Shown here piece by piece: positions 1-64,000 of a stretch of DNA of 64,000 bases. Position 1 is the first letter of the stretch. Each line of letters starts with the position of its first letter. The notes under the pieces are model-generated. The model saw only the letters and a list, made by a program, of their open reading frames with translations, did no database searches and was not told the origin of the DNA. Source of the stretch: Octopus sinensis (Eukaryota); contig NW_021833803.1 of assembly GCF_006345805.1 (NCBI RefSeq), positions 1 through 64,000 on the forward strand, in the 5' to 3' direction. The position numbers and the translations under genes were made by a program.

Positions 1-200
1 CATCGGATATGGCTGAAACCCACAGTAATCCCGAAGCGGATGAGGGTGTTGGCCTCAGCTCGAGAGTCCAGCGTAAGCTTTCCGACTGGAATGTCGGTTC
101 CATTCCGAGAGTATCTCTCGAACTTGAAGTCCGAATCGAGAGTTTCCCGGAGGTGGAGGTCAAGGTCGTTAGTCGACATCCAACGGGGGATTCCCTTTAG
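1..200 (-). mobile_element. Fragment of ORF1 (gag-like) of the Jockey/I-like LINE family
   Basis: Minus-strand reading KGIPRWMSTNDLDLHLRETLDSDFKFERYSRNGTDIPVGKLTLDSRAEA aligns by eye with ORF1 at ~55050-55240 (KGIPSWVSEEDLDLYLKEILNPGFTFQRFYKNGRSIPVGKLSLNSRAEA); runs off the window edge. Confidence 0.75.
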
Positions 201-628
201 GATCAGGAATAAATTTTTCACAAAATTATTGATTCTCATTGGTAAATCAATTTGGTGGCCACATAAAATAAAGTCATATTTTTAAAACGTGCATATCTTC
301 TAATCTTAATTAGTTGACTAACGTAGTGACAATTAATAATTAACATGATATCTTATAGTTCGCCTTTAAAGATGCTCTCAAGACCACTCAACATTATCTA
401 ATATAAAAAACTCTTTGTCGGACGACAATTCCATTCGCTTGTAAATTCTAAACATACCTCCAAAACTACAATTGGAAAAAATGAGATTTATAAAAAGGAT
501 TTTCGGAATCACCTAATTAATAATAATCTCAATAGCCGTTGAGATTAAGTCTATTTTAGGGAAATAATATTTTTATGAGTCCACTGCAATAAAATATAAA
601 TTTCAACATTAAAAAGTAAATAATATAT

Positions 629-1050
629 TTACTGATACAAAAATTTAAGCAAAATGAATAGATTCTCTGTTGAAAAGGTAAAGAAGCCTAAAAATGCGAA
701 AAAAGTAAGCAACTTGAGAATATCATCAAAGTCTATTGTTCTAGCACGTCTCTTCTCAAATTCATCAACAGAAAGAATTTGATCTACAACTGGGCGTATG
801 TCAAAGGTATCCGGCAGTAAAGTTTCTTGGAAAGAGCAGGCTATACGATAGTTCTTTTCGAGTAATTTCAAAACTTTCTTATTGCTTTGATAAGTTTAAA
901 CATAAAACCGAAAAGCAGCTCCAAGTGTCTTGTTAGGACGGGTAAAACAAACCACAGAGCAAAAACAGCGGTTTAATGTTGTAATTTGAATTTCGGGTGA
1001 TAAGTTACTTTGATAAAATTTTGTAACAATCATTAATCTAAAAATATTCA
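629..1050 (-). other. Possible spliced host gene of unknown function; exon structure unresolved
   Basis: Protein-like stretch (ETLLPDTFDIRPVVDQILSVDEFEKRRARTIDFDDILK) with intron-like AT-rich interruptions; no family recognised. Confidence 0.25.
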
Positions 1051-1636
1051 TTTATTAGGATAAAAATATTCTTAAAGAATAATACTTCAAACAAATAGTC
1101 GAGTTTGCTTCCAAATTAGCAATGTATAATTTGAACGTCGACGTGCCAACGGATATTTTGTAGATTTTGCTAATTTAAAATGAAGAAATTAACGACGTAA
1201 CAAATAAATTTTAACTAAACCAACATTTTATTGCATCCTTCTGTTCGAGTCGAAGAATATTGTCGAATAACGTGAAATGAAGAATTAGGAAAATTTTTAA
1301 AGGCACCAAAAAATTTTACAGAGCAAAAAAAATTTACAATTGCGTAATGAGAACTTACATGAATTATCTATTATAATCATATATTATCTTTACTTTAAAT
1401 ATTGTATTTTCCCAAATATTTTCATTCATAATTGAATTAAGTTCTTTATGATTTGAATCTTGTGCGGTTCTTTAAAAAATAAATTCACAACTAAGATAAG
1501 ATAAATTCACAACTACGTGAAACCATTATAATTGAAAATTTAATAAAATAACATAAAATTTGTTAGCTTAATTTAAATTATTATTATTAATAATTGAAAA
1601 AAATATATTAAACTTTTTTTTGTGAATAATAATGAA

Positions 1637-2373
1637 ATGTATAAAACGTTTAAATTTGGAGAGCTGAATAAGGAAATTAGAATAATTGAAGTGCTATTTT
1701 CATAATTCATTTAAATTTCAGGTGAAAGAAAATAATTTTTATGAATTTGTTTGGCCATCTGCAGTTGTCCTTTCATACTATTTATTGCACTGTCAACAAA
1801 AATTGAATGGTTCTCGTATTATTGAGGTTTTCAAACTTTTTAAAATAATTATTATGATATTTAGTTGGGATGTGGTGTCGGACTTGTATCATTAACTGCA
1901 GCTCTCTGCAATCCGTCATTTGTAATAGCAACTGATTCAGAAATATCTTCAACCAAAATTAACATAAGAGAAAATAATTTACAACATATTATTACTCCTT
2001 ATAAACTCAGATGGGGAAATTTTCAAGATCATATTGACCCTCAATTACCACGGGAATATGATTTGATATTACTCGCTGATTGTTTCTACGCGAAGAGCGA
2101 TTTCGAAAATATTTTGTGCAGCATTAATTTTTTGATGGCAGGCTCTAGGAATTGTGAGGCATGGATAATTTATCAAGTTCGGTGGTATTATTTTTTTTAA
2201 TTTTTAGTGTTGATTGGTCATTAATACCTCTTCTTAGAAGATGGAAACTAGTTGCTGAAGCTGTCCCTATTTCAACATTCTTAAAAGATCTTAGCATTTT
2301 AAATTTGTGTCAATATGGAATTGGAAATGAATCTGATCCAGTTTTGCAATTGATAAAACTAAAACTTGTTTAA
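1637..2373 (+). CDS. METTL23: METTL23-like seven-beta-strand methyltransferase; 3 mini-introns (1691-1722, 1827-1864, ~2185-2207)
   Basis: Spliced product has VWPSAVVLSYYL, SAM-binding IELGCGVGL, LRWG, DLILLADCFY, DFENILCSINFLM and YQVR..DWSL..LL..W, matching METTL23 as remembered. Confidence 0.88.
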
Positions 2374-4479
2374 ATATTTTTTGTATTTGTAAAAGATCAC
2401 CTCTCATGAAACGGAATATTTTTAAAACTAGCTATATTTGAAAGGGTGACCGAAGCTTCACAAACCTAAGGTTTTCAAATTATTCCTCCTTTTGGAAAAG
2501 TTACGTCGTGTTGACTACGTGAAAAGGATTTTTCAGTTGAACTGATATAATTGATTTGATTACATTTTTGTCTAGAGGTTCGAGGGACAAAGCCGTCAAC
2601 GTTGTTAAAGGGAAAAAAACAAAGATCACAAAAGTTGTCCAGAGCCACGCCATGTTATTTCTAATGGCTTTTCTATATGGACTAATAAATTTTTCATGTC
2701 TTCTTTGTAGTCTAATTTTGACATTAAAATTACCGCAATAACAGCAAATGAGAAAGAACTTAAACAAATTACAATTTCGCTAAAATAAATACAAATTAAA
2801 ACAAAAAGTACGGAATGCCATTCTGGTTTAAAATCGACCTAAATTTTGGATTATTACTGTGCCTGATCTAGCGAAACAAAACAGCCCAGTGCACTATAGG
2901 ATTATCGTAATTTTAAACTTCTAATGTCATACCTGACTCCAGTAAAGGCATGATGTCATGGATGTCGGGAACATTTTTTAAAGAATTGCTGCTATAAAGG
3001 CAGGTTCTGTATCATCTTTAAAAAACTTTATGCCGGTAAAAACCGGATTCGTAGTTTGACGAAGTACCAAAACTGAAATCGATGCTTTGCACGAATTCGT
3101 TTCATTTTCAAAGGGTAATCACAGAATTCTGGCAATGATTGACCCAAAGAATGTGTCAATTTTTACTCTGTAAAATGAAGTTCAAAGGGTGACCTTCAAG
3201 CCACTTTTATCCTCCCTCTTAATCTATTATTCTTAATCTATGCTATCTATCTGACGGAGTAATTAGAAGAACCCCTAAAACTATATTGAAATCACTTTTG
3301 TTAAACTTTTAGCTCTTGAACTTGAATTACTTGAAGATTAGTTTGAAAGCGTGAAAAAATGTGCAAAAAGCATTCTGAACATCTGTTTTGCTACGCAGTT
3401 CTCTCTCAATACAATGACCAGAAAATATCTTTTGGTATGAATGATTACCTTCTCGCTTGAGAAAAAGTGGGATTACGTACTCCATCTAACACAACCTGCC
3501 AATTGCAATGAAAATCACTAATCTACGCCAATTCGTACGAAGAATTAAATGAACGAATGACAAAGGCCAATCGGCATGCTTAAGAATGAGTATCCAGCCC
3601 CTGAGGGGTGCAAAGGAGAACTACTACCTCTGCCTTCTGGACGAAGAATCCTGGAGAATCAGAGAAAAATGTCGTTCGGAATGAGGATTATGTTAAATTA
3701 ACAATAAAATGAAAATTAAGAAACAAATGATAAATGAGTCTGAAATTCTGATCTTCATTTCTGATAAATAACTAATGCAATTCGCGAAACTTATTTAGTA
3801 CACCAACTCAATAAATAAATTTAATCCCAGATTTTGATTTCAATTATTATGTTAATAAACTGTGCTGTGCATTAATGACATTTTAGTATAATAGTTGTCT
3901 GATTCTTTTGGATCTGCTGGCGTTTTAGCCGTGGCCGCCTGGGAGTGTTACCCCAGGGGACTGTTGTGTGACGATTCTTCTATAGATACAAATCTGGTGA
4001 TTCCATTAGAGCGCCCACGCTGACCAGATTAGTGGCTCTTATATTTAAATTTCAAGGGAGGAATAAACACTGCAAGAAACAAAACGTGCCGCGCGTATAG
4101 TTTATAAGTATTCATACAAGATTAACTTTATGCTTGAGTTATGGTTTGACCCTAAGAGGTCTTTTGGGTTTCTTTGTGCCGCATTCCCTCCCAATTCAGG
4201 GGGAATAGGGTTAAATAAATAAAATAAATAGTTGTTTATTTGGTATTCACATGGATGAATTATTTTTCAATGAGTATGATAGGGGTTTAATTGCCCATTT
4301 CCTAGCATGTGGTATGTTTGAACATTAATAAAGCTAAAAAAGGAAACTCAAAAGCGGGCAAAATCAACTCATAGAAAGTCTTTTATCTTATATCCAGCGG
4401 TAAATAAATGTTTTCTACCAACAAAATGATTTCTGAAAAAGCAATCCCATATTTTTTTTATCTTTTTAACGGCAGATCC

Positions 4480-4991
4480 TCTCACCAGATATCTTTGTCC
4501 TTGATAAAACGAAAAACGAAATCACTCTAATTGAAGTCGGAATTACTTCCCACGCCATGTTAAAGCAAGTGGAAGTAGAAAAACTACATAAGTATGATCT
4601 TCTTGCTGGAGAATTATCTCAAATCCACGGTGCGAAGGTAACGATAATCCCCATTGTCCTCACATGGGACGGGATAGTTTCTAAGTTCTATAAGTCTTAT
4701 ATGGAAAGACTGAAGTTGGATGCTTCTACTAGATCGTATATACAATCGCTGACAATTAAAAAGACATTGGAGGCCATGCTTGTTGAACATAAACATGGAG
4801 TGGAAATTGAAAAACATGAGGAACAAGTTTCGAGACCCACCAACCGCCTCCTAAAATTGGCTAGAGAAACAACAGATCCACCAGATTTGCCGGAAGATGT
4901 GTCTCATGTGTCATATGAAGTGTTAGAGGAGGAGAATACGCAGATCCAGTGCAACGGTCCAAAAAGAAGGAGAATTATATCGATTAGTTAG
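4480..4991 (+). mobile_element. 3' fragment of an RLE-type non-LTR retrotransposon
   Basis: PDIFVLD..KNEITLIEVGIT..EVEKLHKYDLL..IIPIVLTWDG is a PD-(D/E)xK restriction-like endonuclease signature; related fragments lie at ~14205, ~23470, ~29840, ~33985 and ~37245. Confidence 0.75.
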
Positions 4992-5272
4992 TTATTAGTA
5001 ACTAAAGACGTTAATTTATAATTAAATTTGTATTTTAAGCTTATTTGCTAAGTATAACAAATTTCTTTTTTTCTAGGAAATTATCCTTTTTTCAAATTTT
5101 CTTTAGTGCCAATTTTTTACTTTTTTAAAAAAATTAAGTAATTTTCGTTCTTTTAAAATCTTTCGACATGTTATCAAATCTTCTTACGAACGACAATTAG
5201 TACATTTCTGATTTTTTCAATAGAATTTTATTCTATTATTATTAAAGCAATCTCGCGGAATCAAAAAGTTAA

Positions 5273-5790
5273 TTAAGATTTCACTTTTGCCATCCGACTC
5301 AGGATACGCTCTGTTAGTCGTATCCACGCTCCCCTGTTAGGTGCGAGGTATCTCAGTTCGTCCAGATCATCGGCCGATTTCAGTTTCCTTCCAATCGACA
5401 TGAGATCATGGTCGAGCGTAGTCGGTAATGTTATTCTTTGTCGGCCCCTATATGCCGTTTTATTTAATGAGCAGAAGTAGGATTCCATGTTCTGATTGGC
5501 CGGCGTCATTTCCGAGGCTCTTAGGACATGTCCAAAGAGCATCCACTTCGTGAACATCACTTTCTTTGCAATCTCGGATGTATGGGTGATTCTGTAGAGT
5601 TCATTATTGGTCATCTTTTTTGGCCAGTGAATTCCCAGGAGTAGTCGTAGTTATTTTCTGTGGAAAGAGTTGAGCTGCTCCAGTTCTTTAGCGGTTAGGC
5701 CCCAGGTCCCCGCGTTGTAAAGCAAGATTGGTTCGACAAAGGAGTTGTACAGCCGAATTCGAAGGCGGGTTCCTATGTACCTATTTTATT
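5273..5790 (-). mobile_element. RTE-like LINE C-terminal fragment
   Basis: IRLYNSFVEPILLYNAGTWGLT..LLGIHWPKKMTNNELY..LFGHVLR is typical of the RTE-clade post-RT region; one internal stop. Confidence 0.7.
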
Positions 5791-5842
5791 CTATTACATG
5801 AAAATTGATGATCAAACTGAATCAAAAAAGTAAATCTCTTAG

Positions 5843-7443
5843 TGTCGCGCGCAATGGATGAAACGCGTGCCTAAAGTGAAACGCTGTGAACCTTGAGAAA
5901 ACCACAAAAAACCTCGAAAATAAAATTAACAATCCTTTGATGAAAACAGGAATAAAACCGAGAAATCAATTTTTTATTATTATCGTTTGAAAGATTAACA
6001 ATTTATTTAAATAATGGTTAGCCATTTTAAAATTACCAAAAAATTAAAAATATTTTAACCTGAAAATTTACCTGTCTAAATTTTTTTAACTTGTGATTTA
6101 AATACTATTTTTTCATTTCCATCTTGATCTTTTATTTTAACTCTATTATTTGAAATTAAATCTTCAACAGTAAAGATTTGTTGATGATAAAAAGATTCTA
6201 ATTTTCGCTTCTTCGTCCTTTGATTTGTATCAAAATCTTTTTTCAGCAAAACATTATTTCCAATTGCAATTTCTTTCAATGTTTTTGAAAAATTTCGTTC
6301 CATTCTTTCAAGATATTTGTCATTTATGATAGTTTGATTTTCATGTTCTTCAATTAATTCATCATCATTATAATAAGAAATGTTATATCCTCTTGTTCGG
6401 AAAAAAGCCATAAATGGTGACATATTTATAGAAGAATGAATTGAAATATTGTACTGATATACAATTTTTTCTAACACATCCACCCATTTTTTCTGTTTGT
6501 CTGTGAGTTCTTTTTGAATCCATCTGCAAATGGTTTGATTGCAACGCTCCACTTGTCCCTGTGATTCTGGATGTCTTGGACGTCCCCTTTTATGAATTAT
6601 TTTAAATTCTTCACATAATGACGTTATTTCTGAATTAACAAATTCTGTTCCGTTGTCAGACTGCAGAATTTTTGTGGACCATAGGAAAGAAATATAGTTT
6701 TCAATGATTCCGAAACTGTAACTGCTTCTTTATTTTCTATTTTTTAGCAAAGCAAAATTTTGAATAAATATCTATGACATTCATAAGATATTTATAGGAA
6801 TCATTTATATCTGCATAAAACGAAAGATCGACTAAATCAACTTGATAGCTAAAAATAAGCTATTGAATGAACCGTTCTCGAGGTTCTTTGGCTACTATGT
6901 TGACTAGTGGATATTTTGTCTTTAAGGGCTGACTTCGCTGACATTTGTGGCATGATGATATTACATCCCTAATTATGTTTCGATTGATTATGCAAAAATT
7001 ATTTTTGCAATACTCTTCCATTTTATTAAATCCATAGTGATAAATTGAATGAATCCTTTCACAATGCAGTTTCATGGATTCGAAATCATTTGAGGCAATT
7101 ACCAATATTTTGTTTCCATCAGATTGTTTATAATATAGCACACCTATCATTAGATTTAATAGTACCTCCAGAATTTACGAAATTTCTACATTTTTTGAGA
7201 AAACGAAATCTTTTTAGTCTTGAAAAATCTTCTGGTATTGTATTATTTATTAAAAAATCAAGAATATTCTTATACTCCTGATCATCCTTTACAATGTTGG
7301 CAAATCTCATTTCGATAATATTATCTCAAAGTGCGCAATCATCTTTAATATTGACTTGATAATTGTCAAGAGCTTAATTGAAGGTTAAATTCAAGGTCAC
7401 GGCGTTTCACTTTAGGCACGCGTTTCATTTATGGCGCGTGACA
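5843..7443 (-). mobile_element. Ginger/TDD-type integrase DNA transposon, 1601 bp, with intron-containing integrase gene (~7310 to 6076)
   Basis: ~55-bp imperfect TIRs with TGT...ACA ends and 5-bp TSD CTTAG (5838-5842 and 7444-7448); HHCC finger (IHSIYHYG..CHKC); rve core (QVDLVD, QSDNGTEF, HPESQGQVERCN); GT-AG introns 7144-7165 and 6849-6872; two further 1-nt frameshifts. Confidence 0.85.
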
Positions 7444-7905
7444 CTTAGTAATTAGTTTTTTTAATCTTAAATATTCAATTTTTATTGATATCAATCCTCG
7501 AATGGTAAAATACTTTGAATACTTTATTGACCAAAGGACCAGGGTAAGCCAGTTAATTATAATCCCCAGTGATCCCCGATTCAAGCGAGGGAGATCCTTC
7601 TGAAAGGTTCGATCCTGCCCACAATGATCGGACTGAGACGACGATGTCCCATGGTCAGAGTTCTAAAAGTCCTTTTTCGGTAGGCATTAAGTGTCTCCTG
7701 AGCGTTTCCATATCCGATTGAAAGTCCCAACTGACATGGTGGACCCCATAACGCCACCCTAAGACAGGAAGAAAGGTGAGAAGTAAAATGAACTTTTTAT
7801 AAGAAAAGATTTAAAGAAATCAAAAAAATATTTAAAAGCTAAACTTAAATTGCGCTAAGTTTTTTCGAAAGATTTATTTTCCCCTTGATCTAAATACATA
7901 AGTTA

Positions 7906-9267
7906 CTACCCGACAACTTTTTCGATTCTTAAAAACATATCATTATAAGCGGCTGAGATATCAAATGAAATCTCATTCTTATAGAAAATAACGAAATCGT
8001 CTTCGATAAAGATATTAATATCTTCGACTCCTTCAGTCTGATTAAGTCTCACAACTTCCTATACCATAGTAATACACAGAAGAAAACCATATATCTTTTT
8101 TGAATATCTTCTACTTGTTCAGGATCCTAAAATTATAGTCAAATCAAATCACACAATTGAAAGTCTATTTGCAACAATATACAAAGGAGCACTGACATAT
8201 AAATGTGACATGCTAAAAATATAAGAAACAATACAAACTTTCTTAAAATAAAAAATTGAATAAATTCTTTATTCATAATACGGAAGTTATCCATGTGGTT
8301 CACACTAAATACTCCTTTCTGGTTTATTGAAGAGACAAAAGGACATGCTGATTGATAAACACTTTCAATTGATTGCTGACTACAAATATAAAAGAATAAT
8401 ACAACCCTTCAACCAGTTGGTAATACGTATCGCGTATCGAATTAGGAATATCTGGAGTTAAAATTAGAGACGACGGCCAAATATAGTAACAAATGGCAAC
8501 TAAAGCTGACATTTTTAACCGTAGCTGTTTTATCTATTTTTATTATTACAAGTAATAAACAGCTTTTCCATAACCCGGATTGGTTTCATTCGTGGTTTTA
8601 ATCGATGCAAGTCCCAAAATTAAACAATCACGAGCCCTTGTGACATTTCTGGTCATCAACAGCAAAAAGCCTTTATAAAAGTGAAATGAAAGAAGTGCTA
8701 ATGAACAAGACAAAATCCCATCCTACAAATAAGCAAGACTAATTACTCTGAAAACATCCATATTGGATAAAGAAGCAAGCCCTTCTTCATATTTCCCAGC
8801 AATGCAATTTAGCCTAGCAGAAACAATAAGAGAAAAGTAAGCAAGATAGACAGGTACTGCAGGCAGTGAGAATAACTTTACTAAAAATGTTAAAAACTAA
8901 TAATAACCTCGCTGATTCTCATAATCTTTGATGTATTTGTTTATTGAGACAGTTACGTCACAGAAATTACATAATCGAATACAAGATTCAAAGTCCCAGA
9001 GATTTTCGACTCCTGGAGTCTCATTGCCGTTAATTTCAAACTAGAATACATACGTTATTAAGAATATATACCCCCAAAGCAAGACTACTGAGTAGCTCAA
9101 ATAAATAAAGCTCACTAAATGGAGTTGTGTTAGTAATCCGCGTTTCCTTAGAAGTTCGAGATAAATTTTGATCAATCGGATATTTTTTAACTAAATGTAA
9201 AATATTAAAAAATTTTAATTTTGTAATAAAATAAAAGCAAAAAAAACTTTAGTGATAAAGCTACCAT
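7906..9267 (-). CDS. EIF3L: Eukaryotic translation initiation factor 3 subunit L, divergent; about 7 mini-introns; 5' end approximate
   Basis: Spliced blocks LAYFSLIVSARLNCIAGKYEEGL, FHFYKGFLLLMTR, MSALVAICYYIWP, YQSACPF, HLYVSAPL and DINIFIEDDFV follow the order of eIF3L blocks (YFSLVGLLRLHSLLGDY, YYYVGFAYLMMRR, MHALLAI, SCPKF, KLYTTMP, VDFYIDKDMI). Confidence 0.8.
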
Positions 9268-9310
9268 GGAAAAATCTAATTGAGAATAAATATTAACGCA
9301 GTATTTCATA

Positions 9311-10256
9311 TTACCGAGTAATCGAATCAGTTTTTTTAGATTTGTCATAAAATCCGAAGCCATTTCCTTGCATGTTTGATCATTCTATCATAGTGAATCA
9401 ACAAATGATACAGGACTACGAAAATACCAGTCATATATACGATAGCTTTTTTATCTTCAAATGCAGCTTGCTGTATTTCTTTGATTTCTTTTTCATCTGT
9501 TTTTATGTTTTTAAAATCAAACATTTAATTCTCAGGTCATCTTCAATCTTTTTAATCTTATTGTAGTGTTGAATTTCTATATCTTCGTTTTTTAATATTA
9601 AAAGTTCTTTTTCTTTGCTTATTTCGTTAAATTTAGTATTCAGTAAGTTGTATTTGTCTTAAAAATTATATTTCTTGTTTACCTTGTAACTCATTGCAAA
9701 ATAAAGAATTTTGATGTTCTTTTAAAGAAAAAACAGTCTTCAATTCTTTAATGATAAATTAGCTATAAACGTTTATTGAGAGATTCGTTCAAAAGAGAAA
9801 CATTTTTTAGTTCTTCTTCATTAGTTTTTAGCTGTTCTTTCAAAATATAATTGGATTTTAATTGAAGGTTAAAATTCTATAGTATTAAATTTCTATAAAA
9901 GACATTAAAAAAATCCTCTATTTCTGATATAATATTTACAAGATCACTGTTGTCCTGAATCATTTTTGTCACCACAGTATTTTTTACAACTTATAAATAA
10001 ATTTATCTTTTACTTTTATTTAATTGATTTTTTTAAAATTTAAATTTTTTCTGAGTAGATATATCTGGGAGAAAAATATTTTAGTAGAATTATTATTTAC
10101 CAAGACTTTAAATCATGACATCCTTTTTACAACAGGTCTGTAGATATAGTGATACAAAATTCTAAAAGCAATTCTACATGTACGTATTTTATTTTTATTT
10201 ATTAACCTTCAAGATCACTCATAGCATTTTTTCCTAGTTTGGTTATAAAGCAACAT
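9311..10256 (-). CDS. Hypothetical K/E-rich coiled-coil protein gene with mini-introns; structure incomplete
   Basis: Stretches such as VTKMIQDNSDLVNIISEIEDFF and LKEQLKTNEEELK, separated by 25-35 nt GT-AG blocks; not all frames could be joined. Confidence 0.35.
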
Positions 10257-11213
10257 TTTACTGAATATTATTAAAATTCTGTTTTTTGTTGAATAAATTT
10301 ATTTTTACCTAGTTCTGATTATTGATCCAAATAAATTTGATGAATCGTGTGTATTTAGCCAGTTTAAGACCCATTAGAATTTTGAAATAATTTGAAATTC
10401 CACTAGAGTAATTCTCTATACCACTAACACACATGCTGCTGACTGAAAAATAAACTAGAAGCAGCTGGTTTCCCTTTTTTCTAGAGCCAGTCGGCCTTTT
10501 CCGGACCGACGGCAAGTGTTCCGACTGGATGACGACTTCTCCTTTCAGGAAAGGCAAGTCCCTAGTTTTAAACGCCACATGTGCTATTCAAAACCTGCAG
10601 CCACCCAGGCTCCGCCAGCGCTCAAGCCGAGGTGTCAAAGAGAACGAAATACCTGTGTATTCCGGATTATTTTGATTTTTCTCAGTTTGCCTTCGAAACC
10701 TGAAGAAGCACCTCACTTACATCGGTAGGAGAATCTCCTCGAAAATAAACGAACGGAGACAAGCTGGGTCTTTCAGGAAATGTCGGTCGCTGTGTTCCGC
10801 AGAAACTGCCATTGAATACACAGTGTGGCGTGGTTGAGCTGAACTTTAGGCTCTTGATTAACTTTTAAATCAATTTAGCCTAGATAGCATCTAACTTTGT
10901 TCTTTATTTAATGATAATTTGTACTACGTAAAAATTATTTAAAACAAGATAATGAAAAAAGAAATCCGCGATAAAAATGGTATTAACTTTGAAATATGTT
11001 CAAGGCCAAAAACAGGAAATTAATTTCTGAGGATTTTTAACCTTAATATTATTTAATTTGTTCATATAATTTTTACTAAAAAAAATTCGCTTGCAAATAT
11101 TTTTAAACATCCAATATATGAATTCTAACCTAAAGAAAATTTTAAACATGAATGATTTGAAGGTTAATCAAAACTTTAATACTTAGAAACCATTAGTAAA
11201 TTAGATTAATCAT

Positions 11214-12448
11214 CTAAATGTTGATTTTCTTTGAAGATTCCATTTCAATGATTCTCTTAACACCGTTAGCCATTTCTGCTACAACGTCAATTTCAGAAAT
11301 GCCGAGTCTTCGCTTATTCGATATATCGTAAACTCCGCCAACACTTTCGGTATGCTCTCCATGAATACCACGAGGCTGAACCATTAATTTCTCACAAATT
11401 TCTTTAAAATTAGGCTGCGAACTGAGCCAAGGGATTCTGATATGAACAGAAGCACGAATTGTTGTTCCCAAATTAGTTGGACAATATGTTAAATAACCCA
11501 AATTTTCGTTATGCGCAAAATTCATCCCACAGGCACCAAATTTATTTACTCCCTTAAAAAATTATATAAATAAGCAAGCCTCTATCAGTCTCCTGTAAAC
11601 TTCTGAAAGATTCCCTCCCTTCTGCATAGAAATTATTCTCAAATGATCTTCCTCGTTGACCCAGATCAGAAATGTTTTGGAATCATTATGATAGATTCCA
11701 CGTCCGGCAGGCCAATGGTTATATCCACAGGCAGTCCGTAGAAATCAAAAAAATTGTATAAACCCAACCTATTGTCGTCTTGAAAAAGAAAGTGATCCTC
11801 GACTAATTGCTTTTCGACTTCTTTACTCATATTGGACAAAGCATAGTATTTCCCAGCATGGTCCCCAGTAAATTGACTAAAAACTTTCTTAACAACGTTC
11901 TCCATATCAAGTCTATCCTACGAATACATATTTCAAGATAACATGTACCTGCTTTGACAAAAGAGGCGGGAATGGTCTGCCTTCAAGAGATCTTCCAACT
12001 CTGACACGTGTTGAAATGATATATTTATTATCGGGATCCAAATCTCCAAATGGCAGGTTGTCCAAATTACCAAAATTGGGTTGAGGGTGTGTTATTGAAT
12101 TACTTATCTAAGCAATTGAAAAGTACACGTACTTTGTGGTAATCTTTTATAATTAAATTAATAAGTGGTCCAAATAACGTATAGGCCTCTGGATCGCAAG
12201 CATACATACCTATCTGAGAATCGGTATTAGTTAGGCCTTACAAATTAAAAGCTAATTCTAACCTGGAGTGATACAATTTGAAAGTTCTCCTCCATAAGAA
12301 GTCTTAAGCCCCTTAAGGGAGTCGTAGAGATCTTGAGTCAAATATTTCTTAAGCAGGCTTTTTGATTCCGTAGTTTTATACTTTGTCCACAAAGCTTCCA
12401 TTCTCAAAACTAATTAATTCACGAGCTATCTGAATTTATACATGTCAT
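11214..12448 (-). CDS. AK: Arginine (phosphagen) kinase; 6 mini-introns of 20-31 nt, including one GC-AG and one apparent GT-TG
   Basis: Spliced product contains [77 protein letters not shown] and DISNKRRLG; guanidino-specificity loop has arginine-kinase length. Confidence 0.95.
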
Positions 12449-12929
12449 AAAAATCGATTTCCACGTACACTAGTTAATGTGAAACAAAACTAACTTAAAT
12501 TATAAATAATTCATTAAACTTTCCAACAATAGCTTTCTTTATAATTTTCTAATAGTTTTTGTGTAATAAATGTATGACGAAAATAAATGACGTTGTTTCA
12601 TTTCAAGTTCATTTTTTATATTTAGTGAACTGTTTATTTTTAATTTAGTATTTTAAGTTATCGAAAAACGAGGGATATTCATTAAGCTGGAGGTTTGCTT
12701 GAATACAATCCAATTTAAGATGGTCTTCTTAGTAAAAATTAGATGAATCTGGAGAGTCTACAACATTGCTTCCCGATTGGGGATGCCCGAACTCCCTGTA
12801 GGTACAAGAAATTTTTTCGAGGGTGCCAGGAATGATTCTAAAAATCTAATTTATTTCTTAAGATATATTATTAAAAAACTCGTGGTATTTATGTCAACGT
12901 GTACTAAAATTCGATAATGGAAAGCAGAC

Positions 12930-14010
12930 ATGTTAATTATGGTTTATTGCCCGGTACACGTCTCCTCAAATCAATTACTTGCCAAATAAATCAATTCATC
13001 CAAGGAAATCTGCCGGATTCTATTCGTCACATAATCTTTTCAACCAATCTTATCGCTTTTGGCAAAAAATGCGGAGGGATTCACCCAATTGCGGTCAGCT
13101 TTGTCTTCCGTCCGCTTGCAACCAAGATCGCATGAAAGAAAAATATTCCCCCCATTGATGCAAAGCTTAGCCAGTCTAACTCGGGGTTGGCGTCCCTGGA
13201 GGATACGAATCTGCAGTTCATGCTATCGGCACATTCTCAGATGCATACAAGAAATTGGTCAAACTAGATATCAGAAATGCATTCAACAGTATCCGACGGG
13301 ACCGAGTTTTGGAGGCTTGCTCTGGGTATTGTCCTTCATTATTTGACCTAACTTTCCATTTATACGGGCAATCATCCTCCCTTATCATCGGATCCGACAC
13401 TATCCCATCTTCTACGGGAGTTCAACATGAAGACCCTTTGAGCCCTGTCCTTTTCTGTCTTGGAATTTCTGAGGTGATCAAACTTGTATCTTCCCCACTT
13501 AATCTCTGGTGCCTCGATGATGCCACTCTCGGAGGCCCTCTGGACACCGTTTTGTAGGACATAATAAAAATCGTTCCGGCCTTGAGGAAATTTGGCCTCA
13601 GTTTAAACTTCTCTAAATGCGAAATCTCTAACTTTGGGTGTTTGAAATCTACCTTCGAAGACGCTGTCTGCTATTTTCGTAATCTTATCCCGGCAGCGCA
13701 ATCTACTCCAATAACCAACTTTCTAAGGCCTTAACCTTCCGGAGGATCGAATGTCTCATGCGAGCCTGGGATCTAATAGAATGCAGGCAAAGTTTCAATC
13801 TGCTAATCGAGTCGTCCAACCAACATTGCCGCGCTTTCCTACTTTCGCCAGCATCTCCGGCTAGTGGAGCTTGGCTTTGCGCATTCCCGAACGCCTCATC
13901 TGGCACCCTCTTCGATGACGAATCGTCAAAAATTGGAATCTCCCTGCCTTTCGGGCTAAGGCAATGTGTCCTGCACGTTTGTCGTTGTGGCTGCTCTGAC
14001 TAAACGTCAG
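12930..14010 (+). pseudogene. Decayed CRE-clade non-LTR RT fragment
   Basis: GGIHPIAV, KLDIRNAFNSIRRD, GVQHEDPLSP and WCLDDATLGGP; same family as 30088-32590; multiple stops and frameshifts. Confidence 0.85.
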
Positions 14011-14545
14011 GAAAGGGCTGGATCGGCGACCATCAAACGAGACACTCTCCAGAGTCCTTTTATATTTCCATTGCCAACATAGTTAAATCAGACTCAATAT
14101 TTGTCAATTATATACGTAGATTACTTCTATTGACAACATTTGGATGGAATAACATCCAAATTTTACAAGTACTACCAAAACTCCCTACAAGTCTATGATT
14201 CAACGCGTGCATATGTTCAGACAATTGTGATCAAAAAAAGCACTGGAGAGCATGCGCCCGGAGTACAAACTCTTACCTACAACGGCGAAGCATGCAATCA
14301 ATGAACGACTAAGTGAAGGAAGCAACCACCACGAGACATCCACTGAACCTATCAAGGGAAGAGACGCTGTATTCCGGCCCATGAATCTGGAGGAAGGAGG
14401 CGGATCGATAGCAAAGAGAAGGAAGTTGTAACCAAAATTCTCATGATAAGATATTTTTTCCATATCAATGAATTTACTAATTTGGATTTAAATAATTATT
14501 CCTTGACAGCATCAAGTCTATTTCTCGTTTATGTATGTGATACTA

Positions 14546-16890
14546 CACTAGGTGCAAAAAAAACCGTTTTTTCGAAATATCAAAAATTTACTATGCAACT
14601 ACATTCGAACCCCGCCCCAACAAAAACCCCGCCTTGGGGCACCCTCTGTTTTTGGGGCGATTTTATTTTTTAGTACATTTTTCAGCAATAATTTCCAAAT
14701 TTGGAAATTATCAAAACCCCACTATGGGGCACTTTACTAATTTATTTTAATATTATTACATAACATTTTTTTGAATAATATTATTTATAAACATTTGATA
14801 CTTATCTTTGTGTAATGCCTTCCAAGATTTCTATTGAAAAAAAATTAAAATTGCAAAGTGTCTACAAACTTCTTCTGAAAGAGAAGTTGTAAAAAAATTC
14901 AAGATAAGCAAAGGCACTATTTGAGGAAAATAGAGAAGAATTAGTTGAGGATAAAAATTGCGGGGAAGAAGTCCTGGAAGAAATAATAACCGAAGTAATA
15001 TCTGAAGAAAATGAAGATCTAGCCAAAAGTCGCGAATTTTATAATGGAACTGGGATAGAGGACAAAACAACGATATTAGAAACGTATGAAATGATGGATA
15101 AGTTGGAAAATGTAGCGCAAAATACATCTTTCGAGACACTCCAAAAATATTACGAGTTTAGATTTCAACTTGGAAAAGATTTAAGAAATAAGAAAAATTT
15201 GAAATTGACTGATTATTTCAAAAAAATGTTTTAAAAATAATGATTTATTTTAATCAAAATCAAATTAAAAAACAGAATAGAAATCTATCGAACTATAGAG
15301 CAAAAAAGCACAACTTATTGTATTATCGGCATATAAACACTTTGAGAGATGTGAAAGAGTTCTTTGTTCGCAAAGTAAACCAAAATTTAAGTTAAATAAA
15401 CTATAATTCAATAGTTTGAACCAGACCCCTGTTTGGAAGGGCACCCCCGCTTTGGTGCCCCACCCCGGGGTTAGACTGTATATTGTTTTTATTAAAGAAT
15501 TGAATAATTTATCATTTTTTAACACTAGTTTTATTTTTATATTTGAACTTGTAATCATTTTTACTTAACAAATTATAACTAACAAAAAATCAAACGCAAT
15601 AAAAAACCGTTTTATTTTTGATTATTTCAGGTTAGTATTCAATATGGTCCCCTTTTGCCTTAAAAAGCTTTTGTGCTCTATTCGGCATGCTTTCGATTAA
15701 TTTTTTTTATAAAACTAATCGGTATTTCGTTCCAAATATTTTCGATTTTTTCTTTCAATTCCGAAACATTCTTTGGATGAAAGGTGTTTAATTCCCTCTT
15801 CATATGAGCCCATATATGTTCGATCGGATTTAAATCCGGTGATTGAGGTGCCCATGGTAAAAGGTTTACTTTCTTTTCTTGAAAAAATCGCATAGTCATC
15901 TTGGAAGTATGACATGGTGCCATGTCTTGTTGGAAAATAAAGTCACTAAGCTCCATTTTTTTGCAGATTCCCATAAATGGTTACATAGTGTGTTGATATA
16001 AAGTGCGGAATTCATATTCCCGTGTATAAAAGCAAGCGAGCCCATTCCGTAATAGGAAAAACAGCCCCAGACCATAACTTTCCCCCCACCAAATTTTACA
16101 GTAGGCGAAAGGTTGCTTTTTTGAAGGCCTGTATTGTTTTTCCGATAACAATATTGCCGTTTTTTAATATTAAAAACTTCGAAACTGCATTCGTCACTGA
16201 AAATTGTCCTCATCCATTCAGTGTTTGGCACAGTAATGAAATGCTTTGCCATGTTATAGCGTTTTTCACTATTTATTTTGTTCAATAATGGTTTTTTTCT
16301 AAATACACGAGCATATATTTGCTCCCTTCTTAAATAATTTGCGATGGATCTTTTACCGACTGTTCTTCCGGTTATTTTACGGAGATCATTCCTTAAGCAA
16401 TCAGCTTTTTTTGGGGAGTCCTCTTTAACCAGGTTGAGTAAAATAAGGATATCGTCCTTATTAAGAATTTTTGGTCTCCCCGAACCTTTCATTCTTTCAG
16501 TCGTACCATATTTAATGAATTTTCGGATGAAGTCAGCGATAGTTGATTGCGGGATATTAAGCTCGTCAGATATTTTTTTAGTGGTCCAATTTAACGCATT
16601 CAAGCTTAGAATCTTTCCTTTTGTTATTACATCAAGTATTCGTAATTTTATCGAGGGTTAAAATTCTAAAAAAAATAAAAAATGTCACACTCAGCAGAAT
16701 AAACGTTTTTTTTATTGCGCTCGTGTAATTAAAATTTTTAATATAGACATATAACACAATACAAAAAAAATATAACAAAATTGATTTAGGGTTAATTTAA
16801 TGATCATTTTCGATATCGACAAAGAAAAATCACGGTTATCTCTGCAAAATATGCCGTATTTAAAAAAACGGTTTTTTTTTGCACCTAGTG
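14546..16890 (-). mobile_element. Tc1 (DD34E) DNA transposon; transposase ~16650 to 15678 with one 1-nt frameshift in an A run
   Basis: TA-flanked TIRs CACTAGGTGCAAAAAAAACCGTTTT; paired-like HTH; IFSDE, VMVWGCF, FQQDMAPCH and SPDLNPIE with 34 residues between the second D and E. Confidence 0.9.
14602..15478 (+). mobile_element. Internally deleted pogo/Tigger-like element nested in the Tc1 copy
   Basis: TA-flanked ends CATTCGAACCCCG and CGGGGTTAGACTG; GC-rich subterminal GGGGCACCCCCGC motifs like 39184-40392; remnant MPSKISIEKK..SKGT joined to an acidic C-terminus ending KLTDYF. Confidence 0.75.
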
Positions 16891-17149
16891 TACTTCGCTG
16901 AAGCATTCAACCAAATAGTTTAATGGAAAAGGAATAAAAGCATTAACCTCTCGTCCATAGATTAGGGAATTTGTTTGGTAAATCAATTTATATCCAAAAA
17001 ATTCTTCAATGATCTTCGAAAAGTTAAATTGTCATTGTTTCAGATTGCAAATCTATTATGTCTTTTGGTATCTTAATCTCACCCGCGGAAGATTTTATAA
17101 TGTATAGAACAATAATACAAATAACTAAGGCGGGATAACTAAGCTGAAT

Positions 17150-17570
17150 AAATTAGGTGTAATATTCTAGTTAGTTAGTTACCCCGGCTTTTCTAGCATG
17201 TAGGAAGCCGGCTGCAATCAGGTAGCGAGAAGCAGAGATTTGGCACTATTAGAAATCTCAAATTCCAATAGGTAGTGACAGGTGAGGAGTTCTATTTCGT
17301 TCGTACGAATTATCCCTTAGAACCACAGATTATTAGTAGCTGAACACAGGTCTGATAAACGTATAGGAACGTTTCTGTGTTAAGACAGAATCGCCTCAGT
17401 CCTTTTAGGATTTCTGCACTTTGAAAACGCCTTTCGTGCACATGTAGTTTGTAAGACCCGGTGATGACTACTGTTGTTTCCAAGTAGCGTAGGTTCTTTG
17501 ATATAATCAGGTTCCCATAATGTTCGAAAGTCGGTTTTTGTCACGACTCATCAAACCTTCTGTGTGGGCT
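17150..17570 (-). pseudogene. Decayed post-RT fragment of the Jockey/I-like LINE family
   Basis: ILKGLRRFCLNTETFLYVYQTCVQ resembles ILKSLTRFHLDPETYIYVYKTCVQ at ~37650-37720. Confidence 0.55.
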
Positions 17571-17802
17571 CCACACATCAAGACAATCGTAACAAAGATA
17601 TCGTCCGCGTTTTTTTTAGCTTATTAAATTTTTTATGCATACTAATGTTGATAAATTTTCAGCCCAGGGCGTATCAAAGCCACTGAAGGCCATAGTTTGA
17701 CCACCTCCTCTTTAGATAGCATTATTTTGTTTTAATTATTTTAGATTTAATTACATTTATTAATTTATTTTAAATAAAAATCATAGCATTAATTTCTTTT
17801 AA

Positions 17803-18562
17803 ATGCTTGACATACTTATCTTCATAGTCTTTCTTGATTTTTTCACTGCGAAGTCAAATTGTCCTTTGTCTAATAACGAAATGTGATGCCTAATTAATTT
17901 ATTATTATATATTCTAGTTCTAACTGTTTTTACAATGAATCATTAAAAAATGATAAATTGTACGAAATTGTAATTAAAAATGGAGTCACATTTACAGAAA
18001 ATCCACGATTTACGAATTTAATTTCTATTGATACATTGTAACCTTCGTAAATTATATTTAGTGAATGCGATGGTAACTCTTTGCACAAACTGGTTGAAGA
18101 TTCATTTAAAGGACTCAAATTTTTATGGATCATGTATATTGTTTTTTATATTCTATTGATATCTCCGTTTATGTAGTATGCTTCGTTACATCAATATCAA
18201 TACTTTTTCTGACATTCCACTTGAATTCATGTTTTATTAAAATAGTTAATCACATATTTAGGGATATGCCGAAAGGATCGACTTTTATTTCGTTCAATTT
18301 AAAGATAGATCTACTTATGTAAGATAAAATTATTGAAGATATCGTTTTAGAATTTCTATGTTTACTAATCAGCATCTCTGTCTTCTGGAAAATACTGCAC
18401 AACCAGTTGCGTTTGTGTTTTTTATTATTTCGTTTTAGATTCAAGCCTTCAAAAATAACACAAGTTGGATTAACAAACAAAATTTTTGTTGTGTCTTACG
18501 GAACATTACAGTTTATAGAATCTGATGGTAAAAACTGCTTGTTTAATAATAGTTTGCTCTAA
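17803..18562 (+). CDS. Secreted leucine-rich-repeat-like protein, copy A; 6 introns, all phase 2
   Basis: Removing six GT-AG introns of 24-43 nt gives an open frame: hydrophobic N-terminus MLDILIFIVFLDFFTAKSNCP, then LRR-like GNSLHKLVEDSFKGLKFLWIIMLRYININTFSDIP. Exon 3 is exactly 72 nt and phase 2-2, the classic LRR exon. Confidence 0.65.
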
Positions 18563-18750
18563 TTGCCAACCCACAATAACTAATAACATACTTTGTCCTG
18601 CTCAACTAAATCTAAGTTCGACCAAAAATATTAAATTAACATTTTTCTTGGAATAATTTTAATTTAACCTCATTCTGATTTTTTAATTTGATGAACTTTG
18701 ATTAATCAGTAGTAATTAAAAAAGCCGAAATCCCAATGACATTTCTTTTA

Positions 18751-19145
18751 CAAAGATCAAAGATCTTATCATTTCTAGTTTTTTTTAAAAAGGAACTTTA
18801 TTTCTACTGGGAACCTTGCAAACAACGCGGAGCGCGTAACACTTTATAAATAAAAAATTCCTCAAAGCATCACTTTTTGCACTCATTGAATTCGAAACGT
18901 CATCAATACTTTATACAAGACATCGGGAAAATGATTAATTACAGTAGAAATGAGCTATGGGAATCATCATCTTGATGAAGGCGCTGAGAGCAAAAAGTGA
19001 TGTTTTTAGATATTTTTATTTATAAAGTTTTATGCGCTCCGCGTTGTTCGCAAGGTGCCCAGTAGAAATAGAGTTCCTTTTTAAAAGGGTTTTTTTAGTT
19101 CCTTTTAGGTAAATCGAAAAACTAAAAATGATGAAATCTTCTTTG
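18751..19145. mobile_element. TA-flanked MITE with long (~150 bp) imperfect inverted arms
   Basis: TA|CAAAGA...TCTTTG|TA; arm ~18751-18885 is inverted at ~18985-19145; a homologous arm lies at ~35640-35808. Confidence 0.7.
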
Positions 19146-19211
19146 TATTTTTAAATCTAAAATAATTAAAACAAAATTATATTATCTACAGAGGAGGTGG
19201 CCAAATTAATA

Positions 19212-19660
19212 CAGTAAACTCTCTCGAATCCGCCATTTCTGTTCCTGAGCGAAATCTGGCGGATTCTAGAAGGGTTTTTATCGATTTTTAAATTATTTTC
19301 TAATAAACAAATGAATTTTTTAATCAAAATCAGTAATTTTAGTTTTTAATCTAGATTTTCTTAGTTTTTGACCAATATTTTTCCATGTCTGTCACATTCA
19401 CTTCAAAATAGTTTCTTAAGGTGTCGAATGCGCGAAAAGGATCTATGATAACCACATTTTCATTTTTGCTGGTCTAAATTAAATCTTCGTGATAGCCCTA
19501 TCGCAGGAAAAATTTATCTGAGAGGCAACTAATTACAAAGTACAAAACAAGTAAAGAAGCTGTTTAGTTAATTGCCTTAGATACAAATTCAGAAATTGGA
19601 TTTACTTCTTTTAAAGCTTCCAATGGGTGGCATGATAGATTTAAATTACGAAATGAGCTT
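19212..19660 (+). mobile_element. pogo/Tigger left end with decayed CENP-B-type HTH remnant
   Basis: TA|CAGTAAACTCTC terminus; FKASNGWHDRFKLR motif near 19610-19650; 19212-19465 is repeated inverted at 33555-33833. Confidence 0.6.
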
Positions 19661-20579
19661 TAATTCAGGTCTTCATCTATCCTCTACTACCAGCCTCTTT
19701 TTAAATAAATATTTTTCTTCAAGCCGGATGCAATCAGGTAGCGAGAAGCAAGATTGGGCGCTATCAGAGATCTCAATTTAATAAACGATGACAATCCTGG
19801 ATTACCATAGTTTATTGATGTTTTGACAAATTTTTTGTAGATCAGAGCGAGGCATTCTTTGGCTTGGCCATAAGTCACGTAATGTGTTCAGCTTGCGTTT
19901 GACTTTGGTGGAACTGAACTTCATGTGTTGGGTATTCTAAGGGTATACCAAAATTTTTAACTTATAATTCAACCTACTGCCAAATTCGGATAAGGAAATA
20001 TTAATTTTGAAAATATAATTTGTATCATCTTCTAGACCGCTTAAAATAAGTGATTCTTCACAAATATAATATTGATTATGCCAGGTCAATGAGTGTAATT
20101 TCTTGTTTAGGTCTAATATCATGAATTATTCTTATAAAAATTTTGACAATTATGGTTACACAAATTATAGGGTCATATTCAGAAATTGTAAAACATGGTT
20201 TTTATAGAAGAGGAAAAAAAAAGAGTTTGTGAACATAAATTCGCATAAATTATAATTCCATTAGTGCCGCGCATCAATGATTATGAGACTAGTCTTTTTT
20301 ACCTTTCTTAGTTGATGCCAGGCTCCAAAGATGCTGAGGTTTTTCCAATCCTGTAGTCTTTTCACTGGCTTTCGGTCATAATTTAGAACTTGGACGACCT
20401 CGGAACTTTATTCTAGCTGTTTTGAAGAATTCTTTCATGGTAATCATTACCTACTCTATTCTTTAAATCTATCTAAAAAATTTCCTGCGCATTTCCATGA
20501 TTAAGCTTATGGCTTCAGAAAAGAATTTTTCTTGTTTAGGCTTTATAAAATCGCCGATACACTGACGATATTATGGAAA

Positions 20580-21330
20580 TTTTCCTACGCTAATGATGCT
20601 GATTTTGTTCCAATTAATAAAGAAGCTCAACGGGGGTTCTAAAAACACCAAAATATTAATATGGGACGAATCGGAACACGTTATAGTAAGAAAACGGTGA
20701 GGGCAGTCTGGAAGTTAGAACCAATAGTACTAGTTACCTCTCTAAAAAAACTATGTCAACTATTATCAGAACCCGTATATAAAAATTCGTTGATCGATAT
20801 CTCTCTTGTGGTTAAAGTGGTTCAGACCTAAAGATCCCCCAGAGCTAATGTTGTCTGGAACCATCGGTAGATAATTTCATTATTTCAAAAGTACAAACGA
20901 TTTTTTCATATCCTGGGAGTCGACACAAGTAAGGATTTTGACACCATCAACAGGAGTAAGTTACTTACCGTGATGAAAGATATTATCGATGAAAGTGAAC
21001 TACTCGTTAGAGTTGGCACTATTCCATTTCTACCAATGTTGGAACATCACAAGGGGAAACGGTATTAACCGTATTATTTATCTTCCATCTGGAGGCATCT
21101 TTGAGAAATCTAAGAGAACAAAACGGAAGGTTGTGAAATCACTTAATGGAACTCATTTACACGGATGATGTCGATTTTATTTGTTAAGAACATTCACAGT
21201 TATTTCATATCTGTGAAGTCAAAAAAATGAACTTAAGTTCAAAACATGTGTGGCTTCTACACAGAGGGGTTATCGGGTCGAAACAGAGACTAGACCAACT
21301 GACTTGTATCTAGGGAGAACACGAGTGACG
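20580..21330 (+). pseudogene. Decayed RTE-like RT remnant
   Basis: DTSKDFDTINRSKLL and FTDDVDFI motifs in broken frames. Confidence 0.45.
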
Positions 21331-21479
21331 GATGTCTAAGTTTTCATTTTAATTTTTGTGTCAAATCTTAATAAATCATTTTCAGATTTGTTAAATTTCT
21401 AGATTATTGCTATTGCACAAATAAGCAATTTTTATTACTTATTTTATTTTCATAATAATTTTTAAAATAGATAACATTA

Positions 21480-22409
21480 TGAATTTTCGAAAAATGTTAT
21501 CATTGTAATAGATGCTATGAAACGAAGTGTGCTTAAGGTAGATTCATATTTTTAAAAGTGTAGAAAAAATTAAAAGATATAGTAAAAGATAGCGAGATTT
21601 CTGAAAGTATTTTAAGAAAAGCTGATTACTTTATAAAAAATAACTGGGAATTATTTCAGTATCTTTGTCGAAAAATAGATGTCAACAATTCAGAAAAATT
21701 AAAAATTCTTGATTTAAAAAAAAGTTTTTTGCTTTCAGAAATGTTAGTTTTTCAAGACATGAGTTGTATTTTTAACGGGAAGGAAATTCTTTACTTATCT
21801 TCTTTACTTGATTACGAAGATACAGGAGAGTTTAATTACAATCAGTGTGAAAACGGATTTTCTTTGATAAAATATGAGAGAATTAAATTATTTTTAGTTA
21901 TTTTTACGGAAACGTATTGCTCGAAAAAATTGGATGTCCTAAAAAAGAGTTAACTTCGAAAATTATATCATCCTCTCATAAGGAGCTTAAGCCTTGCGAA
22001 AAATGTGGGATTCTAGTTCAATTTGAAAAAGTACATAACGCACAGTTATTTTTAAAGTTGAAGAATTTTTAGATATATCAACTTAAAATGTGTTCTAGCG
22101 ACATTTGCAGATATTGAATCGCCATTTCACCACATGATTAGTGCTTTGCCGACACACTCAACTATACAATACGTAATAACGAAAATTGTGGAAGATTTAA
22201 ATTTGTCCAGCATTAAACTTTTAATATACAGCGACCTTTCAAAGTCCAACATACTTGGTACGAGTTTAACAATTTCTGACTGTGGGTTAATTGGAGGAAG
22301 TTTCTTTTATCCAACCGAGTATACGTTATTTTACGACTTTGATGTTCCCTTCATTGAATGCCCAATAGTAAATTATATGATTGGATGGGATCTTAATAGT
22401 AATTTCTAA
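21480..22409 (+). CDS. Hypothetical spliced protein with two EF-hand-like loops and a possibly ubiquitin-like C-terminal region; start uncertain
   Basis: Exon blocks KIDVNNSEKLKILD and LDYEDTGEFNYNQ resemble EF-hand loops; C-terminal ORF 22134-22409 ends LFYDFDVPFIECPIV; interrupted by 20-35 nt GT-AG introns. Confidence 0.45.
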
Positions 22410-22929
22410 TTTTAATTTATGTAATTTTTTTACTCCTAGAACCTATAAAAGTAAAAAAAACTTATTCAGAATCGTAAAATAATAAAATACCAATTACGAT
22501 CGTTAGCTTATAAAATACTAAAAACTTAAACATCTTTTTCGCAGTGTAAACCAGGACTTAGTAAATTAAAAACGAATTATATTTTAGAAATAAGCTGTGA
22601 ATTTTAAAGTAAAATTAAAATAATTGCGTGTTATAGTAAAATGCTATTTTTTCGTTGCAATTTAAATGACGCATGTCTAATTTGGTGATGCTATAAAAAC
22701 AAAGTTAGAATGAAATCACAAATATTCCCTGGAAAACATTAAAATCAGATCAAAAATTGAAAGATTGGGTAACAGGTACCTTAAATTTTTAGGCTACGTT
22801 TGGTTCGAAGAAGTGCCATCTATTAATTATATATTAAAAAATTATAAATTAATAATTTTTTTAATTTTTGATATTTGAATTTTAACTGTATATATATAAA
22901 ATAAATTCGAAATCGACTCATTTTCCTCG

Positions 22930-23210
22930 TCATCTCTCATCGACTCGACTCTGCCTCCGCACATGCCGAAACGAAAAAAATTGCAAAGTACGCCTCATTG
23001 GAAAACACCTGCCTCTTCGTCCCCTGGCTTTCGAGACGAGTGGGATAATCGGCCCAAAAGCCCTGGAGTCTCTTTCGGAGATTGGTTTGATGATCTCGAG
23101 GAAGAGTCACGAGAGACGTGAGTCTAGCTGGCTTTTTCAGCGCATTTCGCTGGCGATATTGCGCGGAAACTGCCTATCTATTCGCTCGTTCTCTCAATCA
23201 AAGAATTAAC
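22930..23210 (+). mobile_element. CRE-clade LINE 3' end (RLE C-terminus)
   Basis: KYASLENTCLFVP..AFETSG..WLFQRISLAILRGN. Confidence 0.75.
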
Positions 23211-23439
23211 GACTGTTTATTAGAAAAATACTGACCAAAAAAACTAATTACAATCAAACCCCTGTTAGTCGTCACCCCACTTACCAATTTCAGTTACTCG
23301 CCACTATTTTTAATTTTTTAATTAGAGAAACTTCTTCTAGTCGCTCCATCCTCTATTCGCAAAGTGATTCAGATAAGCAAACCCGCCTTTTTCCCTTCAA
23401 GGTACTGACGGGCAGGAGCGATGTTAAAGACATACTAAT

Positions 23440-23680
23440 TTGGTGATAAATCTCTCTTATACGCTTGTCCAGTTAGAACGTTCTTTCCCATGGTTCAACC
23501 CTGTTTCTAGAAGAAACAATCATGTTCTCAAGGGTCTTCTTTATAGTGAGCGATTGAATGTATGCGTGCTTTCTCTCACTGATGTTAAGCGAACGTGCAT
23601 ATTGCAAGAATTGTTGAGTAACCAACCCATTCCATGTTAATACAATGGGTACTATTTTCACTTTGAAAATATGGGTCTTA
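23440..23680 (-). mobile_element. RLE-type LINE 3' fragment (family of 4480-4991)
   Basis: KIVPIVLTWNGLV..YIQSLTIKKTLENM. Confidence 0.65.
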
Positions 23681-23904
23681 GCTTAAATCGAATTGCCTCA
23701 ATTTTCTCGACTCTTTCGAAGAAAAAAATTCGAAAACTATAATACAATACTTTTAATATTAACGCAATTCAAATGATCAATATATTAATCGAGGATACGA
23801 TTTTTACAAAAACCAACATTGAACGATTATTTTTTTTAATAATTTTTTTCAAATAAAATTTTCATTAATCATTTTTTATTAAATGGGTTTTGAACAACAT
23901 AACA

Positions 23905-24200
23905 ATTTTTTTTCAGGAGTTATAGCCCAGCCGAACGGATTGCTTGCGGATTGCGAGCGAGATCCTCTGCCTCAACCAAGAGGACTCGCGAGCATTCATT
24001 TTCTTCCGACCAATGAGGATGCTGAGGTCTTTTATGAAGCATGAGGTGAGCGGACCGGAAGCGCCTAATGTCTCAAAAGCCACATGCACGAAGGAATGTC
24101 GAGTGGCAAGATTCTTGTACTTTTCTACTTTGCGGGCTTCCGCCAAAGCCGCGGCCGAGCCGGAAGAAGCAGATGACAGTAAAGCGGATGGGGACATTAT
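23905..24200 (-). mobile_element. CRE-clade LINE 3' end with short poly(A)
   Basis: GSAAALAEARKVEKYKNL..VAFETLGASG..WLRQRISLAIR, followed by an A8 tail. Confidence 0.8.
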
Positions 24201-24329
24201 TAATTATTTAGTTACTCACCAATTTCAGTTACTCGCCATTTTTTTGCTTGGTCCAAAATTTGGCGAGTAAACGGGGTTTGACTGTATTAAAAAAAGTTCG
24301 AAATCTCTGCTGGTTTTTCGTCGATCTTG

Positions 24330-24660
24330 AAACCCACTCGACTCAACAGGTGCGAGGGAAAACATCCTGACAAAATAACCAAGTGCTCTCTTTAGGCACG
24401 GCTACTGGACATGCCTGTTTTCTGGTCGAAACCAGAAAGGAATTGAAGTATGCCTCTTTTCCAAACAGCGTGGAATTGCTCCCAATTGTATCCAAAACGA
24501 GTGTTATTATCGGTGAAACGGCCAGGGCATTCCTGAAGAAGATCAATAAAATGATTGCGGAACACATTCTACCGAGGAAAGAACTTTTAGTTTTTTCCAG
24601 AGTATCTAAGTGACGATCTTCAGTGCCTGGCTATGGACAGAGCAAAAAATTCTCTACTCT
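24330..24660 (+). pseudogene. Decayed CRE-clade RLE fragment
   Basis: KELKYASFPNSVELLPIV..VIIGETARAFLKKI. Confidence 0.5.
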
Positions 24661-24739
24661 TGACCCAAGAATAACTAATTATTCTATTAACTAAACAATA
24701 TTCATGTTTTATTTCATACAAAATAAGAAATACAATAAT

Positions 24740-25519
24740 TTATTTAATTGAAAATTTTTTTAGTAGCATTATGAAACTAATACAACATACTAAGATATTT
24801 TTTCCAGAAAAGATCGAAAAATATCCTTTTAAATTAAATGACAGATATAATCTGACAATCAAGAAAATAAAATTGATCCCCAAAATAGACGAAAATATAG
24901 CAATAAAACATTTTTCACTATAATCGTCTCTATTTAGAGCCCACTGTTTATAATTGGTACAATATATTATCACAATTAGAGAGATAAATATGAAGCTTAA
25001 CGTCGTTATTAAAGGAAATGGGATTATTTGTGATAAAGATTCAATACCATGACGTGAATAAACAAGACTATGAAAATCAATTGAGTCGAGAAAATCGACA
25101 AATGCTAAATATTTGCCATAATACGTGTTTTTAGGATTATATATACTTGTAATTATGTTCAAAATATAAAATAAAAATCCTAAACATATTTCTATCACAC
25201 AAATGATTGTAGGTGAAACAGAGTAGAGAAATGAAAATTTAACAAATGTCATCACAAACAATAACTCAAAAGATAAAAATAACAGCAATATTTGATGTTT
25301 AATTATTTTAATTTTATGACTTGATTTTTTAAAAGAACGGTGAAAAATAATAAAAATAGTAAAAATCGAAATGCAAATAAAATCACCAAACAACCATAGC
25401 AAATGTATAGAATTTTGTTTAACTAGTCTTTCAGATAGAAATCCTGTTTGCCCTCCATATATACAAATAAACAAAAAACATAAAGTTAAATATTCAACTT
25501 TAGTCAAATCAGAATTCAT
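24740..25519 (-). CDS. TMEM121/CECR6-family multipass membrane protein, 259 aa, intronless
   Basis: About 7 hydrophobic segments; LWLFGDF, FVDFLDSIDF, INFIFLIVRL and IFSGKNIL resemble TMEM121 motifs (VGD, LDLLDLLDM, IFVGKNVV) in the same order. Confidence 0.7.
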   Translation of the reverse strand: MNSDLTKVEYLTLCFLFICIYGGQTGFLSERLVKQNSIHLLWLFGDFICISIFTIFIIFHRSFKKSSHKIKIIKHQILLLFLSFELLFVMTFVKFSFLYSVSPTIICVIEICLGFLFYILNIITSIYNPKNTYYGKYLAFVDFLDSIDFHSLVYSRHGIESLSQIIPFPLITTLSFIFISLIVIIYCTNYKQWALNRDDYSEKCFIAIFSSILGINFIFLIVRLYLSFNLKGYFSIFSGKNILVCCISFIMLLKKFSIK

Positions 25520-25699
25520 CGATTATGAATTATATTATATAAACTAAATTTTTTATTTATACATTCGGAACAGATCGAAACTAAAAATGACATCTGCGAA
25601 TGTATTGACAGAATATTTATTGACCAATTTTTTCAATTGATGAAATCTAAATTTTATATACATTTTACATCCAAAGTGCTGTTTGACCTCGTTTAACGA

Positions 25700-26520
25700 A
25701 AGTAATAAGTGGACGAAGGAGAAGAGTGTGCCTCGGAGGCCTGAAGTTCACGTCTCAACTCCTGCCCAACGGTGTACCACAGGGATCCCCCTTATCCCCG
25801 GCCCTTTTCAATCTTTTCCTGGAAGATTTCCCGTCCTCCCTCGACAATAATGATGTTGTCATTTCAAATGCGGATGACATCGTACTAGCCTCACGGGACC
25901 GGGACATCCGAAAGGCCGCTGAAAGACTCTAAGCTAACTTGGATCGGTTCAACCTATGGCTAACTGACAACCGACTCGTAGTAAACGCGGCGAAGTCCGC
26001 CACGTTCCTTTTCACATCTGACAAAAGATAGGGAGAGTCTTCGGTCAACTTTAAGTTGAACAATGTGTCCGTATTCTTTTATAAAAGTCAGACGGTTCTA
26101 GGGGTAACCCTCGACATGCACCTCTGCTTTTCCCCGCACGTAGACAATCTTCTTCGTAAATGCGAGAAACAAATAAACGTGCTCAAAAGCTTATCTAGTT
26201 TATGGAAAAACGGTTCCCGCCGGGTATTGACGAATATTTACCGTCAATTATTTGAACCGTCAATATCCTACGCCTGCAAATCATGGGGTCCGCGGTTATC
26301 GTGGTCCAACAGGAAGCGAATTGAAGATGTCCAACAAATGAACCGAACGTTGGTCGCAACGATAACAAACGCTTTAGTCCGGGCCTATGGAAGATCAAGC
26401 TGAACCTCAGTTTGTTATAAATGCCACGACAAATGCGGCCACCCGCCCAAGACGATGTTGTGTGAACATTAGAAAGATCACCGAGCGAAGATGAGGTCCC
26501 TGGTTGAGTGCATCGGGATC
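25700..26520 (+). mobile_element. 5'-truncated LINE (RT C-terminal half), same family as 57390-58340
   Basis: NGVPQGSPLSPALFN, NADDIV and LGVTLDMHLCFSPHV; internal stops. Confidence 0.75.
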
Positions 26521-26569
26521 ACGTGACGTTTATTCGGTTTTTACCATGGTCTAAGTGATTTAAAAAAGA

Positions 26570-26642
26570 GCCCCGATGGTGAAGTGGTTATCACGTTCGC
26601 CTCACACGCGAAAGGTCCTGGGTTCAATTCCCAGTCGGGGTA
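26570..26642 (+). tRNA. trnV-CAC: tRNA-Val (anticodon CAC)
   Basis: 73-nt cloverleaf: acceptor stem GCCCCGA/TCGGGGT, D stem GTGA/TCAC, anticodon stem TTCGC/GCGAA with CAC at 26603-26605, T arm CTGGG-TTCAATT-CCCAG; TTTT terminator directly downstream. Confidence 0.95.
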
Positions 26643-26714
26643 GTTTTATTATCCTTGTCAATTTTATGTTTCTTATTTTGTGTCTATTTATGCTCTCTTG
26701 TTCTTTATTATTTA

Positions 26715-29700
26715 CTAGCTCGGCAGCTCGCTTCGCTCACCGCGACCTAGCTCCTGCGGAGGGCCTGTTTTATCAAACAACTATAAGTTTATGTAGATGT
26801 ATAAAACTACCTGGTTTAATGTAACCCTATTCTATCGCCTGTTGATAAACGATGTTTGTCGTCCGTCCTTCCTTGGCATATATGAATAAATTTTCTCTTC
26901 TGCCTACCCTCGAGCATCCCACATACAGCTGTCCATGTGAAAAGCACTCACTCTCTAAAAATAACCCAACTACCTTTAATGACTGTCCCTGGGCCTTGTT
27001 TATTGTCATTGCAAAACTCATCCTCAAAGGAAATTGCAGCCTTTTAAATCTAAATGGTAATTCATCAGAAATTATCGGAATTCGTGGAATATAAACATCC
27101 TCACCTCTATACTTACCTGTGAATATCGTCGCCTCTATTACGTTAGCCATCAAATTTTTGATAACTAACCTCGTTCCGTTGCATAATTTAGGTGGCGCAA
27201 GATTTCGTAATAAAACCACTGGAACGCCTATCTTTAACTTTAAAAGATGATTCGGCATTCCAGAGGGATCTAAGGAGTTTAAAAATTCAATCCGGTTGAA
27301 TTTGTAGAAAATAACAAAAAAATAAAAAAAACAAATAAAAATAAATAATTTAAAAACAAAAGAAATGAAAAAACAAAAAAAAACTTTAAAAATTTGTAAA
27401 AAAGTATAAACAAAAAAAATCTCTGCCGCCACGGCAACAGCCTGTCTAATTTTTTTGACAGCCAGTTAAGATAATGCTTAAGAGCCTTTATAGTCCGGAG
27501 ATTTAGCTTAGTGACCTTGATTAGACAAACCACTGGCGGAGATGGGGCAGCCGGAGATGCGGCAGGCGGAGATGCGGCAGGCAGAGTAGCAGCAGCCAAA
27601 AAAGCGACACACAAAAAAGATTTAATTACCTTAAGCTGACCGTTTTTTCTTCAGCTTCGTTTTTCCTCCTTCGGTTATCTATTTAAAAAATTATTTTTGA
27701 ATAATAAAAAATATTAGGAAAAAAGAGGCATACAGAAAATAAATTCTATCTTTACGAAAAACTTCTTTTCTTAAGGTCGTCTTCCCTCCTTCAGTTATCT
27801 ATTGAAAAAATTATTTTTGAATAATAAAAAAGTTTAGGAAAAGAGGCATACCGAAAATAAATTCTATCTTTACGAAAAACTTAACTAAATAGTTAATATT
27901 TTTACGCAAATTCTTCTGATTGCGCTGTCAATTGGTGGTAAATTGTGTTAATGATTTTGCTAATGTGGTTTCAACTATCAAAGTGTTTTTCAAAATCTGT
28001 TAATTGCACACTCTATTCAAGGTCGTGCAATCTGTAATTGCACATTCTGTCAAAGTCAAATATGATAATAGGTTTAATTTTGAATGGTATATGCATTTAA
28101 TTTTAAAGAGAAAATCATAAGATGAATTGAATTTCTTTATCGCGAATAATTGGGAGTTCATCATTGTTAATATTCTCGCTGTCGTTTTCATCAAGGATAT
28201 TTTTAATACGTGAGATTTTTAATGGACCTCATCATGAATGTCGAGGACATTAACGTTGTTCATTTTAATCAAATGCAGAAAATAATTTTTTGATTTTTTG
28301 GCGGAAAGGTTTTAAGGACCTCATCATGTAAGTCGAGGACATCGTAGTTGTTCATTTTAACCAAAATGCAGAAAATTTTTTTTAATTTTTTTTGGGGGGA
28401 AGGTTTTAAGGACCTCATCATGTAAGTCGAGGACATCGTAGTTGTTCATTTTAACCAAAATGCAGAAAATTTTTTTTTAATTTTTTTTGGGGGGAAGGTT
28501 TTAAGGACCTCATCATGTAAGTCGAGGACATCGTAGTTGTTCATTTTAACCAAAATGCAGAAAATTTTTTTTTAATTTTTTTTGGGGGGAAGGTTTTAAG
28601 GACCTCATCATGTAAGTCGAGGACATCGTAGTTGTTCATTTTAACCAAAATGCAGAAATTTTTTTTAATTTTTTTGGGGGGAAGGTTTTAAGGACCTCAT
28701 CATGTAAGTCGAGGACATCGTAGTTGTTCATTTTAACCAAAATGCAGAAAATTTTTTTTTGATTTTGTTTGGGGGGGAAGGTTTTAAGGACCTCATCATG
28801 TAAGTCGAGGACATCGTAGTTGTTCATTTTAACCAAAATGCAGAAATTTTTTTTTAATTTTTTTTGGGGGGAAGGTTTTAAGGACCTCATCATGTAAGTC
28901 GAGGACATCGTAGTTGTTCATTTTAACCAAAATGCAGAAAATTTTTTTTAATTTTTTTGGGGGGAAGGTTTTAAGGACCTCATCATGTAAGTCGAGGACA
29001 TCGTAGTTGTTCATTTTAACCAAAATGCAGAAATTTTTTTTAATTTTTTTTGGGGGGAAGGTTTTAAGGACCTCATCATGTAAGTCGAGGACATCGTAGT
29101 TGTTCATTTTAACCAAAATGCAGAAAATTTTTTTTTGATTTTGTTTGGGGGGGAAGGTTTTAAGGACCTCATCATGTAAGTCGAGGACATCGTAGTTGTT
29201 CATTTTAACCAAAATGCAGAAAATTTTTTTTTAATTTTTTTTGGGGGGAAGGTTTTAAGGTCCTCATCATGTAAGTCGAGGACATCGTAGTTGTTCATTT
29301 TAACCAAAATGCAGAAAATTTTTTTTTGATTTTGTTTGGGGGGGAAGGTTTTAAGGACCTCATCATGTAAGTCGAGGACATCGTAGTTGTTCATTTTAAC
29401 CAAAATGCAGAAATTTTTTTTTAATTTTTTTTGGGGGGAAGGTTTTAAGGTCCTCATCATGTAAGTCGAGGACATCGTAGTTGTTCATTTTAACCAAAAT
29501 GCAGAAAATTTTTTTTTAATTTTTTTGGGGGGAAGGTTTTAAGGACCTCATCATGTAAGTCGAGGACATCGTAGTTGTTCATTTTAACCAAAATGCAGAA
29601 AATTTTTTTTAATTTTTTTTGGGGGGAAGGTTTTAAGGACCTCATCATGTAAGTCGAGGACATCGTATTGCCAATTTGAAGTTGGTGTGCACACATAGAC

Positions 29701-29763
29701 AGACAGACAGAAAGACAGACAGACAGACAGACAGACACACACCATACCATTTTATTATTAAGA
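26715..29763 (-). mobile_element. Non-autonomous Helitron derivative 1 (3049 bp)
   Basis: A|TC 5' end with (CTGT)n microsatellite; 3' imperfect hairpin plus CTAG|T; Pif1 helicase C-terminal fragment ~26827-27290 ([36 protein letters not shown]); internal 93-bp array. Confidence 0.9.
28215..29668. repeat. Tandem array of a ~93-95 bp unit, about 15 units plus a degenerate edge unit
   Basis: Unit GAAGGTTTTAAGGACCTCATCATGTAAGTCGAGGACATCGTAGTTGTTCATTTTAACCAAAATGCAGAAAA(T)nAA(T)n(G)n; length variation is confined to homopolymer runs. Confidence 0.95.
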
Positions 29764-29777
29764 TTTATCAAAGTGAG

Positions 29778-29813
<36 letters not shown>

Positions 29814-29839
29814 CAATTTTTTTTTTTTTTTTGAAATGA

Positions 29840-30060
29840 CAGTTTATAAGGTAAAGAAATCAAGTGAGAATTACTTCTCATGACCGCCTGAAGAAAGACG
29901 AGGTCGAGAAATGACATAAATACGATCTATTAACAGGGCATTGTCCATTCTTTACAACGCTCAAGTGAAAATAATTCCAATGGTTTTCACTTGGGACGAG
30001 GTCTTTTCCAAGTTTTTTAAGAACTATATTGAAAAGTTGGCTATCGAAGACTGGATAATC
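29840..30060 (+). pseudogene. Decayed RLE-type LINE fragment, preceded by long poly(T) runs at 29781-29832
   Basis: RITSHDRLKKDEVEK*HKYDLL..KIIPMVFTWD. Confidence 0.6.
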
Positions 30061-30087
30061 TTATTTTATTTATATTTATTCTGAAAA

Positions 30088-32590
30088 TTTTTTTTTTTTT
30101 TTTCAATTAAAAGAAAAGAAAATGGAACAGGAAGTCAGCTACTAGCCGCAGAGAGAATAGAGAAACTGTTCCCCCTGAGTACGGCTATTGAGACGCGCTC
30201 AAAAAGCCGATTGACCTCGCGGGGGTCGTTTCTAATCCTCCCGAGGTGACGGCCTCTCTCGGTGAGAAAACGTAGCGTGGCTGGGCCGAATGTGCCTGAT
30301 GTTTCGACTGAAACAGGCACAAAGAGGAATCTGTCGGCGAGCGAGGCGTACTTGTCTTTCTTCCGGGTCTCTGCCCTCTTCGCCGCTGTGCCAGCTTCGA
30401 TCGCGGACGCGAGAAGGCATGTTGACGCAAAAGTGTCAGAGCATGTCGCGTCCCAGACGATCGCTTTGCCGCACTTGAACGGGAAGAGCGAGACGCCGTC
30501 CGGCCTCTTGCCATCGCCCCTGTTAAGGCCAGAGGGCTCCAGCTGGCACGGGATGCCGGTTGCCTCGAGCAGACGCTTTATTATGGAATTAAGCTGTCCG
30601 TGCCTGGGGAACCTCCCAGGGCATTTGCGGCAGGAGAGCGGGTGTAGACCTTTGCGGTCTATATGAGCCCCGCAACGGCATTGGTGAGGCTGGCAAATGT
30701 CCAAGCCGAGTCGGAGAGATATTCCGATTCTTAAACAGTCTGGGTCCAGGAAGGTTCCAGCTGCAGGGGAAGGATAGGCGTTGATCCAGGCGCCAGTCCG
30801 TGGAGATGCTCCAGACAACAGACAAGCACGCCGGTGTTGGTCTCCGTGAGACAGTAAGTACCGGAAAGACTGAGAGCTGCTGATCTCCGTCCATTCGCGC
30901 ATAAGGCATAGGTCAACGGAGTTTTTAGTCCGCAATCTGTCCACAACGATGTGCCGTATGAAAGCTCTGAGTCCGTGAGCGATCCAGAGGGAGAAGGAAG
31001 GATCTGGACTACGAGAGGCATGCATCGGTGAGAAGAAGAAAGAAAGCATGGCAAGGAGAGAACCGAGGGGGCTTGGAATCCGAGACCCCCGTGCCTGATA
31101 GGCAGGATAGCCTGTTTCCAGCCCATTTCGTCAAAATGTACGTTTGAGATTTGAACGAGAGTATTCCTGAGCAGCGAATCGAATTCTCCGACTGCATCCG
31201 GGAATCGGAAACAGGGAGAAGTGCGAAGTGCGTACTCCAAACGAGGAAAGGCAAGAAAGTTCTTCAGTAGGAAGAAAGCCACATGGGCGTCGATGGATTT
31301 AAGAGTGTCGAATGATTTTTCCATATTAAGAAGTTTAGCGCGGAGGAAAGATGGGATTCCGGACGAGAATAGAGGCGTACCGAGAAGAGTAAGTTCTTCG
31401 GGCAGAACGGTGCGTATGGCTGGGAGATTATGGTCGAACAGGGGCTGGATTTCCAGAGTAAAGAGTGCATGGTCGTATCCTATATTGAAAATCTCTGATT
31501 TTTGTGGGTTCACGGTAAGGCCTATAGAAGCCAGTATCGGAGCCACATTGTTCAGGTCATTTACAACACTATCGGCCGGGCCTCCAATAGAGGCGTCGTC
31601 GAGGTACCAGACGTTGAGCTCAGAAGTGCACGAGCGGACCGCTTCATCGATGGCCAGCGAAAAAAGGAGAGGGCCGAGAGGATCGCCCTGTTGTACACCG
31701 GTGGCGGAAATAATGGTAGAAGAGCCGGAGATAAGAAGAGTAGGAGAGCCGTAGCTTTGGTGCACGAACCGATAAATGGATGGGCAACGAAGAAAGCAAG
31801 ATTCCAGCACAGAGTCGCGGCGGACACTGTTAAATGCGTTGGTAATGTCTAGTTTGACTAGAATTCGGGGATGTAAACTCTCGGTCACAAAGCGTCTGGC
31901 GGCATGCACCGCTGCCTCGCAGCCTGAGGAAACCCCAACTCCTAGCTGTAACGGGAGGAAAGCTTTTGCAAGTTCCGGGGAGACCGACCAGCAGGCGAGC
32001 TTTGAAGCCAGACGTCGGAAAATGTTCCCGACGGCGATAGGACGAACTCCGCCGTCTTTTTTGGAAAAAGGAAGCAGATGGGCGGAGAAAATGAGTCCAC
32101 GAGCGAATGCGGATAAGTTTGAAGATAAAAGGTTGTTGACAAGTTCCGTGATCGAGGTAAGGAGCAGCGAGCCTGTTGGGCCGATCAAGGGAGAGATGAG
32201 GTTGCGAAGGTGACTGGGGCGGAGCCCCTCAATGCCTGCACTGCTGCTAGGTGAAAAAGATTTGAGAGCGCGGCAGATCGCATCGTTGGTGAGTTTCGGG
32301 GGGGAGGGCGTGGAATCGACGGATGGAAAAGGCCTGAGGTCTACAGGGGCGGGAGGGTGTTTGCACTTCAAAGTGTTGATAACGTTTTTGGTCGATGGGA
32401 GTACTCCGCCATTGGAAGCCAGAACTCTCATAGCAGCTCTGGTGTCGCCCTCGATCAATTTGGAGAAGATACGAGGCCCAAGAGAGGCGGTGTCAAAGCC
32501 TGAAGTACCGGCGTTTGTACTATCGTCGGGATTGAAGCGCTTTGCGGCTTCGACATGACTGGCAAGGATCGAGCTTAGAAACTCGTCCTA
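30088..32590 (-). mobile_element. CRE-clade non-LTR retrotransposon (RT plus RLE), 5'-truncated, one frameshift near 30920, poly(A) tail
   Basis: GGVRPIAVGNIFRRL, LDITNAFNSVRR, GVQQGDPLGP, WYLDD; zinc-binding CRCG..H...C; RPDG..WDATCSDT; ERVSIAVLRGN; A15 tail about 30 nt after the stop. Confidence 0.92.
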
Positions 32591-33169
32591 TTTTATATTT
32601 TATAAAATAATGTATTCATTTTGTTTTAGTCTTAATCTGTAAAAAAAATCTGTATAGATCTTCACAAATTTTAAAAGAATGGATTAGTTCGCATTTTTCT
32701 CAGCATTACATTTCCTCCCGTTTTTATTGCGTTAAATTCTGTATTTTAGGAATCTTTGGCATTATGAAATCGCTAAAAAAAAACTTTTTTATAAGAATTA
32801 AAGACAAATTTATAGTATGACAAAAAGCAAGTTTTCAAAGGTTCTCAATTATGCTATGCACTAATACAGATGGATTCGACAAAAAATGCGATTGATGATT
32901 TGAAACCTTTTCTCTATATCGACCTGTATTAAAGTTCATTTCGTAATTTAAATCTTTCAAGCCACCAATTGGAAGCTTTAAAAGAAGTAAATCCAATTTC
33001 TTAAGCTGTTTCTAAGGCAATTAACGAAATAGTTCCTTTAATTGTTTTGTACTTTGTGATTAGTTGTCTTTCAGATAAATTACGAAAACAGACACTAGAA
33101 ATAACTTTAGATAATTTAAAAACATATAATCCATTCTAAGGCACGTTCGAGGAAATAAGACTACGCAGT

Positions 33170-33530
33170 TTAGGACGCTCTTCCAGCCTCGCGGATTGCG
33201 AAACAGTTGCCACGGATTACGGCAATGGAGAGGCGTTGAATAAGCCAAAAGGACTATCTCGGGTCTTCTCTTCCTTTGTCGATTCTTCTCTCCAAACCAC
33301 GTAAAATACAAAGCGACTTGGAGTCAAAAACCCCCAGAGCTCTCAACGGCGATGGGCGTGAAAATAAGATAAGAGACTTCAGCGCTATTAGAAGCGAAGC
33401 CTGGGTCGACAACCGACATGGCTAGGTTCCCGTTGGAGAATGTGTCACACCAGGTAGAATCCCATATAAGGGATTTTCCCTGCTCGAAGGGATATGTAGT
33501 TAAGCCAAATTGTTCCTCGGGATGGGGCTA
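33170..33530 (-). pseudogene. Decayed CRE-clade fragment
   Basis: KSLIWDSTWCDTFS..SAVESSGGF..ENRQRKRRPE..LLAYS. Confidence 0.55.
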
Positions 33531-33554
33531 TTGATCAAAAGTTAATTTATACCA

Positions 33555-33833
33555 GCAAAAATGAAAATGTGGTTATTGTAAATTCTTTTCGCGCATTCGA
33601 CACCTAAAGAAAATATTTTAAACTGCATGTGACAGACATGCAAACTTTAAACACGTTGGAAAATATTGGTCAAAAACTAAGAATATCTAGATTAAAAACT
33701 AAAATTACTGATTTTTGTGAATAAAAAATTTTTCATTTGTTCATAAGAAAATAATAAAAAAATGATAAAAACCCCTCTAGAATCCGCCAAAGTTCGGTCA
33801 GGAACCAAAAATGGCAGATTTAAGAGTTTACTG
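33555..33833 (-). mobile_element. pogo/Tigger terminal fragment, inverted copy of 19212-19465
   Basis: Ends GAGTTTACTG|TA; colinear by eye with the 19212 copy. Confidence 0.6.
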
Positions 33834-34127
33834 TATAAAACTTTGATTATGATTAAATATTTCAATTCTAAATACTTTGATAACTTTTAAGATAATTTTT
33901 TTATTATTTTAAAAATTAATCAAGAAAAAAACTTTCCTGAAAATTTTGAATATTGGTATTAATTGTTCAAGCAGGTCGAGGGGTAAAAGTTCCACAAATA
34001 CGACTTACTGACAAATGAACTGAAAGCTATCCACCAAGCGAAAGTGAAGATCGTCCCTATAGTTATGACCTGGGACGGGATTCTGTCGAAATTCTTCAAA
34101 AACTATCTGGAGACGCTTAGGGTAGAG

Positions 34128-35243
34128 CAGAGGTTTCCAAGCTTTTTTTTACGCGCCTCCCTTAGAGAAAAAGTACAATCTTGCGCCTCCCTTTATATTC
34201 CATAATATAATACAATTATTATTTTATCAAAAACAATTTTTTAAAACAAAAGTTAATGAGATAATTTTTTTTCCATCTTGGCGCAAAGTTTTTCAAATCT
34301 TGGTGTCATCGCAGAGAGTGCTACTCTTAGCTCATTAGTCACTACTAAACGAGTTCGATATTTAGATTTAATTGCAGCTAGTGCAGAAAATCCAGTTTCG
34401 CATAAATATGAAGTAGCAAATGGCAACAAAACTTTCATTGCTTTATTCGACAAAATTTCATATTCCGTTCTTACATTCAACCAAAAAGAAATTAGCGGTT
34501 CTCTCTCAAATTTTTGTTTCAATAATGTATCGCATGACAATTCTATCAATTTTTCTTTTTCAAAAGTTGTCAATGCAAATTGATTATTCTTCATCAAAAA
34601 TGGATTCTGTATCCATTCGAACATTTTACAGTCGAGATCTTTAAAATAGTGAGCAAAATGCTTCAACAAACATCCAAATGTTCAGCAAATATGTCTTTGT
34701 TTAACGATTTCGTTTGGTTATCAAACTCTTCTAATTTTCTTTTAAAAATTCTTCAGACTTATGGACATGTTCAGAATGCATCGTTTCAAAATGTCTTCTT
34801 AATTTGCATGGCCTCATACTATCTGCTGCAAGTGTTTTGAGGCAAAGCAAACAGAGGGGTTTTTCCATAGAATCACAAAGATACGTGTGAATCCTAACAA
34901 TAAGTAAGATGGAAAGTATTTTCTTGTCTTTGGAGTGGTATTGATTATATTCCAATCATTTTGATTTTTTGAACCATCGTCAAAATCTTTATTATTCGTG
35001 AATTTTCTTTTGCAACCACTCAAGAATTTATTCATGTGTTAAAATTATTTAATTGTCTAATAAATTAAATAATTTTTGAAAAAATATAATTTTTAAATTA
35101 ATAACTCTTATTATCGGAATATAGTCACGTTTTTTACATAGATATAATTTTCTAAAAAATGTTTCTGAAATACTTTTCGCGCCTCCCTTGACACGAGTCA
35201 ACGCCTCCCTAGGGAGGCGCGCCTCCCCATTTGGAAACCTCTG
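34128..35243 (-). mobile_element. hAT Buster/Charlie-type element (1116 bp), internally deleted
   Basis: TIRs CAGAGGTTTCCAA and TTGGAAACCTCTG; 8-bp TSD GGGTAGAG with central TA; BED-finger remnant (CLLC..MRPCKLRRHFETMH) and dimerisation domain (PFATSYLCETGFS); splits an RLE-LINE fragment (YLETLRVE|DRVKAYIQ). Confidence 0.92.
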
Positions 35244-35854
35244 GGGTAGAGGACAGGGTAAAAGCATATATCCAGACACTAGTGTTGCGGGAGACCTCAG
35301 AGAGCAAAATACTATAAATGATGTAAAAATACTACAAATGGCGAAAACGGAAACCGAATAACTATTAATTCGTTTTATTTGTTTGTCAGTGTCTCACTAG
35401 AAAAATTTTATGTATAGTATTTAACTGAAACAACATTGTTACCGATGATAAATGATATGCTGATGCATGATTAATCTGTATTTTATAGCGACTTTAAGTT
35501 TACGTAGGGAGAGAATTGTTTGATTGTTGCTGCAAAAATAACGATCGAAATTCATTGCCAGAACCATGATGATTTCCATGGCTCATTTCTACTGTAAGTA
35601 ATCATTTCCCGAGTACTTGTATAAAGTTTTGATGAATGCGATGAGAGCAAAAAGTGATGTTTTGAGGAATTTTTTATTTATAAAGTTTTACTCGCTGCGT
35701 GTTGTTCGCAAAGTGCCAAGTAGAAATAGAGTTCCTTTTTAAAAGAGCTTTTTTAGTTCCTTTTAGGTCAATTGGAAAATTAAAATGATGAAATCTTCGA
35801 TCTTTGTAACAGAAAGGTCATTTTGATTTCGGCTTTTTTAATTACTACTGATAA

Positions 35855-36080
35855 CGACCTTATCAGGAGAGCCCTGGAAGTCGCCGGAATCCCTTCCCTG
35901 CTTGAACCCTCTGGGATCGATCGGGGGACGGAAAAAGGCCTGACGGGATCACTGTGTTTCCCTTCAACAGGGGGAAGCCTCACAGGCGACACCCGCGAAT
36001 CAAGATGGTTTTTCGAGCGGATATCCATTGCGATAGTACGCTCTAATTCTTTCTTGATTGCGTCGACTTCCCGCCCATGA
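35855..36080 (+). pseudogene. CRE-clade fragment inserted in the duplicated segment
   Basis: RRALEVAGIPSLLEPSGIDRG..WFFERISIAIVRSN. Confidence 0.7.
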
Positions 36081-36241
36081 AGCTTTCAACACTTGACCGA
36101 ATCCTTTTTTTCGTAATAAACCAATCGAATTAAAAAAATCAAAGTTCAGAACAAGGTTAAATTAAAATTATTCCAAGAAAAATGTTAATTTAATATTATT
36201 TGGTCAAACTTAGATTTAGTTGAGCCGGACAAAGTATGTTA

Positions 36242-37019
36242 TTAGTTAGTTTGGGTAGGCAAGTAGTGCAAACTACTATTAAACAAGCAGTTTTTACCAT
36301 AAGATCCTATAAACTGTAATGTTCCCTGAGACACAACAAAATTTTGTTTTGTTAATCCAAATTGTATTATTTTTGAAGGCTTGAATCTAAAACGAAATAA
36401 TAAAAAACACAAACGCAACTGGTTGTGCAGTATTTTCCAGAAGACAGAGATGCTGATTAATAGACATATGAATTCTAAAACGATATCTTCAATAATTTTA
36501 TCTTACACAAGATCATCTATCTTGAAATTGAACGAAATAAAAGTCGATCCTTCTGGCATATCGCTAAAAATTTGATTAATTATTTTAATAAAACATGTAT
36601 TTAAGTGGAATATCAGAAAAAGTATTGATATTGATGTAACGAAGCATACTACAGAAATGGAGAAGCCAATAGAATATAAAAAACAATATACATGAGCATT
36701 AAAAATTCGAGTCCTTCAAATGAATCTTCAACTAGTTTGTGCAAAGAGTTACCATTGCATTCACTAAATATAATTTCCAAAGGTTACAATCTATAAATAG
36801 AAATTAAATTCGTAAATCGTAAATTTTCTGTAAATGTGACTCCATTTTTAATTACAATTTGATCCAATTTATTATTTTTTAAGGTTTCATTGTAAAAACA
36901 GTTAGAACTAGAATATATAATAATAAATTAATTAGGCATCACATTTCGTTATTAGACAAAGGACAATTTGTCGCAGTGAAAAAATCAAATAAGACTATGA
37001 AGATAAGTATGTCAAGCAT
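36242..37019 (-). CDS. Secreted leucine-rich-repeat-like protein, copy B (inverted paralog of 17803-18562)
   Basis: Same six phase-2 intron positions; open frame MLDILIFIVLFDFFTATNCP...GNSLHKLVEDSFEGLEFLML...LHYLPTQTN*. Confidence 0.65.
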
Positions 37020-37324
37020 TTAAAAGAAATTAATGCTATGATTTTTATTTAAAATAAATTAATAAATGTAATTAAATCTAAAATAATTAAAACAAAATAA
37101 TATTATCTAAAGAGAAGGTAGCCAAACTATGGCCTTCAGTGCCTTTGATACGCCCTGGGCTGAAAATTTACCAATATTAGTATGCATAAAAAATTTAATA
37201 AGCTAAAAAAACGCGGACGATATCTTTGTTACGAATGTCTTTGGCTTTGTAGGTAAGAATTCGTACTCCGGGCGCATGCTCACTAATGTTTTTTGATCAC
37301 AATTGTCTGAACATATCACGCGTT

Positions 37325-39090
37325 AAGAATAGAATAGAATAGTGTTTATTGAGCGTAAAGAAAAAGAAAAACAAGGAAGAAATCATCGGCGGGGAGATAA
37401 AAAACAAGGCACCGAAGTGTCTCTTTCCATGCGTATCCCCAATACTAGTCATGTTTGACGACAATTCTCCAAGACCATCCGGATCGTGGGCACAGAGGAT
37501 TCTTGTGAGTCTTTTAACCTTCCGTCAAGTTGTACTCCGTAAGCCAATTTCATAGCGAAACGTCTTGTCTTTTCCAACTGTTCGATCAGGTAGTCACTCT
37601 CCTCCGTACCGTACCAGCCCTCGTAGCCATATGTGAGGACTGGCTGCACACACGTTTTGTATACGTAGATGTACGTTTCCGGATCCAGATGGAACCTGGT
37701 TAAGCTTTTGAGGATCCTCACACTCCTCTTTCTCTGATTTGCTATATGCTCTACGTACGAGCCACGACAGTTAATGGTTGCTCCCAGGTAAGAAAGATTT
37801 TTTCTTTTCGAGAGATCCATCACATAGCTACTCATCGCATATGCACAAGACTCCGCATAGCGACTCCCTCTCCGCAACCATGAAATGGTGCTTTTCTCCG
37901 GTGCTAGAGTCAAACCCTTCTCTTTAGTCCACATCTTTAGCGTTGCAATGTATGATTTCAGTCGTCTCCAAGACTGCGATATCCTTTTCGAGGTATCCAT
38001 GACCAGGATATCGTCAGCATAGATAACGAGCTTGCCAGTACGTGTCGACGGCAGAGGAATGTCCGCCAAGAAGAGGTTGAACAGAAGTGGACTCAAGATA
38101 GATCCCTGCGGGACTCCCCTTCTAAGTTCCACACACCCCGATAGGCGGTTTCCACAGCGGACAAATGATTGTCTTCCTGACAAGAAGCTCTCCAGCCATC
38201 GATAGGTCTTTATCCCGGCTCCGATGTCATGGATTCTGGAGAGTAGGCCCAGGTGCCACACGCTATCGAAGGCTTTGGCCAGATCCAGACACACCACAGT
38301 TAGCCATGCTTCATTTCTGTCAGCACGGGATAATTGGTGCTCTAACTCCCTGAGGCAGTCCCCTGTGGATCTTCCTCCACGAAATCCCCATTGTTCGGGT
38401 AAAAGCAAATTTTGTGATTCTATATGACCAGAGAGTCTGTTAAAGACAATCTTTTCCATTGTCTTAGAGAAAGCACAAATGAGGCTAATTGGCCGGTAGT
38501 TCTGTGCCAGCAGTGTCGATTTACCAGATTTTGGAATCATTCGAACAATCGTATGCTTCCACGCCGATGGAAGGTGTCCGAACGTCCAGCTGGCGTGAAA
38601 CAACATAGTCAATGCTCGTATCAAAATTTCAGGGGCCTTCTTTAACAACTTCGGAGGGATGTAGTCGAAGCCAGGCGCCTTGTTCTTCAACCCAGCAATT
38701 GCCCTTTTAACCTCTTCCTGTGTTATCGCCCCACATAATGGTCCCTCCGATAATTGCGAAGAGCCAAGCTTCTTCACAATTCGGTCATAAGTCCCTCGTG
38801 GAACGGTAGATTCGACCTCTTGAACCTGACTAAGTTGGTTCCTGAGTACTTCCGGGGTACGATCAGAGGAGATATATTTCCCGTCTGGTTCTTTTAGTGA
38901 AATTTCAAATCCTTTGGCATCATTTCTGGAAAGGCGTTGATATGCTTTCCAGAAATTAGGGTTTCGCTTATCCAGTTTTCTGCATTCAGACCTCCATTTA
39001 CTTTCGACCTCAGTCTTGGCCATTTTTGCAATAGTAGATTTTATCTTGTCGATCTCCAATTTCAGGCGACATTTGATTGACTCAACCCGT
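37325..39090 (-). mobile_element. 5'-truncated Jockey/I-like LINE; RT ORF 37449-39059
   Basis: YRPISL, QWGFRGGRS, LDLAKAFDSVWH, GVPQGSILSP, IYADD; 3' AATAAA followed by a (CTATT)n tail. Confidence 0.9.
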
Positions 39091-39183
39091 TAAGTCATGA
39101 CTTTTAGGGAGTTTTGGTAGTGCTTTTAAAATGTTTCAATAGAAGTAATCTACGTATATAATTGACAAAAATTTAGTCTAATA

Positions 39184-40392
39184 CAGTACGACCCCGGTTT
39201 GGGGCAGACCCCATGGGTGGGGCACCCTCGGGTTTTGGGGCACCCCCGCTTTTAGGGGCAGTTTTTGAAAACAGTAAATTTTTCATTCTATTATTTATTT
39301 TTGATGACCCCGGTTTGGGGCACTTATTTAATTTATTTAATTACAAAATGTTAGTTTATTTATTAATTATTAATTAATACTATTATTTCACGTGTTTATT
39401 TTGACTTTAGTATGGTTCGTAAAAAGAATTCAAAGATTAATTATGAAACAAAAATTAAAATCGCTAAAGATATAAAACATGGTCAATTTTCAGAAAGAGA
39501 TCTTGCTAAAAAGTATAAAACGAGCAAAGGTATCTTTTTTAACTAATTATTAATTACAGGTACTATTTCTCGCATTAAACAAAATTTTGTTTATTATTTT
39601 GACGCGGGATTAACTGAATCCGATAGAATCAAGGAATCACATGATCCAAATAATGAATTAGATAGATTAGTTTTTGAAACTTTTCTACGTCTGAGAGATG
39701 AATTTCTTCCAATTTCTGGAACTATCTTAAAACTGATTGCAAAAAAATTATCTAAAAAGATAAATTATGAATCATTTAAGGCATCAAATGGATGGCTAGA
39801 CCGGTTCAAGAAAAGACACGAGTTGCTATTTAAAACTATAAGTGGAGAAAAGAATTCATCTGACCTTTCTACGGTTTCCAATTTTTTTGCTGATTATGAC
39901 AACTGTTTGGAAACTGTAGGAAGTGAAACTGTAGGAAGTGACAACTGTTTGGAAACTGTAGGAAGTGAAAATGAGGACAAAATTACTTATGATGGATATG
40001 AATCTAAAAAATCATCAATTAAAGAAATCATAAACATCGTGAATTCTCTAGAAGATAATATTTTCAGTACATGTCCACAATTTTTGAAAATCTACTACGA
40101 ATTTAGAAAAAACCTATCAGGAGAACTGAAAAAAAACCAATTCGGTGAGAAAATTACTGATTACTTTTAATAGTATTTTTTGTTGGATTTATTAAAATTT
40201 TTAAATTTTATTAAGAAAGGACTATGTTAGAATTTTTATTAATATTAAATAATTTTAATTTATAGTCTAAAATGCAATAAAAATCTATTGAGGAGAAAAT
40301 AAAAGCAAAAAATCTTTACCCTCGCATTTTGGGGCACCCCCGCTTTTTGGGGCACTATGATAAAAATGCTGCCCCAAACCGGGGTCGTACTG
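39184..40392 (+). mobile_element. pogo/Tigger element (1209 bp) lacking the DDE domain
   Basis: 23-bp TIR CAGTACGACCCCGGTTTGGGGCA with TA TSD; subterminal TTTTGGGGCACCCCCGC repeats. Confidence 0.9.
39412..40170 (+). CDS. 242-aa CENP-B/Tigger DNA-binding-only protein with a 30-nt intron (39530-39559)
   Basis: 118 + 611 nt = 243 codons with no internal stop after splicing; HTH_psq-like region, then FKASNGWLDRFKKRH..FKTISGE, an acidic tail and terminal KITDYF; no DDE motifs. Confidence 0.75.
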
Positions 40393-40878
40393 TATAACTA
40401 TATACAATGGAAATATAAATTGTTTTCTAATAATTTGTTTAATTCGAATTGTAACCAATATTGTTGTTAAACATAAAGAGCCAATAATAAAGTGTAAAAA
40501 ATGTAAAAAATTGATTATATTAATTATATGCTCGTGGGAATGCCTGGTCTACACGATTGTTTATCACGTAAAACCATTTGGTACAATTTTTACTCCATTA
40601 ACTATAAATAGTTCACCTTAGTAATTTTTAGTATGTTTCTCATCTTAGTTTAATCCAAAATATAATTTCTATAATCTCTACGATGATGTTTTTATAAATC
40701 TTGTGATTTTTTCACGGACAAAAAAACAGTCAAACTTTGAATCGCAACTAAAAATAATTATTACATTTTAGCTATTTAAATAAATTGGATCGTATCTTTA
40801 AAAAATTTCAAAAAAATCTATAAATCAGGAAAAAGTCAATATTTCATATCTTTCGACATTTGTACCGAGCAGCAATGA

Positions 40879-42305
40879 CTATGTATATCTCGGGACTTTA
40901 AATTTTAATTTTCCAACTTGTTCTCGAATATCAATTCCGAATGAAGATCTTTTATTTAAAAAATCAAATAACTTCAACCGTGGAAAAATATTTACATTTT
41001 TATAATAGCATTCCCTATCAGTTCGCAATCTTTCTATTGCATTCCTATTTTTTAATTTAATATATTTTTAGAAACCATCCAATCATGACAGCGTTGTCGG
41101 AACATAGAGCTGGAGGAGGGACAACAACGTTAAGATCAAAAAATCTTTCACAGTAATCTCTAACTCCTTTAAGTAAAAACTGATTTCTTGCGACGCCTCC
41201 TGAAATTGTCTAAAAGTTAAAAAAAAGTGGATACTAAAGTGCCCCCTTTATCAGGAAATAATTTTTTATGACGACAAAATAATACAGCCCGCCCAACTCT
41301 TCGGAGAATATGGTGAAGAAGAGAACGCTGAAAACAATCAGCTATTTCAGAAGCATCATCCAAATCAATCATACCAACTGATTAAAAATTAACTATTTTT
41401 TAATTAATTACTCATGTTTTCTATCTTTTTAGAAGAAATAATTCGATCGAAATGAGAATGAATCCCACTCAATGAAAAGTCACAAGATCTGTTGTATCTG
41501 TATGCATCAATAATTGGAAGGGTTCTATTTTTTGATTTTAGGGCTATTTGTTCTAAAGCTGCGCCTCCTGATAATTCACTATATTCTAAACAAAATCGTA
41601 AATTCAGACTTCTAGCGATCTATCAAAAGGAAATATATAAATATACTTTATCATAGACATCTCCTGGTGACTCGTCAATTGTTTTACCAAGTATGTAAAA
41701 ATCAGAGTCACTTTGAACTAGAACAATGAGCATATGTCCTCCACTAATGAGTAGACATAAATACGGAAATTTTAAGCTAAAATAAATATTTTATTGTAAA
41801 ATACTTTTCTTGACAATAACGAGGTGTTAGAGCATGAGCCTCCATGTGGTGGACAGGTATCAAAGGAATTCTTAAAAACGCGTTAAATTTACACAAAACC
41901 TATACTTGTGGCTTAATAGTTTTGCATACTCAACTCCAATTGACAGTGAAGCCTTTAATCCAGGTCTATTTGTTACAGCGATTGCTGATATTTGCTATTT
42001 TAATAAAAAAGATTGATGTTAACTGAAAAAGTTAGACCAGCTTTATCTAAACAAATCTGAACGACATTTTTTATGGATTTTGAATGAAGCCCACAGGCTA
42101 CTGACGGGATTATTCCCCCAAGACTGTTAAAATATAAATGTTAATTAAACGCAGCACTAATAGAAGCCTGGGATTGAATAAAATCGGAGATAAGAATTCC
42201 ATTTGCATCAAAAATTGCACAACATGTATCATCACAACTTGATTCGATTGCCAATAAGTTTTGTTTAAAAAGACGAAATCGACGATAAAAATATTTCAGA
42301 ATCAT
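40879..42305 (-). CDS. OSGEPL1: Mitochondrial tRNA threonylcarbamoyladenosine transferase (OSGEPL1/Qri7/TsaD family); 9 GT-AG mini-introns
   Basis: Arg-rich, acid-free N-terminus; LAIESSCDDT, GGIIP, RPGL, HHMEAH, LLISGGH, SPGDVYDK, SGGVARN, LCSDNAVMIGW and C-terminal FGIDIREQV. Confidence 0.92.
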
Positions 42306-43058
42306 CCACCACAACAATATTTTAAATAAAAATTTTAATTCTGTTTAAATATTTTTTATTTAGTTTAACTAGGCTAGCAACAATTTAAATAGATTTTACA
42401 AATATTAAAGCATCCAGCTACTAATGAATCAAGTCATTAATAACACTGACATAAGAAACAGCAGAGTTTCAGGTTACAAGATCATCATAAACTCTGAATT
42501 CGTCGGCTAGAACACTACAACGATATTTGTCTTTTGCTCACATTGCCAGAACAAAGAAAGAATCCAATACTGTCTACTTTGTTATCCAAAAGTTGCCAGT
42601 TTCCATACAAAAATAAGAATTACATAGCATGTGCTAATGGCAGATTGATTTTAGAATTATTTCCAATCGTCGTTCATCAGAAAAAACTAATACAAATCCG
42701 CCTAATTATTTTTGAGACTTTTTTGTACTTTTGATAAGAAAATGTCTAAAAAGAATAGTAGGCCTTCAAAAAATAATTTCGTGGGTGATTTGAGGTAGGA
42801 TTTTTTATACTATAAGTTTAAATGTTTTAAATTTTTAGATATTGTGAAAAAAGTCGTAAAACCGGCTTTAACACGACCTTCTCATTTGCAAACAGAAAAG
42901 GCTCGTTAAAGCTGCATTAATAGCATTCCTATATCCAAAATACACATATGGCCTAAGAAAAGGCAAGATAAAGCAAATGGAATATTGCTAGGAGGAAACT
43001 AAAATATAAATAAAATAAATCGGTCAGAGAGAAGATTAGTTAATAATCATATAATTCA

Positions 43059-46000
43059 CTAGCTCAGCAGTTCGCTTCGCTCACTGCGAGCTAGCTCCTG
43101 CGGAGGCCCTGCTCGCTACGCTCGCAGTTTCCTTAAATAACTATAAATTTATGTAGATATATAAATGCGACCTGCTTTGATATAACCTTATTCTAAGGCC
43201 TGTGGATAAACGATGTTTGCAGTCCGTCCATCCTTGGCAAATATAAATAAATTTCTCTTCTACCTACCCTTGAGCACCCCACATACAGCTGGCCATGTGA
43301 AAAGCACTCGTTCTCTAAAAATAAGCCTACTACCTTTAAAGACTGTCCCTGGGCCTTGTTTATTGTCATAGCAAAACTTATCTTCAGCGGAAATTGTAGT
43401 CTCTTAAATCTATCGCAGGCCCTTTCATGGTCCATAATAACGTCGACCGATTTATATATTCTTTCTCTGCCAGGGATTTTCATTAATAAATCTAAATTTA
43501 TATTAAGTACCTCATCATTAAGTGGAGCTAATATAGCTCGTTCACGCAGCCAGTCGAAATTCACGTAGTGTTCAGATAGTTCGGAATAGACGGCATTCAA
43601 TAATTCTTCTGCTGTTTCTACGAAAATACATAATTCTTCCGGTAGCCTAATTTTCTGGTCGTGCATTTCTGAAGTGATTGCCCCATTTCCAATATCTAGA
43701 AGGATTTGTGGGAATATGCTATTAACGCCTTGTAAATGTGCATGTACATTTACATCTAAGCTAACCTTTTTCACGTGTGTCCACAAATATGACGATTTGA
43801 GGCAGGCATTCAATTCATCCGCTGGCGTCCCTCTTTGAATAATTGGCAGCGTCTGTCTAAAATCACCTGCCAATACAACTAATGCTCCCCCAAACAAATG
43901 GTCGCTACAATTCTTGATATCTCTATATGTTCGGTCAACTGCTTGAATGCGCCTTTATGAGCCATCGTACATTCATCCCAAACAATTAACCTAGAATGCA
44001 TAATTCTATTACCCGTAGTTGAGTCTAACAGCAGTCCTGACCTTGTTCAGCTGTTGTCTAAGTTCCCTCACCATTTAAGCACATCTTCCTCGTTTCTCTT
44101 TTTTTGTTATATGGTTCATATTCTCTTGTTTGTTAACATTCTCAGATCTCTCTTTATAGGACATTCTTATGATTTTGTAAACGCGAATCAGTAATTTATA
44201 TTAAATTTTCTACGTAAATTTATTTAGTGAAATTTATGTAAAGTGTATTATCCAATCAAAGCCATTATACTTAATTGCCTCTATGTTTAAAGGAATTGAA
44301 ACTTTAGCATAATCGAACTTGTCTGTTTCGGTAAAGAAAATGATAATCAGCTTCATCTTTGTAGTATTATAAGGAAAAAAATTAAAGCCTGTTAAATCAA
44401 GGAGATTTAAATATAGGCAAATTGAAATTTACATGACTAATTTAAATTTTATTTGCCTCTATCTTTTAAGAAATCTAAACAGTAGCATAATCGAATTTGT
44501 CAGTTTCGGCAGTTAAAAAGAATCAATTATGTAAATCTCTAATAATTTTTGCTTTTTCCTTTTTAGTGGTTTTCAAAATCTGATAATTGCACAGTATATT
44601 CATGGTCGATAACAATTAGAGCTTTTATTTTATTTTTTTAACGAAAATTTAACAAAAAAGAATTTATGTCATCGAAAAAAGATAGCTAAGCAAATTAATG
44701 GCCTCACGAGGCTTGAAGGTTGTGGAGGACCTCATCATGTGAGTCGAGGACTTTCTTGTCGTTCATTTTAACAAAAACGCAGAAAATATTTTTTTTTAAT
44801 TTTTGGGCTTGAAGGTTTTGGGGGACCACATCATGTGAGTCGAGGACTTCTTGTTGTTCATTTTAACAAAAACGCAGAAAATAATTTTTTTTATTTTTTG
44901 GCTTGAAGGTTTTGAGGGACCACATCATGTGAGTCGAGGACTTTCTTGTTGTTCATTTTAACAAAAACGCAGAAAATAATTTTTTTTAATTTTTTGGCTT
45001 GAAGGTTTTGAGTTGTTGTTCATTTTAACAAAAACGCAGAAAATAATTTTTTTAATTTTTTACCTTGAAGGTTTTGGGGGACCACATCATGTGAGTCGAG
45101 GACTTTCTTGTTGTTCATTTTAACAAAAACGCAGAAAATAATTTTTTTAATTTTTTACCTTGAAGGTTTTGGGGGACCACATCATGTGAGTCGAGGACTT
45201 TCTTGTTGTTCATTTTAACAAAAACGCAGAAAATAATTTTTTTAATTTTTTGGCTTGAAGGTTTTGGGGGACCACATCATGTGAGTCGAGGACTTTCTTG
45301 TTGTTCATTTTAACAAAAACGCAGAAAATAATTTTTTTAATTTTTTAGCTTGAAGGTTTTGGGGGACCACATCATGTGAGTCGAGGACTTTCTTGTTGTT
45401 CATTTTAACAAAAACGCAGAAAATATTTTTTTTTAATTTTTTGGCTTGAAGGTTTTGGGGGACCACATCATGTGAGTCGAGGACTTTCTTGTTGTTCATT
45501 TTAACAAAAACGCAGAAAATAATTTTTTTAATTTTTTGGCTTGAAGGTTTTGGGGGACCACATCATGTGAGTCGAGGACTTTCTTGTTGTTCATTTTAAC
45601 AAAAACGCAGAAAATAATTTTTTTTAATTTTTTGGCTTGAAGGTTTGGGGGACCACATCATGTGAGTCGAGGACTTTCTTGTTGTTCATTTTAACAAAAA
45701 CGCAGAAAATAATTTTTTTAATTTTTTGGCTTGAAGGTTTTGGGGGACCACATCATGTGAGTCGAGGACTTTCTTGTTGTTCATTTTAACAAAAACGCAG
45801 AAAATAATTTTTTTAATTTTTTGGCTTGAAGGTTTTGGGGGACCACATCATGTGAGTCGAGGACTTTCTTGTTGTTCATTTTAACAAAAACGCAGAAAAT
45901 TGACTTGAAGGTTTTGGGGGACCTCATCATCGAGGATATTCTTTCTTATTAAAATTTTTGACAGGAAGGTTCTAAGAGGATATCAACCTTTTATTGTGCC

Positions 46001-46136
46001 TCATTATCGAATAACTACAAAAGGGAAGGTTTTGACAATTTGATCTGGTTTGTAACAATTTGAATGTGGGTGTGCACAGACAGACAGACAGACACACAGA
46101 CAGACAGACACACACCATACCATTTTATTATTAAGA
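43059..46136 (-). mobile_element. Non-autonomous Helitron derivative 2 (3078 bp)
   Basis: A|TC 5' end with (CTGT)n; 3' hairpin (plus strand CTAGCTC-A-GCAGT...ACTGC-GAGCTAG) ending CTAG|T; helicase fragment ~43190-44000 (IVWDECTM, VLAGDFRQ, KAQGQSL) with an internal deletion. Confidence 0.9.
44710..45932. repeat. Tandem array, about 13 units of ~93 bp; diverged variant of the 28215 array
   Basis: Unit GAAGGTTTTGGGGGACCACATCATGTGAGTCGAGGACTTTCTTGTTGTTCATTTTAACAAAAACGCAGAAAATAA(T)nAA(T)nGGCTT; one unit near 45010 is internally deleted. Confidence 0.95.
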
Positions 46137-46659
46137 TTATCGAATATTCATCATCCCAAATAAAAATAACCAAACAGTAAAATAAAAAAAACTCACGTTA
46201 AACTAGTAAATACGAATTATTATTTATGGAAAAATTATATTGAAAAAAAAACATTTATAATTTTTAATAAATATTTTTTCCAATTTGATAAATTAACGTT
46301 TTTATTTAATACGTGACTATGCCTGCCAGACAGGGCTATTTATTTCCATAGTCCGATTTTTAAAATATACTTTAATTATTTTATTTTGAACATTTTGTGC
46401 CGCCCTTAATTTCCCTGTTGTATTTCTCGACGGAAAGAAAGCAACACACACTCAAAAGTGTAATTTCTTTAAGTTACAGTCCATTCCTTAAATCTTCGGT
46501 AATCAAAGTTTTCTCGACGTCAGACAAGTGCTTAAGCATTGAAATTTATTTATTTTAAAAAATAATGATAAAACATTTAATATTTTAAGGAAATGTTTAA
46601 GTGTTCACTTTTTTAATGGAAATGAATATTCAAAAAATCATCTGATATTCCTTATTGAT

Positions 46660-47150
46660 ACATTGATTAATCAGGGCCTTATTCTTTACCACCCTGGCAT
46701 AGTTCCGAGTTGGTTGTCATGGTTAGATAAGGCTTATTGGACGGTAGCTACTAATTTGACCAAATGAATCCACAAAGTCCGATAAACAGGCAGACAGAAT
46801 TTTATTGTAAAAACAAGAGACAGTGACAGAAATTTTTGACGCCCAATACAACGAGAAGATTGGCAGTCGAACTCTTCTGAGGAAACGTCTATTTTCTTTC
46901 TGGAGCAAGCTAGGCTGTTACTGATTGATAAATAGGTCGGTCACTTGAGATCGTCTCCGAAAAGACCGGATAGATTTCTCAATGACCTGCCGTATCTCCG
47001 GGGACTTGGTCTCCACCCAACTTGGGACTGGGCCTCGTAGGTCAAGCTTGTAAGCTAGCTTCAGAGCATAGCGCCGGATTTTTTCGCATTTCATGGTAAT
47101 TTTCTCGAGATCTTGCTTTTTGGACGCCAAGAGAGCTTAGCTACCGTATG
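46660..47150 (-). pseudogene. Scrambled Jockey/I-like LINE fragments
   Basis: SYRPISL and RRYALKLAYKLDL match the ORFs at 37449 and 51897. Confidence 0.65.
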
Positions 47151-47159
47151 TTTTTACTA

Positions 47160-47900
47160 TATTCTGATAGTTCATTAAGGTTGCAAATTTTTTCTCCGTA
47201 GCTTCAACCCAGCTAGAATTAATCCTCGTTTTACAAGTTAAGGACAGATACGCAGATTGCGCAGCATACAAGATATCCGAAATCTCGTCGATACTCCGAG
47301 GAGGAGTAGACTTGATAATATAATAAATCGCCGAATTTAGCCTTGAATTATTTCCAGTTTGAGGAATTTCCTTTGTATTTTAGAAGTTGGTTTCCGGGAA
47401 TCTCTTGGGATAGCTTTCACCTTTTCAAATTGGACATTTAGTTCCTCGAGACAAGCTTTGAATTTAGAAATTTTCACGTTCAAATGTGTTACGTTCTCTT
47501 GCTTTTTGCTGATCGTTCTTGCTTTATCGGCCTTCTTTGGAATCATCAGTTTTTTGACATCAGATAAGTTCATGTTCTTTAAGCATCGTCTGTTGTACTT
47601 GCTTGCAATAAGTTTCCAGCCGCCTCTCGGAATTCTTATAAGTCTCTTCTTAATAGCATCGACAATATGAGAGATCCAAGTGGATTCAGAGCCGTCGACC
47701 TCGCTAATAGCTGACAATGGTTTGTTGGCATCTTCCTAAATCCATTAACATGACTAACCACGCGATTTTCCATGCTTTCGTACACCACGACAGACAAATT
47801 CCCTGCTTCCTCGAGACTCGTGCTATTATTACCGCAGGGGCGCCCATAGGATTAGACTTTCCATAAAGAGCAACTGGCATACAACACGACAAGAAAATAA
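47160..47900 (-). mobile_element. Probable N-terminal region of an RLE-type (R4/Dong-like) LINE ORF
   Basis: GGWKLIASKYN..SDILYAAQSAY resembles N-terminal regions of such elements as recalled; no RT motif present. Confidence 0.4.
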
Positions 47901-48109
47901 AGAAATACTATCACCCCTACCAAAACTATGATATATTGCATTATTTAGTCACTTTTTCTGAATCACTTTTTTTCTGAATTAATTGTATATTCTAATTTTA
48001 TTGGCAATATAGTATCGCAGCATACAGCACATTGCAAAGAATATTCATAACGCAAAATGAAATCAGATTAGTTTCCTGTCTATTCCTGTATTGTAGCCAA
48101 CAATATCTA

Positions 48110-49005
48110 TACCTTTCCAAGTTCAAAGTGGGATTTCCAAGTTCAAAGTGGGATTTTCCAAATTCAATATGGGATTTCCAAGTTAATTTTAAAATATTTG
48201 AAAAAAATCATGACTCATTTATATCAAACGAAAAAATTAAAATGTTACGTCCTTGTAATTTAATAAAGGAGGCAATAGTCCTTGGATTCTGGCTATTAAC
48301 TTAGCACAAATCTTTGAAGTAACTTCGTCCATATATTGTTTAATTAAATCCTCCAATCTCTGTTTCCGAAATTCTGTTTTTGACAAGTCAGGTTCATTTG
48401 CATCTAAGATATTCCCAAGATTTTCATGGTATGGTATACATAAGCGAATCAAGATGCAGGCGAACGCACTCACCTGACACTTTTATTCCGTACTTATCTT
48501 GGATCTCTGCAGCCAATTGTTTGCAAGTAATTTTCGGATTTGACTCGACCATTTCTTGCATATAATTTCGTACGGTATTTGAAATTTTTGAATATCGAAA
48601 ACCACCTCTTAAATCATCCTTAAAGCCTTCTTTTATCCACCTGTATGCAGATGTTCTTTTTATTCCGAGAGAACATGCAACTTGATTCCAATCCCCATCA
48701 TTTTTGTAAACGGTCAACAATTTTTTTCTTTTTTCAGCTAATTCTTTCTTTTTATTAACGTACATTTTGTAATGTAAGGCGATTTTAAATTAATAAATGA
48801 ATTCAATAACCGACTTGAAAATCCTTGAACTTGAAAATCCCATATTGAATTTGGAAAATTCCACTTTGAACTTGGAAATCCCATATTAAATTTGGAAAAT
48901 CCCACTTTGAACTTGGAAATCTCATATTGAATTTGGAAAATCCCACTTTGAACTTGGAAATCCCATATTGAATTTGGAAATTCCCATATTGAACTTGGAA
49001 AGGTA
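48110..49005 (-). mobile_element. Internally deleted Tc1/IS630-like element (896 bp) with asymmetric subterminal repeat arrays
   Basis: TA|TACCTTTCCAAGTTCAA TIRs; ~21-22 bp repeats at 48115-48182, inverted at ~48815-49000; HTH ORF 48424-48765 abuts a C-terminal remnant with no DDE core. Confidence 0.85.
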
Positions 49006-49169
49006 TAGAGCTTTGAAACGCTTTCAATATGGTTCCTAACAGTTTTCGATTGTTACAATTGATACAGAATATTCAACGGACCTAAAATGTACAATTTCCT
49101 TAATTACAACGATTTGATTTTCTTCGATGAGTATAGCTTTATAAGCTACAATTTAGTCTATTTTTGGGA

Positions 49170-49760
49170 TACCTAGTGTCCCCAAAGGTAGGGTGGTTTT
49201 TTGATATTAACATAAAATTAACGTTTTTTAGTTTAAAACAAAAAAGATGTTTATTTTTAATTTCATTTAACGATTTTAGTCTTTAATTGAAAAATAGTCC
49301 GTTATTTTCTCTTTGCATTTGTACTTTTGAATTAATCGATCCATCGTTAACTTTTTAAAGATATAAAATACGCTTAATATCTCTGAAGCAAACTGAAAAA
49401 TGCCATCTTCCAGCGCATTAATTGTAGAAACTAGTTTCTTAGCTGATTGGCATTTTACAGCTCCGTCATATAATGCGTCGTCATTTTCTATACCAGAGAT
49501 TTCTTTCTACATTTATTTGATTAAATTTTTTTGAACATCATCTGTACGTTGCTCATTAATTTTATTCCACTAATTTTCACCAGAAATTGTTTTAAAAAAA
49601 GTTGATGCCGTTTCTTAAAACGAACAAGTCATCGATTGGAAGCTTTAAATTTTGGTAAATTTAAAATTTGAGCTCCTTTTAGTGTGTAGATTGTAATAAT
49701 GGTCCGGTAACTAATAAATTATAATTTTTCAATCTATATAAATTTAGACATGTTTAATTA
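49170..49760 (-). pseudogene. Decayed pogo/Tigger copy with the same DDE-less layout as 39412-40170
   Basis: KFKASNR*LVRFKKRHQLFFKTISGEN closely followed by LYDG..VSTINALEDGIF. Confidence 0.6.
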
Positions 49761-49789
49761 TTACTTTTGAAATAAAGTAAAAACAACCT

Positions 49790-50400
49790 TGTCAAGAAAT
49801 AAATGTTTATCACTATTATCGGGCTCTCTGAAGGGCTCAGAACCTTCACATCCATCAAAATTGTATATTTCTCACTTGATTCTAGAAATAGTCCCTTTGC
49901 TTGTTTTGTACATTTTTGAACAGTTATTAGTCCAATGTTTTCTTCAACAATTTTCTCAAGACATCGTAATCAATATTATTTTTGTGTTAAGTACGTTTGA
50001 TTATTGTCTAAAATGGATGGAAGATGAGTTGATAAATCTTTTTCACTCCTGCTTTCAAAATGCATTTTCAATAGGATTAAGCATATGAGTATATGGTGTC
50101 AATCGAAAAATTCGATGCATTGTCAACTCTTTTTCACAAAGGATTTCTTCCAGTTATGAATGGCATTTGGCATTGTCAATTATAACTACGACCCCGGAGT
50201 TGTTAATTTCATAGGCTTTGCGAAGACAGTTCCTGACAAACTCTTTTGCACCATCAGACCTGAGAGAGCCTCATTGTATTTCATAATTAAAAAGCCCATG
50301 CACTGAATAGCTCAAATTACATAGATATGTGGACCCTTTGAAGTCGCTGCAATAGACGATGCACGTAATCCAACTTTCGATCAATCTTTTGAGTAATTAA
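49790..50400 (-). pseudogene. Decayed IS630/Tc1-type DDE transposase remnant
   Basis: VVIIDNAKCHS and YTHMLNPIENAF in broken frames. Confidence 0.55.
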
Positions 50401-50729
50401 TTAATTTACTTTTTGAACTAAGTTGTACTGGTATAGAAAGGTAAAAAAACCACTGCTCTTAATTGAATGAATAATGATAAAAATAGTTTTTTATTTGTTT
50501 AAATTAATTTTTTCCAAATATTCATTCAAAATAAGACTGTGGAACTAAATAGCCTTGTGATTTTATAGCCAAAGTTACCGAGATCAGATTCAAGCTGATT
50601 TTCTTCCCAAGGTTTTTAATTTATTTGTTTCTTTTTAATATTTGTGTAGTTTTATTATTTTTTTTACTTTTTTGAAGATAATAAAGAAATATTCAAATTT
50701 TTTAACGTGTATATTGTTGTGATTTAAGA

Positions 50730-51264
50730 ATGTCATCTGAAGATTCTGACGATACATGTAAAGCACCAATAGAATATGACTGCAGTATTATTACTCAAGA
50801 AATTCTCTCAAAAGAAGAGGACTTAATGACAGAATTAAAAAATATCAAAAGTAAAAAACGCTCAAATAGCTCCCGAATTGATTCATATAAAGAACGGAAA
50901 GAAACGCCATTTATAAAGCAAAAAAAACATATTCGGTTATCATCAGATGTAATTGGCTGCATCGTGAATAAACCAGATGAAATTTATAAGGGGAATATTC
51001 AAAAAAGTAAAAACAACGTTTCCTCTCCTGAGAAGTCCTGGTATTTAATTCGACTAAACATTAAGCTCCTCTTTTGCCTTAGACAATGTGACGACTTTAG
51101 TCCATATGGATGATTATTTAAGTAAATTGACCAAAAAAGGAAATATAAGTTTAAGGGATCAGAGACTTTATCATAGCAATACTCGCAGAATATCTTGTTT
51201 GTTAAATTTTTACATTTTAGCTCAAGCATCTATGGATTTTCGCTCAAAAAGACGATTTCTTTGA
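50730..51264 (+). CDS. Hypothetical K/S-rich protein gene with at least one 25-nt intron
   Basis: ORF 50730-51113 is extended in frame by removing GTATTTAATTCGACTAAACATTAAG; no family recognised. Confidence 0.4.
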
Positions 51265-51691
51265 CGTTTTTTATTTGGTTTTAATAATTTTTATGCATTG
51301 ATTATTAAATATAGAATTTTAAGATTTGCTGAAAAAAGACAGAAGTCTTGTGATTATCAAATTGAACTCAGTCAACCTTTTTGAAGGCATTAATGTCCTT
51401 ATATAACAATTACATCGAGCTGTGAAATTATGAACTGTATTGCGTCTTGCCAGTGGGCGTTGGAAGGAATAATTCTCTCCAATGTTAAGGACTGTTATAA
51501 CGCTTACCATTTGGATAAACAATCGGATGCTCAACAGTGATTACTTGTTAAGACATAAGCTAGTCGTTAGGTGACGCAGATTTATTTTTGTAAAAAATAT
51601 TATGTCGCGAGCGACCGAGCGCAGCGAGCGACCACTCAATTTCTAGATCCGATCAATCAAAAAATCTATAAATTGACAAATACCCAGGCTT

Positions 51692-54600
51692 AAGAATAGG
51701 AATAGGAAGTTTTATTGGAAACAGAGAAGGGTTAAAGGTTAGGGGGGAGTTTGTATAATGAAACAATAGGACTACCCTATCGACTTCTTCCCAGAAAAAA
51801 AAAGAGACCCCCTCAAGTAAATTTTTTTTTTTTTTTTTTTTCTTTTCTACCTCTGCAGGTACGTCCCAGTGACAATTGAGTTGGATTTATAACCACTTAT
51901 AGCTTTTTCGACAGTTTCACCGACCATGGAGGATTTACTTTCAAGCCACAGGGGGATTGGATCTTCAATTTTTGGTGGTAAGCAAGCTTCAAAGCGAGCC
52001 TGCGAGACTTTTCAAATTTAGTTAAGATGGTGTCCTTCTTTTTAGAGAAGTACCATCCCTCTTTTCCGTATAGTAGTCCCGGTAGGATCACCGTATTGAA
52101 AACGTAGAGGAAAGTATCAGGCTCCAAATTTAACTTTCTCAGGCAGAACAGAGCATTAGTTGCTTTCCTTTTACTTAATTTTGCGTTTTCGAGATAGTTT
52201 CCCTTTTCATCGATGAACAAGCCAAGATATTTAATTGAGTTTTGTCGAGGTATGTTCTTGATCAGGCACGGTAAATTTATTAAATTTCTGCTTTCTGTGA
52301 TTCTCAGTAATGCGGACTTCTCACGCGCAATAATGAACATATTTTCATCGCACCATTGCTCCACTGTATTCATATATGATATAATCCTTTGTTCGGATAA
52401 GGCAGGTTTCGATGAAATGTCAAGGATTACAACATCATCGGCGTATATCAAAATTTCCGTCCGTGTGTTGACAGGAGACGGCAGATTGCTCATCACAATG
52501 TTGAATAATAGAGGACTGAGGACTGATCCTTGAGGGACGCCTCTTTTAAGTTTCAGTTCATCCGAGTCATAGTTCAGAAAGCTTATCACAGAGCGCCTGT
52601 CGCGGAGGAAGTCTTTTAGCCATAGGAATAGTCCTTTGTCTATGTGACACTTCGCCAGATGTCTAAGGAGACCGAGGTGCCAAACCATATCAAAGGCTTT
52701 TGAGATGTCTAGAGACACAATTGTCAGACACTCTTTGAAATCCAGAGCCTTTACAATCGACGAATTGAGTGTATAAAGACAGTCAGCACAGGAACGACCC
52801 CTCCGAAAGCCCCACTGCACGTCTTTGAGATAACCATTTCTCTCGACGTGTTCAGAGAGTCGTTCAAACATTACCCTTTCCATTATTCGACTGATGGTAG
52901 GAATTAGGCTTATAGGCCTATAACTTGTCGCCAAGTAACCAGGTTTTCCAGGCTTCCGTATCATCCTTACCTCCGTCAGTTTCCATGAAGAAGGGACGTA
53001 TCCCAAGCTCACACTGCGGGAGAAGAGACATCCCAAATATTCGTAAAGTTGCTTGGGAGCTTCTTTGAACATGCGCATGGTTATCTTGTCCTTTCCCGGA
53101 GCGTTATTTTTGGAGTATCTAACTGCATTTTCCACGTCTTTGCACGTTATAGATTCCGAGCACATTGGTAATGAGCTAAGATTGTCTTCCAACTCTTTTT
53201 CCATATCAAACAAAGCTGAATCAGATAGATTTGTATCCGGATTGACTTCTTGTATTCTTTTGAGACTATCAGCAAATATGTTCGGGATTTCTTCATGAGA
53301 TGCAGGGGATCCATCTTGTTTTAGCAGTTTAGGTATAGTTTTCTCAGACGTCGAGGTTAATTTCGAGTAGACCTTCCAAAAATTTGGACTTCCTTTATGT
53401 AGCTTTTTGCACTCAGTATTCCATTTTTTATCCTTCGCCACCTTCGCCGATTTTCTTATTTCTTCCGTAATGGTGAAGATTTCACTTTCCAAAAACCGGT
53501 CACGAAAATCTGCGCAGCGCCGGAGTTTGTTCCTTAGACATTGTTTTTTCCTTAGTAGGATTTCAACATTCATGTTTGGCATGTGAGTTTTCCTATTGTT
53601 TGAGACGATTTTTGTAGAATATGTTTCCAGATAAGACTTTATGTATCCAATAAGGGAATTGCTAGACTTCTCGAGGTCCTCAGATGAAGAATTATCGTCA
53701 AGTTTAGGAGCGAAATTGCTCAGATAAAGTGTAAAACATTTTCGGTAGTGTTCCCAGTTTATAGTCGAGAGGTTATATCGTATAAAAGTTGGTTTACCCT
53801 TTAAAGGTCCAAGGTTGAGTTTGTATAAAATTGGTAGATGGTCACTTCCAATATCATTTAAGGTGTACGGTTGTTCCATAAATTGAAGAGTAGACATAGA
53901 GACCAATGCTACGCCCAAATAGTCCCACCCTCCTGGTGAGTAATGATTTGGGGTTTTTGATGTGATGACCGAGAAACTGAGAGATTCTGAAAGCTTCTTA
54001 AGAATGATGCCATCCCTGTTGGTTCTCAGACAGCCAAAAGATGTGCATTTGGCATTTAGATCCCCGAGGAGTATTGACAAATGATTGTGTTTATCGGCAA
54101 AAAAGTCCTTGATAAGCGATGAATAATTGGAAAGGGATTTTGAGTACATCCCTCCGATTGTTACCCACCCTTTTTCCAGAAGGACGTCGATTGTGAGGAA
54201 TTCACACAATTCCTCGGACACAATTTTTAGATTTTTCACCCTTAGAGTTGATTTGTAGTAGATAGAAGTGCCTGTTCCAGCGATCGAGCCCGGCTTCCAC
54301 TTAATATCAAGGGAACGATAGCCATCCAAGTAGTAATCATCATGTTTTTTGATTTTTGTTTCGTTTACGATCAAAAGGTCCACGGGGTTATGGGATAACA
54401 TATCCTCAATCTCTGAACGCCTTCTCTTTAGAGAACGTGCGTTCACAGCGATAATAGACAGAAAGGGGCTCACGCCTGATCAATCCTTTCCCTTCCAAGA
54501 GAAAGGGACAACAGATTGTTGATATCGAGGCCTTTTTCATCGCATATAGCGATTATTTTGCGAATCATAGAGGTAAGCTCAACGTCGATAGTTGGTGCTT

Positions 54601-55526
54601 TCCTCTTAAAGCGGGTTGGAGGCTCTGTGTGTTGTGTATTGGGAGGCAAAGTTGCGTCTTCACTAACATCTGTTTGCGTTGAGGAGTCAAAACAGCGGGA
54701 AATTGTGGGTTTTCGCCATACAGATTCAACGGCCTCCGCTTTTGACCATACAGTTTTTGAGTGTTCTGCTTTGGCCAGTCTGTCCCTGGCACTGAGCTGC
54801 TTTTTAGTTGTTCAGTGGCTGCCTTAGCTGAAGAGCAGCCACCGTAGCAAGCCAAATGCCCACTCAGACCGCAGTTTATACATTTTTTCTCAGTTTTTCC
54901 TTTAATCGGGCACATTTTCATATTATGATCACCACCACAGAAAAGACATCTTTCACTTCTTTGCAGAAGTTAGCAATGTGACCAAATTGTTGGCAGCGAA
55001 AGCATCTTGTTGCTGGGTTTTTAAACCATTCGCATCGTTTTTTGAAATCCCACTTCGATTCCCATCCTTACAAGCGAAGTGGCTTCTGCCCTCGAATTCA
55101 GACTCAACTTTCCAACAGGTATACTCCGTCCATTTTTGTAGAACCGTTGGAAAGTAAAACCGGGGTTGAGAATTTCTTTGAGGTAAAGATCCAGGTCTTC
55201 CTCGGAGACCCAAGATGGTATTCCCTTCAAGACTACGGTCGATGGTTGCAGACTGCACGCAGAAATATAATGGCCGTCCTGGCCAAATGGTTTGTTATAC
55301 TCGAAGTCATTCACAAACGAGTCCCTATCACTAGAATTTGAGAATTCGAGGGTAAAGTCCCCAGACTTCCTGGCAGTAATTCGGGCCTTCTGTGCAGTCT
55401 CGGATTTGGTTAGAATATTAAAGGACTTTATTCGTCCAATCGCATAATTTTTTATCTGCAGCGAGAGGACAAGAGACTCAGTACAGTTTGGATTGTTCAA
55501 AGAGACTTGAGAGGAGTGTGACCCCT
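51692..55526 (-). mobile_element. Near-complete Jockey/I-like LINE (ORF1 plus ORF2), 5'-truncated at a Helitron junction
   Basis: ORF1 with three Cys/His knuckles (CFRCQQFGHIANFC, CLFCGGDHNMKMC, CINCGLSGH) and two homopolymer frameshifts; 3' AATAAA plus (TTCCTA)n tail. Confidence 0.92.
51897..54473 (-). CDS. LINE ORF2: APE endonuclease plus reverse transcriptase, 858 aa, GTG start
   Basis: NARSL, NET, LLGDLNAK, GSDHLPI; YRPISL, KAFDMVWH, GVPQGSVLSP, IYADD. Confidence 0.92.
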   Translation of the reverse strand: MSPFLSIIAVNARSLKRRRSEIEDMLSHNPVDLLIVNETKIKKHDDYYLDGYRSLDIKWKPGSIAGTGTSIYYKSTLRVKNLKIVSEELCEFLTIDVLLEKGWVTIGGMYSKSLSNYSSLIKDFFADKHNHLSILLGDLNAKCTSFGCLRTNRDGIILKKLSESLSFSVITSKTPNHYSPGGWDYLGVALVSMSTLQFMEQPYTLNDIGSDHLPILYKLNLGPLKGKPTFIRYNLSTINWEHYRKCFTLYLSNFAPKLDDNSSSEDLEKSSNSLIGYIKSYLETYSTKIVSNNRKTHMPNMNVEILLRKKQCLRNKLRRCADFRDRFLESEIFTITEEIRKSAKVAKDKKWNTECKKLHKGSPNFWKVYSKLTSTSEKTIPKLLKQDGSPASHEEIPNIFADSLKRIQEVNPDTNLSDSALFDMEKELEDNLSSLPMCSESITCKDVENAVRYSKNNAPGKDKITMRMFKEAPKQLYEYLGCLFSRSVSLGYVPSSWKLTEVRMIRKPGKPGYLATSYRPISLIPTISRIMERVMFERLSEHVERNGYLKDVQWGFRRGRSCADCLYTLNSSIVKALDFKECLTIVSLDISKAFDMVWHLGLLRHLAKCHIDKGLFLWLKDFLRDRRSVISFLNYDSDELKLKRGVPQGSVLSPLLFNIVMSNLPSPVNTRTEILIYADDVVILDISSKPALSEQRIISYMNTVEQWCDENMFIIAREKSALLRITESRNLINLPCLIKNIPRQNSIKYLGLFIDEKGNYLENAKLSKRKATNALFCLRKLNLEPDTFLYVFNTVILPGLLYGKEGWYFSKKKDTILTKFEKSRRLALKLAYHQKLKIQSPCGLKVNPPWSVKLSKKL

Positions 55527-56835
55527 CCTCTGTGATTGCACATTCTGTCAAAGTCAAATATGATAATAGCTTTAATTTTGATTCATGGTCGATAATGATA
55601 TATGCATTTAATTTTAAAGAGAAAAACATAGGATGAATTGAATTTTCTTTATCGCGAATAATTGGGAGTTCATCATTGTTAATATTCTCGCTGTCGTTTT
55701 CATCAAGGATATTCTTAATACGTGAGATTTTTGCCTTGAAGGTTTTAATGGACCTCATCATGAATGTCGAGGACATTCGCGTTGTTCATTTAATCAAAAT
55801 GCAGAAAATAATTTTTTGATTTTTTGGGGGGAAGGTTTTAAGGACTTCATCATGTAAGTCGAGGACATTGTAGTTGTTCATTTTAACCAAAATGCAGAAA
55901 ATTTTTTTTTAATTTTTTTTGGAGGGAAGGTTTTAAGGACTTCATCATGTAAGTCGAGGACATTGTAGTTGTTCATTTTAACCAAAATGCAGAAAATTTT
56001 TTTTTTTTTTTTGGGGGGGAAGGTTTTAAGGACTTCATCATGTAAGTCGAGGACATTGTAGTTGTTCATTTTAACCAAAATGCAGAAAATTTTTTTTTAA
56101 TTTTTTTTGGGGGGGAAGGTTTTAAGGACTTCATCATGTAAGTCGAGGACATTGTAGTTGTTCATTTTAACCAAAATGCAGAAAATTTTTTTTAATTTTT
56201 TTTGGGGGGGAAGGTTTTAAGGACTTCATCATGTAAGTCGAGGACATTGTAGTTGTTTATTTTAACCAAAATGCAGAAATTTTTTTTAATTTTTTTGGGG
56301 GGGAAGGTTTTAAGGACTTCATCATGTAAGTCGAGGACATTGTAGTTGTTCATTTTAACCAAAATGCAGAAAATTTTTTTTAATTTTTTTGGGGGGGAAG
56401 GTTTTAAGGACTTCATCATGTAAGTCGAGGACATGTAGTTGTTCATTTTAACCAAAATGCAGAAAATTTTTTTTTAATTTTTTTGGGGGGGAAGGTTTTA
56501 AGGACTTCATCATGTAAGTCGAGGACATTGTAGTTGTTCATTTTAACCAAAATGCAGAAAATTTTTTTTTAATTTTTTTTGGGGGGAAGGTTTTAGGACT
56601 TCATCATGTAAGTCGAGGACATTGTAGTGTTCATTTTAACCAAAATGCAGAAAATTTTTTTTTTATTTTTTTGGGGGGAAGGTTTTAAGGACCTCATCAT
56701 GTAAGTCGAGGACATCGTATTGCCAATTTGAAGTTGGTGTGCACACACAGACAGACAGACAGACAGACACACAGACAGACACACAGACAGACAGACAGAC
56801 AGACAGACACACACCATACCATTTTATTATTAAGA
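55527..56835 (-). mobile_element. Helitron derivative 3, 5' part only
   Basis: A|TCTTAATAATAAAATGGTATGG 5' end, (CTGT)n and internal sequence matching 28030-28300; no matching 3' end found. Confidence 0.85.
55737..56718. repeat. Tandem array, about 10-11 units of ~93 bp
   Basis: Same unit as 28215 but with array-specific GACTTC and ACATTG; the last unit has GACCTC and ACATCG. Confidence 0.95.
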
Positions 56836-56897
56836 TTCATCGGAGCATTATACGTAGTCTCTGTAGCAGACATCTTTTTTAATAAAGTGCTATTATA

Positions 56898-57199
56898 CAG
56901 CGATACAAATAAAAAACGGAACACTCATTTTCTCGATTTTTTTCTATTGAATGATTGATTTATTTTAACAAAAATAGAATTTTTAGAAGACAAACATAAC
57001 TTTAGCCTTTAAAAAAATAAAAACAACTTATATTTCGGACCGTAATTAAATCCAGTTTTGTCCAAACAAAATAAAAAAGAGAACAAAATAAAATTCTCTA
57101 TTTTTACAGAGTTTTTTAAACCATTTTTTATTTTATTACACGTGTTGATATAGAAAGAAATTGAGAAATTGGCTGTTCCGTTTTTTATTTGTATCGCTG
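56898..57199. mobile_element. Tc1/mariner-type MITE (302 bp)
   Basis: Perfect 25-bp TIR CAGCGATACAAATAAAAAACGGAAC flanked by TA on both sides. Confidence 0.85.
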
Positions 57200-57389
57200 T
57201 AGGTCACAACACGTTACTGTCGACATATTACCTTGAAACACCTTCTTTTGTAAATAAACCCCGCTCAAATAAAAAAATACTCAGTTTTGTATAAAAAGCT
57301 TAAATGTATTATCTCATCATTTCAATTCCATTTACTGTCCCTTAAACAATTTATTACAAAAGGGTTGGAAAGGAAACCTAAAAAATAAA

Positions 57390-58340
57390 AAACGATTGTA
57401 TGCTCATTGATATTCACAAAGCTTTTGACACGGTCTCCCGAAAAATTCTTACGCAAAAAATTTACTCGTTGAATATGGAACCAAATTTAAAACTATGGCT
57501 TGCCAATTTTCTGAATGGATGTCGGGGTAAAGTCTACAAGGGCAATCGAAGATCTGCATCGAAGCTTCTACCGAATGGAGTGCCACAAGGTTCCCCCCTA
57601 TCCCCCGTATTATTCAACCTAATGTTGAATGATATGCCTCTTCCTGAAAACAAGAAGGACATTTTACTAACATATGCGGATAATATAATCGTTGCATCGA
57701 GGGATATATGTGTCAGCGAAGCTACTAAAAGATTACAGAAAAATATAAATAACCTGTATAATGGCTCAATGCCAATCTCCTGAAAGCAAGCCCGGAAAAG
57801 TCTGAGCTAACCTTTTTCACAGCTAACAAAAGACTGGGGAATTTGTCGATAAATGTGACCATGGAAGGGAAATCAATTCCCCAAAATAAAACTCTAAAGA
57901 TACTAGGGATCACCTTTGACACCTTTCTAACCTTTACTCCCCATACGGAAAATGTGTTGATGAAATTCAATAAGAAACTAAACTTTTTTAAAGCATTTCT
58001 TGGAAACTTGGAAGACGCCAAAGGAACTTACGGATTAGAGTGTCTATACATCCAATACATTAAACCGACAATTGGTTACGGATGTACAGTATGGGGAAGC
58101 AATCTAGCATATACAACTGTCAAAAAAATCGACAATATTCAAATGGAGATTGTAAACATTCTAGCTAATGTCACGGGGAACAAAATTCAACCAAAGGGAC
58201 TAGAAGAAATCGTGAAATAAAACGGCGGAGACCTCAGGAAAAAAGTCCATGTTCGGGATCCCCGACCTCTTAGACAATGCGCTGTAGAACACAGAGAAAA
58301 GATGCGAAGGTTTCTAAAAGAGACTGGGATTACCTGAAAT
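57390..58340 (+). mobile_element. 5'-truncated LINE RT fragment (family of 25700-26520)
   Basis: LIDIHKAFDTV, NGVPQGSPLSP, TYADNII, LGITFDTFLTF; frameshifted. Confidence 0.8.
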
Positions 58341-60863
58341 AATTAATTATGGTTATGACTGTGTTTTTGGTCATAATAATAATTTTTATGATAAAATAAA
58401 CTTTTTAAACTAATTTTATTAGTAAAAACAGGTAAAAAAGGTGGCAGACCTCATATGTGAATACGCCATAGTTTTGACAGCTATAATTTTAAATCAGGTT
58501 TAAAAAAATTGGCACCCAATGCGTAAGCAATAAAAAAAGATTTGAAGCGGTGAACTTTGGAGGATGTTGTCCACGGGTAAAATTTGTGGATGAATTTTCA
58601 ATTTATGTTTAATTTATTTTTATTTAATTTTAAATAAAAATAATATTCAAAATTAATACGTGTCATGGAATATGTAAGGAATTTTGGAGAGAATTGTTTC
58701 GGGCAAATCGTAAAGATTTCAATAATATATTTAGGACCACGATGGTCAAAAATTAGCTTATTATATACAGATTATCCTTGTAGTATCAACAACAGTATAT
58801 TTTCCATAAATAAAAATGATATCAATAGGTTGTCAGTTTTTTTGTCGCTTATGTCGCAAATTGTTTTTCTTACTGTTATATTCCAGTTCTAATATCTACT
58901 ACTCTGGCTGCGATTGTATTTTTATTTAATAATTTTGTTACAGATTACATTTCCAAGTTATCCATTCTATAGAAGACACCCCTTGCAGTGGTGCACACTG
59001 GACAAACCAAAGTCAAAAAATAAGAAAAATGCTGGCTTAAAATAAATGAATTTTAACCAATATTTTATCTTTATTTGTTATTTCTGATCAGTCTTTCCCA
59101 TACATTTAGTCTACTTAACTCACGTTCCTACACATTTTTAGTAAATATTAACGAATCGGAGATTAGAATGAGCCTTCAAGAAATGATAGATTATCGCTCA
59201 GGAAGTTTATAGGATTTGATTTGTTTATTTTTGATTTCGATTTATGGAAAGTTCAATTTCTTTTCTCGGACACCGTAAATTTTTGAAATTGAAGTGGAAC
59301 TGTATTTCAGCTACTAAGACAACATATTTAAAGAGGTTGATCATATCTTTGATGGAATTCCAAATTTAGACAAGACGTTGAAACGCTTGATAGTTTTAAT
59401 ATCCACGTTACTTATTCTTAGTTCGATCAATTAAGTGTAATGATTACAAGTAAACTATCTACGGTAAAATAGACAGAATTCGCGTCCATTTTCAACACAG
59501 CAAGCTTTAGAGTTGTATTCTTACTCTTTGTTACAACAAAGATATTTGAGGTTTTAATAGCAGCTCAATAATTTATGTAAATTTGTTTATTTACTTAAAC
59601 TAGTCACACAAAGTTTGTTTCTTAATAAACAAAGAGTAAAAGTCTACCCGACAATCCATTCTTTTGACAACGATGTTGGCTATTATTTTTCAAAGCGTGT
59701 TTGTCAAGACCACATGCCTGAGGTTCTTAATTTACCCTTGATTTTTGCAATTTCTGAATAGATATTGAGAGTCTCTTTTCTAGTGGCACGGGAAATCAAG
59801 TAGTATTTCTTCTGTAGTTATTTCATAGTCTAGTTTCCGCTGTTCTAAAGTAATCGTTAGTTATCTGATTTTAATTTTGTTTCAAAGTGGAATAATAATC
59901 GACTTTTTAGATGCAAAAAATAATATATAGTATATCATTTTTAAAAGTACTTATGAACTTTGTATAAATAAAATTCTTAAAATAATGAAAACTTAAAATT
60001 GAATAGTCAGTATTACAATTTAACCGTAAACATATATTCTAAACTAAATATAAATATCTAGCTTAGTTTCGTCTAACAGAACCCAAGGTTTTTCATTCTT
60101 AATGTTACTAGGTCAGTCTTAATTATTATCATTAATTAACAACTTCCCTGCAAATTGTATCCCCCTGAATTTGGAATGAATAAAAATATTGTTTATTTCA
60201 ACAAATAGTACAAGATTGCTTCTACCAATTGATATCTGCATTATACAATCCTCAAGAGTATTTTTATACACGCAAGTTAATCTATTTGACGGAATTACTG
60301 GAAAATAAAAAAATATTTCGGTTTATAATCCTTATAAGAAATTGAATTTAAGGAATATTGTGGCTAGGTTAACTGCAATAGAGAATGAACTCTTGGCCAA
60401 TCTTGAGACTGTACATGAAGTTTATCTAGTATCTTCAATAAGAAATTACAAACCAAATATTATGAATGAAACAACAGTTAGAATTACATTTCATTCTAAT
60501 AGAACTTAAAAACGTTTTTTGGTTCATTTAACCAATTTTTAAGACAAATATTTGCTCATTGTTCTTAAAAATTAGTGATTTTATTTTTTAAAATTAACCA
60601 CAAAATTCTAAGGAACTAAAAATGGCCAATTTGCGATGGTCAAATGTACTTAGTTATTAAACAGTGGTAATACAATCTTTTTGTAACCAGAAAAGATAAT
60701 ATTTTTATATAAATATAAAAATACATTTATGTAAAGTTTAAATATCTTGCAAAAATAAATAGTTTTAATTAAAAAATACATTGTACCGCTTCGTATTCAT
60801 GTTGCATTTTTTAACTTGATTATTTTTTTCAAATATTAACATTTTGATAGAATTAGTTAACGG

Positions 60864-63701
<2,838 letters not shown>

Positions 63702-64000
63702 ATTCTTCTTTGCATCACAAATATTAATATTTTTAAATAAATTTTATTTGTTTTAATAAGAATAATCAATTTAGTTTAAAGATAATCATGTATTAGATGC
63801 TACAATTTAGTTCCGTGTAATTTATATCGACTTCCATCCCTGTTTTCATTTTTGACTGGTCCATAGCGGGAATTAGGGAGAAATAAGGATTTAAAGGTCT
63901 TAAATATTATTTTTATCATTTAAAGTACCTTTTTTTGTATAATTACTTTTTTATTAATTATATAAACTGCGTATGCAACAATACAAAGGACCGGTGCTAG

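What the first reader, a model, noticed from the sequence alone, without database searches (positions are those of the whole stretch)
17803..18562. Paralogous secreted LRR-like genes with identical introns but rapidly changing exons
Seen: this gene and its inverted paralog at 36242-37019 are invisible in the ORF track but splice into ~190-aa proteins with a hydrophobic N-terminus, six phase-2 introns and a 72-nt LRR-type exon. Introns 1, 5 and 6 are identical between copies. In exons 2-3 I count 12 amino-acid-changing codons and only 1 silent-only codon (for example DKLYE/NKLDQ, IDT/IYR, FKGLKFLWI/FEGLEFLML). Copy A stops 7 codons earlier (TAC to TAA). Knowledge: phase 2-2 exons of 72 nt typify extracellular LRR genes. 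Inference: a young, diversifying family of secreted or surface proteins in a probable parasite, a candidate host-recognition or immune-evasion repertoire spreading in transposon-rich DNA.
Basis: partly seen in the sequence, partly recalled or inferred. Interest (0 to 1): 0.78.

Follow-up and report, generated by a model that had tools for sequence, protein, structure and literature searches.

The report
Inverted pair of small LRR genes
Two inverted copies of a small, probably secreted leucine-rich-repeat protein gene sit in a transposon-rich animal genome with very short introns; both copies are intact and differ mainly at predicted binding-surface residues, but two copies are too few to prove adaptive diversification.

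Summary
Copy A (17803-18562, +) and copy B (37019-36242, -) each splice through six GT..AG, phase-2 introns of 24-43 nt. The products are 188 and 194 aa, with a hydrophobic N-terminus.

- **LRR identity:** the proteins match only LRR ectodomains in the PDB (LRIG1 E=3.6e-7, LGR4 E=2.4e-6). A shuffled control finds nothing.
- **Introns:** a neighbouring TsaD/Qri7-type gene has eight introns of 25-34 nt, so such introns are normal in this genome. Among animals they are reported only from myxobolid myxozoans and Dicyema, both parasites.
- **"Identical introns, fast exons" is overstated:** introns 2-4 are 10% diverged, like the exons. Introns 1, 5 and 6 lie in or beside identical tracts of 111, 93, 85 and 37 nt that also cover exon and promoter sequence, which suggests gene conversion.
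- **Selection:** dN/dS is 1.7, not significantly above 1 but clearly above 0.5. Neutral decay would keep both genes intact only about 2% of the time. Replacements concentrate on LRR concave-face positions (8/19 against 2/30 scaffold positions).
- **Family:** only two copies are visible, the arms of one inverted segmental duplication.

Verdict: a real, lineage-specific LRR gene pair, with suggestive but unproven surface diversification.

The parts
17803..18562 (+). Copy A gene, ATG to TAA. Exons 17803-17882, 17918-18037, 18062-18133, 18177-18230, 18262-18318, 18351-18410, 18439-18562; product 188 aa.
   Evidence: Splice model and translation. LRIG1 E=3.6e-7 and LGR4 E=2.4e-6.
36242..37019 (-). 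Copy B gene. Exons 37019-36943, 36907-36788, 36763-36692, 36648-36595, 36563-36507, 36474-36415, 36386-36242; product 194 aa.
   Evidence: Splice model. LGR4 E=6.2e-5, with the match contiguous across the exon 2/3 and 3/4 junctions.
18062..18133 (+). The 72-nt exon 3, phase 2-2, encoding exactly one 24-residue LRR unit (FECDGNSLHKLVEDSFKGLKFLWI).
   Evidence: Exon design compared with PMC11378527.
17580..19671 (+). Arm A of the inverted segmental duplication: the gene plus 223 nt upstream and about 1.1 kb downstream. The downstream part includes a MITE-like palindrome (18783-19086) and a pogo-like fragment.
   Evidence: Collinear inverted blocks with 6.9% substitution divergence in the gene block and 10-11% in the distal blocks.
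32921..37241 (-). Arm B of the inverted duplication. It is longer because of insertions at about 35852-36135, 33839-35566 and 33081-33507.
17721..17831 (+). Identical tract 1 (111 nt): 82 nt of proximal 5' flank plus the first 29 nt of the CDS. B equivalent is about 37101-36991.
   Evidence: Run-length analysis; P(maximum run >=111)=0.013.
17855..17939 (+). Identical tract 2 (85 nt): end of exon 1, intron 1 and start of exon 2.
   Evidence: P(third-longest run >=85) was 0 in 20000 permutations.
18366..18458 (+). Identical tract 3 (93 nt): last 45 nt of exon 6, intron 6 and first 20 nt of exon 7.
37239..39200 (-). LINE (RT ORF 37449-39059). Its 3' end abuts the 5' edge of the A-B homology in copy B.
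   Evidence: RVT_1 E=5e-36. A second copy of the LINE 3' end lies at 14192-14290. The upper boundary near 39200 is approximate.

Best explanation
These are two paralogous, probably functional genes for a small (188/194 aa), lineage-specific, extracellular-type LRR protein. The protein has a signal-like hydrophobic N-terminus, a two-cysteine cap, about five to six LRR units (one of them encoded by a 72-nt phase-2 exon) and a roughly 45-residue C-terminal tail with no detectable homology.

The host is an animal genome with ultra-short introns, most likely a dicyemid or a myxobolid myxozoan. The pair arose by an inverted segmental duplication of at least 2.1 kb, and the arms have since diverged by about 10%. 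Patches of the gene (promoter and signal peptide, intron 1 and its surroundings, exon 6 to exon 7) were later homogenised, most simply by gene conversion between the inverted arms.

In the remaining sequence the hydrophobic LRR scaffold is conserved, while replacements, many of them charge-changing, concentrate on the solvent-exposed 'x' positions of the LxxLxLxxN beta-strands. This is the face LRR proteins use to bind ligands. The two copies are therefore inferred to encode binding proteins with diverged specificities.

Shown here: the duplication, the splice model, the LRR homology, the uneven divergence, and the site pattern. Inferred: secretion, gene conversion, positive rather than merely relaxed selection, and any role in host interaction.
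For: - **Duplication and model:**
- **LRR homology:** A matches LRIG1 at E=3.6e-7 over residues 15-128 and LGR4 at E=2.4e-6. B matches LGR4 at E=6.2e-5. The A+B profile matches LRIG1 at E=3.7e-6. A shuffled control gives 0 hits at E<=10.
- **Intron regime:** the neighbouring TsaD/Qri7-type gene (42305-40879, -) has 8 introns of 25-34 nt, and its identity is confirmed at E=8.8e-44. In both genes the exons are richer in G+C than the introns.
- **Reading frame kept:** under a neutral simulation of 56 substitutions, the ATG, open frame and all 12 splice dinucleotides survive in only 2.2-2.7% of trials. The one clear exonic indel is 3 nt. A cluster in exon 7 is most simply read as compensating +1/-1 run-length changes.
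- **Site pattern (LRIG1-derived register, residues 17-101):** concave positions 2, 3, 5, 7 and 8 are changed at 8/19, scaffold positions at 2/30 and others at 4/36. Enrichment P=0.002; concave against scaffold Fisher P=0.008. Positions 2 and 3 changed in three consecutive units (Y42D/E43Q, D65Y/T66R, W89M/I90L); P=1.8e-5 raw and 4e-4 to 5e-3 after correcting for the choice of register.
- **Strength of selection:** omega of 0.5 or less is rejected (P=0.002).
- **Uneven identity:** three identical tracts spanning exon and non-coding sequence, P<5e-5.
Against: - dN/dS of 1.69 is not significantly above 1 (Fisher p=0.33; spectrum-based one-sided P=0.058). Near-neutral drift cannot be excluded.
- There are only two sequences and no outgroup.
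- No expression data are available.
- Pfam gives no LRR hit at E<=10.
- Copy A has a nonsense change 7 codons before B's stop.
The position test was also framed after seeing the data.
- Two of the three position-2/3 pairs are also the last two codons of exons 2 and 3, so a mutational or junction-related cause of the clustering is not excluded.
- The identical tracts could reflect nucleotide-level constraint rather than conversion.
- Exon 6 has an alternative splice solution.
Confidence: 0.55

Rival explanations
1. Neutral or near-neutral decay. A once-functional LRR gene was duplicated, and one or both copies are now drifting without constraint as young pseudogenes. The replacement excess is simply the mutational expectation in AT-rich codons.
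For: - About 76% of random substitutions would be replacements, so 39:6 overall (P=0.058) and 12:1 in exons 2-3 (P=0.14) are not significant.
- Omega of 1 is not rejected.
- Outside the identical tracts, exon divergence (about 11%) equals that of introns 2-4 (10.2%) and of the distal arm blocks (10-11%).
- Copy A has a premature TAA.
- There is no expression evidence and no database homologue.
Against: - Both copies keep the ATG, the open frame and all 12 splice dinucleotides, which happens in about 2% of neutral trials.
- The exonic indel is in frame.
- Replacements avoid scaffold positions (2/30) and concentrate on concave positions (8/19), which neutral decay does not predict.
Confidence: 0.27
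2. Truncated fragments of a larger LRR receptor gene. The pair would be duplicates of the 5' part (signal peptide, cap and a few LRR exons) of an LGR-like or LRIG-like parent gene, produced by exon-level duplication and not an independent gene family.
For: - The best PDB matches are LGR4 and LRIG1 ectodomains.
- The exon design of 72 nt with phase 2 is the one described for gonadotrophin-receptor LRR exons (PMC11378527).
- The C-terminal roughly 90 residues have no homologue at all.
- Copy B abuts a LINE 3' end.
Against: - Both copies have their own ATG directly preceded by an in-frame TAA, a shared conserved 5' flank and a terminal exon with a stop.
- No transmembrane or further LRR exons were found nearby.
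- PDB similarity is at the level of the generic LRR motif and does not show orthology.
Confidence: 0.1
3. Not a gene: a chance spliced ORF in repeat DNA, or an assembly artefact or uncollapsed alleles.
For: Free choice of GT..AG introns of 20-60 nt gives long spliced ORFs almost anywhere in the window, even antisense to LINEs. There is no Pfam hit.
Against: - The LRR matches are specific, run across exon junctions, and vanish on shuffling.
- Intron sizes match those of a verified host gene.
- The copies are inverted, about 18 kb apart on one contig, 7% diverged and differently flanked. This fits neither alleles nor a hairpin-type chimera.
Confidence: 0.03

Closest known systems
Ectodomain LRRs of LRIG1 and LGR4/5 (vertebrate extracellular 'typical' LRR proteins)
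   Same: The 24-residue LxxLxLxxNxLxxLxxxxFxxL units are the best and only significant class of PDB sequence matches. Both have an N-terminal signal-like peptide and a cysteine-containing cap.
   Different: The proteins here are only about 190 aa with about 5-6 units. They lack Ig domains, a 7TM domain and a recognisable LRRCT. Pfam LRR models do not score. The similarity is at motif level and does not show orthology.
Gonadotrophin-receptor (LHCGR/FSHR/TSHR) and brown-algal ROCO LRR exon design
   Same: One LRR per exon of about 72 nt, with all introns in phase 2 (PMC11378527). Here exon 3 is exactly 72 nt and all six introns are phase 2.
   Different: Only one exon is a clean 72-nt unit; the others are 54-60 nt, or 120 nt, which is possibly two fused units. 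The introns are 24-43 nt rather than kilobases. There is no evidence of exon shuffling or alternative splicing.
Diversifying LRR recognition families (plant R-gene and RLP xxLxLxx hypervariability, mosquito APL1/LRIM, lamprey VLR); comparison from general knowledge, not tested here
   Same: Replacements concentrate on solvent-exposed beta-strand positions while the scaffold is conserved. The mosaic of identical and diverged tracts is suggestive of gene conversion.
   Different: Only two copies are known here. Omega is not significantly above 1. There is no somatic assembly, no NB-ARC, TIR or coiled-coil partner domains, and no functional data.

Membership tests
LRR superfamily (extracellular 'typical' 24-residue type) | Tandem LxxLxLxxNxLxxLxxxxFxxL units detectable by sequence | tested here: met
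   phmmer and hmmsearch against PDB: the top matches are all LRR ectodomains, with E from 3.6e-7 to 6e-5, covering residues 15-131. A shuffled control gives 0 hits. Units are listed.
LRR superfamily (extracellular 'typical' 24-residue type) | Match to curated Pfam LRR models (LRR_8, LRR_4, LRRNT, LRRCT) | tested here: not met
   hmmscan against Pfam-A at E<=10 gives no LRR family for either copy. This is probably because the repeats are few, short and divergent, but it lowers certainty.
LRR superfamily (extracellular 'typical' 24-residue type) | Curved solenoid fold | not testable with these tools
   Structure prediction refuses spliced sequences.
LGR / glycoprotein-hormone receptor family | LRR ectodomain encoded by phase-2 exons of about 72 nt | tested here: met
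   Exon 3 is 72 nt and all six introns are phase 2. The family's design is as cited in PMC11378527.
LGR / glycoprotein-hormone receptor family | Rhodopsin-type 7TM domain following the ectodomain | tested here: not met
   The ORF ends at 188/194 aa. The C-terminal 91 residues have no PDB match. The only strongly hydrophobic window is the N-terminus. This is not a member of the family.
Classically secreted proteins | Cleavable N-terminal signal peptide | tested here: inconclusive
   Residues 1-16 are the most hydrophobic segment (Kyte-Doolittle 3.0) and are followed by small residues (TA/KS). However, the n-region has no positive charge and D occurs at positions 3 and 12. No signal-peptide predictor was available.
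Diversifying (positively selected) multigene family | dN/dS significantly above 1, overall or at a class of sites | tested here: inconclusive
   Overall omega is 1.69, p=0.33, with an approximate 95% range of 0.7-5. Concave-face enrichment has P=0.002, but the test is post hoc and rests on two sequences.
Diversifying (positively selected) multigene family | Multiple paralogues | tested here: not met
   tblastn of both proteins against the window finds only the two copies. The protein database and a metagenome scan find no relatives. The rest of the source genome could not be searched.

The most novel reading that the evidence does not exclude
The pair would be the visible tip of a larger, lineage-specific repertoire of secreted LRR proteins in a dicyemid or myxobolid parasite. 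The ligand-binding face of these proteins would be diversified by positive selection together with segmental gene conversion between paralogues, giving a mosaic of constant and variable tracts, and the proteins would serve in host recognition or immune evasion. No such system has been described in either lineage.
Probability: 0.18. Interest if true: 0.65.

Novelty: new member of a known kind. Interest (0 to 1): 0.36.

Why it matters
Dicyemids and myxobolid myxozoans are extremely reduced parasites, and the molecules they use at the host interface are almost unknown. A lineage-specific, apparently secreted LRR protein that has been duplicated, and whose predicted binding face differs between copies, is a reasonable candidate for such an interface molecule.

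The locus also gives a clean example of how 24-43-nt introns hide real genes from ORF-based scans.

In itself, though, a duplicated small LRR gene with surface-biased replacements is a familiar evolutionary pattern. With two copies and no expression data it remains a lead rather than a discovery.

Tried and rejected
- **Homologue searches.** The protein homology search with copy B found nothing at E<=10, and the metagenome locus scan with the A+B alignment found nothing. Pfam gave no LRR hit.
- Structure prediction, the representative-protein search and the exact contig look-up all refuse spliced proteins.
- **Organism identification failed.**
  - The TMEM121-like ORF found no homologue.
  - The best LINE RT hit is only 25% identical.
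  - Four window ORFs are not on record.
  - PDB matches of the arginine-kinase-like gene do not separate a spiralian from a cnidarian origin.
  - Rfam found only one tRNA.
- **The ORF as evidence.** I considered using the spliced ORF itself as proof of a gene and rejected it. A dynamic-programming search shows such ORFs are easy to obtain here.
- **LINE 3' transduction.** I considered this as the origin, because copy B abuts a LINE 3' end. I rejected it as unsupported: introns are retained, there is no poly(A) at the arm end, and copy A has no LINE sequence upstream.
- **TE cargo.** I considered this because of the 58-nt inverted repeat at 17693-17750 and 19151-19208. The A-B homology runs beyond that repeat and copy B lacks the right-hand copy, so it is not supported.
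- **Literature.** Searches for LRR families in dicyemids or myxozoans found nothing relevant.

Full report
**1. What is in the sequence**

The window is AT-rich (about 29-40% G+C) and dense in animal-type transposons. These include LINE RT/APE ORFs, a Tc1/mariner HTH and Helitron/PIF1 fragments. The region 17580-18689 (+) matches 37241-36135 (-) at 92.7% identity over 1111 nt. Further collinear inverted blocks follow: 18705-18970 with 35852-35566, 19206-19515 with 33839-33507, and 19511-19671 with 33081-32921. These extend the duplicated arms to 17580-19671 and 37241-32921. Arm B is longer because of insertions. About 13 kb of unique sequence lies between the arms. A LINE 3' end (37239-37333; second copy at 14192-14290) abuts the 5' edge of the homology in arm B.

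**2. The gene model**

| Copy | Exons | Product |
|---|---|---|
| A (+) | 17803-17882, 17918-18037, 18062-18133, 18177-18230, 18262-18318, 18351-18410, 18439-18562 | 188 aa |
| B (-) | 37019-36943, 36907-36788, 36763-36692, 36648-36595, 36563-36507, 36474-36415, 36386-36242 | 194 aa |

The introns are 35, 24, 43, 31, 32 and 28 nt. All are GT..AG and all are phase 2. Exon 3 is 72 nt. No unspliced ORF here exceeds 76 aa.

I tested whether such a model could arise by chance. A dynamic-programming search allowing any GT..AG intron of 20-60 nt finds long 'spliced ORFs' nearly everywhere, even antisense to LINEs. The open frame alone is therefore weak evidence. Three independent observations rescue the model.

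- **LRR homology.** The spliced proteins match only LRR ectodomains in the PDB.
  - Copy A matches LRIG1 at E=3.6e-7 over residues 15-128 and LGR4 at E=2.4e-6.
  - Copy B matches LGR4 at E=6.2e-5, with an ungapped alignment running across the exon 2/3 and 3/4 junctions.
  - The A+B profile matches LRIG1 at E=3.7e-6.
  - A shuffled copy B finds nothing at E<=10.
- **Intron regime.** The same search recovers a bona fide host gene at 42305-40879 (-). It is TsaD/Qri7-type (E=8.8e-44 against PDB) and has eight introns of 25-34 nt. Introns of 24-43 nt are therefore the norm here.
- **Base composition.** Exons are richer in G+C than introns in both genes: 29.5% against 21.2% here, and 34.8% against 16.5% in the TsaD/Qri7-type gene.

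Pfam does not score the repeats. The C-terminal 91 residues have no PDB match. Exon 6 has an alternative solution with a 54-nt intron and retention of intron 6. It is less plausible because it departs from the genome's intron sizes.

**3. The organism**

I could not identify it directly. The literature states that, among 51 animal genomes, median intron lengths below about 30 nt occur only in myxobolid myxozoans and in Dicyema japonicum. Both are obligate parasites (PMC13644364). D. japonicum has 36.7% G+C, 49% repeats, abundant LINEs and about one gene per 13 kb (PMC6736024), which resembles this window. The presence of a mitochondrial-type t6A gene argues, by inference, against Henneguya salminicola, which lacks a mitochondrial genome.

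**4. How the two copies differ**

| Region | Differences | Divergence |
|---|---|---|
| Exons | 46/564 | 8.2% |
| Introns (all) | 10/193 | 5.2% |
| 5' flank | 9/222 | 4.1% |
| 3' flank | 11/127 | 8.7% |

Exons do not differ significantly from introns (p=0.20) or from all non-coding sequence (p=0.10). Introns 1, 5 and 6 are identical, but introns 2-4 carry 10 differences in 98 nt.

The real signal is patchiness. There are three identical tracts, each spanning exon and non-coding sequence:

- 111 nt at 17721-17831, covering promoter and the start of the CDS;
- 85 nt at 17855-17939, covering the end of exon 1, intron 1 and the start of exon 2;
- 93 nt at 18366-18458, covering exon 6, intron 6 and the start of exon 7.

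No permutation out of 20000 gave a third-longest run this long. Intron 5 lies in a shorter 37-nt identical run at 18318-18354.

Outside these tracts the gene region is about 9-10% diverged (my arithmetic), like the distal arm blocks at 10-11%. The simplest reading is one duplication with about 10% neutral divergence, followed by gene-conversion patches between the inverted arms. This is an inference; local nucleotide-level constraint is the alternative. 'Identical introns, fast exons' is therefore a mis-description.

**5. Selection**

- **Overall rate.** Nei-Gojobori counts are Sd=6, Nd=39, S=113 and N=445, giving dN/dS=1.69. This is not significantly above 1 (p=0.33). Omega of 0.5 or less is rejected (P=0.002), and the approximate range is 0.7-5. 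Ordinary purifying selection is excluded; neutrality is not.
- **Reading frame kept.** Placing 56 random substitutions on either copy leaves the ATG, the frame and all splice dinucleotides intact in only 2.2-2.7% of trials. The one clear exonic indel is 3 nt. A cluster in exon 7 (AACAAACAAAATTTTTG against AACAAAACAAAATTTTG) is most simply two compensating run-length changes. This last point is an inference, because three substitutions would also explain it.
- **Where the replacements fall.** I took the LRR register from the LRIG1 alignment. Replacements fall on 8 of 19 concave-face positions (2, 3, 5, 7, 8), 2 of 30 scaffold positions (1, 4, 6, 9, 11, 14, 19, 22) and 4 of 36 others. Enrichment has P=0.002, and concave against scaffold has P=0.008.
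- **Recurrence.** Positions 2 and 3 changed in three consecutive units (Y42D/E43Q, D65Y/T66R, W89M/I90L). Raw P is 1.8e-5, or 4e-4 to 5e-3 after allowing for the choice of register.

The site test has three caveats. It was framed after seeing the data. It uses a sequence-derived register. Two of the three pairs are also the last codons of exons 2 and 3.

Taken together, the copies behave like functional genes with a conserved fold and a free or selected binding face, rather than like decaying pseudogenes. Positive selection as such is not demonstrated.

**6. Comparison with known systems**

The proteins work like small extracellular LRR binding modules. Their closest sequence relatives are generic, namely the LRIG and LGR ectodomains. 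They share the exon design of one LRR per 72-nt phase-2 exon described for gonadotrophin receptors and brown-algal ROCO genes (PMC11378527). They are not LGR family members, because there is no 7TM domain. The surface-biased replacement pattern resembles that of diversifying LRR recognition families (general knowledge). However, 'family' is unproven: only two copies are detectable in the window, and nothing related appears in the protein or metagenome collections.

**7. Verdict**

This is a real, lineage-specific pair of small LRR genes in an ultra-short-intron, very probably parasitic, animal genome. The evidence for binding-face diversification and for mosaic homogenisation is suggestive but underpowered. 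It is a new member of a known kind and of moderate interest.

Noticed in passing
window 28217-29667, 44710-45930, 55738-56719: Three arrays of a tandem satellite with a period of about 95 bp. The first and third arrays are about 93% alike; the middle one is about 78-82% identical to them.
   Followed up: no
window 29878-32556 (-): A G+C-rich (about 52%) retroelement in a genome of about 33% G+C. It has an RVT_1 domain only, with no APE domain. Its C-terminal region has a CCHC-like motif and a 'KRPDG' REL-endonuclease-like motif, suggesting an R2/NeSL-type element. The composition contrast is unexplained.
   Followed up: partly
window 42305-40879 (-): A TsaD/Qri7 (OSGEPL1)-type mitochondrial t6A synthesis gene with 9 exons and 8 introns of 25-34 nt (PDB 8iey_A E=8.8e-44). 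It is useful as an internal standard for this genome's splice regime.
   Followed up: yes
window about 13000-11214 (-): An arginine-kinase-type phosphagen kinase gene with many ultra-short introns. Its best PDB matches are Schistosoma taurocyamine kinase (4wo8, E=6e-171) and 4rf6 (two-domain arginine kinase, E=9e-156). The exon model comes from my dynamic-programming search and is only approximate.
   Followed up: partly
window 24740-25519 (-), 26570-26642 (+), 61931-64000 (+): A single-exon TMEM121/CECR6-like ORF (Pfam E=3.8e-8), a tRNA-Val(CAC), and the C-terminal part of a protein-kinase gene followed by a lysine- and glutamate-rich tail, running off the window.
   Followed up: no
window 18783-19086 (copy at 35566-35852): A MITE-like palindromic element of about 300 nt with long terminal inverted repeats, lying just downstream of each LRR gene copy.
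   Followed up: no
window 17693-17750 and 19151-19208: A 58-nt piece of the LRR gene's 5' flank is repeated in inverted orientation about 600 nt downstream of copy A's stop codon (90% identity). No counterpart was found in arm B. Its origin is unexplained.
   Followed up: partly
window 19590-19650; fuller copy about 39500-40170 (+): Pogo/Tigger-like transposase fragments with a CENP-B-type HTH ('FKASNGW.DRFK'). One of them lies inside the distal part of duplication arm A.
   Followed up: no
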